DNA from: Gloeobacterales cyanobacterium | GTDB taxonomy: Bacteria > Cyanobacteriota > Cyanobacteriia > Gloeobacterales > PMM-0068 | Length of the DNA stretch: 64,000 bases | NCBI GenBank assembly: GCA_038245785.1 | Contig: JBBRSB010000022.1 | Location: 1 to 64,000 of the forward strand | Direction of reading: 5' to 3' | Shown: positions 1-64,000 of the stretch, in pieces | Position numbering within the stretch: position 1 is the stretch's first letter | Layout: each line of letters opens with the position of its first letter | Position numbers and translations under genes: made by a program | The notes under the pieces: generated by a model | The model's input: only the letters and a program-made list of their open reading frames with translations | What the model was told of the DNA's origin: nothing | Database searches by the model: none

Positions 1-1
1 C

Positions 2-223
2 GCATTCAGCGCAGGTGACTTGATGATGGTGATGGTGCTGCGCAGGCTGGACGGATCAGGGATATTGGAGGAGTATTCGAACCTCTCCGCCTACGTCGCT
101 CGGGGCGAAGCGCGCCCCCCCTACAAGCGTGCTTTCGACGCTCAATTGGCGGTTTTCACTGCTGTCAACCGCGGGGGGAAACGGCACAAGCATCCCGGCT
201 CCGCTGATCACAATGACGCCTAA
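2..223 (+). CDS. Glutathione S-transferase, C-terminal part (5' end outside the window)
   Basis: Frame reads AFSAGDLMMVMVLRRL...YSNLSAYVARGEARPPYKRAF, a typical GST C-terminal N-capping box and RPAY-like tail. Confidence 0.75.
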   Translation, partial: AFSAGDLMMVMVLRRLDGSGILEEYSNLSAYVARGEARPPYKRAFDAQLAVFTAVNRGGKRHKHPGSADHNDA

Positions 224-251
224 CCCCTCGCTCAAGCGGAGCGCCAACGGC
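218..251 (+). repeat. Truncated left half of an integron attC-like site
   Basis: GCCTAAC (RYYYAAC) overlaps the GST stop codon and is followed by CCCTCGCTCAAGCGGAGCGCCAACGGC, resembling proteobacterial attC left arms; right arm absent. Confidence 0.55.
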
Positions 252-275
252 AGCTAGTAGGGTGGGGAATGGCCA
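252..275 (+). repeat. Degenerate GTAG-type REP motif
   Basis: AGCTAGTAGGGTGGG is identical to 6861-6875; the rest of the palindrome is degraded. Confidence 0.5.
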
Positions 276-301
276 ATTCCGGCATTTTTTCTGCCTCTAA
301 A

Positions 302-382
302 GCGGCACTCGAAGAACCGGAATTACTCGCGGCGGACATCAGAGATTTCTTTCGTCCGCTGCGTAAATCGGACAATAAATAA
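302..382 (+). pseudogene. Epoxide hydrolase C-terminal remnant
   Basis: AALEEPELLAADIRDFFRPLRKSDNK* matches the (GGHF)AALEEPELLAxDIRxFF end of epoxide hydrolases; no upstream part. Confidence 0.6.
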
Positions 383-474
383 TCGGAAGAATCGTTGAGC
401 AGCTATCGGTTAAAACGGATGCACCAATAGTGAATCAGTTAATTAAAGCATCCATCGAAGAAAAGGAGTAGAAA

Positions 475-1755
475 ATGAAGACTATCGTAAAAGAAGATTT
501 TATATATTTTAGCATCACCGAAATCGGCGATTTGATTCGGCAGGAAAAGGTTTCGCCGACGGAAATTGTGGAGGAATGTTTGAAAAGAATCGAACGACTT
601 AATCCGAAGTTCAATGCTTTTATCACGGTAACTGCCGAACAAGCGTTAAAAGAAGCCGAAGCAGCGACTGCGGAAATCAAAAATGGTAACTGGAAAGGTC
701 ATCTGCACGGTGTTCCGGTTGCCATAAAAGATATGTTCGATACGGCGGGCATCAAAACGACGGCGGCTTTCGAGCAGTTTAAAGACCGTGTGCCGGAAAA
801 AGATGCGGAAGTTGTGGCAAAGTTAAAAGCCGTTGGAGCGATTGTCATCGGCAAGACGAATATGCATCAATTGGCGATGGGAACGACTTCGGTGATTAGT
901 TATTTCGGCAGCGTTCATAATCCCTGGAATACGGATTATATCGCGGGCGGTTCTTCGGGCGGGTCGGCGGCGGCATTGGCGGGCAGATTATGTTTCGCGA
1001 CGGTTGATACCGATGGCATCGGTTCGTGTCGCCTGCCCGCTTCGTGTTGCGGCGTAATCGGTTTCAAATCGACGAACGGATTAATCAGTCCCAAAGGAAT
1101 TCTGGAAGGCGAGAAAGCCGATGAATCAATTATCAAATTGGCGAGTCCGGCTTTTATGTGCCGCAGTGTTGCAGATGCCGCGCTGCTGTTAAATGTGCTG
1201 GCGGATGCGGAAACAAGCCAAAGCGAATTTAAGAATGATTTCAGTCCGGCTTTTGCAACAACGAAAAATCCGCGTCTCGGCATCGTTAACAATTTTATGG
1301 CGACGGATGAAATCCAAACGGCTTTTTCAAATGCCGTCAAGACGTTTCGCTCTCTAGGTTGTGCGATTAGCGAGGTCAAAGTTCCGTTTGAAAAAGCATC
1401 GTTCGATGTCAAAAATATCGAGCAAGACCGCAACACAATTGCCGAAACTCTCTTCAAAGATATTGACGTTTTGCTCTTGCCGACGATTGCGGAACTAACG
1501 CTGACCATAGAAGAAGCCCAAAAAAGAGAAAAATCCAAAGCGGAAAACAGCGTCGCGTTTTCACCGAATAATACATTTTTCTGCAATTACTACGGCTTAC
1601 CCGCCATCAGCGTTCCGTGCGGGTTTGATAAAAACGGCTTGCCGCTAGGTCTGCAAATTGTCGGACGGCAATGGGAAGAAGGCAAAGTTTTAGATGTGGC
1701 AAATCGCTATCAAAAAGCAACTCAATGGCATTTGAAACATTCGTCTGTTGCTTGA
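475..1755 (+). CDS. Amidase signature family protein (GatA-like amidase)
   Basis: LHGVPVAIKD, GKTNMHQL, GGSSGGSAAA, GLPLGLQIVG; AGGAG RBS. Confidence 0.9.
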   Translation: MKTIVKEDFIYFSITEIGDLIRQEKVSPTEIVEECLKRIERLNPKFNAFITVTAEQALKEAEAATAEIKNGNWKGHLHGVPVAIKDMFDTAGIKTTAAFEQFKDRVPEKDAEVVAKLKAVGAIVIGKTNMHQLAMGTTSVISYFGSVHNPWNTDYIAGGSSGGSAAALAGRLCFATVDTDGIGSCRLPASCCGVIGFKSTNGLISPKGILEGEKADESIIKLASPAFMCRSVADAALLLNVLADAETSQSEFKNDFSPAFATTKNPRLGIVNNFMATDEIQTAFSNAVKTFRSLGCAISEVKVPFEKASFDVKNIEQDRNTIAETLFKDIDVLLLPTIAELTLTIEEAQKREKSKAENSVAFSPNNTFFCNYYGLPAISVPCGFDKNGLPLGLQIVGRQWEEGKVLDVANRYQKATQWHLKHSSVA

Positions 1756-1774
1756 ATTAAAAGAAAAAATTCCC

Positions 1775-1789
1775 GTAGGCACTGCCCAC
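1775..1789 (+). repeat. Truncated GTAG-type REP motif
   Basis: GTAGGCACTGCCCAC equals GTAGGGTGGGCACTGCCCAC with an internal deletion. Confidence 0.45.
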
Positions 1790-1937
1790 AGCCAAGGTTT
1801 GAGATTAATTTAGTCTTGTTTATATTTACGCCTTGCTACTTAAATAGAGCAACCTGTTCCAAAGCTACGCTGTGCATCAAGCCCGCGAAAAAGTAGCTCC
1901 ATAGTCCGGATCTCAATAAACATACAGGAAAGAACAC

Positions 1938-2090
1938 ATGACAATTGCGGGAAGCTGCCATTGCGGGAAGACTGCCTTTCGGATCGAAGGCGAACTTCCG
2001 GCGAACCTGACTCAATGCACTTGCTCATTCTGCTCGAAACGCGGCGCGCTGTAGGCGTACTACGAGCCTCGCCAGTTTTAACTGACAACC
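1938..2090 (+). pseudogene. GFA/CENP-V family (glutathione-dependent formaldehyde-activating) gene, 5' remnant
   Basis: MTIAGSCHCGKTAFRIEGELPANLTQCTCSFCSKRGAL*AYYEPRQF*LTT: CxC and CxCxxC zinc motifs, two in-frame stops, truncated. Confidence 0.75.
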
Positions 2091-2096
2091 TCAGCA

Positions 2097-2303
2097 GCAG
2101 AACTTGAGAAAAGCCTATGGTTTGTGGGCAGTGAGTTTACCGCAGCCGATATTCAGATGAGCTTTCCATTGGAGACGGCGGCTGTACGGGCAGGATTGGA
2201 CATCAGCCGACCGAAACTGATGGGCTTTCTTGATCGCATTCATGCCCGTCCCGCATACCGCCGTGCCTTAGAACGCGGCGGGGCATACGAACTGCTGAAT
2301 TAA
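2097..2303 (+). pseudogene. Glutathione S-transferase 3' remnant
   Basis: AELEKSLWFVGSEFTAADIQMSFPLE...FLDRIHARPAYRRALERGGAYELLN*; no start codon, joined directly to the GFA remnant. Confidence 0.75.
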
Positions 2304-2370
2304 TCAGACTCTTTGAAATAGATGATCTTTGAGTAGCGATCGCCCTCTAACGAGTCGAGAAGGAAATAAA

Positions 2371-3288
2371 ATGCCAAAGATTGACAAAAACAACCGATTT
2401 TTTATCCCAATTATCGAATTTGAAGTCGCGCCTGAACAGCAGCAGGCATTTATTGACGGGATCGCCGATGAAGTCGAGCGTCGCTTCAAACGCTATGCAG
2501 GGTTCATTTCAGCGAGTTTCCATGCAAGTGAAGACGGGCGACGGGTGATTAACTACGCTCAATGGCTCTCAAAAGAAGATTGGGCTGCATCCGGTCGCAC
2601 TTCTGACGATGATGAAACAACTGCTGCCATTCTTAAAGTAATCAAACGCTGCGGAGCTAAACAGTTGGAGGCGCATTTCTTTCGGGTCGATCGAGTCATT
2701 GAGAACGCAGCGCAATTGAGGCGGGTTCTCATCGTCGGCAAACTGCCAGAAGTCTTGCGAGGCATCATGGAACAACTCGATGCGCTCGGTTTTGCCGTTC
2801 AGGGATCGACCGACGGGGAACATGCTGCCGATCGGTTCGACGCGAGAGATTTCGACTTGATCGCCTTCGGGGGTGCTCTTTTCGGATCTGTGAGCGATCG
2901 CCTGAGACTCAAATTCTCCCAGCAAAACCCCGCTGTTGAGTTTGTCGATGCCTTCGCGCCAATCGCGGTCAGGCAGATCGTTTCTGCACTCGAAGGCGAA
3001 CATACCCAGCAGCCACACGTCACCGATTTTCACGTCGTAGAGGATGGTCTGGACTCCCTCGTCCAGGCGAGGATTTTAAAGCCTTGCACGGTGCAGATCG
3101 AAGTGTATCGGCTGCCCGACGCACCGCCCCCTGAAGTCGAACTCGTCGACCAATTGGAGGCCATCCCAGGTTCCATGAAGCGACGAATCGACGCGCGGTA
3201 TCGGCCACATGGCCACATGCTTGTGATGACCGTCAACGATCGCGAATACTATCTGCACCGAATTCAGACTCCGCAGTTCGTTCAGTGA
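2371..3288 (+). CDS. Antibiotic-biosynthesis-monooxygenase (ABM) domain fused to an unknown C-terminal region
   Basis: N-terminal FEVAPEQQQAF...GFISASFHASEDGRRVINYAQW is the ABM signature; ATG 2371 follows GAAGGA (ORF track starts at 2329). Confidence 0.7.
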   Translation: MPKIDKNNRFFIPIIEFEVAPEQQQAFIDGIADEVERRFKRYAGFISASFHASEDGRRVINYAQWLSKEDWAASGRTSDDDETTAAILKVIKRCGAKQLEAHFFRVDRVIENAAQLRRVLIVGKLPEVLRGIMEQLDALGFAVQGSTDGEHAADRFDARDFDLIAFGGALFGSVSDRLRLKFSQQNPAVEFVDAFAPIAVRQIVSALEGEHTQQPHVTDFHVVEDGLDSLVQARILKPCTVQIEVYRLPDAPPPEVELVDQLEAIPGSMKRRIDARYRPHGHMLVMTVNDREYYLHRIQTPQFVQ

Positions 3289-3325
3289 GAGAGCGTACCA
3301 TTCATTTTCAAGAGGACAAGAAACC

Positions 3326-3466
3326 ATTATCGAGATAGCAATTATCATCGGCAGCACTCGCCCAGGACGCTTTGGCGAGTCCGTCGGTCACTGGGTTTAC
3401 CAAATTTCCCACATGCTCGACCAAGTTATTGCTTGGGGTGGCGCGTTGAAGACTTTACGGGAGTGA
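3326..3466 (+). pseudogene. NADPH-dependent FMN reductase with a large in-frame internal deletion
   Basis: (I)IEIAIIIGSTRPGRFGESVGHWVYQIS joined to MLDQVIAWGGALKTLRE*; the start position reads ATT. Confidence 0.75.
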
Positions 3467-3482
3467 ACGGAGGATAAGGATT

Positions 3483-4075
3483 ATGAAACAGAAAGCATAT
3501 CAACTTGTGTTTGACGGATTAACAGATCGGGAGACTCCTTACGCTCTGTGTGAAATAAACAGCTCTAAAAATTTCAAGGTTGTAACGGTTGGACTTTCAG
3601 AAAAGCCAATTTTAACGATGGGTGGACTTCAGATTACTCCCGAAATTACAATCAATGACGTAAGACCTGCCGAAGCGAGTATTTTCATCTTGTCCGGCGG
3701 AGATATGTGGGAACGAGAATCCTGCTCGGAAGTGATTAATCTTTTACACAGACTTTACGCGGAGAAAGTTGCGATCGCCGCAATTTGTGGCGCGACGCTA
3801 GAAATCGCCAGAGCTAGACTTTTGCACAATGTTCGTCATACGAGCAATAGTAAAGAGTATCTGGAAGCGAAAGTTCCCCATTATCAGGATGAAGCGTTCT
3901 TTGTAGACGAGTTGGCTGTAACGGACAAAAATATCATTACTGCAAGCGGTTTGGGCAGTATTGAGTTTGGGCGCGAAGTCATAAAATTGCTCAATTTTTC
4001 GGTGAAGCCGAAATCCAAGAGTGGTTTGAGATGTATAAGCACGGAGTAATTCCAGCTAAATATAGATCGGCGTAG
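3483..4075 (+). pseudogene. DJ-1/PfpI family protein, frameshifted near the C-terminus
   Basis: TMGGLQITP, SGGDMW, IAAICGATL, IITASG. The family-like tail FGEAEIQEWFEMYKHGVIPAKYRSA* lies in another frame after ~3995; the ORF as read ends at 4049. Confidence 0.65.
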
Positions 4076-4115
4076 TTCCGAATAAACCTGACAATTTCAC
4101 GAAGGAGCAATAGTC

Positions 4116-4472
4116 ATGAGCAACAAACCACAATTCGGATTCATCATAGAGTATGTGAAGGATATCGAGGCGGCCAAGCATTTCTACGTCGAAGTTCTAG
4201 GAATCGAAGTGGAGCGTTACCACCCCACATTCGTCCAATTTGACACCTTCGCGATCGCTAGCGACGAGCCGATGGCTGGCAATGGCGAGCCAGAGCTATA
4301 TTGGCTTGTAGATGATGTTGAGACAGCTTTCAGCGATCTATCCCAAAAAGCCGAAGTCAGCCGTCCTCTCAAGCAGATGCCTTTCGGTAAAGTTTTCGGC
4401 ATTAAGGATCTCGACGGCCGGACTCGTTACCTGCTTGAACTAGCTAAAGACCGACCGAGCCAGAGCGCATGA
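4116..4472 (+). CDS. VOC/glyoxalase family protein
   Basis: YVKDIEAAKHFYVEVLG, LYWLVDDVE, MPFGKVFGIKDLDG; AAGGAG RBS. Confidence 0.85.
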   Translation: MSNKPQFGFIIEYVKDIEAAKHFYVEVLGIEVERYHPTFVQFDTFAIASDEPMAGNGEPELYWLVDDVETAFSDLSQKAEVSRPLKQMPFGKVFGIKDLDGRTRYLLELAKDRPSQSA

Positions 4473-4493
4473 GAGGAGTTAAAGCTTCGTCGA

Positions 4494-4511
4494 TCAACTC
4501 AGACGTTAGCA
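4494..4511 (+). repeat. Right-arm remnant of an attC-like site
   Basis: TCAACTCAGACGTTAGC ends in a GTT core, just after the VOC gene. Confidence 0.35.
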
Positions 4512-4613
4512 CTAAATTCTTTACCTTCGCAGGCAACCAGGTCGCCAGCGTCAATGTCTACTTCGGAGCTGTGTATAGAGACGGTTCCTTTATCAAAAAG
4601 TAAGTTACCTAAA
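4510..4613 (+). pseudogene. Diverged duplicate of the 3' end of the SnoaL-like gene at 6972-7307
   Basis: About 100 nt align colinearly with 7205-7309 with scattered substitutions. Confidence 0.8.
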
Positions 4614-4762
4614 CCGTCCTCAATTTTTTGCTCGTCTTTAATTAAAATTCATATCGTAATCAATCAATTCATGCAGTAAATCAAATAGTCGTTGTTCAAA
4701 GTAATAAGTAGGTGTGAGTATCTATTCAAACGCGTTTCAATTAATTTGCAAGGACACTAAAA

Positions 4763-5536
4763 ATGAGAAATTTCAACCATCAGTCGGGGAAACATATAGA
4801 AAGAGATGGAGCTAAAATCTATTACGAAGTAACTGGTAGCGAAGACAGTCCGGCCTTACTAGTTTTACATGGCGGTTTTGGCAATCTTGAAGATTTTAAT
4901 ATTATCCTTTCCGAGCTTGAAAGTGAGTTTAAGGTAGTCGGAATTGACAGTCGCGGGCAGGGGAAATCAACGCTTGGCAAAAAAGCGTTGACTTACGAAC
5001 AGATTCAAAAAGATGTTGAGGGCGTTCTCGAACATCTCAACATAGATACTTTGAGCATCATCGGTTTCAGCGACGGCGGAATTTCAGCTTACAGACTCGC
5101 TTCGCTGACTTCATTGAAGATTGAAAAACTCGTAACGATTGGTTCAAGGTGGCATCTGAAAAATACCGAACCGACGCGCGAACTGTTTCTAAAAGTTACA
5201 GGCGAGAGTTGGCGAAAAAAGTTTCCCGCCACTTACGACGCTTACCAAAAACTAAATCCCGAACCGGACTTTGATTTTCTCGCTCAATCCTTAGTCAAAA
5301 TGTGGCTCGATGAACATTCGTCGGGTTATCCGAATGAAGCCGTTAAAAATATCTCTTGTCCCTTGCTGATTGTTCGTGGCGACGACGACCATCTCATACC
5401 GCTCGAAGCGGTTGTTGAATTATCGGAAATCGTGAAAGGAGCAAGATTATTAAACATTCCGTTCGCGGGACACGCTGCATTTGAAGAGCAGAAGGAGATA
5501 TTTATGATTAGCTTAAACGAGTTTTTCAAGCAATGA
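4763..5536 (+). CDS. Alpha/beta hydrolase
   Basis: VLHGGFG, DSRGQGKS, GFSDGG nucleophile elbow, GDDD, AGH. Confidence 0.9.
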   Translation: MRNFNHQSGKHIERDGAKIYYEVTGSEDSPALLVLHGGFGNLEDFNIILSELESEFKVVGIDSRGQGKSTLGKKALTYEQIQKDVEGVLEHLNIDTLSIIGFSDGGISAYRLASLTSLKIEKLVTIGSRWHLKNTEPTRELFLKVTGESWRKKFPATYDAYQKLNPEPDFDFLAQSLVKMWLDEHSSGYPNEAVKNISCPLLIVRGDDDHLIPLEAVVELSEIVKGARLLNIPFAGHAAFEEQKEIFMISLNEFFKQ

Positions 5537-5572
5537 ATTTACTTCACACAACGTCTTCAATTGCGACAGCAC

Positions 5573-5604
5573 GGCGAACAAGTCATTGGACACGAGGCGA
5601 AAAC
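5573..5604 (+). repeat. Truncated left half of an attC-like site
   Basis: GGCGAACAAGTCATTGGACACGAGGCGAAAAC closely resembles 6102-6133. Confidence 0.5.
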
Positions 5605-5632
5605 GACATTTATTTAATTGAAGGAGAGCAGT

Positions 5633-6079
5633 ATGACAACTGAGAATAGCACAGCAACAGACGAAGCCAGCATCCGCAAGCTGATGGATGAGCGGGTCAA
5701 AGCGGTCAATGATAAGGACATCAATGCGCTTTTAACCAACTACGCGCCGAATATTCTGTCTTTCGATGTTATCAACCCACTACAACATACTGGTTTAGAT
5801 ACGGTTAGAAAACGCGCTGAGAAATGGCTCTCGTCGTTTCAAGGCTCAATCGGTTATGAGATTCGAGACTTGGAAATAACGACGGACAATGACGTTGCTT
5901 TCTGCCATTACCTTTATCAAGTCAGCGGAACGCTGACAGACGGAGGAAAAATCAATATGTGGGTACGGGCAACCGTTTGTTTCCGTCAGATTGATGGCAA
6001 ATGGATGATTATTCACGAACATCAATCAGTACCTTTCGACGCGGAAACAGGCAAAGCGTCGCTTGACCTCAAGCCATAA
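5633..6079 (+). CDS. SnoaL/NTF2-like (DUF4440/YybH-type) protein
   Basis: DEASIRKLMD...MWVRATVCFRQIDGKWMIIHEHQSVPFD; AAGGAG RBS before ATG 5633. Confidence 0.85.
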   Translation: MTTENSTATDEASIRKLMDERVKAVNDKDINALLTNYAPNILSFDVINPLQHTGLDTVRKRAEKWLSSFQGSIGYEIRDLEITTDNDVAFCHYLYQVSGTLTDGGKINMWVRATVCFRQIDGKWMIIHEHQSVPFDAETGKASLDLKP

Positions 6080-6101
6080 GGCTTCGTGAACCATAACACA
6101 C

Positions 6102-6201
6102 GCTGAACAAGTCATCGGACGCGAGGCAAAATAGCTGATTTCAATATGCAAGGCTTATCGCTATCGGTGTTGTTTGCGCCCGCGTCAATTCGGCTTTATG
6201 T
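6102..6201 (+). repeat. Near-complete degenerate attC-like site
   Basis: GCTGAAC...GACGCG(A)GG...CCCGCGTC...CGGCTTTATGT: imperfect hairpin with an extra unpaired base in the L-box; the terminal GTT core appears mutated to TTT. Confidence 0.55.
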
Positions 6202-6202
6202 G

Positions 6203-6262
6203 ACTGACGAACAGCCGGAAATCATAGCGGAACTTATCGAACGCTACGCATCTATGAAATAA
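6203..6262 (+). pseudogene. Short C-terminal remnant, probably of an alpha/beta hydrolase
   Basis: TDEQPEIIAELIERYASMK* resembles the ExP...I..F/Y end of hydrolases. Confidence 0.35.
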
Positions 6263-6276
6263 AATCAGGTGAAAAA

Positions 6277-6843
6277 ATGAGAAAGATAATTGTGTTGAGC
6301 TATTTATCGCTTGACGGTTTTACGGCATCGAACGGAGATTTTGATTGGATCATTTGGGATGACGGCGTGAACGAATATTACAAGGAAACGCAGAGAACGA
6401 CGGACACGGTTCTGTTCGGGCGCGTGAGCTATGAATCGCTGAAAAATTACTGGTCAACTCCCAAAGCATCGGCGGAAGACCCGGAAATGATTGAGTTTAT
6501 CAATCAAACAAGGAAAGTCGTTTTTTCAAAATCATTGGAAACAGCCGATTGGAACAATTCGGAAGTGCTGAAAGAAATCGTGCCAAATGACATCGAAGCG
6601 ATGAAAAAAGATTCCGGCAAAGACATTTTAGTAATCGGCAGCGGAAGCGTCGTTTCGCAATTGGAAAATGCGAGTTTGATTGACGAATATCGTTTCATTT
6701 CGATTCCCGTCGTTTTGGGCGAGGGCAAACCATATTTTCAAAATCTTGATGACAAACTCAAATTAAAATTTCTCGAAATGAGAAATTTTAAAAGCGGTAA
6801 TGTTTTGCTGCGCTATCAATCGGAAAAGATACTTGATAAATGA
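6277..6843 (+). CDS. Dihydrofolate reductase/RibD C-terminal domain family protein
   Basis: MRKIIV...SLDGF, LFGRVSYE, KVVFSKSL, IGSGSVV, LIDEY, PVVLGEGKPYF. Confidence 0.9.
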   Translation: MRKIIVLSYLSLDGFTASNGDFDWIIWDDGVNEYYKETQRTTDTVLFGRVSYESLKNYWSTPKASAEDPEMIEFINQTRKVVFSKSLETADWNNSEVLKEIVPNDIEAMKKDSGKDILVIGSGSVVSQLENASLIDEYRFISIPVVLGEGKPYFQNLDDKLKLKFLEMRNFKSGNVLLRYQSEKILDK

Positions 6844-6860
6844 AAGGCAAAACGTGGTTT

Positions 6861-6885
6861 AGCTAGTAGGGTGGGCACTGCCCAC
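6861..6885 (+). repeat. GTAG-type REP (GTAGGGTGGGCACTGCCCAC)
   Basis: GTAG followed by the palindrome GTGGGCA-C-TGCCCAC. Confidence 0.7.
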
Positions 6886-6971
6886 GGCATCAACTAGGAG
6901 ATAAAACGATGCGACTTATCGCTGGAATACAAAACTTGTAGCGCATCACTTTTGCCATAACCCTACGACGC

Positions 6972-7307
6972 TTGTTTGAAGCATATAAGCAGAAGGATCG
7001 CAAGACGGTTGAGCAACTGCTGACCGATACATTCACCTTCACCAGTCCCTACGACGATGCAATTGACTGTGCTGCCTACTTCGAGCGCTGCTGGCCCAAC
7101 AGTAACTGTATCCGTGAGCATGTTCTCGAACGCATTTTCGTCGAAGGGGACGAAGCCTTCGCCCCCTGTTGCGCTTACACGAACGAGGGAATAGAGTTTC
7201 GGAACACTGAGTTCTTTACCTTCGCAGTCAACCTGGTCGCCAGCGTCAACGTCTACTTCGGAGCTGCGTATAGAAACGGTTCCTTTGTCAAAAAGCAAGT
7301 TACCTAA
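6972..7307 (+). CDS. SnoaL/NTF2-like protein, 5' end possibly damaged
   Basis: FTFTSPYDDAID..AYFERCWP...FRNTEFF...VNVYFG; upstream ATG (6909) is cut off by a stop. Confidence 0.6.
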   Translation: MFEAYKQKDRKTVEQLLTDTFTFTSPYDDAIDCAAYFERCWPNSNCIREHVLERIFVEGDEAFAPCCAYTNEGIEFRNTEFFTFAVNLVASVNVYFGAAYRNGSFVKKQVT

Positions 7308-7458
7308 AACACTCTTTCACTATTAGGAGATGACCTGCTCCCCGAAAAGTAGTCCAGTGAATAAGCGAATTCTCCCTTCCTGCAAACAGCCCTTGACATC
7401 TCTTACGATCCTGGGCTCACTGGGAATGAGGTTGATATCTCTTACCAGCGGTTGTCCT

Positions 7459-8034
7459 GTGCCTACTACACTTGATCCAAAATCAGCAGAATATCTGAGT
7501 CTAGTGCAGAGCTTAAGCAGTTATGAGCGGGAGCTTGTTATGGAAATGCTTAAACAGCTCCGTAGCACCTCACAGAATAATGCTCATTCAGAAGAAGATG
7601 AATCTATAAAAGCGTTAGCTGGTCGGACTTTTAGTCATGAAGAGCGAGTTAAGTTAGAACTGGACTCTCTCCTTCGATACTTTCAGTGGCGCAGACAATT
7701 ACTCGAAGGGGCATTGACAAGTCCGCAGGTGGCTAAGATCCTAGGGACATCTCGTCAAACTCCTCATGACCGGGTGAAGGCGCGGACGCTCCTTGGCATT
7801 TTGGATAATGGAACTTTTCGATTTCCTGCATGGCAGTTTGATCCTGAGGGACCAGATAGGGTAATTGATGGGTTAGCAGATGTTCTGAAAGCCCTTCAAG
7901 TTTCTGACTTGGCAAAACTAAGTTGGCTGATGCATCCCAATCCATTGCTGGACGGTCTCACCCCACTGCAGATGCTCAAACAAGGACAGAAGGGAAGGGT
8001 AGTTCAAGAAGCAATGGGCGTTAGGGTCTCTTAG
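7459..8034 (+). CDS. Antitoxin-like DNA-binding protein (HTH plus Xre/MbcA/ParS-type C-terminus)
   Basis: LTSPQVAKILGTSRQTPHDRV HTH, FPAWQF, WLMHPNPLLDGLTPL; GTG 7459 preferred because TTGACA lies at 7393. Confidence 0.7.
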   Translation: MPTTLDPKSAEYLSLVQSLSSYERELVMEMLKQLRSTSQNNAHSEEDESIKALAGRTFSHEERVKLELDSLLRYFQWRRQLLEGALTSPQVAKILGTSRQTPHDRVKARTLLGILDNGTFRFPAWQFDPEGPDRVIDGLADVLKALQVSDLAKLSWLMHPNPLLDGLTPLQMLKQGQKGRVVQEAMGVRVS

Positions 8035-8302
8035 TGGTCAAGATTGCCCTACCACCTCCTTCTAATTCACCCTCACCTTCCTTTCATACCCTGGCTGCAG
8101 GCAGCAAAATCATTAGAATATTTGAATTGATGGCATCATCTATTTCAATGCCTATAATGATGATGAGGCAATCATGTTATGTGAGCGTAGCGAGGATGGG
8201 TTAGCCTGTGCAGATAACCAAATCTTTAGACTGGATTACCCTAGATTGCGCTCAGCTATTCAAGCGGCAGCACTAGAAAACAATCCAATTTTTGTGCCTT
8301 AG
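8034..8302 (+). pseudogene. RES-domain toxin with internal deletion and frameshift
   Basis: VVKIALPPP...FHTLAAGSKIIRIF then, in another frame, IDGIIYFNAYNDDEAIMLCER...; GTG overlaps the antitoxin stop. Confidence 0.65.
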
Positions 8303-8322
8303 AAAGCAAAACCATAGAATCA

Positions 8323-9267
8323 TTACCAGAGCCCTTTCGTCATTTCCAAACTAGTTTTTTCTGCAACTTCTCTACCCTCATTAAGCAGATATTCTAAAAA
8401 CGTTTGAGCAATGATCGACAGTTTCTTTCCTTTGGGATAGATTACGTGCCAATTGCGGCGGATAGGAAAACCGACCACATCGAGAACAGCCAGTTGGCCT
8501 GTTGTTCCTTCGAGGGCAAGCGCGTGATGGGACAATATAGAAATGCCTAAGCCTCCTACCACAGCTTGCTTGATTGCTTCACTACTTCCCAACTCCATTT
8601 TGACCTTGAGCTTAATTCCTTTCTCATCAAAAAAACGCTGCACCATCATCCGGGTGCCTGAGCCTGGTTCACGCATCAAGAAGCGCTCTTCTTTTAGCCG
8701 TTCTATGGGAATATTTTTTTCGCCAACCAGAGGATGATGGCGCTCGGCAAGTACGACCAGGGCATCGTCCAAGAAAGGATGCAATTCTGCTTCGAGATTA
8801 TCGGGTGGTTGACCAAGGATATAGATATCATCAGTATTGTCCGCGAAACGTTCGAGCACTCGACCCCGATTAGCCACCTTTAGGGATACATCAATATCGG
8901 GATAGCGTTGGCAAAAAGGACCCAGTAGACGGGGAGCAAAATACTTAGCCGTAGTCACCACGGCCAGGTTGAGATTTCCTTTTTTCATGCCCTTCATATC
9001 AGCCACGGCCATCTCAAACTGAGACATACTGCTGAAAATTCGTTCACAGGTCACGAGCAGTTCCCGCCCAGCATCGGTTAAGTGAAGCTTTTTACCAATT
9101 TGTTCAAACAGAGGCAAACCCACCGCTTTGCTCAACTGCTTAATTTGCATAGAGACGGTCGGTTGCGTCAGGAATAGATCCTCGGCTGCGCGGGTAAAAC
9201 TACAGTGGCGCGCAGCAACTTGAAACACCTGTAGTTGGTGTAGCGTGGCGTTTCTCAAGGTAGGCAC
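8323..9267 (-). CDS. ndhR: LysR-type regulator of the CO2-concentrating mechanism (NdhR/CcmR, CbbR family)
   Basis: TLHQL...SFTRAAEDLFLTQPTVSMQIKQL, AVVTTAKYF, MREPGSGTR; divergent from ndhF3. Confidence 0.8.
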   Translation of the reverse strand: MPTLRNATLHQLQVFQVAARHCSFTRAAEDLFLTQPTVSMQIKQLSKAVGLPLFEQIGKKLHLTDAGRELLVTCERIFSSMSQFEMAVADMKGMKKGNLNLAVVTTAKYFAPRLLGPFCQRYPDIDVSLKVANRGRVLERFADNTDDIYILGQPPDNLEAELHPFLDDALVVLAERHHPLVGEKNIPIERLKEERFLMREPGSGTRMMVQRFFDEKGIKLKVKMELGSSEAIKQAVVGGLGISILSHHALALEGTTGQLAVLDVVGFPIRRNWHVIYPKGKKLSIIAQTFLEYLLNEGREVAEKTSLEMTKGLW

Positions 9268-9278
9268 TCCTTGGGTAT

Positions 9279-9345
9279 ATAGATTTAGGTCTATCTATCT
9301 TCTTATATACATCAATTTTTATCAATCCTGCATTAACCATAGGAT
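9279..9345 (+). promoter_or_regulatory. LysR operator ATAG-N8-CTAT with downstream box and candidate -10
   Basis: ATAG atttaggt CTAT (9279-9294), ATCAATTTTTATCAAT after 16 nt, TAGGAT at 9340. Confidence 0.65.
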
Positions 9346-9659
9346 CGGAACTCTTGCTCTAGGGTCGGCATCTCTATCTCTTCTTCGGTCAGTTCCTCTA
9401 GTTCCATAACTTTCGCCTGGAGCTGTATAAGCCGCTCTTGAAGTAGTTCTTTGATTGATTCTGGCCTGGCATTTAAACAATGCTTGCAGGCTTCACCGCA
9501 GTAAGCACCCCGGTCGTTGTAAACCACCGCAATCACGAATTTTCCTTTCGTCTTGACAGGAAGGGACCTGGACCCACAGAGCACACAAAAAACAGGGGCT
9601 TGGCCAGCATAGATAATTGGTTCCCACACAATTTTCACGGGCTCCTCCGGTTCCTGCAT
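9333..9659 (-). CDS. Hypothetical protein with CxxC...CxxC motifs and a coiled-coil C-terminus
   Basis: CVLCG and ACKHC motifs, 108 aa. Confidence 0.65.
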   Translation of the reverse strand: MQEPEEPVKIVWEPIIYAGQAPVFCVLCGSRSLPVKTKGKFVIAVVYNDRGAYCGEACKHCLNARPESIKELLQERLIQLQAKVMELEELTEEEIEMPTLEQEFRSYG

Positions 9660-9735
9660 TGACTTTCAGATATAACAAACTTACTTGGCTATCGGGTAAT
9701 CGTTGGTAGCAAATTCAGCAGATTACATGCAAACC

Positions 9736-9802
9736 ATAGAGTTCTTACTATCGTCATAATTGGCAACATCTACTTTTGTCTATGAATTCCCCCGTCTATT
9801 AT
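9736..9802 (+). promoter_or_regulatory. ndhF3 promoter with NdhR-type operator
   Basis: ATAG agttctta CTAT (9736-9751), ATCTACTTTTGTCTAT, -10 TATTAT at 9797. Confidence 0.75.
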
Positions 9803-9905
9803 CAATACTTATGTAGGCAAGCGCTCTGAGCTGTTGCTTTTATATCAAAGCTTCTTAGACTTGTCGTCTATCCTTCAATGTTGACACTGCCGTGGAGTAT
9901 CCGTA

Positions 9906-11720
9906 GTGCTTACTCAGTCTATTATGCAAACAGTTTGGTGGATTCCTCTCTATGGCCTGATTGGGGGTGTTGCGGCCTTGCCATGGTTCCCCGGCGTAAT
10001 TCATCGCACAGGCCCTAGACCTGCTGGCTATATCAATCTTTTGATGACGACCCTGGCCTTTGTTCATAGCCTGGTAATTTTTCAAGCCACCTGGAATCAG
10101 CCCTCACAGCAGCTTTCTCTGACATGGCTCAAGGTTGCCAATCTGGACCTGAGTTTTCCGATCGAGATCTCCTCCGTAACTTTAGGGGCGGCAGTTCTGA
10201 TTACAGGTCTGAATCTGCTAGCCCAGGTCTATGCCTTGGGCTATATGGAGATGGATTGGGGCTGGGCTCGTTTCTATGGACTAATGGGAATTTTTGAAGC
10301 GGGCCTATGCGCCTTAGTCCTCTGCAATTCCTTGTTTTTCAGCTATTTCATCCTCGAAATTCTGACCTTAGGTACGTACCTTTTGGTTGGCTTTTGGTTC
10401 AATCAGCCTTTAGTGGTCACCGGGGCGCGGGATGCCTTTCTAACCAAACGGGTTGGAGACCTCTTGCTGATGATGGGCGTAGTTGCACTTTGGCCGATCA
10501 CCGGGACCTTTAACTTTGCAGAGTTGGCCCAGTGGGCGGCGACAGCGAACATAGACCCGACAACGGCTACACTTCTAGGACTTGCTTTGATGGCTGGGCC
10601 TCTAGGCAAGTGTGCTCAATTTCCCTTACACCTTTGGCTTGATGAAGCGATGGAAGGTCCGATTCCCTCCACGATTCTCCGTAACTCTTTAGTCGTAGCG
10701 GTTGGAGCTTGGGTACTGGTCGAGCTTTATCCTATTCTTTCGCTCTCACCCGTGACCTTGACGACCCTGGTTGTCATTGGTGGAATCACGGCGGTGGGCG
10801 GTTCTCTAGTGGCCATTGCTCAAATCGACATCAAACGCACACTGTCCTATTTGGTTAGCGCCTATATGGGTCTTGTATTTATTGCCGTGGGAACAGGACA
10901 ACTGGAAGCAGCGCTGCTACTGGTTTTGACCCACGCTGTATCGATGGCCCTTTTGGTAATGAGTGCTGGAGCCATAATCTGGAATAGCGTCACCCAAGAC
11001 CTCAGTCAGTATGGGGGACTTTGGTCCCGTCGTCCGGCTTCTGGCTTGGCTTTCCTCGTAGGCATAGGTGGGTTAATTGCCCTTCCGCCCCTAGGAAGTT
11101 TCTGGGCCATCTTGAAGTTAGCGGATGGACTGTGGGAAACCCAGCCGTGGTTGGTTGGACTCGTGCTCTTAGTGAACGGATTGGCTGCTTTTGGCCTGGG
11201 TCGAGTTTTTGGTCTTGTCTTTAGTGGACCACTCAAGCCGATGACCGAACGTTCACCAGAAGTTTCCTGGCAGATGGTTTTGCCAATGATGCTTTTACTG
11301 GGTTTTGCGCTCCATCTCCCTTTGGTATTGCAGTACTTGTCTCTTCTCCCGGCATGGGAAGACATCAATATCCCGCTTGCTGTGCTCCTTACTGTGTCTA
11401 GTGCCATGTCCTATATCGGCTGGCGCTTCAGACCGATTCAACTTCCTTGGCCAACCATCCAAGATGTACTCGCCAATGATTTCTACACAGCCCAAGCCTA
11501 TCGCTTGAGTATCGTTGCTGGCGTTAGCTTCATCTCACGGATTACTGCTTTTGTAGATCATTACATTGTGGACGGAGCCGTCAATTTAGTCAGTCAAATT
11601 TCTGTGGTTGGCGGTGAGGTTTTAAAGTACACCACCAGTGGCAGAATCCAGCTCTATATGCTGACGGTGTTATTTGGAGTTGTATTTATGGGTGCCATGA
11701 TGATGATGACAACTCATTAG
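9906..11720 (+). CDS. ndhF3: NDH-1(3) subunit F3
   Basis: RTGPRPAGYINL, GYMEMDWGWARF, WFNQPLVVTGARDAFLTKRVGD; upstream of ndhD3-cupA. Confidence 0.93.
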   Translation: MLTQSIMQTVWWIPLYGLIGGVAALPWFPGVIHRTGPRPAGYINLLMTTLAFVHSLVIFQATWNQPSQQLSLTWLKVANLDLSFPIEISSVTLGAAVLITGLNLLAQVYALGYMEMDWGWARFYGLMGIFEAGLCALVLCNSLFFSYFILEILTLGTYLLVGFWFNQPLVVTGARDAFLTKRVGDLLLMMGVVALWPITGTFNFAELAQWAATANIDPTTATLLGLALMAGPLGKCAQFPLHLWLDEAMEGPIPSTILRNSLVVAVGAWVLVELYPILSLSPVTLTTLVVIGGITAVGGSLVAIAQIDIKRTLSYLVSAYMGLVFIAVGTGQLEAALLLVLTHAVSMALLVMSAGAIIWNSVTQDLSQYGGLWSRRPASGLAFLVGIGGLIALPPLGSFWAILKLADGLWETQPWLVGLVLLVNGLAAFGLGRVFGLVFSGPLKPMTERSPEVSWQMVLPMMLLLGFALHLPLVLQYLSLLPAWEDINIPLAVLLTVSSAMSYIGWRFRPIQLPWPTIQDVLANDFYTAQAYRLSIVAGVSFISRITAFVDHYIVDGAVNLVSQISVVGGEVLKYTTSGRIQLYMLTVLFGVVFMGAMMMMTTH

Positions 11721-11772
11721 TAGCAAAGTAATTTTCTCTCACGTGTCCAACCAGTTCAGGAGCAGGATTCAA

Positions 11773-13275
11773 ATGTTGAGTATGTTGATTGGCTTACCTA
11801 TCCTCAGTGCTGTGATTATTGGACTTTTGTCTGACAAGATTACAGCGGCTCAGATTCGTCAGATAGCCCTAGTGATCGTCAGCTTCCTGGGCCTCTGGAC
11901 TATCTGGCTATTCAGTCAATTCAATCCAGCAGCTTCAGGGATGCAGTTTGCCGAGTTTATACCCTGGCTTCCCATCGTTGGCCTGGACTACAGCTTAGGA
12001 GTGGATGGCCTATCTCTGCCGCTGCTCGGCCTGAATGCACTACTGATCTGGATTGCTGTTTACAGTACCGACTACTCCGGTGAGCGCCCTCGACTTTATT
12101 ACTCCCTGATTTTGCTCACAAGCGCAGGGATGGCTGGTGCCTTTATTGCTCAGAACTTATTACTATTTTTCTTATTTTACGAATTGCTGCTTATCCCCCT
12201 TTATCTACTCATTGCTATTTGGGGCAGTTCAGAAAAACAGGGCTATGCCTCAATGAAATTCCTGATCTACACAGCAGTTTCTGGTATCTTAATTTTTGTA
12301 GCCTTTCTAAGCATTGCTCTCCTCAGTTCTTCGGGCAGCTTTGCGTATAATCCTCAAGCGACTCAGGGGTTATCGCAAACAACGCAACTGATTCTATTGA
12401 CTGTGGTGCTTATAGGATTTGGGATCAAAATTCCTTTGATTCCTCTACACACCTGGCTACCCGATGCCTACGTTGCTGCTTCACCCCCGATTGCAATTCT
12501 CTTAGGCGGAGTCCTGGCCAAGCTAGGGACCTATGGTCTCGTCCGGTTTGGGCTGGGTCTATTTCCTGAGACGTGGACCATCGTCGCACCTGGGCTTGCC
12601 ATTATTGGAGCGATTACGGCTATTTACGGAGCCCTTGCTGCCATTGCCCAAAAAGATATCAAACGGATGGTGGCCTACAGTTCCATCGGCCATATGGGCT
12701 ACATCCTCTTGGGCGCAGCGGCGGCGACTCCTCTAAGTCTGCTAGGCGTAGTGCTACAAATGGTCAGTCACGGAATTATCTTGGCCTTTCTATTCCATCT
12801 GATTGGAGTAATAGAAGCTAAAGTTGGCACCCGCGATTTGGATGTGCTCAATGGTCTGATGAATCCAATCCGGGGCTTACCGCTGATGAGTAGCCTCCTG
12901 GTGATCGGGGGCATGGCGAGTGCTGGAATTCCAGGCTTGGTCGGCTTTGTCTCCGAATTTCTAATTCTCCAGGGCAGCTTTGCCGCCTTTCCGATCCCAA
13001 CGCTGGTTTGTATCACCTGTAGTGGTTTAACAGCAGTCTACTTTGTAACGCTGCTCAACCGGACCTGCTTTGGCAAATTGGATAATGCTACCGCCTACTA
13101 TCCCAAAGTCCAGTGGCCAGAACGCACTCCGGCCCTGATTCTGGCAGCACTGACGCTCTTTCTTGGCATTCAACCAACCTGGCTCACGCGCTGGACCGAA
13201 CCAACCACCGATGTTATGGCAACCACCATCTCTGATGTGCATAAAGCCACCCATATTTCTACAAGCTCTCGATAA
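11773..13275 (+). CDS. ndhD3: NDH-1(3) subunit D3
   Basis: GVDGLS, PLHTWLPDAY, LNGLMNPIRGLP, LNRTCFGKLDN. Confidence 0.93.
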   Translation: MLSMLIGLPILSAVIIGLLSDKITAAQIRQIALVIVSFLGLWTIWLFSQFNPAASGMQFAEFIPWLPIVGLDYSLGVDGLSLPLLGLNALLIWIAVYSTDYSGERPRLYYSLILLTSAGMAGAFIAQNLLLFFLFYELLLIPLYLLIAIWGSSEKQGYASMKFLIYTAVSGILIFVAFLSIALLSSSGSFAYNPQATQGLSQTTQLILLTVVLIGFGIKIPLIPLHTWLPDAYVAASPPIAILLGGVLAKLGTYGLVRFGLGLFPETWTIVAPGLAIIGAITAIYGALAAIAQKDIKRMVAYSSIGHMGYILLGAAAATPLSLLGVVLQMVSHGIILAFLFHLIGVIEAKVGTRDLDVLNGLMNPIRGLPLMSSLLVIGGMASAGIPGLVGFVSEFLILQGSFAAFPIPTLVCITCSGLTAVYFVTLLNRTCFGKLDNATAYYPKVQWPERTPALILAALTLFLGIQPTWLTRWTEPTTDVMATTISDVHKATHISTSSR

Positions 13276-13301
13276 TCCGTCATCCCTAAAGAGGCACAAC
13301 C

Positions 13302-14591
13302 ATGGTTACCACGGAAACTAAGGCTAAACTGCCCCCTTCCACCCATCCTTTCGCAGAAATCATTCACCGACTGGAAGCGGGGGGAGCGATGCTTCCGGAT
13401 ACCCCAGAAAATCTGATGCAAATCATTGGTTTGTACAAAGCCTATGCGGTGCCGATGGATTTCTACTGGCGTGACCTTCTCTATATCGCCGAGCGGGAGT
13501 TTTTGAACCCCTTGCCTTTCTTCAAGTACTTCTTGCCCAAAGAGTATCTGGACCTGCACAACCACTATGCCGGGGATGATGCAGATTTGCGGATTTGGCG
13601 CGGAGAAGCGACTGCCCATCCAGAGCTTCTAGCCTATATGCAGCACGGGGAAACGTTTAAAATGCCTCGCCTGTTTCACCATCTCTGGCATGACCGCGTC
13701 AATATGGAATTTGCCGAAATGTGCATGCGGGCCATGCTCTGGCATCGAGGCATGGGCGGGCAATTCGACCCTTACTTGGACTCGGAAGAATACAAGGCCA
13801 ATGCCGACCGAGCGATTAAAGCTTATTTCAAAGGCAATCCCTTAATGCTGGGCATTCATCAAATGTTTCCAGACTTATTTCTCGAACAATGCCGTCAAAT
13901 GTCCTACTACAGCAACCTCGGTCTGTTTTGGGAAGTGATGGCTCCAGTATTCTTTGAGATGTCTGACCTCTATGATGAAGGCAAGATTAGCAGTGTCCCA
14001 GAAGCGATGGATTTTCTGGTAAATGGTATTTTTGCCATAGCGGGCCGTCCTATCTATCACCATGTCTATATTCGGGGTGAATGCTATGAAATCATCCCCA
14101 AATCCAAAGGCTTTATGTGGCTCTACGAAGCAGCCCTGCCCTATGTAGAAGCAGTTTTTTATCGCACCGCCCCTTTCCGGGGGACCAAATCCTACAATGC
14201 CCAAGCCCACCAGGTCCCGGCAGAGCAAAAGGATTTTCACTATGGAATTCTTTATGCCGATGTATTTCCCGTTGGAACTGCAGGCATCCCGCCGACTTTA
14301 CTGATGCAAGACATGATTCACTTTTTACCCCCTTATCTGGTCGAATACTATCAGAAGCATTGCCGGGGCGAAAGCGATATGCTGATTCAACTGGGCGTCA
14401 GCTTTCAACGCTCCATGTTCTGTGTTACTTCTGCAGTCATTCAGGCTTTACGACAGGCTTTGCTCTATCCACTCGATGACCCAAATCCAAGGCATCTTGC
14501 AGCGAACCGAGCTTTCTTTGAACAGCAAATGGACCGTTTTCTCCGTCCTGAAGCCCGTTTGAGAGATATTCAGCGCCAAGAATATCGGTAG
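13302..14591 (+). CDS. cupA: CO2 hydration protein CupA/ChpY
   Basis: LPPSTHPFAEIIHRLEAGG, PMDFYWRDLLYI, PFRGTKSYNAQA. Confidence 0.95.
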   Translation: MVTTETKAKLPPSTHPFAEIIHRLEAGGAMLPDTPENLMQIIGLYKAYAVPMDFYWRDLLYIAEREFLNPLPFFKYFLPKEYLDLHNHYAGDDADLRIWRGEATAHPELLAYMQHGETFKMPRLFHHLWHDRVNMEFAEMCMRAMLWHRGMGGQFDPYLDSEEYKANADRAIKAYFKGNPLMLGIHQMFPDLFLEQCRQMSYYSNLGLFWEVMAPVFFEMSDLYDEGKISSVPEAMDFLVNGIFAIAGRPIYHHVYIRGECYEIIPKSKGFMWLYEAALPYVEAVFYRTAPFRGTKSYNAQAHQVPAEQKDFHYGILYADVFPVGTAGIPPTLLMQDMIHFLPPYLVEYYQKHCRGESDMLIQLGVSFQRSMFCVTSAVIQALRQALLYPLDDPNPRHLAANRAFFEQQMDRFLRPEARLRDIQRQEYR

Positions 14592-14613
14592 TTATTTAAG
14601 ACAAGAGAATCTG

Positions 14614-15309
14614 ATGTCCCGCATCCACCCCTACCAACCCGTTTTACTGCGACTACTCCATAGTCTTAATTCTTTTCTCATCCTGGCAGCCTTGATTAGC
14701 GGATTTTGGGTGTACAACACCTATGACGGAAGACTAGGAAAACTTCCGCTTCCCAGGCTTGAAGGCATCATTGATATCCACGGGACCTTTGGTTTAGTCT
14801 TCCTTTTTGTACTGCCTATCTTCGCTCTATACAGTTTCCGAACGGGCCAAAAATGGCTCATGCAATCTAATTCTTTTTCACAATTAGCTCGAGTGAACCA
14901 ACCTGTGTGGTGGCTTGGTCTGCAAAGAATCACTAATACAGGAATTTTATTAGCAGCAAGCTTCTCTTTGCTGACTGGCAGAATGATGAAGGAAGATTGG
15001 TTGCCCGATGGAGATCTAGACCAGGTTTGGTATCTGCTGCATCTGACAGGTTGGTCAGTGCTGGCAGCTTGCCTTTTTATTCATCTTTTAACCCATCTTA
15101 AAGTGGGTGGAGTATCATTACTTCTCTCTATGACAGACCTAAAAGTTCAGCCAGGAGACAGTCTCGGAGATAGCTTCAAAAAGATGATCAGCAGTCAGCA
15201 TCATTCACCTTCCAAATCACAAGTAAGCAAAATGTTTCCCATAAAAGCAGCTGAATTTGTCGTCTTGGTGAATATCTTCTCCGCAATTCTACTGCCTATA
15301 ATTCAGTAA
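14614..15309 (+). CDS. Cytochrome b/b6-domain membrane protein (Ni/Fe-hydrogenase cytochrome b-like)
   Basis: PYQPVLLRLLH, DIHGTFG, WYLLH, FIHLLTH: His-bearing transmembrane helices. Confidence 0.7.
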   Translation: MSRIHPYQPVLLRLLHSLNSFLILAALISGFWVYNTYDGRLGKLPLPRLEGIIDIHGTFGLVFLFVLPIFALYSFRTGQKWLMQSNSFSQLARVNQPVWWLGLQRITNTGILLAASFSLLTGRMMKEDWLPDGDLDQVWYLLHLTGWSVLAACLFIHLLTHLKVGGVSLLLSMTDLKVQPGDSLGDSFKKMISSQHHSPSKSQVSKMFPIKAAEFVVLVNIFSAILLPIIQ

Positions 15310-15376
15310 GTAACAAAGTGCGTGTATAAAGCATCTATATAGGTGTGAATTATCAATGAAGGTGTGTGGTGAGGAG

Positions 15377-15778
15377 ATGGCTGATATTGTTGATGTTGCA
15401 GTTAGTTCGGGGGCTTTTCAGACCTTAGTGACCGCAGTGCAAGCGGCTGGTTTGGTAGAAACGCTCAAAAGTCCAGGGCCTTTTACTGTTTTTGCTCCTA
15501 ATGACGAGGCTTTTGCCAAGTTACCCCCTGGGACTATTACGACATTGGTTCAAAATATTCCTCAGTTAACCAGGATTTTGACCTATCACGTAGTCTCTGG
15601 CTGTTTTCTACAGGCTGACCTTGCAAAACTCGGCACCGTTACGTCCATAGAAGGCTCACCAATTATTCTTGATTTCACAGAGGGTTTTGAAGTCAAAAAT
15701 GCCACTGTGGTGATAGCGGATGTCATTGTCGACAATGGCGTAATTCACGTTATTGATAACGTGCTTTTGATGGGCTAG
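15377..15778 (+). CDS. cupS: Fasciclin-domain protein CupS
   Basis: MADIVDVAV...[31 protein letters not shown]...[17 protein letters not shown]. Confidence 0.85.
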
Positions 15779-15789
15779 TCTATACGGTC

Positions 15790-16782
15790 TTATTCGCTTC
15801 TATCGGCTTGGGGTAAGCGTTGAGCTCCATTTTCGTTCTTCGGGGATGCTGGAGATTGTTGGGCCCAATTTTGTAAGGCAAGCGCACTGCCTGCCGTCCC
15901 AAGACTATTGAGCGTATCGGTAGGAATAAGCACTACGTTCCCTTTCTCTTTGAGTCCTTCCCGGATAATGTTCCAGCCACGCAGGGTAAGGGCAATTTTA
16001 TTACTTTCATATTGATTGGCCGCATCGAGGAAGTTGGCAGCAATTTCTTTCTCCGCTTCCGAAAGGATAACCCGTGCTTTCTTCTCTCGTTCTGCTTGGG
16101 CTTCGCGACTCATAGCATCCTGCAAGTTTTCTGGTATTTGTACATCCCGGACTTCCACGGCCTGCAGTTGGATTCCCCATGCTGCCGTTCGTTCTTCAAT
16201 GATTTGTTGGAGTAGTTTTTCTAGCGTTGCCCGTTCAGAAAGAAGTTCGGCGAGTAGCGAACGACCAATAATATCTCTTAGGGCAGTCTGAGCAGCCCAG
16301 GTAACGGCCAAGGAATAATCAGCCACTTCTAAGGAAGCTTTCTTCACATCAAAAACGTACCAGAAGAGGACTGCGTCTACATCGACAGGGACGGTATCGC
16401 GGGTCAAGGTCTGTTGGGCTTCAAAAGGGCTGACTTGGACACGCGTATCAATTCGGGCGGCAATCCGGTCAACTACAGGTAAGAGAAAGACTAAACCGGG
16501 TTTCTTAATCTCATGAAATTTTCCTAAGCGCAGGACAATCAGGCGGTCCCATTCATTTACAAGGCGCAAACAAGAGACACCAAGTGCTCCTAGCACAAAG
16601 GAAGCTACGGCGAGGGGGATGCCTAAAACTGGAGGAGCAAAGACCAAACTGCCTGCGCCCAAAAGCCCAAAGGCAGTGGCTATGGCAGCCCGAAATCCAC
16701 CATCAGCAGAAGCAACGGTCGGCGTAATCTTTTGTAGCTCATTGCTGGAATTTAAACGTTGATAAGAAGTGATGTTTTGCAT
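15790..16782 (-). CDS. SPFH/stomatin (band 7) protein
   Basis: VLRLGKF, TLTRDTVPVDVDAVLFW, AQTALRDIIG, AMSREAQAEREK. Confidence 0.9.
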   Translation of the reverse strand: MQNITSYQRLNSSNELQKITPTVASADGGFRAAIATAFGLLGAGSLVFAPPVLGIPLAVASFVLGALGVSCLRLVNEWDRLIVLRLGKFHEIKKPGLVFLLPVVDRIAARIDTRVQVSPFEAQQTLTRDTVPVDVDAVLFWYVFDVKKASLEVADYSLAVTWAAQTALRDIIGRSLLAELLSERATLEKLLQQIIEERTAAWGIQLQAVEVRDVQIPENLQDAMSREAQAEREKKARVILSEAEKEIAANFLDAANQYESNKIALTLRGWNIIREGLKEKGNVVLIPTDTLNSLGTAGSALALQNWAQQSPASPKNENGAQRLPQADRSE

Positions 16783-16802
16783 AACGAAGATGCCTTTAGA
16801 AA

Positions 16803-17009
16803 CTAAATGGTGAGTGAGCCTTGCCAGCGGCGATAGGCATTTTCAATAACGGAGGGCGGAACGTGGAGTTGAACTGCCAGTTCACGAACCGTAGGCAGCT
16901 GATACTCGTGGTGCAGGAGTCCAGCTTCTTGAAGAATGACCAGCTGTTGTAGTATTTGCTCCTCTGGATCGAGAGAACTCGACCAATCCAGACGAAAAGC
17001 TTTCAACAT
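16803..17009 (-). CDS. Small GntR-type winged-helix protein
   Basis: QLPTVRELAVQLHVPPSVIENAY. Confidence 0.7.
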   Translation of the reverse strand: MLKAFRLDWSSSLDPEEQILQQLVILQEAGLLHHEYQLPTVRELAVQLHVPPSVIENAYRRWQGSLTI

Positions 17010-17306
17010 ATCTCTACCCTAGCAATTTCTAGAAGGGTTACTAGTCTCTATATTGCCCGTTAATCCTGTATTGCATGGACAACATGCGCTGCTTCCTGAC
17101 TTTACAGGAATAATCACAGTGTGATAACAGGTAGCAGATATTAAAGTTTTAATGAGAGAGTGAGCTCCTGTAAGCTTAAGCCGGCACAGCTAGTCAGCTT
17201 GCTGCTCGACGATTCGACAGTAGTGAATTATCAGCCCAGTGCAAAAGAATGACAGGGAAGTTTTCCGTGTTGATTTAAAACAGTCTTTAGCTCAGCCCAA
17301 ATTTTT

Positions 17307-17528
17307 TTACTGCAGGGGAAAGCTGTGCTTAAGGTTCGCTGCGCTGTTTTTCAGGAGCCATCGAGCCGCCAGTACATCTCCTTCATGCCAAGCCAAGTGC
17401 TCAATAGTTTCTAAGAAGAGTTCTGCCACTCGGTCACCCTGCATACATTCCTGTAGCTGAAGGAGGATACTTCTTGCCTGATCCACGTTACGGGTTCTAA
17501 TCGCGCTGGCTAGTGCATCGGTCGACAT
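17307..17528 (-). CDS. Small hypothetical protein
   Basis: 73-aa helical ORF with an AGGA RBS; no family recognised. Confidence 0.4.
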   Translation of the reverse strand: MSTDALASAIRTRNVDQARSILLQLQECMQGDRVAELFLETIEHLAWHEGDVLAARWLLKNSAANLKHSFPLQ

Positions 17529-17675
17529 AGGGATTTCCTAGGACTCATGCCCTTTTTTAGCACAATTATCAGTTTCCCATGGGCTTCTTACCGCCTTTGT
17601 TCATGCTGTTTAGACAATATTTAAAAACCGACAAATTCAGTTACAAATCAAGCGTGTTTGCTTACATTTCAAGAC

Positions 17676-17742
17676 ATAGACTACAATCTATGATTATTAT
17701 TAAATAAATCGACTTTTCTCTATACGAGTTAGCCTCTACTAT
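17676..17742 (+). promoter_or_regulatory. Promoter of the ABC operon with NdhR/CmpR-type operator
   Basis: ATAG actacaat CTAT (17676-17691), ATCGACTTTTCTCTAT, -10 TACTAT at 17737; spacing identical to the ndhF3 promoter. Confidence 0.75.
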
Positions 17743-17890
17743 CTAAGGAATGCAACTCAAGAGTAGCTTCGCTCTTGAATTTCTATCTGCGCAGCGAATG
17801 CGAAAAGCCTGTTTGATGCGCCATTTTCGTTGGGGCTTTAGACATGCAACTCCAAACATCTAATCAACTTTCCGTACGTGAGGATCTCCG

Positions 17891-19231
17891 ATGACAGATG
17901 AACAGTTTAAAACAGAAAATCAGCCTGCATCTTCTGAATCTTTGCTATGGAAACCAAGTCGGAGGGATTTTCTCCTTGCAGCTGGGGCCACAACCTTAGG
18001 ATTACTTTGGCCTACTGGCTATGCCAGCGCTCAAGCGGATACCCCGGAGATTACGAAGGCCAAGATTGGCTTTGTCGGCCAAACTGATGCAGCCCCAATC
18101 ATCATTGCCAAGGAGAAAGGCTATTTCGCTAAATACGGGATGAAAGATGTCGAAGTCGCGAAGCAGCCTTCCTGGGGAGTGATTCGGGACAATCTGGAAC
18201 TCGGCTCCACGGGCGGAGGGTTAGATGTAGCGATGGTCTTGAGACCGATGCCCTTTTTGATGGCCTTAGGAACCATTACCAAGGGAAACAAGAAGCTGCC
18301 GATGTACGTACCTTTACAACTCAACATCGACGGTCAAGGCATCACGCTTGCTAATGCGTTTAAGGATGATAAAGCCCGCTTAAAAAGCACCGCTATTGAA
18401 GCCAAAGTAGACAAGGCCAAGGCTGATGGCAAGAAATATAAGTTTGCCAGCACCTTTAAGGGCGGGAGCAGTGACCTGATGATGCGTTACTGGCTGGCTG
18501 CTGGGGGTATCGACCCCGATAAGGATATCGAAACGGTGGTCGTGCCTGGACCACAGCTCGTTGCCAATATGAAAGTCGGGAGTCTGGATGGCTTCTGTGT
18601 TGGGGACCCCTGGCACAACCGGGCTATCAGCGAGAAGATTGGCTACACGGCCTGCGTCAGTGGTGAATTGTGGAAAGACCATCCAGAAAAAGCGCTGGCA
18701 ATGCGGGCCGATTGGACCGATAAGAATCCTAAAGCTGCGCGTGCCATCGTTGCCGCTATCCAAGAAGCCCAGCAGTGGTGCGACAACATGGACAATCGCG
18801 ATGAGTTGATCGGGATCCTCTCTAAACGAGGCTATGCCAATGTGCCTGCAGACAACATGAGCCGATTGAAGGGTGTAATCGATTACGGGGATGGTCGCGT
18901 GGTCAAAGACAGTCCTTACCTGATGCGCTATTGGAAAGCCAATGCTTCCTATCCTTACGAGAGCCACGACCTCTGGTTCATGACCGAGAACGCCCGTTGG
19001 GGATTTATCAAGCCCGATTTTAAAGCCATTCGCAAAGTGGTGGCCGATGTGAATCGAGCAGACCTCTGGCAAAGTGCCGCCAAGCTCGCTGGAGTGCCTG
19101 CAGCCAGTATTCCAACCAAGACTAGCCGAGGAGTAGAGACCTTTTTTGATGGCACCAAGTTCGACCCTGCCAAGCCCGAGGCTTATTTGAAGAGTCTCAA
19201 GATAAAGAGCGTTAAAGCGGAAATCATCTAG
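17891..19231 (+). CDS. NrtA/CmpA-family ABC substrate-binding protein (NrtA-like residues), Tat signal
   Basis: SRRDFLL Tat motif; TDAAPIIIAKEKG, SWGVIRDNL, GQGI, WKDHPEK; no lipobox Cys. Confidence 0.9.
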   Translation: MTDEQFKTENQPASSESLLWKPSRRDFLLAAGATTLGLLWPTGYASAQADTPEITKAKIGFVGQTDAAPIIIAKEKGYFAKYGMKDVEVAKQPSWGVIRDNLELGSTGGGLDVAMVLRPMPFLMALGTITKGNKKLPMYVPLQLNIDGQGITLANAFKDDKARLKSTAIEAKVDKAKADGKKYKFASTFKGGSSDLMMRYWLAAGGIDPDKDIETVVVPGPQLVANMKVGSLDGFCVGDPWHNRAISEKIGYTACVSGELWKDHPEKALAMRADWTDKNPKAARAIVAAIQEAQQWCDNMDNRDELIGILSKRGYANVPADNMSRLKGVIDYGDGRVVKDSPYLMRYWKANASYPYESHDLWFMTENARWGFIKPDFKAIRKVVADVNRADLWQSAAKLAGVPAASIPTKTSRGVETFFDGTKFDPAKPEAYLKSLKIKSVKAEII

Positions 19232-19255
19232 CCCTTTTATTTTTGGAGACTTATC

Positions 19256-20095
19256 ATGACTGCTGTTTTACCTGGAACTTCTACGGTCCAAAAGCAATCT
19301 CAAAAATCTTCCTGGATGCCTTCCAAAAGTATTCAGAAAACGATTGCTCCCGTGATTGCTACTGCTATTTTTTTAGGGATTTGGCAATTACTGACTTCTA
19401 GTCCCGAAGCAACGATGCCTGGACCGATTAAGGTGGTCACCGAGACTTGGCCATTGATTACAGACCCCTTCTATCAGGGCTCGGGGACAGACCAAGGGTT
19501 ATTCTGGCAAATTGCAGCGAGCCTACAGCGGGTCGCCATCGGATTTTCACTGTCAGCCCTAGTGGGGATTACAGTTGGCATTCTGATTGGGGCCAATCCC
19601 TTGCTCTACTCTGCGGTAGACCCTCTCTTTCAGGTACTGCGCACGATTCCGCCCCTGGCCTGGTTGCCTATCGCCCTAGCGGCAATCCAACAGTCTGAAC
19701 CTGCAGCCCTATTCGTGATTTTCATCACGGCTATCTGGCCGATTATCATCAACACCGCTGTTGGGGTGCAACAGATTCCCCAGGATTACAACAATGTTGC
19801 CCGTGTTTTGCGACTTTCCAAAAGCAAGTATTTCTTCAAAGTCCTGTTGCCTTCTGCCCTTCCTTATATTTTCACCGGGCTGAAAATTGGGATTGGTCTC
19901 TCATGGTTGGCGATTGTTGCAGCTGAAATGCTTATTGGGGGAGTTGGTATCGGCTTTTTCATCTGGGATGCCTACAACGCAGCCAAAATTAGCGACATCA
20001 TCCTCGCCCTCTTCTATGTCGGCCTTGTCGGTTTACTCTTGGACAAACTCGTGAGCTTTGTTGGCTCTCGGCTGGTACCGGAAGAACAAAAGTAA
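19256..20095 (+). CDS. Nitrate/bicarbonate ABC permease (NrtB-like)
   Basis: LRTIPPLAWLPI, FITAIWPIIINT, GLSWLAIVAAEM. Confidence 0.9.
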   Translation: MTAVLPGTSTVQKQSQKSSWMPSKSIQKTIAPVIATAIFLGIWQLLTSSPEATMPGPIKVVTETWPLITDPFYQGSGTDQGLFWQIAASLQRVAIGFSLSALVGITVGILIGANPLLYSAVDPLFQVLRTIPPLAWLPIALAAIQQSEPAALFVIFITAIWPIIINTAVGVQQIPQDYNNVARVLRLSKSKYFFKVLLPSALPYIFTGLKIGIGLSWLAIVAAEMLIGGVGIGFFIWDAYNAAKISDIILALFYVGLVGLLLDKLVSFVGSRLVPEEQK

Positions 20096-20161
20096 AACTG
20101 GCTCTTCCCCCTTAAAGGGTAAAATCGCATCGAATTTCAGTATTAGTACTAGGAGAACAGC

Positions 20162-20899
20162 GTGCAAAAAATCAATCGGCCAATCTATCTATCCAGAAGA
20201 AGCTTGGTCAAGGTGGCAGGAGTGAGTTTGATGGGGGCTGGGGCATTTACGGCGGGGCTTGCGGGCACGGGCGCTATCGCCGCTGAACCCCCTACGTCCA
20301 AGGGAGAAAAGGGCGAAAACGACATCACTCCTGAGGAGGCATTAAAGAACTTGATGGACGGCAACAAGCGTTTCGTGGAGGGGAAGACACAATCCCCCAA
20401 CCGGACGATGGCTCGTTTGAAAGAAGTCGCCAAAGGGCAAAAGCCCTATGCCGCCTTCCTCGGTTGTGCCGATTCTCGGGTGCCGATTGAAATCCTATTT
20501 GACCAGGGATTTGGCAATGTATTCGTATGCCGCGTGGCTGGAAACGCAGCGACCTCTGAAGAGACGGGTAGTTTGGAGTTTGGCGCAGCCGTGCTAGGAA
20601 CCAAAGTGCTCATGGTCTTGGGACATGAATATTGTGGTGCAGTAAAAGCTGCCTTATCGGGAGAAGCGGTGCCTGGTTCTATTGCTGCGGTCTTGGAGCA
20701 AATGAAACCTGCTGTCGCCATGGTCAAGGATAAAAAAGCTAAAGGGGCCTTGGATGAGGCAATCGCCAACAACGTCAAGCTTCAGGTAGCCAAGCTCAAA
20801 GAGTCTCCCGTCCTGGGGGCTTTGGTGAAAGAAGGCAAGCTGAAAATTGTCGGCGCGGTCTATGACCTGGATGAAGGCAATGTAAAACTGCTGGCGTAG
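20162..20899 (+). CDS. Beta-class carbonic anhydrase with Tat signal (EcaB-like)
   Basis: SRRSLVK Tat motif; GNKRF, CADSRVP, RVAGN, GHEYCGAV zinc ligands. Confidence 0.92.
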   Translation: MQKINRPIYLSRRSLVKVAGVSLMGAGAFTAGLAGTGAIAAEPPTSKGEKGENDITPEEALKNLMDGNKRFVEGKTQSPNRTMARLKEVAKGQKPYAAFLGCADSRVPIEILFDQGFGNVFVCRVAGNAATSEETGSLEFGAAVLGTKVLMVLGHEYCGAVKAALSGEAVPGSIAAVLEQMKPAVAMVKDKKAKGALDEAIANNVKLQVAKLKESPVLGALVKEGKLKIVGAVYDLDEGNVKLLA

Positions 20900-20901
20900 C
20901 T

Positions 20902-21149
20902 ACCCCTCAGTCCCTTCGGGACAGCTCCCCTTAGAAGGGAGCCTATTCGGGGGACAGAAGAGGCTCGGATTTAGATATAGATGCTGCCAAAGCGATAGCT
21001 CACTGCCTCTTGCGGACTCTAGAGATGAGATTGTTTGGGTTGTGAAGGTTATCACATTCCCTCAGTTCTATGCTCACACCTGCAGTTTTCTCTCCTCAAA
21101 AGGCCCAGGCTCCCCTTCGAGGGGAGCTGTCCCGTAGGGACTGAGGGGT
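20902..21149. repeat. Inverted-repeat element (MITE/REPIN-like), ~43-bp arms
   Basis: ACCCCTCAGTCCCTTCGGGACAGCTCCCC...GGAGCCT at 20902-20944 and its near-perfect reverse complement at 21107-21149. Confidence 0.75.
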
Positions 21150-21181
21150 GGAAATCTTTTAACTTAACAAGGAGTCCTGAT

Positions 21182-23188
21182 ATGTCTGTATTTGTTGAAG
21201 TGGAGCAAATTGATAAGGTCTTCCCGCTTGCAGATGGAGGGAGCTATGTTGCCCTTAAAAATATAGATCTGACTATCCGTAAGGGCGAGTTTGTTACGCT
21301 CATCGGTCATTCTGGCTGCGGTAAATCGACCTTGCTCAATATTGTGGCCGGATTGGATAGTCCGACGGAGGGTGGCGTAGTTTTAGCAGGGCAGACCGTC
21401 ACCGAACCTGGACCAGACCGGATGGTCGTTTTTCAGAACTATTCACTTTTGCCCTGGCTAACAGTATACGAAAACATTGCTCTGGCTGTAGATGAGGTGA
21501 TGACTACGCTCTCTAAGAGTGAACGGCAGAACTTGATTGAGCACTACATGAACCTAGTAGGACTCAAGGCCGCTGCGGATAAGCGACCTGGTCAGCTGTC
21601 TGGAGGGATGAAGCAGCGGGTGGCAATTGCACGGGCTTTAGCCATTCGTCCGCAATTGCTGCTTTTGGATGAACCCTTTGGCGCTTTGGATGCGCTAACT
21701 AGAGGTAATTTACAAGAGCAGTTGATGAAAATCTGCGAAGAAACTCAGGCTACATGCCTGATGGTTACCCATGATGTGGATGAAGCCTTACTCCTATCTG
21801 ACCGCGTGGTCATGCTCACCAATGGACCAGAATCTCATATCGGCCAGATTCTGGAAGTAGCCATTCCTCGACCCCGTGAACGCATGGAAGTAGTCAATCA
21901 TCCTAGCTATTACAGTCTGCGCAGCGAGATTATTTACTTCCTCAACCAGCAAAAGAAAGCCAAGCAGCGGGCTCGTAAACCCGCTCCTATCGCCCGTCAT
22001 GGATTGGAAAAAATCAATCTGGAAATCGGCTTTCTACCCCTGACTGCCTGTGCTCCCCTCGTCGTCGCCAAGGAGAAAGGATTTTTCACCAAGCATGGCC
22101 TGGATGAAGTAAATCTAGTGCGCGAACCCAACTGGCGAGCGATCACCGATGGCATGGTCACCAATGACTTAGATGCTGCTCAAATGCCTGCCGGGATGCC
22201 CTTGTGGTTCTCGCTGGGAGGCGTAGACGAAAAGCCCCTCTCCGTAGTGACCTCCCTGACGCTCACCCGAAATGGCAATGCCATTACTTTGGCGAAACGC
22301 CTCTATGACCGTGGAGTGCATACCCTGGCTGATTTCAAGCGGGTATTACGTCAATCTCCTGAAGAGCGACACACCTTAGGCATGGTTCATCCGGCTTCGA
22401 TGCACAATCTCTTGTTGCGCTATTGGCTGGCCGCTGGCGGTATCGATCCGGACCATGATGTGGATTTGACAACCATCCCTCCTGCTCAGATGGTTTCTAA
22501 TCTTCAAGCCGGCAATATTGATGGCTACTGTGTCGGAGAGCCCTGGAATTTCCGGGCCGCTCTAGAAGGAATTGGTTTTACGGCGGCAACGGACCTGGAA
22601 ATCTGGCCGGGACATCCGGGAAAAGTTCTTGGCGTAAGAGAAGACTGGGCTGCTGCTCATCCAAATACCCATTTGGCGCTGGTGAAAGCGCTCTTGGAAG
22701 CCTGTCAGTACTGTAACGACCAACAGAATGGCCCTGAAATTCGTGAACTGCTGTGCCGACCAGAATATCTGGACACTGAACCCCAATACATCCAATTGGC
22801 CGATTCTACACCCACGGTCTGTGATGCAAGCAACCCCGTTCAGTATGCCCACCATCTGTTTTTCGGAGATGGAGTCAATCGCCCAAGTCGCACAGAACAA
22901 CTCTGGATCATGACCCAGATGGCTCGTTGGGGAACAGTGCCTTTTCCAAGAAATTGGGTGGAAATTCTCGAACGGCTCTGTCGGGTAGATGTCTTCAGTA
23001 CCGCTGCGCGCGAAGTTGGGCTATCGGATATCAGCTATACCCGTATTCCGATTCAACTCAATCTTCAAGAACCTCCAGAAGCGGCTTTCAATCCTGAGGA
23101 CCCGATTAGCTACCTCAATAGCTTGGATATAAAGCATGAGGTCTATATCGCAGAAGTGATTGCCCCTAGCCTTGCCCGTTCTGCTTAG
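21182..23188 (+). CDS. cmpC: ABC ATPase with C-terminal solute-binding domain (CmpC-like)
   Basis: GHSGCGKST, LSGGM; YSLRSEIIYF, LTACAP, HPGKVLG, RPSRTE are CmpC-type; ATG 21182 after AAGGAG. Confidence 0.7.
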   Translation: MSVFVEVEQIDKVFPLADGGSYVALKNIDLTIRKGEFVTLIGHSGCGKSTLLNIVAGLDSPTEGGVVLAGQTVTEPGPDRMVVFQNYSLLPWLTVYENIALAVDEVMTTLSKSERQNLIEHYMNLVGLKAAADKRPGQLSGGMKQRVAIARALAIRPQLLLLDEPFGALDALTRGNLQEQLMKICEETQATCLMVTHDVDEALLLSDRVVMLTNGPESHIGQILEVAIPRPRERMEVVNHPSYYSLRSEIIYFLNQQKKAKQRARKPAPIARHGLEKINLEIGFLPLTACAPLVVAKEKGFFTKHGLDEVNLVREPNWRAITDGMVTNDLDAAQMPAGMPLWFSLGGVDEKPLSVVTSLTLTRNGNAITLAKRLYDRGVHTLADFKRVLRQSPEERHTLGMVHPASMHNLLLRYWLAAGGIDPDHDVDLTTIPPAQMVSNLQAGNIDGYCVGEPWNFRAALEGIGFTAATDLEIWPGHPGKVLGVREDWAAAHPNTHLALVKALLEACQYCNDQQNGPEIRELLCRPEYLDTEPQYIQLADSTPTVCDASNPVQYAHHLFFGDGVNRPSRTEQLWIMTQMARWGTVPFPRNWVEILERLCRVDVFSTAAREVGLSDISYTRIPIQLNLQEPPEAAFNPEDPISYLNSLDIKHEVYIAEVIAPSLARSA

Positions 23189-23206
23189 AAACCTCTAACT
23201 CTCTAA

Positions 23207-23324
23207 CGCCCCCTTTCGGCTGACGCTCAGGGAAGCCTAAATCCCCCAATACTGGTGGACTTTGAGTTACGTGCTCCGCACACGCAGACGACCAGAACCC
23301 CCAGAATTGGGGGGCAGGGGGGCG
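23207..23324. repeat. C-rich/G-rich short inverted repeat element
   Basis: CGCCCCC...ATCCCCCAATACTGGTGGACTTTGAG...CCCCCAGAATTGGGGGGCAGGGGGGCG; same family as 34821-34913. Confidence 0.65.
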
Positions 23325-23372
23325 AAATCCAGCAATCTCCAACTCTTCACTTAACTAACAGGAGAATGAACC

Positions 23373-24215
23373 ATGCAAACCGAAACCAGTACATCAACAC
23401 AATCTGTCAGCACTGCAGCTAACTCGACCCCATTTCTAGTCGTTGAGAATGTCTCTAAGGTCTACCCCACAGCCAAAGGGTCCTACACCGTTTTGGAAGA
23501 TGTGAACCTGACGGTCCAAGAGGGCGAGTTTATCTGCATCATTGGTCACTCAGGCTGTGGCAAATCAACGCTGCTCAATATGGTTGCCGGATTTTCAGAA
23601 CCCACAGAAGGATCGGTACGGCTCAAGAACCAGACGATTACCGAACCAGGGCCAGACCGGATGATGGTCTTTCAGAACTATTCATTGTTGCCTTGGCTAA
23701 CCGTTGCCGAGAATGTTCTGCTAGCGGTCGATTCTGTCTATCCTGATAAGCCCCTTTCCGAACAGATGGCTATTGTCCATGAGCATCTCGCGCTGGTGGG
23801 ATTGTCAGAAGCCGCTCAGAAGAAACCAACCCAGCTATCAGGGGGAATGCGTCAGCGCTTGGGTATTGCCCGTGCCCTATCGATTCGCCCAGAAATCCTG
23901 ATTTTGGATGAGCCCTTCGGCGCTCTAGATGCAATTACCAAGGAAGAACTGCAAGAAGAGTTGCTAAAAATCTGGAATGACCACAAGGCTACGGTCTTGA
24001 TGATTACCCATGATATTGATGAAGCTCTATTCCTTGCAGACCGTCTGGTGATGATGACCAATGGCCCTTCGGCCCATATCGGAGAAGTCTTAGATATTCC
24101 ATTTCGCCGTCCCCGCAATCGCACCCGCATTATGGAAGACCCTGAGTACTACAACTTGCGCAACTATGCTTTGGACTTCCTCTATCGTCGCTATGCCCAT
24201 GCCGTAGTTGATTAG
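23373..24215 (+). CDS. Nitrate/bicarbonate ABC ATPase D subunit (CmpD/NrtD)
   Basis: GHSGCGKST, DRMMVFQNY, DAITKEELQEELL, YNLRNYALDFL. Confidence 0.9.
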   Translation: MQTETSTSTQSVSTAANSTPFLVVENVSKVYPTAKGSYTVLEDVNLTVQEGEFICIIGHSGCGKSTLLNMVAGFSEPTEGSVRLKNQTITEPGPDRMMVFQNYSLLPWLTVAENVLLAVDSVYPDKPLSEQMAIVHEHLALVGLSEAAQKKPTQLSGGMRQRLGIARALSIRPEILILDEPFGALDAITKEELQEELLKIWNDHKATVLMITHDIDEALFLADRLVMMTNGPSAHIGEVLDIPFRRPRNRTRIMEDPEYYNLRNYALDFLYRRYAHAVVD

Positions 24216-24267
24216 CCGGAGGAGCTCGTTGCGCTGTGACACAGCGCAACGAGCATAGGGAGGAAGG

Positions 24268-24624
24268 TTAAGTCGCGTAATAATAGCGCTCATGGACGAC
24301 CTTTCCATCTTTCCACTTTTGCACAGAGACTTGATCATGGGTCTGCTTGCCCCACTCCTTGTGGGTATAGTCTGCAAACCACTCCGAGATAATCACATCT
24401 TCTCCAAAGGCAACATTCTTTAGAGCAATGCCTCGGAATTCAACAACCTTGGCCATAAAATCCAGCTCCCGCTCGCGGTTAGCCGCTTTTCCGACGGTTG
24501 GAGGATTTTCATTTTCTTGCATGACTACGTCATCGCCGTAATACTTTTCAAAGGCCTCCATGGCCTTGCCTTCCATTACTAGATTCTTGATATCTTCAAA
24601 GGCAGTTTTCAGATCGGTACTCAT
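24268..24624 (-). CDS. SnoaL/NTF2-like protein
   Basis: AFEKYYGDDVVMQENE...GKAANRERE...QVSVQKWKDGKVVHERYYY; ATG 24624 after GAGGA. Confidence 0.85.
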   Translation of the reverse strand: MSTDLKTAFEDIKNLVMEGKAMEAFEKYYGDDVVMQENENPPTVGKAANRERELDFMAKVVEFRGIALKNVAFGEDVIISEWFADYTHKEWGKQTHDQVSVQKWKDGKVVHERYYYAT

Positions 24625-24717
24625 TTTTGAAGTCCTCTTAAACATGAGTTGTGGCTGTGTTTCAGAGATTAAGCCCCTCATCTTGAGGCAATAATCTCTA
24701 CTTTTTGTTCGAGGTTA

Positions 24718-24774
24718 GATAGTTGAAAATTCAACTATCCTCAGCTTAGACTGATCTAGTTGAAACTTCAACTA
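24718..24774. promoter_or_regulatory. Two palindromic MarR operators
   Basis: GATAGTTGAAAATTCAACTATC (24718-24739) and TAGTTGAAACTTCAACTA (24757-24774) between divergent SnoaL and MarR genes. Confidence 0.75.
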
Positions 24775-24795
24775 TTTTCTTGGATACTGAGTCCT

Positions 24796-25278
24796 GTGAA
24801 CAATAAACCTAAATTAGATAGTCTACGAAGTTCCGTCTGGCGACTGTTTCTGACTACCCATAGCAAACTGCTGGAGCAGAATGAGGCCAAACTGGCTCAA
24901 GCAGAGCTGCCACCGTTGGAGTGGTACGATGTGCTGTTTACCCTCAAAGAAGCCTCAGAGCAACGTCTTCGGCTGAGTGAGTTAGCCGAGAAAGTCCTGT
25001 TAAGCCGCAGTAATCTCTCTCATCTGGTGGATCGATTGGAGAAGGCTGGATTGCTGCGCCGTGAGTCCTGCCCAAGCGATCGCCGAGGGACCTTTGCTGT
25101 TTTGACCAAAGAAGGATTGGCGATGCAGGAGCGCATGTGGGCCGTATATGCCGAAAGCATTACAGAAACCTTTGCCAGTTACCTAGATGACGATGAAGTA
25201 AAAACCCTACAGCAAATTTTGAATCGCCTAATGGCAGCAGCAGATGAGGCACAGGAAAGAGCCAAAATCCAGAATTGA
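24796..25278 (+). CDS. MarR family regulator
   Basis: LPPLEWYDVL, LRLSELAEKVLLSRS, DRRGTFAVLTKEG; GTG 24796 preferred since the longer start overlaps the operator. Confidence 0.9.
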   Translation: MNNKPKLDSLRSSVWRLFLTTHSKLLEQNEAKLAQAELPPLEWYDVLFTLKEASEQRLRLSELAEKVLLSRSNLSHLVDRLEKAGLLRRESCPSDRRGTFAVLTKEGLAMQERMWAVYAESITETFASYLDDDEVKTLQQILNRLMAAADEAQERAKIQN

Positions 25279-25422
25279 GTAGAGCTCCTGCGTGAATCTT
25301 GAAAGGTAATACTAGATGATATTTATCCATTTTGAAAAAACGGTTTTGCATGTCAAAACATTAATCATTGGAACGTTTTGTTGAAATATTTTTGCCGATG
25401 GTGTGGTGGCATTTTCGGCGTT

Positions 25423-25545
25423 CGTAGGGGCGATTTGCAAATCGCCCCTACGACGTTAGTGGTTTGATGCCACAATCCTGTGCATCGGGTTGGGCATGAT
25501 TATCCATTCATCCAAACAACCATATAGATAATATTTTGATAATCA
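25423..25545 (-). pseudogene. REP-associated tyrosine transposase (RAYT) remnant with adjacent REP palindrome
   Basis: Minus strand reads LDEWIIMPNPMHRIV (degenerate MPNHxH HUH motif); perfect palindrome CGTAGGGGCGATTTGCAAATCGCCCCTACG at 25423-25452. Confidence 0.6.
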
Positions 25546-25572
25546 TCTTTGCGATTCACACATATTTTCATA

Positions 25573-26169
25573 TCAGGAAAGCGTAATTTGCCGCTTAGTC
25601 CGGGTGAGTATGCCTTCTCTCTCTAACTGAGCCAAGGTTCTGTACAGGACTTCACGACTCAAACCGAGATCATGGGCAATATCTTTTAGAGGAGTATTAA
25701 ATTTCACTGTAGTCTCTCCAAACTGAGCGTGGCTAGCTAGATAGCGGATCACGCGCTCCCGAGCAGATGAAATACTTCGCAGCTCCAGTCGGTCTTCCAG
25801 CGTCTTGATTTGTTTGGCCATGGACCCAATGAAGCTTTCGGCTAAGTCAGGACGCTGCCGTAACGTTGCTAGAAGCGTTTGCTTAGGATAAATATGGACC
25901 TGAGAAGGAATTTCAGCGACGGCCTCATTGCCATAGACTTCTGAGAACAATGCTGCCGTCGCAAAACTTTCTCCTGGTGAGACTACCTGTAGGATGATAG
26001 CTTTGCCCGCAGGGTTACGGCGGATGATGCTTATCTGTCCTGTTTCCAGAACGAAGATGGCGCATGCACGGTCATCTTGACGATATAGCACCTGACCAGG
26101 TGCAAGGGCCCTCTGGAGCATTACTTCTCTCAAAGTATTGGCCAGTCTGCTGGAAAGTGAGAATTTCAT
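25573..26169 (-). CDS. Crp/Fnr family regulator
   Basis: PGQVLYRQDD, PGESFA, LKDIAHDLGLSREVLYRTL. Confidence 0.88.
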   Translation of the reverse strand: MKFSLSSRLANTLREVMLQRALAPGQVLYRQDDRACAIFVLETGQISIIRRNPAGKAIILQVVSPGESFATAALFSEVYGNEAVAEIPSQVHIYPKQTLLATLRQRPDLAESFIGSMAKQIKTLEDRLELRSISSARERVIRYLASHAQFGETTVKFNTPLKDIAHDLGLSREVLYRTLAQLEREGILTRTKRQITLS

Positions 26170-26223
26170 ATCTATTAAATAGAGAAGAGCAAAGCAAGCA
26201 ATGTTTGGACATCATTGGCACTA

Positions 26224-26490
26224 TTAATGACTAAGCATCCATGGGCGCTCATGGCGATGAGACTGCCTCACTTTTGGAGCTATTTCCTTAGGTTCACGGC
26301 TGACTAGACGCGGTTCCGTTTTTTCTTCTATCCGCTTGGAGCGCGAACCCAAATGCACATTAGGGCTTGAGTAGATGCGTTTTGCGATGGTCTGACAGTT
26401 TGGGCAGAGCATCGGGTCACTGGATTCGCTGAATCCGCGCCACTGCTCAAAGAGTCCACAGCTCCTACACTGAAACTCATAAAGAGGCAT
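26224..26490 (-). CDS. fmdB: FmdB-family zinc-ribbon protein
   Basis: MPLYEFQCRSCG...CPNC...RPWMLSH; follows fmdA. Confidence 0.85.
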   Translation of the reverse strand: MPLYEFQCRSCGLFEQWRGFSESSDPMLCPNCQTIAKRIYSSPNVHLGSRSKRIEEKTEPRLVSREPKEIAPKVRQSHRHERPWMLSH

Positions 26491-26522
26491 AGGGATTTCC
26501 TTCTCCGAGGTGTTTTTGAGAT

Positions 26523-27698
26523 TTATTTGGGGAGGACGTTTTGTTCAAAGATGGCTGTCGGGACTGCAATCGTACAGCAGGCATTTGGGATATCAACAAT
26601 GCCGCTGATCCTTCCCTCACAGGGCGCAGACCCTAAAAGCAAATAGATCTGTTCGCCAGTGAAGCCAAAGTTTTTGAAATACTCAATCGCATTCAGGCAG
26701 GCTCTGCGATAGGCAATATGAGCGTCTAGATAGTGCTGTTTGCCCGAAAATTCATCTACGGAAATGCCCTCAAAAACTAAGTACTCTGAGTAGCGAGGCT
26801 CGACGGGACCGGGTTTGAAGATTGGATTGGTCATGCCATACTTTGCGACTCCACCTTTAATGATGTCCACGCTAAGGTCGAGATAGCCTGCCATCTCAAT
26901 CGCACCGCAGAAAGAAATTTCTCCATCCCCTTGAGAAAAGTGAATGTCTCCCATGGAGAGTTTGGCCCCTTTCACATAGACCGGGAAATAGACCTTGGAG
27001 CCTTTTGAAAGGTTCTTAATATCGCAGTTTCCACCATGCTCGCGGGGTGGGACCGTACGCGCTGCCTCCTTAGCCACTCGGTCAAACTCTGCCCCCTTCA
27101 ACGAGCCAAGAATGGCATTGGTTGGATTCGGAAGGGCAGCAAGGGGCGGCACCCTATCTGGATTGGTCGCTACTAAATCTGCTTCTCGTTTATTCCAGGT
27201 TGCCAATAATTCATGGGAAGGAGCACAACCAATCAAACCTGGATGGGGAATTCCCGCAAACTTGACCCCAGGGATATGACGGGAGGAAGCGTAAATTCCG
27301 TGAAGATCCCAGATTGCTTTTTGGGCAGTGGGATAGTGGTCGGTCAGAAAACCACCGCCATTCTCTTTAGAAAAAAGCCCCGTAAAGCCCCATTCATAAT
27401 CGGGCAAAGTTCCCACATCTAAGATATCGACCACAAGAATATCACCGGGTTCGGCTCCTTCTACGTGGATAGGTCCACTAAGCACATGGACAACCGTTAA
27501 ATCGACATCGCGGACATCATCAGGACTGTCATTGTTCTTGATTTGTCCATCGGTCCAGTCTTTGCACTCAATCCGAAATACAGCTCCAGGCTTAACAGAA
27601 ATGATGGCGGGAATATCGGGATGCCAACGATTGTGGCCAACCAGGTCCTGTTCGGTAAATGGTTTATTCAGGTCTACGTTGAATAGAACTTCAGGCAT
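26523..27698 (-). CDS. fmdA: Formamidase (acetamidase/formamidase family)
   Basis: HNRWHPDIP, CKDWTDGQI, VPPREHGGNCDIKNL, GDIHFSQGDGEI. Confidence 0.92.
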   Translation of the reverse strand: MPEVLFNVDLNKPFTEQDLVGHNRWHPDIPAIISVKPGAVFRIECKDWTDGQIKNNDSPDDVRDVDLTVVHVLSGPIHVEGAEPGDILVVDILDVGTLPDYEWGFTGLFSKENGGGFLTDHYPTAQKAIWDLHGIYASSRHIPGVKFAGIPHPGLIGCAPSHELLATWNKREADLVATNPDRVPPLAALPNPTNAILGSLKGAEFDRVAKEAARTVPPREHGGNCDIKNLSKGSKVYFPVYVKGAKLSMGDIHFSQGDGEISFCGAIEMAGYLDLSVDIIKGGVAKYGMTNPIFKPGPVEPRYSEYLVFEGISVDEFSGKQHYLDAHIAYRRACLNAIEYFKNFGFTGEQIYLLLGSAPCEGRISGIVDIPNACCTIAVPTAIFEQNVLPK

Positions 27699-27760
27699 AT
27701 TTGTCTCCTCGTAGCGTATTGGATACCTATTGGATATTGAAAGCTATCTCTTCTTATTGC

Positions 27761-29398
27761 TTACGTCATTGCCGTTGTTTTACAGCTGTCATGACAGACA
27801 GCATCCAAACTGCAACAGAGAGAACAGATAGGTCCCTCATGGAAAGGACAATGGGCCATGTCTTCTTTTTCATAGGAGAGGTTGCATACGGAGCACTCCA
27901 CCGCGCCGATATCACCAGCTAAACGATATTGAGTATCCTCACGGGCGATGTAGTACTTACCTTTGGTAAAGAAGGCAATCAGCGGTGATAGAACAAAAGC
28001 CAAACCTAGGGCAATAAATGTAGAGAATGCCTGCGCTACTGGACCCATAAATCCGAAGAAGGCAATGATTGATATCACCGAGGCAATAATCATTGAGCCA
28101 AAGCCAACGGGGTTGAAGTTATAGAGGTGAGCCCGTTTGAACTCGATATAGCTTGGACTAATCCCCAAAGGCTTATTGATAACAAGGTCTGCCACCAATG
28201 CCCCAATCCAGGCAATCGCCACATTGGAGTAGAACCCCAGTACATAGAGCAGGGTATCGAATACGCCCAGCAACATTAGGGACAGGGCAATCGCAACGTT
28301 GAAGACTAGCCAAACCACGCGGCCAGGGTGAGCATGGGTGAGGCGGGAAAAGAAGTTGGACCAGGACAGCGAACCAGAGTAGGCATTGGTGACATTGATT
28401 TTGACTTGGGACAGAATCACAAAGAACGTAGCTACCGCTAGGACCACTCCGGGATTGGAGAATACCGCTTGGAAACCACTGATATACATCTGGATGGGCT
28501 CATTTGCCTTTTCTAGAGGTATGCCTTTGCTCGCCGCTAGGGACGTGAAGAAGGACCCCCCCCACTGCTTAAAGGCTCCCAGAAATACCCAGCCTGGACC
28601 GGCAAGAATAACCGCTAGCCACCATTTGACCTTATTTTCCTGTGTCTCATCGGGCATAAACCGTAAATAGTCTACCTGCTCACCAATCTGAGCAATCAAA
28701 GACAGAGCAACACCACAGGCCGCTCCAAAGAGCAAGGGATCGAATGCCGCACCACTTTTGGACTTTCCTGCAAAGCTGAGCCAGTTGGACCAAGACTCTG
28801 GCTGCTTAGAAAGAACGAAAATAAAAGGCAGAATCATCAGCGTTAGCCAGACTGGCTGCGTCCAGACTTGAAGCTGTGAAAGCAGAGTCATTCCATAGAC
28901 AACTAGGGGAATAATGACAATTGAAGAAACAATATATCCAAGCCAAAGAGGTAAACCAAAATAAATCTCAAAAGCCTGGGCCATGATCGCCCCTTCTAAG
29001 GCAAAGAAGATAAAAGTAAAGGAAGCATATACAAGAGAAGTGATTGTTGAGCCGATATAGCCAAAGCCCGCTCCTCGTGTTAGCAAATCCATATCAATAC
29101 TGTACTTAGCTGAATAGTAAGCAATCGGTAAACCCGTTAGAAATATAATGATGGCAGAAACTAAAATAGCCCAGAAAGCATTGGAGAAGCCGGAGCTAAT
29201 CGCGATGGAGCCACCGATGGCAAAGTCTGCCAAGTAGGATATTCCACCCAACGCAGCTGTGGCTACCGTGTATTCTGACCATCTCCTGAATGACTTCGGT
29301 GCGTAACGCAAGGAATAGTCTTCCAGCATTTCATTATTAACCCAAGAATTGTACTTCCTCTTTGCTTTTACAGAGGGGGTTGTGCTTGCTTCTTGCAT
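27761..29398 (-). CDS. NCS1/purine-cytosine-permease-like membrane protein with Cys-rich C-tail
   Basis: LEDYSLRYAP, DMDLLTRGAGFG, QIGEQVDYLRFMP, NVTNAYSGSL; many TM segments; CSVC...CPFH..ICSLCCSLD..CHDSC. Confidence 0.8.
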   Translation of the reverse strand: MQEASTTPSVKAKRKYNSWVNNEMLEDYSLRYAPKSFRRWSEYTVATAALGGISYLADFAIGGSIAISSGFSNAFWAILVSAIIIFLTGLPIAYYSAKYSIDMDLLTRGAGFGYIGSTITSLVYASFTFIFFALEGAIMAQAFEIYFGLPLWLGYIVSSIVIIPLVVYGMTLLSQLQVWTQPVWLTLMILPFIFVLSKQPESWSNWLSFAGKSKSGAAFDPLLFGAACGVALSLIAQIGEQVDYLRFMPDETQENKVKWWLAVILAGPGWVFLGAFKQWGGSFFTSLAASKGIPLEKANEPIQMYISGFQAVFSNPGVVLAVATFFVILSQVKINVTNAYSGSLSWSNFFSRLTHAHPGRVVWLVFNVAIALSLMLLGVFDTLLYVLGFYSNVAIAWIGALVADLVINKPLGISPSYIEFKRAHLYNFNPVGFGSMIIASVISIIAFFGFMGPVAQAFSTFIALGLAFVLSPLIAFFTKGKYYIAREDTQYRLAGDIGAVECSVCNLSYEKEDMAHCPFHEGPICSLCCSLDAVCHDSCKTTAMT

Positions 29399-29610
29399 GA
29401 CATACCGCTCAAATCAAGGCACTAGAACCTTAATTTCTGAGAAATTTAAGTTCTGTCAAATCAAACACAAAAACACCAATTAGAACAAATTTTCTAGTTC
29501 ATGAGAATATTGAGAGGAAGCAGTTAGTAGCAAAAATAAGTTATGCTGTATCTAGAGAAACAAACACAATATGATTCAAATCATATTTAGATTTCAGATT
29601 TTTTATTAGA

Positions 29611-31023
29611 TTACACTCTAGTTGGCTGCTTCTTGGAAAGCTCTTCTACGCAAATTCCTGCCACCATCGCCAAGGCCAGCCACCAGAGCAGTTGCACCTG
29701 CGGCCTATACCAAATGGTATCCACAAAACCTTGAACCATGAGCCCTACTAGAGATGTCAAGCAACAGGCCAACAAAACTGCTGTTTGCGGGCTTTTGTCT
29801 ATCAGTTTGCGCCACATACTGATGCCCCAAACGCCCGTAGTCCAGAGGATCCAAAGAAAAGAAGCTAAGCCCAAAATTCCAAGTTCGACAGCGATTTCCA
29901 GAGGAATAGAGTAGGCCCCTAAAGCGTCATAGCCCCCCCTCTGGTAGAAGGGATAGACCACCTTAAAGGTTCGGTCCCCTGGTCCAATACCGAACCACAA
30001 ATTTTCTTTAAATATTTCGAAACTGGCCACCCAGACGTTCTTGCGATGTCCCGTACTAGAGTCACCCTGTGAGATAGAAGCAAATCGATCCACGACCGAG
30101 GGCACGGCAATAGCAATTACCAAGAGAGCAAGCACCCCCATTCCCAGAAGACCCGGCAACAGCCAAGGTCGCCATCGAGCTGGTAAGCGCTGACTTAAGG
30201 GCTGCAAAGCAAACAAGGCCAGCACAAGAACCATAGCGCCTAAGCCCAGAAAGCCGCTCCGCGAGAAGGTCAGGAGGATACAGACAGTAGATAATCCAGT
30301 GGCCAAACCCGCCAAAGCTTTGGCACTCCACGCCCGAAATAGAACGACCCCGGACAAGCCCAAAGGTACGGCTGGGATTAAATAACCGGAGAGAAGAATT
30401 GGGTTACCTAAGAAGCTGTAGATGCGGGTGGTATCAGCCAACGAAGATTCCGCATCTACCCATCCTGGCAGGGGTGGCACGCCAATAATCCATTGCCTGA
30501 GTCCTTCTGCACAGACGGGTAGAACAGCCAGTAGATAACAGCCTAGGAGGACGGTTCGATATTTAGAAGACTGGCATAGACGGGTAAAAAGAGAAAACGA
30601 AAGAATATAGAGCGTGAACTTGAGCAGCCCCTCAAGACTGGTCGCGGAGTGAATCGAAGCCGCTGTCGAAACTACTCCCGCTGCCCAAAAAGTCACCACC
30701 GGAAGCGTTAGAGGGGAGAGAGGCTGTTTCTTAGTTAAAAATAATCCAGCCCATAGTCCAGCCCCAATCAGAAGAAAGAGGCCTATTTGTTCTGTGGAAG
30801 AAAAAGGAGCAATCAACAATAGAGTTCCGGCCCATCCCAGGGCAAGCGGCGTCAGCCAAGAACCAAATGAACTTTGCAGCGCCCAGGGTTCTAAACAGCC
30901 CTGAAATCTTCCCAGGAGACTGCCTAGCCACCAACTATTAAGATCAGACGAAACTAAGGCTAAGCGCCCAAGAAAACTGCCTTGTAGCCACCTGGGGCTA
31001 AATCGGTCACTCTGGACGGACAT
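29611..31023 (-). CDS. ictB: IctB family O-antigen-ligase-like membrane protein
   Basis: TRIYSFLGNP, TFSRSG, GDSS, GIGPG, ALGAYS, DTIWYRPQV. Confidence 0.85.
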   Translation of the reverse strand: MSVQSDRFSPRWLQGSFLGRLALVSSDLNSWWLGSLLGRFQGCLEPWALQSSFGSWLTPLALGWAGTLLLIAPFSSTEQIGLFLLIGAGLWAGLFLTKKQPLSPLTLPVVTFWAAGVVSTAASIHSATSLEGLLKFTLYILSFSLFTRLCQSSKYRTVLLGCYLLAVLPVCAEGLRQWIIGVPPLPGWVDAESSLADTTRIYSFLGNPILLSGYLIPAVPLGLSGVVLFRAWSAKALAGLATGLSTVCILLTFSRSGFLGLGAMVLVLALFALQPLSQRLPARWRPWLLPGLLGMGVLALLVIAIAVPSVVDRFASISQGDSSTGHRKNVWVASFEIFKENLWFGIGPGDRTFKVVYPFYQRGGYDALGAYSIPLEIAVELGILGLASFLWILWTTGVWGISMWRKLIDKSPQTAVLLACCLTSLVGLMVQGFVDTIWYRPQVQLLWWLALAMVAGICVEELSKKQPTRV

Positions 31024-31504
31024 CGACGGTACTCGCTTTGCTGCTGTACAAGTACGTTTCTATCTCTAGCGGAATTCCCACTTTCACTTTCGCTCCCCCA
31101 ATCACGTAGCCATTGGGCGTCTTGCTTGCCTGAGCCTTCAGCGTAAGGGTAATGTTTTTACCAAAGGTTTTATCGGGGTCTGGGAAATTCTTAGGCACAC
31201 CATTGATGGCAAGGGCTATCAGACGAGGCTCTATTTTGACCTTTTCAATAGTGGCTTCGCCCGCAGGCTGATTGCGGATATTGATATTGACCTTATCCCC
31301 GACCTTAAGAATGTCTGAATTGACGATACTGTTCTGGATAAGCATATCTATCTGAATCGTTTTGGTTTCAGTTTGCGTAACTTGTGCTTCAGAACGACCA
31401 GAACGAAACACAAAAAAACCCAACAGACCCAACACTAAAAGAACCAAGGCTCCAGCATCAATGATGTTGACCTTCCCAAAAAGCTTTCCATTCTCATCAA
31501 TCAT
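31007..31504 (-). CDS. DUF4330-like membrane-anchored protein
   Basis: MIDENGKLFGKVNIID, IRNQP, GGAKVKVG. Confidence 0.75.
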   Translation of the reverse strand: MIDENGKLFGKVNIIDAGALVLLVLGLLGFFVFRSGRSEAQVTQTETKTIQIDMLIQNSIVNSDILKVGDKVNINIRNQPAGEATIEKVKIEPRLIALAINGVPKNFPDPDKTFGKNITLTLKAQASKTPNGYVIGGAKVKVGIPLEIETYLYSSKASTVDVRPE

Positions 31505-31718
31505 GGCTTGGGGCCTGCAATAGACCCAGAGATTGTATCATTCTCGAAAATACATTCGTGTGTCATCCTGAAAATCCAAATGACTATTCAGAACTTCCAC
31601 GCGACCAGTGTATGGGGGTTCCGTGACGTTTGTAAACACTAGGTATAGTGTTTACAGGATCGGTAGGGCATGATCAACATCGACATGAAAGCGGACTCTG
31701 TTAACCGAGTGTGGCCTT

Positions 31719-32213
31719 TCACGTCGATAGCAAATCTATAACCGTTCCGCCCCGCAGTTGGTACTTAGCGGTCTCAATCTCTAAAGGGATACCCACTTTC
31801 ACCTTGGCTCCACCCACTGCATAGCCATTGGCGGTCTCACGGGCTTCAGCCTGAAAAGTTAAGACAACGTTCTTAGAATAAGGGTCGGCCGGGTCCGGAA
31901 TACTCTTTACTTGCCCATTGATAGGCAATGTAATCAAATGGGGCATTACTTTAATATTTTGCAGGGTAGCCAGTCCTGCAGACTGATTGCGGATGGTGAC
32001 ATTCGCTTTATCCCCTACATGAAAAGAATTGAGGTCACGGATATTTATTTCAGGCAAAAGCAGACTTATTTGAATCGTTTTGGGACTTGCTTGAGTTTCA
32101 GGACGACCAGAACGAATCACAAAATAGCCTGCAAGAGCCAAAATCGCGAAGAACACTATCCCTACATCGATGATGCTCACTTTGCCAAACAGCTTTCCAT
32201 TTTCATCCATCAT
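31719..32213 (-). CDS. DUF4330-like protein, paralog of 31007-31504
   Basis: MMDENGKLFGKVSIID, IRNQ, GGAKVKVGIPLEIET. Confidence 0.75.
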   Translation of the reverse strand: MMDENGKLFGKVSIIDVGIVFFAILALAGYFVIRSGRPETQASPKTIQISLLLPEINIRDLNSFHVGDKANVTIRNQSAGLATLQNIKVMPHLITLPINGQVKSIPDPADPYSKNVVLTFQAEARETANGYAVGGAKVKVGIPLEIETAKYQLRGGTVIDLLST

Positions 32214-32320
32214 GGCGTAGAGTCTGCGATCAACCCGGCAATCCTAGCACTTAAAAATTCAACGGTTCCCTGCCTTCAACCTCTTGCTCGTGGGTCGTTG
32301 AAGTTTTTTCGCATTTAGCC

Positions 32321-32351
32321 TTGACTTAGAGTGTGCTCTAAGACTTAGGCT
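32321..32351 (+). promoter_or_regulatory. MerR-type promoter with 19-bp spacer and operator dyad
   Basis: TTGACT-N19-TAGGCT with CTTAGAG-tgtg-CTCTAAG; ATG 6 nt downstream suggests a leaderless mRNA. Confidence 0.85.
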
Positions 32352-32357
32352 TCAGAT

Positions 32358-32819
32358 ATGGAAACGGAACTCACCATTCAACAGGTCGCAAATTCTACAG
32401 GGTTAAGCGTACACACCCTGCGCTATTACGAACGCAACGGTCTGATCGCACCGATTGATCGGGCTGCCAATGGTCATCGTCGATATTCGGACCAGAACAT
32501 TGCCTGGATTGAATTTTTGACGAAGTTACGCACCACGGGTATGCCGATTCGTCAGATGCAGCAATTTGCGGCCTTGGTGCGTGAACGTCCTGATGAGGTA
32601 CAGGAACGCCGCATCTTACTGGAAGTTCATCGTTCCGCCGTGCAAAAACACATGGATCAACTTAGTCATCATCTGGCAGTTATTGACTGGAAGATTCAGC
32701 ACTATCAAGAGCTGGAGAAAGCCAGAGGCAGTGACCAGGACTGTATCTATCCCGTACAGGAACAGCCCACTACGTCATCAATTTCTGAAAAACGCGCTAG
32801 GACTGGGTCCATTTCCTAG
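32358..32819 (+). CDS. MerR family regulator
   Basis: LTIQQVA..TGLSVHTLRYYE, NGHRRY, LRTTGMPI. Confidence 0.92.
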   Translation: METELTIQQVANSTGLSVHTLRYYERNGLIAPIDRAANGHRRYSDQNIAWIEFLTKLRTTGMPIRQMQQFAALVRERPDEVQERRILLEVHRSAVQKHMDQLSHHLAVIDWKIQHYQELEKARGSDQDCIYPVQEQPTTSSISEKRARTGSIS

Positions 32820-32907
32820 CCATCGTAGCAACTGACTGGCTAAAGAAGGGCAGGAATCATAGCTGCTCACAGAATCACTTTGCTCAAAATATCGAGGCTC
32901 TACTCTT

Positions 32908-33792
32908 ATGAACACACAAAATGTCGTCTTAATCACGGGCAGCAGTAGTGGCTTTGGCTATCTTGCAGCCCAAACGCTTGCCCGCAAAGGATATAGCGTT
33001 TATGCCACCATGCGCGATATAGAGGGGCGTAACGCTGCTCCCACCGAACAACTACGCGCTGTAGCGAGGGAAGAAAATCTATCTTTGGAGGTAGTCGAAC
33101 TGGATGTGACCAAGGATGCCTCTGTCGCCCTTGCCGTAGGCTCCGTCATCGAGCGTGCAGGGAAAATTGATGTCTTGGTTAACAACGCTGGGGTGATGTA
33201 TTCCGGAGTCACAGAAGCCTATACTCTCGAGCAGGCGTACCAACAGTTTGAGCCAAACTTCTTTGGAGTGATACGCATGAATCGGGCTGTACTCCCGCAT
33301 ATGCGTCAGCAAAAAAGTGGTTTGCTGATTCATCTAGGGTCTCTGGCTAGCGGGTTAATGTTTCCCTTCTATGGTCTCTACTGTGCAAGTAAGCACGCTG
33401 TGGAAGCTCTTGCATTGTCCTATCGCTATGACTTATCCAGTCTTGGCATTGATTCTGTCGTCGTCGAACCTGGTCCCTTTGCCACAAATCTACTTGGGAC
33501 TAACGACCCACCCCGCGACCAAGAGTGTCTTGCCGCCTATGGACCTGTGGCAGACATTCCGAGCAAGGTCACCCAAAACATCGAAGCAGGACTCCAAGAC
33601 CCTCAGGTGGCGGTTGACAGTATCGTCAACCTGATTGAAAGTCCCACGGGAGAACGCCCCTTCAGAACCGTTCCTGGCTTTGACTTTGGCTTGAGGCCAG
33701 TCAACGCCGCCAAAGAAATAGCGCAGCAGGGTCTCCTGGAAGCCCTCGCTTTGCAAGAGCTGGAACCGTTAAAGACAACTGCACTCCATTAA
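32908..33792 (+). CDS. Short-chain dehydrogenase/reductase
   Basis: TGSSSGFG, NNAG, YCASK. Confidence 0.92.
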   Translation: MNTQNVVLITGSSSGFGYLAAQTLARKGYSVYATMRDIEGRNAAPTEQLRAVAREENLSLEVVELDVTKDASVALAVGSVIERAGKIDVLVNNAGVMYSGVTEAYTLEQAYQQFEPNFFGVIRMNRAVLPHMRQQKSGLLIHLGSLASGLMFPFYGLYCASKHAVEALALSYRYDLSSLGIDSVVVEPGPFATNLLGTNDPPRDQECLAAYGPVADIPSKVTQNIEAGLQDPQVAVDSIVNLIESPTGERPFRTVPGFDFGLRPVNAAKEIAQQGLLEALALQELEPLKTTALH

Positions 33793-33816
33793 CTCCATCT
33801 ACACGAGGAATGTCCT

Positions 33817-34803
33817 ATGAAAACGCGACAATTAGGCAAAAATGGCCCTCAAGTCTCAGCGATCGGACTCGGCTGTATGGGCATGTCAGAATTCTATGGC
33901 AGCCGCAATGACCAAGATTCTATAGCCACCCTCCAGCGAGCCTTTGAACTGGGAATTACCTTCCTGGATACGGCTGATATGTATGGCCCACACCATAACG
34001 AAGAGCTAGTCGGTAAAGCAATTCAGGGCCATCGTGAGCAGATCGTTTTAGCTACCAAGTTTGGCATTGTTCGTGGGGAAGACCCGACGGTTCGCAGCGT
34101 GAACGGTAAACCTGAATATGTTCGCCAGGCTTGTGATGCCAGTCTCAAACGTTTAGGCGTAGACGTAATAGACCTCTATTACCAGCATCGGGTAGACCCC
34201 CAAGTTCCGATTGAAGAGACCGTGGGCGCGATGGCTGAACTGGTGAAAGAAGGAAAGGTTCGTTACCTGGGACTTTCTGAAGCGTCTCCCCAGACGCTGC
34301 GCCGCGCCTACGCCGTTCATCCGATTACAGCGCTACAAACGGAATATTCTTTATGGAGCCGCGATCCAGAAGATGAAATCCTGGCAACCTGCCGAGAATT
34401 GGGCATCGGCTTTGTCCCCTATAGTCCTTTAGGCCGGGGCTTCCTCACCGGACAGATCAAGCGCTTTGAAGACCTGGCCGAAGACGATTACCGTCGCTTT
34501 TCTCCTCGCTTTCAGGGCGAAAACTTCCAGCGCAATCTTGAGTTGGTCAAACAAATCGAGACAATGGCTACTGAAAAAGGCTGCCGTCCTTCTCAACTGG
34601 CCTTGGCCTGGGTCCTAGCTCAAGGAGAGGACATTGTGCCCATCCCCGGAACCAAGCGCATTCCCTACCTGGAAGAAAATATCGGAGCTCTAGAGGTCAA
34701 ACTGACGACTGACGACTTAGCCCGTATCGATGCCATTGCCCCCAAAGGTTCCGCCGCCGGTACACGCTATCCCGAAAGCATGATGAGCGCGGTGAATGGT
34801 TGA
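33817..34803 (+). CDS. Aldo/keto reductase
   Basis: [33 protein letters not shown]. Confidence 0.95.
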
Positions 34804-34820
34804 GATTTCTGTTAGTAACA

Positions 34821-34913
34821 CCTCCTAATCCCCCAATTCTGGGGGACTTTGAGTATAGGCTTATAGCTAAGTGCAAGAGAAGATGGCTTCCTGCCCAAAA
34901 AATCGGGGGATGG
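34821..34913. repeat. C-rich/G-rich short inverted repeat element
   Basis: CTAATCCCCCAATTCTGGGGGACTTTGAG...CCCAAAAAATCGGGGGATGGG, related to 23207-23324. Confidence 0.55.
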
Positions 34914-35099
34914 GAAGCCATTTTAAATAGGTTCTTTACTCTTGGAAAGGGTAGAAAAATTCAATTGTGTATGGTGGACGAAGTTCAACTAAGTAAGCAA
35001 ACTATGAAAAAGAGAGTACTACTCAAGTCAGAAATCTCTCTTGCGAGTTATTTCTGCTAAACCCACGTTGTGTCTAACCTAATCTACTCACTTCGAATT

Positions 35100-38000
35100 T
35101 TAAGTCAGGATAGGTTGTGAATCTTTCCATATAGTAATCAATGTTTTAATTTCAGATCGTTGAATTGGCAACGCAGCAAACCTTTGCTGAATTTTTGAAT
35201 CAAGCTGCTCACTAACTTTTATCATAGATCTACCAGTCGAGAGAGCTTTAAGTAGCTCAAATATGAGACAATCTCGATCAACAGGAATAAGTACTTGGCC
35301 ATAAAGTTTGTAGATAAACTGAGTAGAAATATCTAAAGCATATTCCAGATTAGTACGGACATCTTTAATGATCTTAAGGATGGATATATAGTTAAATCCA
35401 ATTTTAAAATTAGATTTTCGAACACTTTCAAAGAGCGTAGTATCATCAATAATAGTGTAATAAAATCCCAAATATACTAACTGGCAGACAGCATCATTAT
35501 ACTGAGATTGAGAAAGTGTATTCCGCTTCAGACTGTGATGTAAAACTACCTGTGTCCAGACCCCTCTCACATTAGAATCTGATTGAGCATAATGTCGCAA
35601 TAATTGGTCATCAGAATAAAGAACATGATTAGACTCACTAGCAATCAACATAGTATCAACGAAAGATTGACCAAAAATTCCATTACGCTTTTCTCGCTCA
35701 CCACTATTTATGCTAAGTGCACGTCTGCAAGATAAAATTTGACAATTTTTTCGAACCCAAGCAAGAACTTTTTCAATATAGCTCAAGCTTTTAAATACTT
35801 GTTCAGCAGTTGTGTCCTGTATAGCCAGAGAACCATTTTCTAAGCTAATCGTTGAGAATCCATTTGATTGAAGTTCACGCCGCTCATTAGCGACATCTTC
35901 TAGAAGAAGAATAGTTGAACGAGCTATTCCAAATTTTCCAAGCATCTGTACAACTTCGTCAGCAATACCTAATTGATGTACTGTCAAAAGTGATGTTAAA
36001 TCAATAACAACAAGCTCTCCTCGTGCAAGTGTAGTGAGACCTTCCTCAAATTCTTTTCCAGGCCCTTGCCAACAACATAACTTTGAGTCAGGACGTCGAA
36101 TCAGTTCAAAAAACAGGTCAACAGGATTACGCTGGAGTAATTCAGCAAACATTCCAAAAGGTATTGTACCCTGTTGATAATACGCCGAAATCTGTTCAAA
36201 TTTATTCATTCTCAGTTCAAGCACTGTCTGCATATTTTTTATCCATTCAGGGTCGATATTATCGTTCTCTGAATCCAATATATTGAAAGTCCTAAATCCC
36301 TCCACTTCTGGACTATTTTCGATTATTTGAATGCTCTTCATATATGCAGCATAGTATTTGCTTTTAATGTCTAAAACAATGACACTACTTTTACCAAAAA
36401 TATCTTCTTTTATAATGATTTCATCACCAACTTTCTTAGCTATCATTTTTTTTGCTAAGGAATCTTCTACAGACAATTCTTGATGCCCAATTGCATGAGA
36501 TAATTTGTCTTCAATAATTTGCCAAGTTTTAACTTCATGTTGATCTTTTAATAGAACTCCAGTATTGGGTATCACTCTCTCTGGATCTATATCAAGCAAT
36601 TTAAAATTATTTTCTTCTTTGAGATAGAAAGTAGCATATATTTTATGAGCCTCCCAATTATCGTAAAAACGCTTTTGCAACTCATATAGAGTTTCCAATA
36701 AGTCTTGAAATCTATTTCGATTTCTATAAAGATATATAAGAACTTTACATAAATCAAAAGACAGTCCGTTAAGACGAGGGTGCAAGTCAAGAAATTGGTC
36801 TAGCTCATCTAGATTATCCATTAAAAAATTAATACGGGCTAAATGAATTTGCATTGAAATATCATTAGGAAATAATCGCAAATAATCTTTGCATACCGAA
36901 TAAGCAGTATTAAGTTCATCTATGTCTATATATAGATTGACAGCCAAATCAGATATCTGATCAAGAGGGCCATATTTTTTAAGAAGACCTTCACATATGG
37001 GCAGAGCTTTTCCAAGGTCACCAGAACCCAGGTATGAGTTAAGTAGACTGCGTATAAAGCGAGTGTTCAAAGTTATATCAACAAATTTCTCATAAATCTC
37101 AGCTGCATCCTTGTAGTGTTTTAGTTCATTTAGCAAATCAGCTAGCATAATTTGGTCACGGAGACATGCATTCTCACCCAAAGAAGCTTTTGCTTGGGCT
37201 ATATACGACTCAACTCCACTAGCATCTTGCGCTTTTAACGCAGCACGAACTGCAATTATCAACGTAACGGTATCACATGTGTATTCAGCAAGTAGACTCT
37301 TTATTAAAACTTTAGTCTGTTCATAATCATCTTCTTGTAAACTCAATTGCATGAGCAAATGATTAGCTTCTTTTCTGTATGAATCGTTATCTGTTTGAAA
37401 TTGCTCAAGTACTTTTTTGGCATCTTTAAATCGTCCTTCATCCATCATCCATGCAGCAGTCAGAATCGACGCCTCAGGTGTGGAAGGGTTAGTGATAATT
37501 TCCTCTAGATAAGTAATGGCTTGAGATTTTTCATTCCTGGTATAAGCAAGTAGAGCACGTTGCTTAATTAGTTGGGGATTATGAGGTTTTATTCTTAGAG
37601 CAATATCTGTATCGCGAATGGCTTCATCTATCCTGTTTAGCCATCTCAAAGCGCTGCCTCTATTAGCAAGTGGTACTAACAAGCCCGAATGTAAGTTCTG
37701 CGGATAATCCCCACCTATAATTTCGGTTAGTATCTCTATTGCCCGCTCCAGCGCAAGTTGCTGATCAGCTGTGATTTGTCCTGCCAAGAGTAATGAGAAG
37801 TTCTTAAGTATGGGTTCCATTATTGCCACGGCCAGCAAGACCTTAATATTGCTTAGATCTCCAGCTTCACCATTTTTGATGGCTGTTTGAAACCATTTCT
37901 TAGCAAGCTCATAAGACTTGCGATTGAGAGCAGCCTCTCCTATAGCTGCTGCCACTTCTGCATTAGACCTATATTGGGCTGGAGCCAGATTGATTATTGT

Positions 38001-39278
38001 TTCAAGTACTTCATCCCGAGGGGCCATTTGAATCCTTATAGCATAAGCTGTGCAATTAGCTGGATTCTTCTGCAATACTGTCTGAACAAGTTCCTCAGCC
38101 TTTATATGCTCTCCCTGAAACATGTAACCTATGGCTGCATGGACTATAGCTCTTTCATCATCTGGCTTATACTGCAAGGCTTCGAGGAAAGATACTGCTG
38201 CATTCGCAGTTTGATCGAGTGAAAGATAGGCCATTCCGATGTTACTCAACAAGCGAAACTTATGTACGGGATCAGCTTTTGTCCATAGCTCCTTCTTAAG
38301 ATCACTTAAGTAATCCAGTGCTTCCTTAGGCTTACCTCGATTAATGAACGTTCCTCCATTTGTAATTCGGGCGTTCCTTTCATCATTCAAGTCTGATTTG
38401 TTCTCGGTTAGAGTGACTAGCATGGCGTGCATATGGGGAATAAGTTTCGCCTGTTCTTCAATATTCTCTTGAAATCCAATACTTAATTGAACTGGATCTG
38501 GATTAGGAAGCTTCCCATAGCGTATTAGTGAGATTACAAATGCAGCAGCAGCATTCGCCGCATAAGAATGCCATCTATCATCCTTTTTTATATCAGCTAG
38601 ATCTGAAATACCTCTTACTTCTAGAAAACTTGGCGGAGGATTGTGATTAGAAGCTGCACTAGCCACGCCATATCCTTCCATTGCCACAGCAAGCAATTTC
38701 GGGCACTGGTTAACTAAATTATCTATGTTAGTCTGATTGGCAATAACTTTCTCTCCACTTGCAATGGGGCCATAATGCAACTTTGGGAGCTGAGTCTTTT
38801 TTTTACCCTTTCCTGGACGGGTTGTAACAATGCTGTTAGACCAGTTGGAAAGTTCTGGGTTCTTTGAACGACCATAAAGCAAGCGATCCGAAGGTAATTG
38901 TTTTACTCTGTTTTCAGACCCCTTATCTGTGATCTTTGCTAATTCGTAGTAGTGAACAAACTCAGCCACTACTACATCACCTAGATCTACTTTTCCTTTA
39001 ACACCACCTGCGATCCCTACCATGAAGACGTACTTTGGTTGGTAACGTTTAATCATCTGTTGAGTACTAAGTGAGGCTTCATTGTTACCCATGCCAAGAA
39101 GCATTACTAGAACTACACGATAACGGCGGTCGCTGTCTGCAATAGAAATATAGCCACAAAAATAAGTAGTAGGGTCGCTGTCATCGTGTTCGGTTGTGTA
39201 TTCTTCAAGTCTTGCAAGGATTGCATCTCGTTCAACTGGCAGGGCTGTTACAATTCCGATGTCTGATTTCACCTCCAC
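35100..39278 (-). CDS. Nucleosidase (PNP/MTA-SAH)-TPR-GreA/B-C-PIN multidomain protein, candidate defence effector
   Basis: N-terminal IVTALPVE, VGIAGG, GDVVV, IASGEKV, AMEG, RGISD; TPR-like middle; SLAKKMIAKKVGDEI; PIN-like VIDLTSL and LYSDDQLLR; AT-rich. Confidence 0.75.
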   Translation of the reverse strand: MEVKSDIGIVTALPVERDAILARLEEYTTEHDDSDPTTYFCGYISIADSDRRYRVVLVMLLGMGNNEASLSTQQMIKRYQPKYVFMVGIAGGVKGKVDLGDVVVAEFVHYYELAKITDKGSENRVKQLPSDRLLYGRSKNPELSNWSNSIVTTRPGKGKKKTQLPKLHYGPIASGEKVIANQTNIDNLVNQCPKLLAVAMEGYGVASAASNHNPPPSFLEVRGISDLADIKKDDRWHSYAANAAAAFVISLIRYGKLPNPDPVQLSIGFQENIEEQAKLIPHMHAMLVTLTENKSDLNDERNARITNGGTFINRGKPKEALDYLSDLKKELWTKADPVHKFRLLSNIGMAYLSLDQTANAAVSFLEALQYKPDDERAIVHAAIGYMFQGEHIKAEELVQTVLQKNPANCTAYAIRIQMAPRDEVLETIINLAPAQYRSNAEVAAAIGEAALNRKSYELAKKWFQTAIKNGEAGDLSNIKVLLAVAIMEPILKNFSLLLAGQITADQQLALERAIEILTEIIGGDYPQNLHSGLLVPLANRGSALRWLNRIDEAIRDTDIALRIKPHNPQLIKQRALLAYTRNEKSQAITYLEEIITNPSTPEASILTAAWMMDEGRFKDAKKVLEQFQTDNDSYRKEANHLLMQLSLQEDDYEQTKVLIKSLLAEYTCDTVTLIIAVRAALKAQDASGVESYIAQAKASLGENACLRDQIMLADLLNELKHYKDAAEIYEKFVDITLNTRFIRSLLNSYLGSGDLGKALPICEGLLKKYGPLDQISDLAVNLYIDIDELNTAYSVCKDYLRLFPNDISMQIHLARINFLMDNLDELDQFLDLHPRLNGLSFDLCKVLIYLYRNRNRFQDLLETLYELQKRFYDNWEAHKIYATFYLKEENNFKLLDIDPERVIPNTGVLLKDQHEVKTWQIIEDKLSHAIGHQELSVEDSLAKKMIAKKVGDEIIIKEDIFGKSSVIVLDIKSKYYAAYMKSIQIIENSPEVEGFRTFNILDSENDNIDPEWIKNMQTVLELRMNKFEQISAYYQQGTIPFGMFAELLQRNPVDLFFELIRRPDSKLCCWQGPGKEFEEGLTTLARGELVVIDLTSLLTVHQLGIADEVVQMLGKFGIARSTILLLEDVANERRELQSNGFSTISLENGSLAIQDTTAEQVFKSLSYIEKVLAWVRKNCQILSCRRALSINSGEREKRNGIFGQSFVDTMLIASESNHVLYSDDQLLRHYAQSDSNVRGVWTQVVLHHSLKRNTLSQSQYNDAVCQLVYLGFYYTIIDDTTLFESVRKSNFKIGFNYISILKIIKDVRTNLEYALDISTQFIYKLYGQVLIPVDRDCLIFELLKALSTGRSMIKVSEQLDSKIQQRFAALPIQRSEIKTLITIWKDSQPILT

Positions 39279-39496
39279 ACAGCCTCTTGCCAGATACTGA
39301 TCAAGTTATACCCTTAATCTCAGTGATTTATTACTGCCATAAGACTTGAATCAAAAGGACTGGATAGAAAACCAGACAGTACCTGCTTAATCAAACAAAC
39401 GCGAATAGCCAAAAGTCGATAATAAACTTATTAAAGAAGACTCTTTCTCAATTCCATAGCCAGATAGAATACAAGTCTAGCCAGAAAGAAAATCAA

Positions 39497-40807
39497 CTAC
39501 AAAGCCTGAAAACGCACCTTCAATCCATCTTTTGGCCGACGGGTCGGGATAATAACAGGCTCCAAACTCTGTCCAGGTAAGAGATCCCAGCGATAACTCC
39601 GCAGCAGATGGGACACAATAATCTTCATTTCCATCTTGGCAAAAGCGATTCCGACGCAAACTCGGGGACCACCGCCAAAACCAATCAGGCTAAAGGGCTG
39701 ACGCTTAGGCTGCTGGTCTACACTCCAACGGTCGGGATCGAAGCGTTCCGGCTCAGGATAAACCGTGGATAGACGATGGGTTATCAAAATAGAGTACTGG
39801 GCCAACCAACCAGCGGGAATGTGAAAGCCGTTAAATTCAAAGGGTTTAATTACACCCCGAAATCCACCAGCCACCGGAGGATGGAGCCGCTCTACTTCAC
39901 ACATAATTTGGTCTAGGTAGGGCATCTGTCCCATCTGTTCTAAACTCAACGGTCCTTTTACGGTCAGCGACCCCTGCTCTGCTCGTGCTCGTTCCAAAAC
40001 TTCAGGATGACGGCCCATCTCCAAACAAATCCAGGTCAGCATCGCCGTAGTTGTCTCGTGACCCGCAAAAAGCATCAGCATCGCCTGCGCTTTCAGTTCT
40101 TTCAGGCTCAGACGATTGCCTTCTTCATCCTGTGCCTGAATCAAAAGGCTCAGTGCATCTTGGGTGGGCCTTTTCTGGCGCTCCTCAATCACGGCTTCCA
40201 GATGTTCAAAAATCTGGTTACGGGCTTCCACCCCTCGTCCTAAAGAAGTCCAGGGAAAAGGAACCGGACTCAGGGAGAATAAGCCATCGGTCAAGGTAGT
40301 GAATAGCTTGCTCAAGCGTTCGACTTCAGGCCCGGAACTGGTCCCTAACAGAAGCTGACTGGCAATGTCAAAGGTCAACTGTTTGTACTGATCGAACCAA
40401 ACGAACTCCCTTTGCTGCTCCCATTTTTTGAAATATTGGAAGGCAATCGTTTCCATAGTTGAGAAATAACTAGCCAAAGCCGGACCATGCAAAGCAGGCA
40501 TGATTAGGCGGCGATTGCGACGATGTTCTTCCCCTTCCTGGAGAAAAAGGGATTCGCCGAGCAACGTTTTAAAAGTATCGGGCCAGCCATCACGCCAGGA
40601 AAAGTGGTCCATATGGCTGGAGAGAACAAATTCCACTGCTTCCAGGCCAACCATAAATACCGTGGGTCTACCGATAATGTTGGACTTGAAAACGGGTCCA
40701 TAGGCTTCATAGCGCTTAGAAATGAATTCAGGATTAAACAAGAACTCCAGGGACTCTCCAACAAGCGGAAGCCCCGTAGTCCCAGGAGGCAGTTTTAGAT
40801 TTGGCAT
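39497..40807 (-). CDS. Cytochrome P450 (CYP120-like)
   Basis: FAGHETT, EVER (ExxR), PERFDP, FGGGPRVCVG. Confidence 0.93.
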   Translation of the reverse strand: MPNLKLPPGTTGLPLVGESLEFLFNPEFISKRYEAYGPVFKSNIIGRPTVFMVGLEAVEFVLSSHMDHFSWRDGWPDTFKTLLGESLFLQEGEEHRRNRRLIMPALHGPALASYFSTMETIAFQYFKKWEQQREFVWFDQYKQLTFDIASQLLLGTSSGPEVERLSKLFTTLTDGLFSLSPVPFPWTSLGRGVEARNQIFEHLEAVIEERQKRPTQDALSLLIQAQDEEGNRLSLKELKAQAMLMLFAGHETTTAMLTWICLEMGRHPEVLERARAEQGSLTVKGPLSLEQMGQMPYLDQIMCEVERLHPPVAGGFRGVIKPFEFNGFHIPAGWLAQYSILITHRLSTVYPEPERFDPDRWSVDQQPKRQPFSLIGFGGGPRVCVGIAFAKMEMKIIVSHLLRSYRWDLLPGQSLEPVIIPTRRPKDGLKVRFQAL

Positions 40808-40912
40808 TGAAGTTTTTCATGAGTCTCCAACTTCCATGTAACACCCTAGAGCATGTAGGCTTAGCATTTTTCATAGGTTAGTCTGGGGAACGAACCTCAA
40901 AGAGAACGTCGG

Positions 40913-41878
40913 ATGAAAACACGGACCCTCGGCACCTCTGGAATTCAGATCTCCCCGATCCTGATGGGCACCTGGCAAGCAGGCAAACGCATGTGGGTTG
41001 GGATTGAAGATGCAGACACGATCAAAGCGATCCGGGCGGCGGTAGAGGCAGGAATTACGACAATTGATACCGCTGAAGTCTATGGGGAAGGGCACTCAGA
41101 GCGTATTGTCGGGGAAGCCCTCCAGGATGTACGGGACCGTGTTGTTTATGCCACCAAAGTTTTTGCCAATCATCTGCAACATGACCAGGTAATCGCAGCC
41201 TGTGAGCAGTCGTTAAAAAACCTGCGCACAGATTACATTGACCTCTATCAGATACACTGGCCTGCCGGTGCTTTTGGTAACGCCCTCGTGCCAATTGAAG
41301 AAACGATGTCAGCCCTAAGTGAACTCAAGAAACAAGGCAAGATTCGAGCAATCGGGGTATCCAATTTTTCACAAGAACAGCTAAAAGAAGCGGCTCAGTA
41401 TGGACGAATTGATAGCGTGCAACCGCCCTACTCCCTCTTTTGGCGCAAGATTGAAAAAGATCTCATGCCGTACTGTGTCGAGCACCAAATTTCTATCTTG
41501 GCCTACTCTTCCCTGGCCCAAGGGCTGCTCACGGGCAAGTTTAGTCCAGAGCACCAGTTTGACTCAGCCGATAACCGGGCGAAGAATCAACTCTTTCAAG
41601 GAGAAACCTATCAGCGGGCTCAGCAAGCTTTAGCTCGATTACGCCCTCTGGCTGAATATCATCAGACTACCCTCGGCAATCTTGCTTTGGCCTGGTTGCT
41701 CGCCCAGCCTCAAGCGAATGCGATCGTGGGCGCACGCAAGGCCGAACAGGCTATCCAGAATGCAAAAGCGGCTGACCTTCTATTATCGTCTGAGGAATTA
41801 GCTGAAATCGATAGGATTGGACGCACGGTCACGGACCATTTGGATGACAATCCGATTATGTGGATCTGGAGTGCGTAG
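40913..41878 (+). CDS. Aldo/keto reductase
   Basis: DTAEVYG, ATKV, DLYQIHWP, IGVSNF. Confidence 0.93.
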   Translation: MKTRTLGTSGIQISPILMGTWQAGKRMWVGIEDADTIKAIRAAVEAGITTIDTAEVYGEGHSERIVGEALQDVRDRVVYATKVFANHLQHDQVIAACEQSLKNLRTDYIDLYQIHWPAGAFGNALVPIEETMSALSELKKQGKIRAIGVSNFSQEQLKEAAQYGRIDSVQPPYSLFWRKIEKDLMPYCVEHQISILAYSSLAQGLLTGKFSPEHQFDSADNRAKNQLFQGETYQRAQQALARLRPLAEYHQTTLGNLALAWLLAQPQANAIVGARKAEQAIQNAKAADLLLSSEELAEIDRIGRTVTDHLDDNPIMWIWSA

Positions 41879-42005
41879 AGTCTGCCGTTAATCTTGCATC
41901 GCAACTATAAAACAGAACAGGAGGTTAAGGCTTTTGGAGGATAGCCTGTACTCGGCACATCTACGGATAACATGAGCTTCAAGCGTCTCGTCCCAGGAAA
42001 TTACT

Positions 42006-44543
42006 ATGCAAACCGTACCTGATCCAAAAGCTGAATCTTTAGCCATGAAAGTAGAAGATGACCGTACAGGTTTGAGCACCGAAACCATCAAACGAGCCAT
42101 CCTCGATAACCTTTTTTATGTTCAGGGCAAGTTTCCAACCATTGCCACCACCCATGACTACTACATGGCTCTGGCCTATACCGTGCGCGACCGATTGCTC
42201 CAACACTGGATTAACTCTGCCGTAGCCTATACGAAAGAAGGTTCACGGACTGTGGCCTATCTCTCCGCAGAATTTTTGATGGGACCCCACCTAGGCAATA
42301 ACTTGATTAACCTGGGGCTCTATGACCAGGTAAAAGCAGCGGTCCAAGAACTGGGCTTAGACTTTGATGAATTGCTGGACCTCGAAGAAGAACCTGGATT
42401 AGGGAATGGTGGTCTGGGTCGTTTGGCGGCCTGCTATCTCGACTCTATGGCGACCTTGGAAATTCCATCCCTTGGTTATGGTATTCGCTACGAATTTGGC
42501 ATTTTCAAGCAAGATATCCGAGACGGTTGGCAAGTCGAAGTCACAGATAAATGGTTGCGCTACGGCAATCCCTGGGAAGTTGCTCGTCCTGAGTGGGCGG
42601 TAGAAGTGAAACTGGGTGGTCACACAGAAGGCTACACCGATGAACGGGGCCGCTATCGCGTCCGTTGGGTGCCCTATCAAGTCGTGATGGGAATTCCCCA
42701 CGACACACCGATTTTGGGCTACAAAGTCAACACGGCCAATACTCTCAGACTCTGGAAGGCAGAAGCAGCGGAATCCTTCGATTTTGCGGCCTTCAACTCT
42801 GGGGATTATCTAGGCGCAGTCCAGGAAAAGATGGTCTCAGAAAATCTTTCCAAGGTGCTCTATCCCAATGACGATTCCTCCCAAGGCAAGCGCCTACGTT
42901 TAGCCCAGCAAATATTCTTCGTATCCTGCTCCCTGCAAGACATGATCCGGATCATGTCCCGCCAAAATCTTGCGCTAGAGCGATTCCATGAGAAGTTCGT
43001 TATTCAATTGAACGATACCCACCCAGCTATCGCTGTTGCTGAGCTAATGCGTCTCTTGATCGACGAGCATGGCCTGTCCTGGGATACAGCCTGGAATATT
43101 ACCACTAAAACCTTTGCCTATACCAACCACACCCTGCTCCCAGAAGCCCTAGAGCGTTGGCCGATCGGTTTATTTGGGGAACTGCTGCCCAGACATTTGG
43201 AAATCATCTACGAAATCAACAGCCGTTTTCTCGATGATGTCCGCATCAAATTCCCAGAGGATGACGGTCGCATTGAACGGATGTCGATTATTGAAGAGCA
43301 TGGAGAGCGCTATGTGCGCATGGCCCATTTAGCCTGTGTAGGTAGCAAGGCAATAAATGGTGTCGCCGCTCTGCACAGTGAACTGATGAAACAGGATGTG
43401 CTGCGCGATTTCTATGAAATGTATCCTGCCAAATTCAGCAATAAGACCAATGGTGTAACACCCCGTCGTTTCATGGTCTTGGGCAATCCCAGACTAACCA
43501 AGCTGATCACCAGCAAGATTGGTGATAGCTGGATCAAGCATCTCGATGAACTCAAGCAATTAGAAGCTTTTGTGGATGACCCAGAATTCTGCCGTGAATT
43601 CAAAAACATCAAACACGCCATCAAGCAGGACCTCGCCACCTATGTTCAAAAGAACTACGGCCTGGAACTAGATCCCAACTCTCTCTTCGATATGCAATCC
43701 AAACGGATTCATGAATACAAGCGTCAGCATTTGAACGCCCTCCACATCATTACGCTCTACAACCGCATCAAAGCCAATCCTGATATCGACATCACGCCCC
43801 GGACATTCCTTTTCGGTGGGAAAGCAGCTCCTGGCTACCACATGGCAAAGTTGATCATCAAACTGATCACCTCGATTGGCGATGTCGTAAACCGAGACCC
43901 GGATGTGCGCGGAAGGCTGAAAGTACTGTTCTTGAAAAATTACAGCGTCAAGTTTGCCCAATGGGTTTACCCAGCTGCTGACCTCTCTGAACAAATATCC
44001 ACTGCGGGCAAGGAAGCTTCCGGCACGGGCAACATGAAGTTTGCGATGAATGGAGCACTGACGATTGGGACCTTAGATGGGGCCAATGTGGAAATTAGAG
44101 AAGAAGTGGGTGCAGAGAATTTCTTCCTCTTTGGTTTGACAGAAGAAGAAGTCGTGGCGAAGAAGGCGGCAGGATACCGTCCTCGGGACTACTACGAGAA
44201 CAATGCCGAATTAAAGCGTGTGATTGACCGTATTGCCTCCGGTTTCTTCTCCCACGGTGACTCTCATCTATTCACACCGATAGTAGACCACCTCTTGAAT
44301 TACGATTCCTACATGCTCTTGGCGGATTATCAGTCCTACATAGAGTGTCAAGACAGGGTCAGCCAAGCCTACAAAGACCAGGACCAGTGGACCCGGATGG
44401 CGATTCTCAATGTGGCGCGTATGGGTAAGTTCTCCTCAGACCGTTCCATTCGTGATTACTGCGAAGATTTCTGGGCAGTGAAGCCCGTTAAGATCTCGCT
44501 CGAAGATTACATTTGGGAATCAGGGGTGCGGAGACAGCCGTAG
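42006..44543 (+). CDS. glgP: Glycogen/alpha-glucan phosphorylase
   Basis: GLGNGGLGRLAAC, QLNDTHP, KRIHEYKRQ, EASGTGNMK. Confidence 0.96.
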   Translation: MQTVPDPKAESLAMKVEDDRTGLSTETIKRAILDNLFYVQGKFPTIATTHDYYMALAYTVRDRLLQHWINSAVAYTKEGSRTVAYLSAEFLMGPHLGNNLINLGLYDQVKAAVQELGLDFDELLDLEEEPGLGNGGLGRLAACYLDSMATLEIPSLGYGIRYEFGIFKQDIRDGWQVEVTDKWLRYGNPWEVARPEWAVEVKLGGHTEGYTDERGRYRVRWVPYQVVMGIPHDTPILGYKVNTANTLRLWKAEAAESFDFAAFNSGDYLGAVQEKMVSENLSKVLYPNDDSSQGKRLRLAQQIFFVSCSLQDMIRIMSRQNLALERFHEKFVIQLNDTHPAIAVAELMRLLIDEHGLSWDTAWNITTKTFAYTNHTLLPEALERWPIGLFGELLPRHLEIIYEINSRFLDDVRIKFPEDDGRIERMSIIEEHGERYVRMAHLACVGSKAINGVAALHSELMKQDVLRDFYEMYPAKFSNKTNGVTPRRFMVLGNPRLTKLITSKIGDSWIKHLDELKQLEAFVDDPEFCREFKNIKHAIKQDLATYVQKNYGLELDPNSLFDMQSKRIHEYKRQHLNALHIITLYNRIKANPDIDITPRTFLFGGKAAPGYHMAKLIIKLITSIGDVVNRDPDVRGRLKVLFLKNYSVKFAQWVYPAADLSEQISTAGKEASGTGNMKFAMNGALTIGTLDGANVEIREEVGAENFFLFGLTEEEVVAKKAAGYRPRDYYENNAELKRVIDRIASGFFSHGDSHLFTPIVDHLLNYDSYMLLADYQSYIECQDRVSQAYKDQDQWTRMAILNVARMGKFSSDRSIRDYCEDFWAVKPVKISLEDYIWESGVRRQP

Positions 44544-44630
44544 ATCCATCAGGCGTCGGATCGGGTTTTGATCGGCCTGCGGTTAGGGCGGATTGGGATT
44601 CCAATCCATAACCATCACGATCGGGGGTCC

Positions 44631-44658
44631 CTAGAGACGCGATATATTGCGTCTCTAG
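44631..44658. repeat. REP-like palindrome within a probable second RAYT remnant
   Basis: CTAGAGACGCGATATATTGCGTCTCTAG; minus strand nearby reads YPFIQ...LDGIMVI...LETQYIASL. Confidence 0.5.
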
Positions 44659-44860
44659 GGACGTTATGGGGTGATTCCATCGATTGGTGAATGACCATAA
44701 TTCCATCCAATTGAATTGGATAAATGGGTATAGTGAAAAATTTTGATTCGGGGCCTCATACTTACAAAAAATGGACAACGGGCTTATTCCAGATAGATGC
44801 ACTAGACTCAAGTAGAGGGGTGTGTTGAGCTATTTGCCACGTATCGCTGGAGGGCTAACT

Positions 44861-46831
44861 ATGCCCGTTGAAACAGATGGTAAGCCGACGAAAGATATTA
44901 AACCTAAACAATTCGGCAGCAGTCTACTCCTTCTGTTGGGAGCCCTGCTCATTTTAAACCTGACGATTATTCCTAGCTTTATTCCTCGTCCACAACCAGT
45001 GGAATCTTCCTACAGTGATTTTGTCTCCAAGGTGCAGGCTGGAGAAGTAGACCGGGCGCTGATAGCTCCCGACCGTATCCAGTACGTGCTCAAATCTGAC
45101 CGGAAAGCAGAGCCTGGTTCACCGGCTGCAACCGATAAAAAAATCGAGTCTTACGCCAAGGTTTACAACACTACTCCTGTAGCCATAGACCTAGATTTGC
45201 CAAAGATTTTGCGAGAAAACAAAGTCGACTTCTCTGCACCTCCTCCTAGTAGTGACGGCTGGATCTCTACCCTGATTGGTTGGGTAGCCCCTCCCTTGAT
45301 CTTCTTTGGCATCTGGTTTTGGTTGATGAGCCGCACACAGGCGGGAGGACCGGCAGCACTAACCGTGGGCAAGAGCAAAGCCCGTATTTATTCTGAAGGC
45401 AGCACAGGTGTCACTTTTGCCAATGTAGCGGGCGTCGATGAAGCGAAGGCCGAACTGCAAGAAATTATTGATTTTCTGAAAAATGCGGGTAAATACACGC
45501 GTTTAGGAGCCAAAATCCCAAAAGGAGTACTGCTTGTTGGGCCTCCAGGTACGGGTAAAACGCTATTAGCGAAAGCCGTTGCTGGGGAAGCGGGCGTGCC
45601 GTTCTTTAGTATTTCTGGATCGGAATTTATTGAACTGTTTGTCGGTATTGGGGCCGCTAGAGTGCGAGACCTTTTTGAGCAAGCAAAACAGCAAGCGCCC
45701 TGCATCGTATTTATCGATGAATTGGATGCCCTGGGTAAATCGCGGGGTGGTCCTGGTCCTTTTATGGGCGGGAATGATGAGCGAGAACAGACGCTGAATC
45801 AGCTTCTGGCAGAGATGGATGGCTTCGATACCAATGTAGGAGTTATTCTCCTCGCCGCCACCAACCGTCCAGAAGTGCTGGACCCGGCCCTCCGTCGCCC
45901 TGGCCGCTTTGACCGGATGGTCGTGGTAGACCGCCCCGATAAGATTGGCCGCGAAGCGATTCTCAAAGTCCATGCTTCCAAGGTCAAGCTCGCGCCGGAT
46001 GTGGATCTAGGCATCATTGCTGTCCGCACTCCAGGATTTGCTGGGGCAGACTTAGCGAACTTGGTTAATGAAGCAGCCCTCTTAGCTGCCCGACGCAATG
46101 CTGATACCGTCATGACGGCAGACCTTAATGAAGCGATTGAGCGGGTCATCGGGGGACTGGAGAAAAAGTCTCGTATCCTCAACGAGATCGAGAAAAAGAC
46201 CGTTGCCTATCACGAAGTAGGCCATGCGCTGGTGGCCGCAATCATGCCTGGAGCAGGCAAAGTGGAGAAAATCTCGATTGTGCCGCGCGGTGTTGGCGCT
46301 TTGGGCTATACGCTCCAGCTGCCGGAAGAAGACCGCTTCCTAATGGTGGAAGATGAGATTCGAGGCCGGATTGCAACGCTCTTGGGAGGCCGTTCAGCCG
46401 AAGAAGTTATCTTTGGAAAAGTATCCACGGGCGCTAGTGATGACATTCAGAAAGCTACAGACTTGGCAGAACGGACCGTCACCATCTATGGCATGAGTGA
46501 TGATCTCGGACCGATAGCTTATGAAAAGACACAGCAACAATTTCTAGAAGGCTATTCCAATCCTCGTCGCTCTGTTGGCGCTAAACTGGCCGAAGAGATT
46601 GATCGGGAAGTAAAAGAGATTATTGATGGAGCCCACCATATGGCCCTCTTCATCTTAAAGAGCAATCAGAAGCTGTTAGAAGAAACAGCCCAGATACTCT
46701 TACAGAAGGAAGTTCTAGAAGGTCCAGAATTGCGCAAACAGCTCAATCAAGTAGCAATTCCAGAACATCTAGACCTTTGGTTACAGACGGGCAAGCTATC
46801 AGAAGAAACTCAGTTGCGGATACTGCGCTGA
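44861..46831 (+). CDS. ftsH: ATP-dependent zinc metalloprotease FtsH (FtsH4-like)
   Basis: [30 protein letters not shown] 44861 after GGAGG. Confidence 0.93.
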
Positions 46832-46857
46832 CTTAAGGGACATAAGGGGAAAAGCCA

Positions 46858-47997
46858 TCATTTCTGAACAGTGAACCATTTGTCGTAGAGCCTTTGATAC
46901 GTTCCATTTTCTTTAAGGGTCAACAGGGCTTTATTCACGAGTTCACGGTACGGGCTATTCGTAGGGAAAACAATGCCGTAATTCTCTTCCCGAAACACCG
47001 GACCTACTACCTGGACCTTTCCTTTTCCACCGTGGGCAGAGTAGTAGAGAAGGACAGGAGCATCAAAAACGACTGCATCCGCTCGCCCTTTCGCAAGAGC
47101 TTCATAGGCTTGCTCAATGCGAGGAAACTTCAGTGTTTGAATGTTCTGTTTCTGTAAGAAGGCTGATGATGTACTACCAGCAATGGTGGCAACAGGCTTG
47201 CCGGGAAGGTCTTGTGGCCCTTGGATATTTCCTTGCAGCTGCTGTACGGTAAGTTCTGTAGTCACGGTAGCAGTGAAAAGCGCGACAAAAATTACGCTAG
47301 TAAACATCCAAATGATAGCAACTACTCGACCGAGAGCACTCCTTGGCATCGCATCCGCTTGCGTAGCCAAGGTAGAAGCAGCCCACCAGACCGCTTCGAA
47401 AATACCAGGGAAATAGGACTTGCTTACAACCATTCCCTCTGCTCTTCCTCGCTCGGAAAAATAGACCAGGTGAGCGGGTATCAGCACAATCAGGAAAAAG
47501 ACCCCAACGAGTTGAAGTAGGGCTGGAGAGGCGATAATTGTCCATAGACTGGGACTGTTACTGACAGAATCACCAGGCACTAAAATCTGAAGTCCTGAAT
47601 CAAAAATAGGCTGAGAGAAATCAAAATCCTGTTCTCGCTCGGCAGTAATTGAGATGGCAGCAATTCCCATATCTGCTTTCCCCGTTTTAGTCGCAGCAAG
47701 TAGCTCTGCCACGGTACTTTTTACCGCAAACTCAGATTTCATATTCAGTTGTTCAGCGATACTCTGCCATAGATCAACGCTAAATCCAACCAATTGGCCC
47801 TCTTGTTCAAAGACAAAGGGGGGAACGATTCGGGTGGCTACTTGTAAAGGCTCTGTATTTTTTTGAGAATATACAGGATTCACCATCACTAGTAGCATCA
47901 AAAAGACACATGCCAAATTCAAAAATAGCTTTAGCCTTTGGTTTTTACAGATTTGAAGCTTCCAAATATTCAGATTCATATCTTTTGAGAGATGCAA
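46858..47997 (-). CDS. GluR0-like ligand-gated channel (split amino-acid-binding domain around M1-P-M2)
   Basis: ISITAEREQDFDFS, AVWWAASTL, FTATVTTELTV, YQRLYDKWF; exact start uncertain. Confidence 0.8.
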   Translation of the reverse strand: MHLSKDMNLNIWKLQICKNQRLKLFLNLACVFLMLLVMVNPVYSQKNTEPLQVATRIVPPFVFEQEGQLVGFSVDLWQSIAEQLNMKSEFAVKSTVAELLAATKTGKADMGIAAISITAEREQDFDFSQPIFDSGLQILVPGDSVSNSPSLWTIIASPALLQLVGVFFLIVLIPAHLVYFSERGRAEGMVVSKSYFPGIFEAVWWAASTLATQADAMPRSALGRVVAIIWMFTSVIFVALFTATVTTELTVQQLQGNIQGPQDLPGKPVATIAGSTSSAFLQKQNIQTLKFPRIEQAYEALAKGRADAVVFDAPVLLYYSAHGGKGKVQVVGPVFREENYGIVFPTNSPYRELVNKALLTLKENGTYQRLYDKWFTVQK

Positions 47998-48050
47998 TTT
48001 CCAGGATAGTACGTTTAAGTTAGCTCTAAAGCAGCAAATCCTTCAGCCAA

Positions 48051-49097
48051 CTAGGCTACATAAGCCTTTAAAGCATTAATCAACTGGATATTTTGTTCAT
48101 GTGTCCGTATAGAAACTCGGAAGTAGGCATCACCCAGTAGAGCAAAACTACCACAGTGACGAATCAAAACATGTGCATCCTTTAATAGTTGTTCTTGCAG
48201 GGAATGAGTAGAGAATTGGCTATGGATTAAAAGGAAATTGACAACACTCGGCAAAGGAGTTAGTCTCTTCAATTTAGCGATTTCTGTAGATAAAAAAGCC
48301 CGTTCTTCCTGAAGCCAAGTCAAAGTTTTTACGCAGAAATCTGTATTTTCTAAAACTAAGACGCCCAGTCTTTGCGCCAAGCCATTGACGGCCCAAGGGT
48401 CACGCCAAGCTTGCCAGCGGGCTAAGCGGTCAGGATGGGCAATGGCATAGCCTAATCGGATCCCAGCCAAAGAGTAAAACTTCGTCAAAGAACGGAGGAC
48501 AACTAAGTTGGGATATTGGGCCACCAGGGGGATAAAACTTTGGGTTTCACCGCCAGGGACAAAATCCAGAAAAGCTTCGTCCACCAGAACGAGATCATAG
48601 TTCTCCAGAAGCGATTCCAGGTGCTTTCGGGCGAAGAGTTTTCCTGAAGGATTATGGGGGTTATTCAGGATGAGCCCCATGCCTCCTGCTAAATCCGGCA
48701 AATCAAATAGGGGAATCGTCATGTCCAGGGTAACTAGCGGCACCTCAAAACTATCTAAAGCTCTTTGGTAATCAGCAAAAGCTGGCCTGACCAGCGTGAC
48801 CGTCCCCCCCTGCCGAGCAAAATCACGAGCCATCCAGGTGAGCAGTTCTGCCGCTCCATTACCGGGCAAAATCCAGTCAGGGTCGAGGCCATGATGTTGA
48901 GCTAAAGCTTTGCGCAGTTCCCAGGCTTCCGGGTCGGGATAATCGGTTAGGAGTGCAGGTTCTCGGCGCAGCAGTTCCTCTACATCCACCGGAGGACCGA
49001 AAGGATTGATACTGGCGGAAAAATCTAGGATTTCCTCAGGCACGCATCCAGCTCTAAGGCTAGCCTGGTACCGATTGCCACCGTGTCTGGGAATCAT
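48051..49097 (-). CDS. cobD: Threonine-phosphate decarboxylase (cobalamin pathway)
   Basis: HGGN, DFSASINP, GNGAAE, NNPHNPSG, DEAF, RSLTKFYSLAGIRLGY. Confidence 0.85.
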   Translation of the reverse strand: MIPRHGGNRYQASLRAGCVPEEILDFSASINPFGPPVDVEELLRREPALLTDYPDPEAWELRKALAQHHGLDPDWILPGNGAAELLTWMARDFARQGGTVTLVRPAFADYQRALDSFEVPLVTLDMTIPLFDLPDLAGGMGLILNNPHNPSGKLFARKHLESLLENYDLVLVDEAFLDFVPGGETQSFIPLVAQYPNLVVLRSLTKFYSLAGIRLGYAIAHPDRLARWQAWRDPWAVNGLAQRLGVLVLENTDFCVKTLTWLQEERAFLSTEIAKLKRLTPLPSVVNFLLIHSQFSTHSLQEQLLKDAHVLIRHCGSFALLGDAYFRVSIRTHEQNIQLINALKAYVA

Positions 49098-49104
49098 AAA
49101 GACC

Positions 49105-49185
49105 TGCGGACGAAAGGACTTGAACCTTCACGAGTTACCCCACTGGCTCCTAAGACCAGCGCGTCTACCATTCCGCCACGTCCGC
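49105..49185 (-). tRNA. trnL: tRNA-Leu (anticodon TAG)
   Basis: GCGGACGTGGCGGAATGGTAGACGCG CTGGT-CT-TAG-GA-GCCAG, long variable arm, GGTTCAAGTCC, ends CGTCCGCA; CCA not encoded. Confidence 0.95.
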
Positions 49186-49194
49186 TCAGACTCA

Positions 49195-49959
49195 CTATTC
49201 TATGTCAAAAGGGTCCATCGCATATCCAACATTTGTAAGACATAGACCAACTGGAGGAGCAGCAAAATTGGTGGTTGCCCGACTGCGACTGCGCCAACGC
49301 TGCTCAAATTCTTCTACATTGCAGGTTCCTCGCCCTACCTCTTGCACCAAAGTCCCTACCAGCAAGCGCATCATGCCGTAGAGGAAACCACTGGCGCGAA
49401 CGCGAATTTGAATCAGGTCTCCCTGTCGTTCACAGCCGACCATCAATACTTCTAGCTTAGAATGTGTCCTCTTACTCCCCGCCCGGCGGAAGGTTTCCAG
49501 TTCCTGCAGCCCAAGCAGGGTTTCAAGAGCTTCAGCGATCAAGGAGGCATCTAGGGGCTGATAGTAAAACCAGGCTCTGTCTCTCAGAAAGAGATTAGGA
49601 GTACTGCTGTTATGGATGGTGTAGCAATATTCCCGCCACAAAGCATTAAAACGACTGTGCCAATCGGGGGGAACCTCCGCCGCCGCCCGTACCAAGATAT
49701 CTGCGGGCAGACGAGCATTGAGCGGGCGAGGCCAGCGATAGGCAGGAATAGGACTTTTTGTATCAAAATGAACTACCTGACCAGCAGCATGAACGCCCGC
49801 GTCGGTTCTGCCCGCACCGTGAATGCGAGAAAACTCGCCCGTCATTTCTAGAACGGCGCCCTCTAGCTCTTCCTGGACAGAACGAGCCTTCTCCTGATGT
49901 TGAAAGCCATGAATATGAGTGCCCAGATACTGGACCTTAAGTGCGATGCGGGTAGACAT
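49195..49959 (-). CDS. truA: tRNA pseudouridine(38-40) synthase
   Basis: AGRTDAGVHAAGQVVHFD, FLYGMMR, APPVGL. Confidence 0.95.
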   Translation of the reverse strand: MSTRIALKVQYLGTHIHGFQHQEKARSVQEELEGAVLEMTGEFSRIHGAGRTDAGVHAAGQVVHFDTKSPIPAYRWPRPLNARLPADILVRAAAEVPPDWHSRFNALWREYCYTIHNSSTPNLFLRDRAWFYYQPLDASLIAEALETLLGLQELETFRRAGSKRTHSKLEVLMVGCERQGDLIQIRVRASGFLYGMMRLLVGTLVQEVGRGTCNVEEFEQRWRSRSRATTNFAAPPVGLCLTNVGYAMDPFDIE

Positions 49960-50009
49960 AGATCAGACGCTGTTCAGCATTCGGGCCGTGAATGCACTTA
50001 TAGCATCAA

Positions 50010-50618
50010 CTAGTGATGCATAGAGGAGTAGCCTAATGCTGCAACACCCACATGCAGTAAGACAAATAAGCCACGGAAAATCCAGGTTCCGAAAGGGATA
50101 GAGTTTTCCAACTTAGGCAGGAATGGGAGCGCAAACAACAGAAGAGGAACACCCGACATCAGCGCTAAACCAATAATCTTCATCGGAGAAGCGAGGACTA
50201 CACCGAAGGCGGGGAGCATATACCACTCAGGCAATACCTTCACAGGAGTGGCAAACACGTTGAAGATATCTCCCAGCGTTGGGGGATAAAAAACTGTCAG
50301 CGCGGCAGCAAACACGACGCAGAATAGGACTGTACACGCCACATCAAAAAAAGTTCTAGAAAATTTTATGGGCTCTTGTGCATTCTGAGGAGTCGTTTCC
50401 ATGACCATCTTGGGAGTCCTCTCAACTTGGTTTACTGGAAGTTCAGCCATGACTGTAGGTTCTAATACTGCTGCCAAAGGAGTCGGAACGTTAGGAACAG
50501 GCTGAGTTTGTGGGGCATCAGGCTGAGAAAGTCCTGCACGGATCATTGCCTCACGGACCCTATTGCTTACCTGGGTTTCCCCACCTTGGCCCTGCGATAA
50601 GTCCGATGAGTTGTCCAT
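50010..50618 (-). CDS. Divergent cytochrome b6f subunit IV (PetD)-like protein with N-terminal extension
   Basis: FATPVKVLPEWYMLPAF and three hydrophobic helices; ~85-aa Pro/Gln-rich N-terminus. Confidence 0.65.
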   Translation of the reverse strand: MDNSSDLSQGQGGETQVSNRVREAMIRAGLSQPDAPQTQPVPNVPTPLAAVLEPTVMAELPVNQVERTPKMVMETTPQNAQEPIKFSRTFFDVACTVLFCVVFAAALTVFYPPTLGDIFNVFATPVKVLPEWYMLPAFGVVLASPMKIIGLALMSGVPLLLFALPFLPKLENSIPFGTWIFRGLFVLLHVGVAALGYSSMHH

Positions 50619-50710
50619 GAGGCTAAGTCTCTGTTACATATCTATACGATTGTAACCAGGCCTTCTCAGATGCGCACAGCGCTTTAGTAATTTTTTTCAA
50701 TATATCTCAA

Positions 50711-51292
50711 CTATTCTTTAGCATCCAGATGGTCTGCTAAAAGGCGTAGCTCCTTAGCGGCCTGCTCTCTCGGCGTCTTCACCAGCCAATCTGAGAGGGT
50801 ATCGACCAAATTCGCTGCTTTAACTTCCTGACTGGGTGCCTTAAGTTCTTTCTGGGGAGCACTAACATTGCATCCCATGCATCCGGCGACGGCCAACTGG
50901 TCTGCCCGTTCATTACCAGCATTGCCTGAGTGGCCTTCCACCCAGGTCCACCTAATCGAGCGTCCTTTTGCAAGCCGGATTAATTCTTCCCATAGGTCCT
51001 GATTGGCAACAGGGGCTCCTTTACTATTTTTCCAACCTTTTCTTTGCCAACCCGCTACCCAAGACTGCATCCCTTTGACCAGATAACTGCTATCGGTGCG
51101 AATCTCTAAGGGTCCCTGCGACTCCTGAAGGGCACGAGCGGCTGCCCAAAGTTCTGCCCGCTGATTGGTGGCAACACCCGGTAAGGGTTCAGAAATCTCT
51201 TTGACTGAGTCCGGGAAATAGACTCCAATTCCGGCCACGGCCCGGGCAGTGCCATTTCCCTGACAGGCTCCATCGGTATAGGCAACCATCAT
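50711..51292 (-). CDS. rnhA: Ribonuclease HI with C-terminal extension
   Basis: YTDGAC, TNQRAEL, TDSSY, NQDLW, WVEGHSG, NERAD; ATGA overlap with upstream stop. Confidence 0.92.
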   Translation of the reverse strand: MMVAYTDGACQGNGTARAVAGIGVYFPDSVKEISEPLPGVATNQRAELWAAARALQESQGPLEIRTDSSYLVKGMQSWVAGWQRKGWKNSKGAPVANQDLWEELIRLAKGRSIRWTWVEGHSGNAGNERADQLAVAGCMGCNVSAPQKELKAPSQEVKAANLVDTLSDWLVKTPREQAAKELRLLADHLDAKE

Positions 51293-51714
51293 GCTCGTTT
51301 CACAGAGAGCCACAATGCTTTTAGTTTGGGGGGAAGCTCTAGGGCTAAGTCTCGCACTTGGTCATCCGACAAGTAGGCCTTAGTGGCGGCAAAAACAGCT
51401 TCCAGTGCTTTTCTTGGGCTGCTAACACCCAAAAGATAATCCTCTTCCTCTTCCAACCGTTCCAGCACTTCAGCCAAGTCAGTCTTGGTTTCATCTTGCT
51501 CTAGATGTTCTAGCCAGGCAATCAGGGGGTTTTCAGCCCAGGCATCTTCCAGGTCTTCTGCTAAGAACTCTCCCTCTTCATAGGGACTGGGGAACAGCTC
51601 CTTCAAGGCCATAGAGACGGCTTCGGCTACTCTTAGGGCATCGTCTTTACTTTCTAAACGAGCAAACTGTTGAATACGGCCTAGAAAATCTTGCACACTG
51701 TAGACTGGACTCAT
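51289..51714 (-). CDS. DUF2267-like protein
   Basis: DALRVAEAV..AL...AVFAATK...LPPKLKALW. Confidence 0.6.
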   Translation of the reverse strand: MSPVYSVQDFLGRIQQFARLESKDDALRVAEAVSMALKELFPSPYEEGEFLAEDLEDAWAENPLIAWLEHLEQDETKTDLAEVLERLEEEEDYLLGVSSPRKALEAVFAATKAYLSDDQVRDLALELPPKLKALWLSVKRA

Positions 51715-51824
51715 TCGCTATCCCTGCAATACTAGAAAGAACATTCAAAACCTTGCCTGTCCCCTGCATTTCCAATGTATGATAACGCGCCTGTGCATGA
51801 TGAAATAGCATTCTCACAACCGAT

Positions 51825-52640
51825 ATGAATTTTACCTCTGCCGCCCGGCAAAATTTTTACGCCATCCTTCACCAACCGGAACCAAGCATCAATCTTGCCG
51901 AGGCAGCGCTCTATATTGCACAGGAAGAATATCCTGCCTTGGATGTAGAAGAGTATCTCAATGCTTTGAATACTATGGCGATGGAAGTGCAAGAACGATT
52001 GGGGTCCGAGACTTACCCGCTACGCATTATTCATAAGATTAATCAGTATCTCTATGAGGATTTGGATTTTCAAGGAGAAAACTACGATGATCCCCGCAAT
52101 AGTTTTCTAAATGATGTCATCGAACGAAGAAGGGGAATACCTCTTACCCTTTCCATCGTTTATTTAGAAATCGCCAAACGCATTGAATTTCCAATGGTGG
52201 GTATAGGAATGCCTGGCCATTTTTTAATCCAGCCAGACCAGAATGAAATCGAAATCTTTGTGGACCCTTTTCAAAGAGGAGAAATTCTTTTTGCAGAAGA
52301 CTGTCAACAAAAACTAAATGCTATCTATGGCAAGTCGATGCCTTTTAGAGCAGAGTTTCTAGCTCCTGTCGGCCCACTTCAAATCCTAGCTCGGATGTTG
52401 ACCAACCTTAAGCATATCTACTTGAAGCAAGGTGATATCGATAAAACTTTAGCCGCAATCGACCGTATTCTCTTGGTTTTCCCTGAAGCCTCCCGTGAAC
52501 TGAGAGACCGAGGATTTCTTTATCACCAGATGGAGCGATGGGTCGAAGCAAAGAGAGATTTAGAACTCTATTTGACAAAAAATCCACGTCTAGAAGACAT
52601 CATGCTAGTCCGCCGTCTACTGGAGCAAATTCCTCCTTAA
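51825..52640 (+). CDS. SirB1/transglutaminase-like TPR protein
   Basis: YDDPRNSFLNDVIERRRGIPLTL, GMPGHF, RMLTNLK, ELRDRG. Confidence 0.9.
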   Translation: MNFTSAARQNFYAILHQPEPSINLAEAALYIAQEEYPALDVEEYLNALNTMAMEVQERLGSETYPLRIIHKINQYLYEDLDFQGENYDDPRNSFLNDVIERRRGIPLTLSIVYLEIAKRIEFPMVGIGMPGHFLIQPDQNEIEIFVDPFQRGEILFAEDCQQKLNAIYGKSMPFRAEFLAPVGPLQILARMLTNLKHIYLKQGDIDKTLAAIDRILLVFPEASRELRDRGFLYHQMERWVEAKRDLELYLTKNPRLEDIMLVRRLLEQIPP

Positions 52641-53203
52641 TCGGCAGCGATATCTCGGAAAACAAGCCTTCCATAACCCAAAAACTGTTTCACCATATTT
52701 TCACCTGCTGGAACAGCATGGATTTCTAATAAATAGGTGCCTGCCTGTTCGGGATTGCGCATTTTGGCAAACTCAATCGTGACCGTCTGATCCGGGCTAA
52801 GGGGCGGCTCAAAATCAAGGATTAAGGTCCTTTTTTGTAGCGTAATCCGTGCTGGAATCTTCTGAGCCGGATAGTGAGGGAGTAGACTTTCAGGTTCTGT
52901 AGGATTGAATACCAAAATATTTTTGGGCTCTGGTAACTCCATGCCAAAAGCGGCATTATCTTCTGGAATATCAAGCGTCAATTGTGCTAAAGACTGTTTA
53001 ACAGAACTAGGAATTTGGATAGTGAACTGATAGGAGGCGGGATAGTAGTTCACCGTATCGTAGATGGCATAGGCTCTAGTTAGCTTTAGTGCAGCGTCAA
53101 AGGACTTAGACTCAGCTGGTCTAGACTCTATAGCGCTGACAGCAGGCACTAGCATGACCAAACCTATCGATACTAAGAGATTCAACCATATCTGTTTATG
53201 CAT
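52637..53203 (-). CDS. DUF2808-like exported protein
   Basis: Signal peptide; YQFTI, PPLSP, RNP..AGTYL, QFLGYGRL. Confidence 0.7.
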   Translation of the reverse strand: MHKQIWLNLLVSIGLVMLVPAVSAIESRPAESKSFDAALKLTRAYAIYDTVNYYPASYQFTIQIPSSVKQSLAQLTLDIPEDNAAFGMELPEPKNILVFNPTEPESLLPHYPAQKIPARITLQKRTLILDFEPPLSPDQTVTIEFAKMRNPEQAGTYLLEIHAVPAGENMVKQFLGYGRLVFRDIAAD

Positions 53204-53211
53204 GAACCCTC

Positions 53212-54042
53212 CTAAATTTTTAGCGTCACCTCATCCACTATTTTGCCCTCGGTATCGATAGCCTGAACGTAAAGTATCTTATCGGTATTCTTAACAGATA
53301 AGAAATGACGAATTGAGGCACTGTAGGCCGTGAAGGATGACTTATCTACCGGTCGAATATTAGCGCCGCCTCCACAAGTAATATAAACAGTGCCATCCAT
53401 TGATTTGGTACGTTCATAGTTGTGGTCATGACCATTGATATAAAGCTGCACTCCATACTTTTTCAGCAAAGGGGGCAAGGAGCTGAGCAGCTTTGGATCA
53501 CCCCCATGCATGCCGGATGAGTAGACCGGATGATGACCATAGACCACCTTCCACGGAGTCTTGGCTTGAGCCAAAGCTTGATCTAACCAGCGGAGTTGAG
53601 CTTCATCTACATCGTTGGTATCCAAGGCAAAAAAGCTGACTGCGCCTTTCGTGAAGCTGTAGTAGTTCCCTGGCATCTGAAAGTACTTAATTTCGTCTTT
53701 ACCTTGATGGGTGCGAATATCGTGGTTTCCCAAGACGGCATAGAACTTAACGCCTGTGGAGAGGAGCGGTTGGTAAGGTTTTTCAAAAACAGCCCCGATC
53801 TTTTCGATTTCGCCATTGTTATAGATGTTGTCTCCACCCAATAGGGCAAAATCAAATTTATTTTGGCTGTTCATAGTAGCCATCGCTTTGGCCACTGCAT
53901 ATTGGCCCTTATCGCCTGTACCAAAATCAGCGGTCACAGCCCAATGTTGGGCATTCGCCCCAAGAGCTGAATCGGGCCAAATAATGCTTTTCGGAACCAT
54001 CGACAAAACAGAGAGTAAAGCGAGGGCTTGCCTTCTACGCAT
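53212..54042 (-). CDS. Exported metallophosphoesterase (acid-phosphatase-like)
   Basis: DFG, GDNIY, GNHD, GHHP, GHDHNYER; RRR signal. Confidence 0.9.
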   Translation of the reverse strand: MRRRQALALLSVLSMVPKSIIWPDSALGANAQHWAVTADFGTGDKGQYAVAKAMATMNSQNKFDFALLGGDNIYNNGEIEKIGAVFEKPYQPLLSTGVKFYAVLGNHDIRTHQGKDEIKYFQMPGNYYSFTKGAVSFFALDTNDVDEAQLRWLDQALAQAKTPWKVVYGHHPVYSSGMHGGDPKLLSSLPPLLKKYGVQLYINGHDHNYERTKSMDGTVYITCGGGANIRPVDKSSFTAYSASIRHFLSVKNTDKILYVQAIDTEGKIVDEVTLKI

Positions 54043-54175
54043 AGAGAAATACTCCTGATTTAGCTTTGTCTTGTTCCTGCAATTCTACGGAAGTTTATTT
54101 AATCTTCACCAAAACCTCAGCGTTCCTTGTGTTTTCATCCGTATTCTCTCGGCATTCTAAAGGAAGCCCCCATGC

Positions 54176-55015
54176 TTGATTCACGCAGAGGTTCCTACGG
54201 TGAGCGAAGCCAGAATTCTTGTTGTAGACCATAAACAAAGTAATCCAGACCTCTACACAAAACTTGCAGAGCGCGGCTACAAAGTTTACGTTCATCTGAG
54301 CTCTGATGATATTGATGAACAGGTACAGAATGTCCGTCCTCAGTCCCTGATTCTGGATGCATCCTTGCCTGGTTTTAACGCACTAGAATATTGCCGGGCC
54401 CACAGTGAAAAAATGCCCCATGTTCCCGCACTCCTGATGGCTGACCGGGTAGAGCCGATGCTGCGGGAATGGGCGCACAGCATGGGTGTACTAGATCTGC
54501 TCAGCCGCAATTCGGATGAATTGGCCTCTCTGGTCTGGCGGGTCGATGGCATTATCCGGGAGCGTTTCCCTGAGGTAAATCTTCAGGAGAATGATGGAGA
54601 AATTCTCTGGTCTGTGGGGGGAGGCACCTTCGTACCGAGGGTAAGTAAACCACAAAAGCAAGTTGAACCCGCGCAAGTATCTAATACCCAAGCGCTCTTG
54701 GATGGCGTAGAAGGAATTCTGGCCTTCAGCGCTGAGGGGAAAATCCTGAAAATGTCCGGAGTAGTAGAAGATAATCCCCTGTGGATCAAAGGCTTGCTAT
54801 TTAGCTTGAACCTTTGTGGGTCTATATCTTCTGTCCTATCTGTTGGAAGCTTGAAGCATCTCATTATTCGTCATCAGTTTTCTGCTTCAAAAGCATCAGA
54901 AGTACTCTTGGTGAAGCGCAGCTTTGGCTACTTAGCCATCGTCGCTAAAGATGCACAAAAGTTTTCAGACGATGTTTTCAGCTGGGCACAGAACGGGGCT
55001 GTCTTAGATAGCTAA
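54176..55015 (+). CDS. Atypical receiver domain fused to a roadblock/LC7-like domain
   Basis: ILVVD...LILDASLPG; conserved Lys not evident; C-terminal GVEGILAFSAEGKIL; start could be GTG 54200. Confidence 0.6.
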   Translation: MIHAEVPTVSEARILVVDHKQSNPDLYTKLAERGYKVYVHLSSDDIDEQVQNVRPQSLILDASLPGFNALEYCRAHSEKMPHVPALLMADRVEPMLREWAHSMGVLDLLSRNSDELASLVWRVDGIIRERFPEVNLQENDGEILWSVGGGTFVPRVSKPQKQVEPAQVSNTQALLDGVEGILAFSAEGKILKMSGVVEDNPLWIKGLLFSLNLCGSISSVLSVGSLKHLIIRHQFSASKASEVLLVKRSFGYLAIVAKDAQKFSDDVFSWAQNGAVLDS

Positions 55016-55129
55016 TTTGACAAATCTTTAGATATAGATTCACCGAGATTGAGTAAATCGGAGTGAGTTTGGGAATCCTGTTTATATAGCCAAGTCTGAT
55101 ACCTAACTATTCTTTCCGAGCGTATTTTC

Positions 55130-55612
55130 ATGGTCAAGCGTGTCAAAATTGAGCCTTTAGCTACAGAAACTGAGGTTTTGACGAATAGCAACCTCCTGTC
55201 CGCCTTGATGGAACAGGAACTGCACGTTATCAAAGCCTGCGGTGGTCGTGGCTTGTGTGCGACTTGCCATGTCTTTGTCCGCAAAGGTCAAGATTCTCTC
55301 AGCCCCGCTAGTTCCCGTGAGTCTCGGACGCTACAGGTGATCACAGGGGCCAATGAATACTCCCGTCTCGCCTGCCAAGCCCGTGTTGTAGGCGAAGGGG
55401 TGGTGGTTGAGCTGCCTGTTGGTATGTACGTAACTTCTCTGGCCGATATCTTCGTGCTGGTGGGTCGTCGGGCTGAAGAACCTCTTCTTCACCCAGTTAC
55501 AGGACGCACTCTAGTAGAACAGGGCAAGATCATTACCCGTTCCATACTTAAGCAATTGGAAGGGGAAGATTTTAGTATCGGAGAAACTCTCTCTGGTACG
55601 ACAAAAGCGTAA
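55130..55612 (+). CDS. 2Fe-2S ferredoxin (Pap-operon type)
   Basis: CGGRGLCATCHV...SRLACQ. Confidence 0.9.
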   Translation: MVKRVKIEPLATETEVLTNSNLLSALMEQELHVIKACGGRGLCATCHVFVRKGQDSLSPASSRESRTLQVITGANEYSRLACQARVVGEGVVVELPVGMYVTSLADIFVLVGRRAEEPLLHPVTGRTLVEQGKIITRSILKQLEGEDFSIGETLSGTTKA

Positions 55613-55634
55613 AGTTTGAACTCATTTATTGGAG

Positions 55635-56303
55635 ATGACCATCGTGGTAGCTTCACTGCCCAAAAATCTAAAGAAACATAACCACTACAGCCGTCGTGAT
55701 TTCTTCACCTTCAACCCTGAAGAAGGGAGCATTATTGACTGGAATGGCTCCCAGAATCTTCTCGTAAGTGAAGATTTTATTTTCGGGTTACAGAAAGGTT
55801 TAGAAGAAGAAGTAGGAGATGCCTCTGCTGCTGTCATGTATAGCATCGGCATGGATTGGGGTATCAAAGACGCTGTGGTCTTCGGCCAATGGTTTGAGAA
55901 AGAATTTAATATGAAGCCCACCCAGGCCAATGTTTTGTTTCTGTTAGAAACCTGGTGGTGGCCCTTTACGGCTCAGGGTTGGGGAAAGTGGGAAGTGGAC
56001 ATGGATCAGCGGAAGCAGGGGTTCATTTTCATCAATCTCTTTGATTCTGCCGTTGCAAAGACCTTAGGCGATGTGGGCAAGCCTGTTTGTCATCTCTATG
56101 CCGGACTTTTCTCTGGTTTCTTCACCTCCATGGTTTCTCGCTCTTTGAGCTGTATCGAAGTCCAGTGCTATGCCATGGGCGAAACCTATTGCAAGTTCCT
56201 GATTGCCTCTCAGCAGCGTATTGATGCGGCAACCTTCTGGCTCAATGAAGGAGCTTCGGCCAAGGAAATCTCTCGCCGCTTAGAAAGTGGAGAGCGCAAA
56301 TGA
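55635..56303 (+). CDS. V4R domain protein
   Basis: GWGKW, PVCHLYAG, EVQCYAMGETYCKF. Confidence 0.9.
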   Translation: MTIVVASLPKNLKKHNHYSRRDFFTFNPEEGSIIDWNGSQNLLVSEDFIFGLQKGLEEEVGDASAAVMYSIGMDWGIKDAVVFGQWFEKEFNMKPTQANVLFLLETWWWPFTAQGWGKWEVDMDQRKQGFIFINLFDSAVAKTLGDVGKPVCHLYAGLFSGFFTSMVSRSLSCIEVQCYAMGETYCKFLIASQQRIDAATFWLNEGASAKEISRRLESGERK

Positions 56304-56566
56304 TGGTAGAAACCGTTGGGACTTTCTTCCGGGGAATTAATTGGGAGGATATCGCTATCGCTCTTCCCTCTGTACCCACCATGCTCGTTGAGCAGGTCGT
56401 TCAGTCTTTGAAAGATATGGACCGCAATCAAAGTGTTGCCCATTTTTTCAGCCAAATCTGCTGGGAAGATGACGGTTCTGCTGGAACGGTAGCGGTAGCG
56501 AGCCCTGCACCTCAAAAGTCGGGCATGTCTTTAGATGACCTGGGTGATTTTTTTAGTGATCTTTAA
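56300..56566 (+). CDS. Small hypothetical protein of the V4R operon
   Basis: Repeated FFxxIxWED motif; ATGA overlap with upstream gene. Confidence 0.65.
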   Translation: MMVETVGTFFRGINWEDIAIALPSVPTMLVEQVVQSLKDMDRNQSVAHFFSQICWEDDGSAGTVAVASPAPQKSGMSLDDLGDFFSDL

Positions 56567-56577
56567 GGAGATACTCC

Positions 56578-57045
56578 ATGCACACTGTATTAGAAAAGAT
56601 GATTGAGCAAGGTGATGGTAAGTACCTTGGGAATAAAGATGTCCAAGTTTTATTGGACTATGCCCAATCAGTACAACTAAGAATTGAAACCTATCAAGCT
56701 ATTCAGAGTCAAGAAGCCCAGCTTATTGCTTTGGCCCTGGAAAAAGTTCATGTAGAGCCTGTTTACACAAGCCGTTACATCAACACAGAGAACGGCAAAT
56801 GTTCACGGGATATGTCAGCAACTCTACGATATTGCACTACTGCTATGTTGCTGAACGATGAGCAATTTCTCAGAGAAGAATATCTAATCTGGTTGGAAAC
56901 TATCATCCGGTCACTCAAGCACAAGGACTTGACTTTAGTCTCCATGGAAGCTTTAGGGAAAGCGCTTTCTGAGCTGTTGCCTCAAGCTCAATCTAAACTT
57001 ATGGCTCCCTATTTCAACTTAGTCTGTGACACTTTCAGAATGTAA
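56578..57045 (+). CDS. Phycobiliprotein/globin-like protein
   Basis: DGKYL, KCSRDM..TLRY..AML..D, LIWL. Confidence 0.75.
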   Translation: MHTVLEKMIEQGDGKYLGNKDVQVLLDYAQSVQLRIETYQAIQSQEAQLIALALEKVHVEPVYTSRYINTENGKCSRDMSATLRYCTTAMLLNDEQFLREEYLIWLETIIRSLKHKDLTLVSMEALGKALSELLPQAQSKLMAPYFNLVCDTFRM

Positions 57046-57094
57046 CCGCGTATTCTGACCACCAACTTCAACCATTTGTTCAGGAGTGTATCCG

Positions 57095-57550
57095 ATGAAT
57101 TCAGTCATAGAGCGCATTGTAGAAGAAGGTCAGGGGACTGCTGGCCAAGGCCAATATGTGGATGCTGAGGTTCTTAGTGCCCTTAGTATCTTTGCGGACT
57201 CCATGGCAGCGCGCAGTGCAGCCTACGAGGCTATTCAAAATCAAGAAAAATCGATTGTCGAAGAGGCTTGTCAGTCGGTCAATGGTTATGCCGATCCTGA
57301 AAAGCTTATCCAGGAAATGACTTTGCTCCTCCGTCACAGCGCTTTAGCGATGCTTATGGATGATGCTACCGTCCTCATGGAAGGAGGGTTGTCCTGGGTG
57401 CGTGCAATAGCAGAAGCGCAACAACAACAAGAACTCTATGTAGCGATTTCTGAAAAATTGATGGCGGCTACGCTACGAGCTTTGCCAGCTGATCAAGGCT
57501 CTCTGCTCCAGCCATTTCTTTCGATGATTCCCCAAACCCTGAAATCTTAA
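57095..57550 (+). CDS. Phycobiliprotein/globin-like protein, Cys-less paralog
   Basis: GQYV, YEAIQNQE, LLRHSALAMLMDD, LSW; AGGAG RBS before ATG 57095. Confidence 0.65.
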   Translation: MNSVIERIVEEGQGTAGQGQYVDAEVLSALSIFADSMAARSAAYEAIQNQEKSIVEEACQSVNGYADPEKLIQEMTLLLRHSALAMLMDDATVLMEGGLSWVRAIAEAQQQQELYVAISEKLMAATLRALPADQGSLLQPFLSMIPQTLKS

Positions 57551-57568
57551 TCCCTGAGGCTTTCTTCC

Positions 57569-58231
57569 ATGATGACCCGCGAACCCCCGATCGCCAAAAC
57601 CAACGGCCATATCCCTGCAAACCTGTTCAATCCCAAGCTCTATGTTCGTTCTGAAATAGAGAGTGGACTTCTGGAAACCCGTCAGGGTCGTCGGTTGATC
57701 AGCCTGCCCGATACGCTCATTCATGCTATGTACTCTGCCCTGGAGCGGGAAACAGGCCAGGCGGCTCGGCTCGTACTTTTCAACGTTGGCCTGTGGTGGG
57801 GCAAAGAGTTTTACAAGCGGCTGAATAGCGAAATACAGGATTACTACGGTCAATCCATTGCTCAGATGAGCATGACCATGTTTGAGTTACTCCTCTCCCA
57901 AGCTTGGATTGCTCACGGTTGGGGACGGATTCATCTTGACATGTCTCTTAAGGATAGAGGCTTAATCCAAGTAACTTTGAGGCATTCCACTCTCCCTGGA
58001 GCAGCCAATCGCACCGAACCCACGAGTTATCTAGAGCAGGGAATCCTCAAGTCCTTCTTTGCAGAGTTGACGGGTCGTGACTTGGGCTGCGTTCAATCCG
58101 AATGTACCTCTACAGGACATCCTCACAATCGGTTCATCATCACCCTTGCTAAACGCCTGGACAAAGCAGAAGCCTGGATGAGTGAAGGAATTAGCCATGA
58201 TGAGATGATCGGTCGACTGACTGCTTCATAG
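57569..58231 (+). CDS. V4R domain protein
   Basis: GLLETRQGRRL, HGWGRI, CVQSEC...NRF. Confidence 0.85.
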   Translation: MMTREPPIAKTNGHIPANLFNPKLYVRSEIESGLLETRQGRRLISLPDTLIHAMYSALERETGQAARLVLFNVGLWWGKEFYKRLNSEIQDYYGQSIAQMSMTMFELLLSQAWIAHGWGRIHLDMSLKDRGLIQVTLRHSTLPGAANRTEPTSYLEQGILKSFFAELTGRDLGCVQSECTSTGHPHNRFIITLAKRLDKAEAWMSEGISHDEMIGRLTAS

Positions 58232-58269
58232 ACCTGACCCATAAAAGTGCAGTCGTATCTGAGAACATA

Positions 58270-58332
58270 ACCCCCTATAGTCCCCCACCCTCCGGGAAGG
58301 CTACGCCTAGTGCCGAGGAGACTATAGGGGGT
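58270..58332. repeat. Inverted repeat with 13-bp arms downstream of the V4R operon
   Basis: ACCCCCTATAGTC ... GACTATAGGGGGT. Confidence 0.55.
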
Positions 58333-58390
58333 CTTCTATTTAATTCTACCTAGCAACTTAGGTACTATCCCAGCCTTCAATTTTTCTATC

Positions 58391-58438
58391 TTTCCACCAT
58401 CGTCGTTCCCTCACAAATGGGAATGATGATGGTGGAAA
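58391..58438 (+). other. 20-bp RNA hairpin upstream of typA
   Basis: TTTCCACCATCGTCGTTCCC-8nt-GGGAATGATGATGGTGGAAA; the mismatches are G-U pairs on the plus strand. Confidence 0.55.
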
Positions 58439-58564
58439 TTTGTGCGCAGATAAAGTTTCTCCGCTAGCCAGATACCAGCTCTGTTCCTAAAAATGCTACG
58501 CTGGGAAAGCTTAACGTTTTGTTACCTTCCTTTTCCCCTTCCCTCCCAAAAAAGCATTTTCCCC

Positions 58565-60358
58565 ATGACCATCAAACACATTCGTAACGTCGCTATCATT
58601 GCCCACGTTGACCACGGTAAGACCACGCTGGTTGACGCTTTGCTGAGACAGTCAGGGGTCTTTCGGGCCAACGAGTTGCTCGTTACCTGTGTCATGGACT
58701 CCAATGAACTGGAGCGTGAGCGCGGCATCACCATTCTTTCAAAAAATACCGCTGTGTACTACGGCGAAACCCTGATCAATATCGTAGACACCCCAGGACA
58801 CGCTGACTTTGGCGGAGAAGTAGAACGGGTTCTAGGCATGGTGGACGGCTGTTTGCTGATTGTCGATGCCAATGAGGGGCCGATGCCTCAGACGCGCTTT
58901 GTTCTGAAGAAAGCGCTAGAGAAAGGCTTAAAGCCGATTGTGTTCGTCAATAAAATTGATCGTCCCCAAGCGGACTCTCCACGAGCTGTGGACAAAGTTT
59001 TGGACTTGTTTATTGAACTTGGCGCTGATGATGACCAGATTGAATTCCCTGTATTCTATGGGTCAGGGCTGGCGGGTTACGCGGTAGCAGAGCCTGAAGA
59101 TAAATCCGAAGACATGAAAATTCTGTTTGAAGGTATTCTTCAGCACGTACCACCCCCTGTCGGAGATGTCAGCAAGCCCTTCCAGCTCCAGGTAACCACC
59201 CTCGACTACTCCGATTATCTAGGCCGAATTGTGATTGGCAAGATTCACAATGGCACCGTCCGAGCGGGTGAGCAGATTGCTCTACTGCGAGAAGACGGCA
59301 GTGTTAGCAAGGGCAAAATCACCAAGCTTCTAGGCTTCCAAGGACTCTCTCGTGTGGAATTGGAAGAATCCAGTGCTGGTAATCTAGTGGCGATTGCAGG
59401 GTTTGCCGATGCCAACATTGGCGAGACTTTGGCCTGTGCTCAGAACCCAGAAGCACTGCCTTTGATCCGGGTTGACGAACCAACGCTACAGATGACCTTT
59501 TCGATTAATGATTCTCCTTTTGCAGGGCAGGAAGGCAAGTTTGTCACCTCCCGTCAGCTTAGAGACCGTCTGTTCCGTGAATTAGAAACGAACATTGCCC
59601 TCAGGGTTGAAGAAACCGATTCTACGGATAGCTTTGTTGTCTCCGGTCGGGGAGAGCTGCACCTGGGAATTTTGATTGAAACCATGCGTCGCGAAGGCTA
59701 TGAGTTCCAGGTTTCCAAACCCAAGGTTATCTTCCGGCAAGTGGATGGTCACGTCTATGAGCCTTTTGAAATGCTGGTCTTAGATGTGCCTAATGATGGT
59801 TCTGGCTCTGCTATCGAGAACCTGGGTCGTCGCAAGGCCGAGATGCAAAATATGATTGCCTTTGATAATGGCCGTACGCAGCTGGATTTTGTCATCCCTG
59901 CCCGTGGTTTGATTGGCTTTCGTTCTGAATTTATTCGCTACACCAAAGGCGAAGGAATCATGAACCACTCCTTCCTGGACTATCGTCCTTCAATCGGAGA
60001 CATTGGTGGTCTGCGCAATGGAGTTCTGGTTTCCTTTGAAGAAGGTGAAGCCACCTACTATGCACTCCAAGGCTTTGAAGACCGAGGCGTCTTTTTCATT
60101 ACACCCGGTACAAGAGTCTACTCTGGGATGATTATTGGTGAAAATAACCGGAACCAAGATCTAGAGCTGAATGTCTGCAAAGCCAAGAAGCTAACCAACA
60201 TGCGGGCTTCTTCTGGAGAAGAACTCGTTCAACTGAAATCTCCGATCCAAATGAGTTTAGAGCGAGCGTTGGAGTACATCTCAGATGATGAACTCGTCGA
60301 AGTTACCCCCAAATCAATCCGTCTGCGCAAGCAAAAGGTTAAAGCCGGGAAGCGTTAG
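58565..60358 (+). CDS. typA: Translational GTPase TypA/BipA
   Basis: [46 protein letters not shown]. Confidence 0.96.
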
Positions 60359-60402
60359 AAGCCCGTGGGACAATGGACATTCCTATATAGGGGTTCATTG
60401 TC

Positions 60403-61668
60403 TTGCCTGAACCTTGGGATGCTCTGATTCTCTCTAATGGCCCTGGTGAATTAGCGACCTGGGTGCGTCCTGTAGTGGCAGAACTCAAGGCGCGTCACCC
60501 TGAAGCTCGGGTATCGGTGGTCCTATCACCCTGTTCCAATGCTTCAGGTCAGGAAGCTCAATTTGCCCAGAGTATGATAGGCGTAGACCGCGTGCAAGCC
60601 GCTAAACACTACCGCCGATTTTTGCTTACGGGTAAAACAGCAGGGACCTGGGACTGGTATGCCAAGGGCATTACGGTATTTCTAGGAGGAGACCAGGGAT
60701 TTTCTGCCCTGATTAGCCGTCGCTTAGGCTATCCGATCTTGGTCTATGCCGAATTGATGGCTCGCTGGCCCAGATTTGTTAATCGCTATGGTCTCAAGGC
60801 TGAAACGGTTCGTGACAGCAAGAGTTCTCACAGGGAACGTTTCAAGGGCCAATTTAAGGTGATTGGAGATTTGATGGCCGATGGAGTGCACGTAGGTTCG
60901 CAGGATACCGCTTACGTCGAAAAAGTCCTAGACCTCCAGCTTGGTCAAACTTTGATCGGTCTGATGCCTGGTTCTAAAGCAATGAAGCTTTCCCAAGGTG
61001 TTCCTATGATTATGGGAGCTGCCGAATATATGCAGTCCCTTGATCCAACCCTACGTTTTGTGGTTCCGGTTGCACCCACGACTTCTCTGGAATATCTCGC
61101 CTCTTTTGGAGATCCCAAAAATGTAGATATTGAGGCCACCTTTGGTACCAGCGCGGCTCTGATTCAAGATCAATCAGGAGCGAAACTAGTCACGCCAAAA
61201 GGCACTGCCGTCCATCTCTGGACAGAGTCCCCTGCCTATGACCTGCTGGCTCGCTGTGCTCTTTGTATCACCACAATTGGCGCGAATACCGCCGAGTTGG
61301 GTTTCCTTGGAATCCCGATGGTCGTCTGCCTGCCGAATAATCGCTTGGAAGCAATGCGCGCCTGGGACGGGCTCCCTGGCCTTTTAGTAAATCTTCCTGG
61401 GGTCGGCACTTTGGCCGCTAAAGCAATCAATGGCTATGTGGAGAACCGATTAGGACTCCTGGCCTGGCCCAATATGCGGGCTAAGGAAGAGTTAGTCCCC
61501 GAATTACACGGACGCTTAACGCCTCAAATCATTGGGGACGTAGCCCTAGAACTCTTAGCCGATGCTCCTCGCCGGACGGAAATGAGCCACAGGTTGAAAA
61601 TGGTAATGGGTTTACCTGGGGCGGCGAAGGGTCTAGTAGATCTTGTAGATGAAATGGCTCCTCTCTAG
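60403..61668 (+). CDS. Lipid-A-disaccharide-synthase-related glycosyltransferase (cyanobacterial LpxB-like)
   Basis: LSNGPGE, FLGGDQ, GDLMAD, MPGSK, TTIGANTAEL. Confidence 0.75.
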   Translation: MPEPWDALILSNGPGELATWVRPVVAELKARHPEARVSVVLSPCSNASGQEAQFAQSMIGVDRVQAAKHYRRFLLTGKTAGTWDWYAKGITVFLGGDQGFSALISRRLGYPILVYAELMARWPRFVNRYGLKAETVRDSKSSHRERFKGQFKVIGDLMADGVHVGSQDTAYVEKVLDLQLGQTLIGLMPGSKAMKLSQGVPMIMGAAEYMQSLDPTLRFVVPVAPTTSLEYLASFGDPKNVDIEATFGTSAALIQDQSGAKLVTPKGTAVHLWTESPAYDLLARCALCITTIGANTAELGFLGIPMVVCLPNNRLEAMRAWDGLPGLLVNLPGVGTLAAKAINGYVENRLGLLAWPNMRAKEELVPELHGRLTPQIIGDVALELLADAPRRTEMSHRLKMVMGLPGAAKGLVDLVDEMAPL

Positions 61669-61689
61669 AGAAGGGAGGAGCCATTTCAC

Positions 61690-63957
61690 TTAGCGCTTAG
61701 CGGGGGATGGACTCGACGAACGGCGCGAACCCACCAGTTCGGGCGTACGGTCGTTAGTCATGTCAGGAAGTTTGATATTCCAAGCAGACACAGCCTGACC
61801 GTAGCCACCGGGAGCGACGGCTTGAGCCATTTCAAGGAAGGCTGCCTTATCGCCAGCCTTGACTTCTTCACGAATGGTGTAGTTCTCCAGTGCCGCACGC
61901 CAGCCAATGAGCACAATCGGCCCTGTATAGCGCTGACCAGGACGAAGTTGGTCAGGCTGCTTGGAGCGCCACTCATAATCGAAACGAGGCGTGGTCAGAT
62001 TGTAGGGCTGACTCAGCTGGCGGAGCTGATAGGGCAGGGTATCGCTACCAAAGGTTTCACGATACTCTTCGCTATCGACTAAGGCATCGATGAAGGCGAG
62101 ATAGCCTTTCTGGGCAATGATGATCGAGTATTTAATCGTCTCCTGCTTACCGTAGGGCTCCCGACCTAAGAAGCGTTTGAGGCTGACCTCAACGAATCGG
62201 TAGTTATTGTTGGGTTCTAAGACTAAGCGACGATAGACATCAGACTTACCGAGGCCCCGCACAAAGTCTTGAACGCTGATCGCCCCATTCCGCAACTGAG
62301 ATTCAAGAGCGGTTTGGCGGTTGCTGTCAATAAACAGGTGTTCGCTAAAGATCTGGCGATAGGCCGCATAGATGAAGTTCTGGAACTCCTGTTCGTCCTT
62401 CATGTCGTAACGGTTGAAGCTCAGAGGCTTATCTTCTCCCGCCATCTGGGGCACGGAAGCGACTCGATGGGGCCTGGTGGCGTACTTAGTATCCAGCAAG
62501 GGGAGTAACCCTTTGGCAACATCCGCAGGGTTGTAGCTGGAGGATTGCTTGTAGGGAATAGGTTCTTTGGTCGTGCCATAGGTTGGGATGTTGATGTTGG
62601 CCGTAGCCCCTGCCGTCCCAAAACCGACCATAGGTCCAGCGTAGAAATCGCTTGGACGGCGCTGGTCGAGCTGTCTAGAGAGCCAATCTGCACCAAAGCG
62701 AGGCGTAATCAAGTTGTAGGGCTGACTCAGCTGGCGGAGCTGATAGGGCAGGGTATCGCTACCAAAGGTTTCACGATACTCTTCGCTATCGACTAAGGCA
62801 TCGATGAAAGCGTGATAACCCTTCTGGGCAATGATAATCGAGAGCTTAATTGTTTCCTGCTTAGAATAAGATTCACGGCCTAGGAAACGCTTCAGACAGA
62901 CATCTACAAACCGATAGTTGTTGTTCGGTTCTAAGACTAAGCGACGGAAAACGTCGGACTTGCCGAGGCCTCGCACAAAGTCTTGGACGCTGATCGCTCC
63001 GTTACGCAACTGGGATTCCAGGTTGGTTTGACGGTTGCTGTCAATAATCAGCTGTTCGGCAAAGATCTGGCGATAGGCCGCATAGACAAAGTTCTGGAAC
63101 TCTCGTTCGTCCTTCATGTCGTAGCGGTTGAAGCTGAGGGGCTTATCTTCTCCTTCCATTTGGGGGACAGAAGCGACCCTGTGCGGTCTGGTGACGTACT
63201 TGGTATCCAGTAAAGGAATTAACCCTTTGGCGACATCGTCTGGGTTGTAGCTGGAGTATTCTGTGTAGCCAGCGCCTGAAGCGTAGGTAGGGGCAACATA
63301 GGTACTAGGTGCAGTGTAGGAAGGAGCAGCACTAGCGGCAACCGCAGCTCCGAAGCCAAGCATCGGACCGGCATAAGCTTCACCGGGACGGCGTTGGTCA
63401 GATTTTCTAGGCAACCAATCCGCAGCATGGCTAGGCGTGACTAAGTTATAGGGCTGGCTCAACGGACGAAGCTGATAGGGTAAGGTATCTGCTCCAAAGG
63501 CTTCAGCATACTCAGCGCTGTCTACGACCGCATCAATGAAAGCGTGGTAGCCCTTCTCCCCAATTACAATTGCCCACTTGATGGTTTCCTGCTTGGAATA
63601 TGGCTCCCGTCCTAGGAAGCGCTTTAGGGTAATCTCTACAAACCGATAGTTGCTATTCGGCTCCAGAATCAAGCGGCGATAGACTTCGGATTTCCCCATC
63701 CCCCGGACGAAATCTTGGACGCTGAGCGCTCCATTGCGCAATTGGGATTCCAGGCCGACCTGGCGGTTACTTTCAAGAATTAGCTGTTCGCCCAAAATTT
63801 GACGATAGGCTGCATACACAAAATTCTGAAATTCCCGCTCGTCCTTCATGTCGTAGCGGTTGTAGGCTATGGGTTCATCTTCGAAGCCCATCTGGGGGAT
63901 AGAAGCCACCCGGTGCGGCCTAGTTACATACTTGGTCTCAAGTAAGGGAATACCCAT
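61690..63957 (-). CDS. Phycobilisome linker with three tandem CpcG-type (Pfam00427) domains, CpcJ-like
   Basis: Three copies of PLLxTKY.TRPHRVAS...AAYRQI...LESQLRNG..SVQDFVRG...KRFLGR...DSxEY...FG.DTLPYQ. Confidence 0.85.
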   Translation of the reverse strand: MGIPLLETKYVTRPHRVASIPQMGFEDEPIAYNRYDMKDEREFQNFVYAAYRQILGEQLILESNRQVGLESQLRNGALSVQDFVRGMGKSEVYRRLILEPNSNYRFVEITLKRFLGREPYSKQETIKWAIVIGEKGYHAFIDAVVDSAEYAEAFGADTLPYQLRPLSQPYNLVTPSHAADWLPRKSDQRRPGEAYAGPMLGFGAAVAASAAPSYTAPSTYVAPTYASGAGYTEYSSYNPDDVAKGLIPLLDTKYVTRPHRVASVPQMEGEDKPLSFNRYDMKDEREFQNFVYAAYRQIFAEQLIIDSNRQTNLESQLRNGAISVQDFVRGLGKSDVFRRLVLEPNNNYRFVDVCLKRFLGRESYSKQETIKLSIIIAQKGYHAFIDALVDSEEYRETFGSDTLPYQLRQLSQPYNLITPRFGADWLSRQLDQRRPSDFYAGPMVGFGTAGATANINIPTYGTTKEPIPYKQSSSYNPADVAKGLLPLLDTKYATRPHRVASVPQMAGEDKPLSFNRYDMKDEQEFQNFIYAAYRQIFSEHLFIDSNRQTALESQLRNGAISVQDFVRGLGKSDVYRRLVLEPNNNYRFVEVSLKRFLGREPYGKQETIKYSIIIAQKGYLAFIDALVDSEEYRETFGSDTLPYQLRQLSQPYNLTTPRFDYEWRSKQPDQLRPGQRYTGPIVLIGWRAALENYTIREEVKAGDKAAFLEMAQAVAPGGYGQAVSAWNIKLPDMTNDRTPELVGSRRSSSPSPAKR

Positions 63958-64000
63958 AAACTGCGTCTCTCTTTCGGGATACTTGGTTTTGTATTGTAAA

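Follow-up and report, generated by a model that had tools for sequence, protein, structure and literature searches.

A Gloeobacterales ABC transporter operon with an unusual substrate-binding protein is probably a form of the BCT1 bicarbonate importer

Gloeobacterales are early-branching, thylakoid-less cyanobacteria. In the genome of one member of this order, an ABC transporter operon raises the question of which anion it imports, since the top database labels of its proteins are nitrate and nitrite and its neighbours are low-CO2 uptake genes. Our analysis of a 64,000-nt window, the whole stretch of DNA considered here, leads us to believe that the operon is most likely the Gloeobacterales form of the BCT1 (cmp) bicarbonate importer, equipped with a substrate-binding protein (SBP) of a class that is defined by an invariant Gln64 and that we term Q-type. 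The locus has the BCT1-type layout, an A-B-C-D operon whose C subunit carries a C-terminal regulatory domain. The gene order described in the initial annotation (SBP, permease, Tat-signal beta-carbonic anhydrase (CA), ATPase C, ATPase D) holds at the following coordinates, with all five genes on the plus strand, and the motifs GQGI, HPEK, GSSD, LTACAP, HPGK and RPSRTE listed there are all present in the translations.

8323-9267, minus strand: LysR regulator gene (closest solved structure 5y2v; own box at 9279-9294)
9736-15778, plus strand: second operator copy (9736) and, carrying this same box, the low-CO2 uptake genes ndhF3-ndhD3-cupA, clustered with a fasciclin gene
17676-17745, plus strand: NdhR-type operator/promoter (motif consensus from PMC13249358)
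17891-19231, plus strand: SBP gene (cmpA position), Q-type substrate-binding protein
19256-20095, plus strand: permease gene (cmpB position), NrtB-like residues
20162-20899, plus strand: beta-CA gene, twin-arginine signal
20902-21149, no strand: MITE-like element with 43-nt terminal inverted repeats; a passenger with matches at 46 places in the genome
21182-23188, plus strand: ATPase C gene, CmpC orthologue by sequence, C-terminal regulatory domain
23190-23354, no strand: dispersed repeat in the C-D spacer; a recent insertion found at 34 places in the genome
23373-24215, plus strand: ATPase D gene, CmpD and NrtD not separable
24224-24254, no strand: perfect 15-nt inverted repeat 3' of D; possible terminator shared with a convergent gene

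We expect the five genes to be co-transcribed. A promoter/terminator consensus scan of positions 17400-24400 returned 6 promoter-like sites against 6.2 expected, with no internal promoter standing out, and the leader RNA gave a folding z of -0.96 and no Rfam match. No RNA sequencing runs containing the locus are listed. The permease-CA junction is seen in DNA contigs of two other runs from one study, none of which spans the whole operon, and the C-D spacer repeat is skipped in contigs of runs X2-X4.

The regulatory signals point to carbon. The first operator site is a perfect ATAG-N8-CTAT (17676-17691), followed after a 16-nt spacer by a degenerate second site (17708-17723) and a putative -10-like hexamer at 17737-17742. 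In an ungapped search of both strands of the whole genome with the 70 nt from 17676, a span picked after the match had been seen, the ndhF3 promoter (42/70) and the site upstream of the LysR gene (40/70) were the two best matches, and the best unrelated site reached 39/70. When the entire spacers upstream of the operon and of ndhF3 were aligned with gaps, 235 of 1000 shuffles equalled the result, which is not significant; the two promoters thus share an operator layout, and the copying of the ndhF3 promoter that had been claimed did not hold up. A perfect ATAG-N8-CTAT lies upstream of all 10 Q operons of the order, 0/9 nrt operons and 2/7 canonical cmp operons; at Q loci outside the order it occurs within 700 nt in only two of five. 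The structure 5y2v, closest to the LysR protein, is presumably that of NdhR/CcmR, and this protein likely controls the operon. With the operator in place, low-carbon control may work as follows: the neighbouring NdhR-type regulator would repress the operon, and scarce inorganic carbon would switch it on.

The individual subunits were compared with their Cmp and Nrt counterparts. As the initial annotation had proposed, C is CmpC-like and the permease NrtB-like. C scores 1047 bits against solved CmpC and 934 bits against NrtC, is Cmp-like at 10 of the 12 diagnostic columns, and groups with CmpC in a tree of 20 rows (SH-aLRT 100), where the members from the order are sister to crown CmpC and those from four Oscillatoria/Microcoleus-type Q operons are nested within it; on these grounds ATPase C is a CmpC orthologue. 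Its residues W318, H408, G452 and K481 correspond to the nitrate-sensing W319, H408, G452 and K481, and R314 to the lock residue R315 (PMC13287603). D has no diagnostic column, and the D tree does not separate CmpD from NrtD. The permease scores 366 bits against NrtB and 334 bits against CmpB, is Nrt-like at 10/11 diagnostic columns with 0/11 CmpB-diagnostic residues, and keeps the channel residues R129, L134 and L218, with K210 for R210 (residues per PMC13287603). It groups with Nrt permeases in the free tree; a constraint to CmpB was not rejected (p-AU 0.46), nor was any other alternative in the permease tests.

For the SBP, NrtA scores 483 bits and CmpA 395 bits among solved structures, and the 39 diagnostic columns divide into 15 Nrt-like, 6 Cmp-like and 18 neither. 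Its AlphaFold model (pLDDT 86) matches NrtA and CmpA about equally, with a TM of 0.97 and an rmsd of 1.3 A against NrtA (2g29). Q-type SBPs form a separate clade (support 100/99), which the best tree, under a mixture model, places outside all 29 nitrate-type proteins (96/96); under LG+G4, placing them as sister to the NrtA of the order was not rejected (p-AU 0.60). In a tree rooted with distant outgroups, Q was basal without constraint (88) and a Q+CmpA constraint came out 4.9 higher (p-AU 0.56), so the root is not placed. These SBP trees contained no characterised CynA sequence. The proposal of a hybrid built from a repurposed nitrate module is thus not upheld, given the position of Q-type outside NrtA in the best tree, the unplaced root and the uninformative permease tests, and the Nrt-like residues of the operon may be nothing more than ancestral features. 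The SBP carries a twin-arginine signal and no lipobox (LKGC). The missing lipobox Cys had been remarked on, correctly, but it is not special to this protein: neither the true NrtA of this genome nor the other SBPs examined from the order have a lipobox, and one canonical CmpA (G016) lacks it as well. Its absence is therefore a lineage trait, and we rejected it as a distinguishing feature.

The wider genomic context is consistent with a role in carbon uptake. The genome contains only two A-B-C-D operons, and the other one, on contig C3, is a nitrate operon: its SBP has all the NrtA ligands, an NtcA-like site is present, and nirBD lies close by; a NarK-family nitrate transporter is also encoded, and canonical CmpA is missing. 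In line with the reported absence of nirA, narB and cynS from the window, the genome has nirA on contig C1, nitrate reductase on C14 and cynS on C4. Canonical CmpA is absent from all 14 genomes of the order, 10 of which encode a Q-type SBP, as do 12 Oscillatoria/Microcoleus-related genomes. CmpA occurs in none of these 22 genomes; as they are kin and not independent, they amount to about three lineages in support of the exclusion. Many of the Q-type SBPs from the Oscillatoria/Microcoleus relatives have the GCLGNPP start of CmpA. Across the class, the CmpA motif was found in 56 of 121 genomes (0/8 among the order genomes included). All 10 genomes in the family of G034 have Q-type and no CmpA, and the 41 in the family of G032 include 14 with CmpA, 2 with Q-type and none with both, several NrtA rows of this census being classed by their motifs. 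Orthologous operons lie between ndhF4-ndhD4-cupB and ccmM (G004, G006, G010) or divergent from ndhF3 (G011), and nrt paralogues lie by nitrate reductase in 7 of 8 loci examined. SbtA and a SulP-family match are absent from G003, G004 and G006; of the three known kinds of bicarbonate transporter, these genomes thus have no candidate besides the operon. A metagenome scan of 80 loci contained no Q-type SBP, and the GQTD pattern matched twice in 387 genomes outside the order, both times in short non-SBP frames; because this pattern misses GIIG, GLIG and GFLG variants, the rarity of Q-type is only approximate. The separate nrt operon, the lack of CmpA, the CmpC-clade ATPase, the NdhR-type box and the CCM neighbours together support the earlier suggestion of a low-CO2-controlled importer, most likely of bicarbonate, taking the place of canonical BCT1.

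The CA has intact zinc motifs, CADSR (Cys-x-Asp-x-Arg) and HEYC (His-x-x-Cys), and a twin-arginine leader, the signal being read by eye. It sits between permease and C in 7/10 orthologous operons and is absent from 3/10 and from the four Oscillatoria/Microcoleus-type loci mapped. Two CA lineages fill this slot; a single clade was rejected (p-AU 7e-6). The gene is flanked by a 9-nt direct repeat (20092-20100, 20882-20890), and the relative G002 lost its CA across this repeat; the MITE was rejected as a carrier of the CA, as G002 shows loss via a short repeat. The role of exported CAs is still undefined (PMC10096703). We propose that a periplasmic CA would keep CO2 and bicarbonate in equilibrium, such that leaked or incoming CO2 could be imported as bicarbonate. 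It is a serious possibility, if not the one we favour, that the CA instead supplies the NDH-1 CO2 pump, by converting bicarbonate to CO2 where the periplasm is acidified, or that it belongs to the low-carbon regulon but is dispensable. NdhF3 has a CO2 channel leading in from the lumen side, and CupA/B are bound by EcaB (PMC13249358, PMC10096703); without thylakoids the periplasm would replace the lumen. In addition, an NdhR-type box precedes the same CA in G001, which has kept it on its own, and G002 has deleted it. Against this alternative, both CA lineages occupy the permease-C slot rather than the ndhF3 cluster.

How could such an SBP bind bicarbonate? Four of the five NrtA nitrate ligands are kept (W95, Q149, G238 and K267 for Trp102, Gln155, Gly240 and Lys269), S194 replaces the fifth, His196, and Q64, which the initial annotation had overlooked, replaces Leu71. 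The CmpA calcium/bicarbonate site is absent, with K267 and S194 in place of Glu271 and Gln198. Judged by these residues, the SBP is a third class, with a pocket unlike both the nitrate and the bicarbonate types known so far; literature searches found no published description of this class. We suggest that the soluble, Tat-exported protein captures bicarbonate without calcium, that K267, Q149, W95 and the G238 backbone would bind the charged oxygens in the manner of NrtA, and that the hydroxyl of bicarbonate would donate a hydrogen bond to Q64. Inward transport would then fall to the permease and CmpC/D, and nitrate may still be sensed by the CmpC tail. Counting against bicarbonate, Lys, the described nitrate determinant where CmpA has Glu (PMC13287603), is kept in 65 of 66 Q-type proteins, and SBP and permease are closer to Nrt than to Cmp. 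The retained nitrate-site residues, the missing calcium ligands and the NrtB-like permease (Cmp and Nrt channels being nearly identical; PMC13287603) would also suit an importer of another small anion, or of bicarbonate plus nitrate/nitrite, placed under NdhR for carbon-nitrogen balance. We consider this unlikely, as His196 is replaced in 65/66 Q-type proteins, the genome has separate nitrate systems, Q-type replaces CmpA one for one, and G003, G004 and G006 would be left without a known bicarbonate transporter.

A second, nitrogen-controlled nitrate/nitrite transporter is very improbable: besides the database labels, the NCBIfam models ntrB and ntrCD match above their cut-offs, but such matches need not tell Cmp from Nrt, an NtcA-like site occurs in 1/10 Q promoters versus 6/9 nrt promoters, and C falls in the CmpC clade. 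Least probable of all is that the operon imports cyanate and that its CA is cynT-like, an idea that draws on the pairing of a beta-CA with cyanase in E. coli cyn operons and on the presence in the genome of cynS without an adjacent ABC transporter. It is countered by G004, G006, G008 and G010, where cynS was not found although operon and CA are kept, by the export signal of the CA and the NdhR-type operator, and by the order's CynA proteins, which are encoded beside cynS and cluster as a separate group (bioRxiv 10.64898/2026.10.08.757548).

Returning to bicarbonate import, we raise a tentative and rather doubtful extension, namely that Q-type is the surviving ancestral BCT1. Its calcium-free Lys/Gln pocket would be older than the calcium-dependent CmpA found in cyanobacteria with thylakoids, the CA would form part of a leak-recapture pump in a periplasm doubling as lumen, and the SBP would later have been swapped back into cmp operons of some Oscillatoria/Microcoleus relatives. 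The family rule as taught distinguishes nitrate from bicarbonate by Lys versus Glu plus calcium; if our reading is true, a Lys-keeping class in the CmpA slot captures bicarbonate by a second kind of chemistry. One purified protein would make it possible to test how BCT1 arose, and how active bicarbonate uptake arose in the earliest branch of the cyanobacteria, and exported CAs would gain a concrete partner and a natural knockout. As databases call Q-type proteins nitrate-binding, the CCM inventories of these genomes are probably in error. BCT1 engineering in chloroplasts may also become easier with an SBP that is soluble and lipid-free.

A close known system is BCT1/CmpABCD of Synechococcus PCC 7942, Synechocystis PCC 6803 and Pseudanabaena Chao 1811 (PDB 2i48, 9u9z), with which the operon shares the A-B-C-D layout, a CmpC-clade ATPase with a nitrate-sensing tail, a low-carbon LysR operator and a CCM neighbourhood; in Synechocystis, too, B and C are separated by an additional gene, slr0042 (PMC7281370). 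The operon differs in having Lys for Glu271 and Ser for Gln198, in missing the STGDPW and HPEE motifs and the lipobox, in a permease without any of the 11 CmpB-diagnostic residues, and in the Tat CA inside the operon. With NrtABCD (PDB 2g29, 8wm7) it shares the SBP fold, the equivalents of Trp102, Gln155, Gly240 and Lys269 and an NrtB-like permease, whereas its SBP forms a separate clade with Ser for His196, Gln for Leu71 and Gly for Pro222, its C is CmpC, nir/nar genes are not nearby and an NdhR-type site takes the place of an NtcA-type one. CynABD(S) has an SBP of the same superfamily, PF13379, but the operon described here has no cynS linkage and its C subunit bears a regulatory tail. Finally, the CA resembles EcaB-type exported beta-CAs in its leader and zinc motifs and is 52-57% identical to Nostoc/Microcoleus CAs, but its gene is part of a transporter operon preceded by an NdhR-type box.

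Translated gene calls bore out the five genes of the initial annotation, with their order and positions, all on the forward strand: the SBP (17891-19231), a permease (19256-20095), a beta-carbonic anhydrase (CA, 20162-20899) and ATPases C (21182-23188) and D (23373-24215). Family scans assign the SBP to the PF13379 binding proteins, the permease to the NtrB family, the third gene to the beta-CAs, and C and D to the NtrCD-family ATPases, C carrying a second PF13379 domain. The proposed mix of Nrt-like and Cmp-like subunits also held in comparisons with solved structures: the SBP scores 483 bits against NrtA and 395 against CmpA, the permease 366 against NrtB and 334 against CmpB, and C 1047 against CmpC and 934 against NrtC. 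The permease-CA junction recurs on contigs from two further sequencing runs of one study. Two small dispersed repeats lie within the operon, one MITE-like (20902-21149; 46 genome places) and one of a second family (23190-23354; 34 places) that is missing from related contigs. Around it we noted a cytochrome b561-like gene (14614-15309) between cupA and a fasciclin gene, not seen at that place in the relatives G006 and G011, and, on the reverse strand, a 68-aa GntR-like ORF (16803-17009), a formamidase together with a small zinc-ribbon-like gene and a membrane protein of 545 aa lacking Pfam or NCBIfam matches (26224-29398), and a 1392-aa protein (35100-39278) that has TPR repeats and an N-terminus resembling MTA/SAH nucleosidases, a domain combination known from defence or signalling proteins.

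The binding pocket sets this SBP apart. NrtA binds nitrate through Trp102, Gln155, His196, Gly240 and Lys269 (PMC13204499, excerpts), and CmpA has Glu in place of Lys269 and Gln198 in place of His196 (excerpts of PMC13287603 and PMC11349869). Mapped through alignment to 2g29, with numbering anchored on H196 and K269, the window SBP keeps W95, Q149, G238 and K267; the pocket histidine is indeed replaced, as had been noticed (S194 for His196), and Q64 stands for Leu71 and G220 for Pro222. A strict Gln motif occurs in 66 of 171 SBPs (the query and 170 retrieved), with Lys kept in 65 and the His position occupied by Ser or Gly in 65, one row being off the pattern in each count. Q64, Q149, G238 and K267 are invariant across an alignment of 43 sequences selected on the motif, and this Q-type residue set is a conserved signature. 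Three loci (L062 on G001:C280, L056 and L061) form a subtype in which Tyr replaces the pocket Trp and the loop contains PAG. The Q-type copy of G001, a relative within the order, groups with G008 and G011 and not with its own genus, a hint of gene transfer inside the order.

In a mixture-model SBP tree (51 rows), Q-type proteins (100/99), CmpA (100/100) and all 29 nitrate-type proteins (96/96) form three clades. Under LG+G4, joining all Q-type proteins with the order's NrtA scored 9.2 log units above a quick free tree (p-AU 0.60), and joining only the order's Q-type and NrtA proteins was rejected (p-AU 0.038). In the C tree (47 rows; four rows without full C), all Q and cmp operons together make up a single clade (SH-aLRT 100). 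Within this clade the order's C proteins branch as sister to crown CmpC, and those of Oscillatoria type fall inside crown CmpC; the window C keeps the nitrate-sensing residues and lock arginine of CmpC, as defined in PMC13287603 (excerpts). The suggested per-subunit phylogenies group C with CmpC and give the SBP a clade of its own; distant outgroups did not decide the root of the SBP tree, nor did the permease tree decide between groups. Of 11 diagnostic columns, the window permease is Nrt-like at 10, in keeping with the NrtB likeness first proposed, and the permeases of Oscillatoria-type Q operons are so at 7, which suggests that A and B move as a pair.

Q-type proteins occur in 10 of the order's 14 genomes (the other four being drafts, 93-95% complete), and none of the 14 has a canonical CmpA match above 55%, every SBP match being a Q or NrtA locus; the CmpA motif is present in 56 of 121 genomes of the class. 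Outside the order, Q-type proteins occur in Oscillatoria sp. PCC 10802, Microcoleus vaginatus WJT46-NPBG5 and three MAGs. The family of G034 has Q-type in 10 of 10 genomes and CmpA in none, and that of G032 matched in 19 of 41 genomes (14 CmpA, 2 Q-type without CmpA, 3 NrtA only), the genomes in both families being kin and of completeness not given. By these counts, the Q-type SBP fills the CmpA slot.

A shared NdhR-type box links the operon to low-carbon genes. The NdhR consensus is ATAG-N8-CTAT, with targets including the regions upstream of the ndhF3 operon and of ndhR itself (PMC13249358, excerpts), and three sequence matches lie in the window:

17676, NdhR-type box, upstream of the studied operon
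9736, NdhR-type box, ndhF3
9279, NdhR-type box, LysR gene

The LysR gene is closest to structure 5y2v. All three boxes have a degenerate second site 16 nt further on, a layout with only three matches in the genome under a pattern written after seeing them. In the order, 10 of 10 Q operons have a perfect box in the 700 nt upstream, against 0 of 9 nrt operons; for Q loci outside the order the count is 2 of 5, and for canonical cmp operons it is 2 of 7. The box region is common to the Q operon and divergent ndhF3 in G011, and in G004, G006 and G010 the orthologous operon lies between ndhF4-ndhD4-cupB and carboxysome genes. Another perfect box occupies the spacer of two genes at G000:C13:83012. 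In a crown genome (L152, G024:C15), sbtA and a Tat beta-CA are neighbours of ndhF3 and a canonical cmp operon, a less tight form of this linkage.

The window CA carries a twin-arginine leader and the two zinc motifs. In 7 of 10 orthologous operons the permease and C genes are separated by a Tat-type CA; the short gaps around it would fit a single transcript. Identity between the window CA and the other six is only 42-48%, and they do not group as one clade (p-AU 7e-6), so two CA lineages occupy the same slot, through independent recruitment or in-place replacement. G002 has lost its CA by a clean deletion across a 9-nt repeat in the permease-C spacer (L053, G002:C140), where the last codons remain, and no beta-CA was found in this 97% complete genome. 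In G001 the same CA stands by itself after an NdhR-type box, beside the same upstream sequence as the window, a region that here holds a 73-aa ORF without Pfam match (17307-17528, reverse strand). SbtA is absent from all six other CA-bearing genomes and present in all three without CA in the operon; the window's genome has both. The two lineages, the loss, the lone copy and the SbtA pattern together argue that the CA is a low-carbon regulon member that has been coupled to the importer more than once and can be lost. Physiological data speak against a major role: inhibiting external CA had hardly any effect on photosynthesis, also in G. violaceus (PMC13281935), and extra external CA gave S. elongatus no benefit (PMC11360081). 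Whether the CA would feed the importer, or instead feed the NDH-1 pump or be a passenger, is close to an even choice.

Cultured Gloeobacterales other than Gloeobacter lack thylakoids. So does Gloeobacter (PMC7281370, excerpts). Searches for the KaiA and CAAD families gave no match in the window's genome (98% complete), and the nearest named SBP homologues are from Aphanocapsa lilacina HA4352-LM1 (70%), Anthocerotibacter panamensis (69%) and a Gloeobacteraceae MAG (64%), from which the host is probably a member of Gloeobacterales. A search for separate nrt and cmp operons, as first advised, found two A-B-C-D operons in this genome, one (contig C3) nitrate-type, and no canonical CmpA. The C3 SBP keeps every NrtA ligand (550 bits to NrtA), with an NtcA-like site and NADH-type nirB-nirD above NCBIfam cut-offs nearby (L009:1875-4808). 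Such nirB-nirD are uncommon in cyanobacteria; the genome also has ferredoxin nirA. The nirA and cynS reported missing from the window do lie elsewhere in the genome, as do a nitrate reductase-like gene with a NarK-family transporter, and sbtA. On contig C9, sbtA-sbtB sit directly upstream of ccmK-ccmK-ccmL-ccmM-like genes labelled by eye (L311, G000:C9:110490-115550), with no NdhR-type box in the 550 nt upstream of sbtA, and an orphan Tat-signal protein is 43% identical to the NrtC/CmpC regulatory tail, with no permease adjoining (L010:7830-9116, G000:C9:94829-96115).

We consider it probable that the operon encodes a bicarbonate importer. Leu71 and Pro222 presumably line the hydrophobic cleft of NrtA. 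One nitrate oxygen sits in this cleft (PMC4755225, excerpts); an invariant Gln there could accept the bicarbonate hydroxyl, and Lys could stand in for calcium as counter-charge. Import of another anion, or of two, is improbable. That the operon is a plain nitrate importer is very unlikely. Cyanate import is least credible, cynS not being found in four of the genomes with operon and CA.

A full-text literature search, with most subscription papers outside its coverage, returned no description of a Lys-keeping Gln-type SBP class, nor of mutual exclusion between this class and CmpA, nor of a CA within the operon; Q-type sequences could still stand in the SBP tree of bioRxiv 10.64898/2026.10.08.757548 or the alignments of PMC11349869 and PMC13287603. 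Judged from sequence, the operon is a real, conserved and previously unremarked variant of BCT1. It differs from CmpABCD in its SBP, which the CmpA membership test places outside that family, and would most likely work like BCT1.
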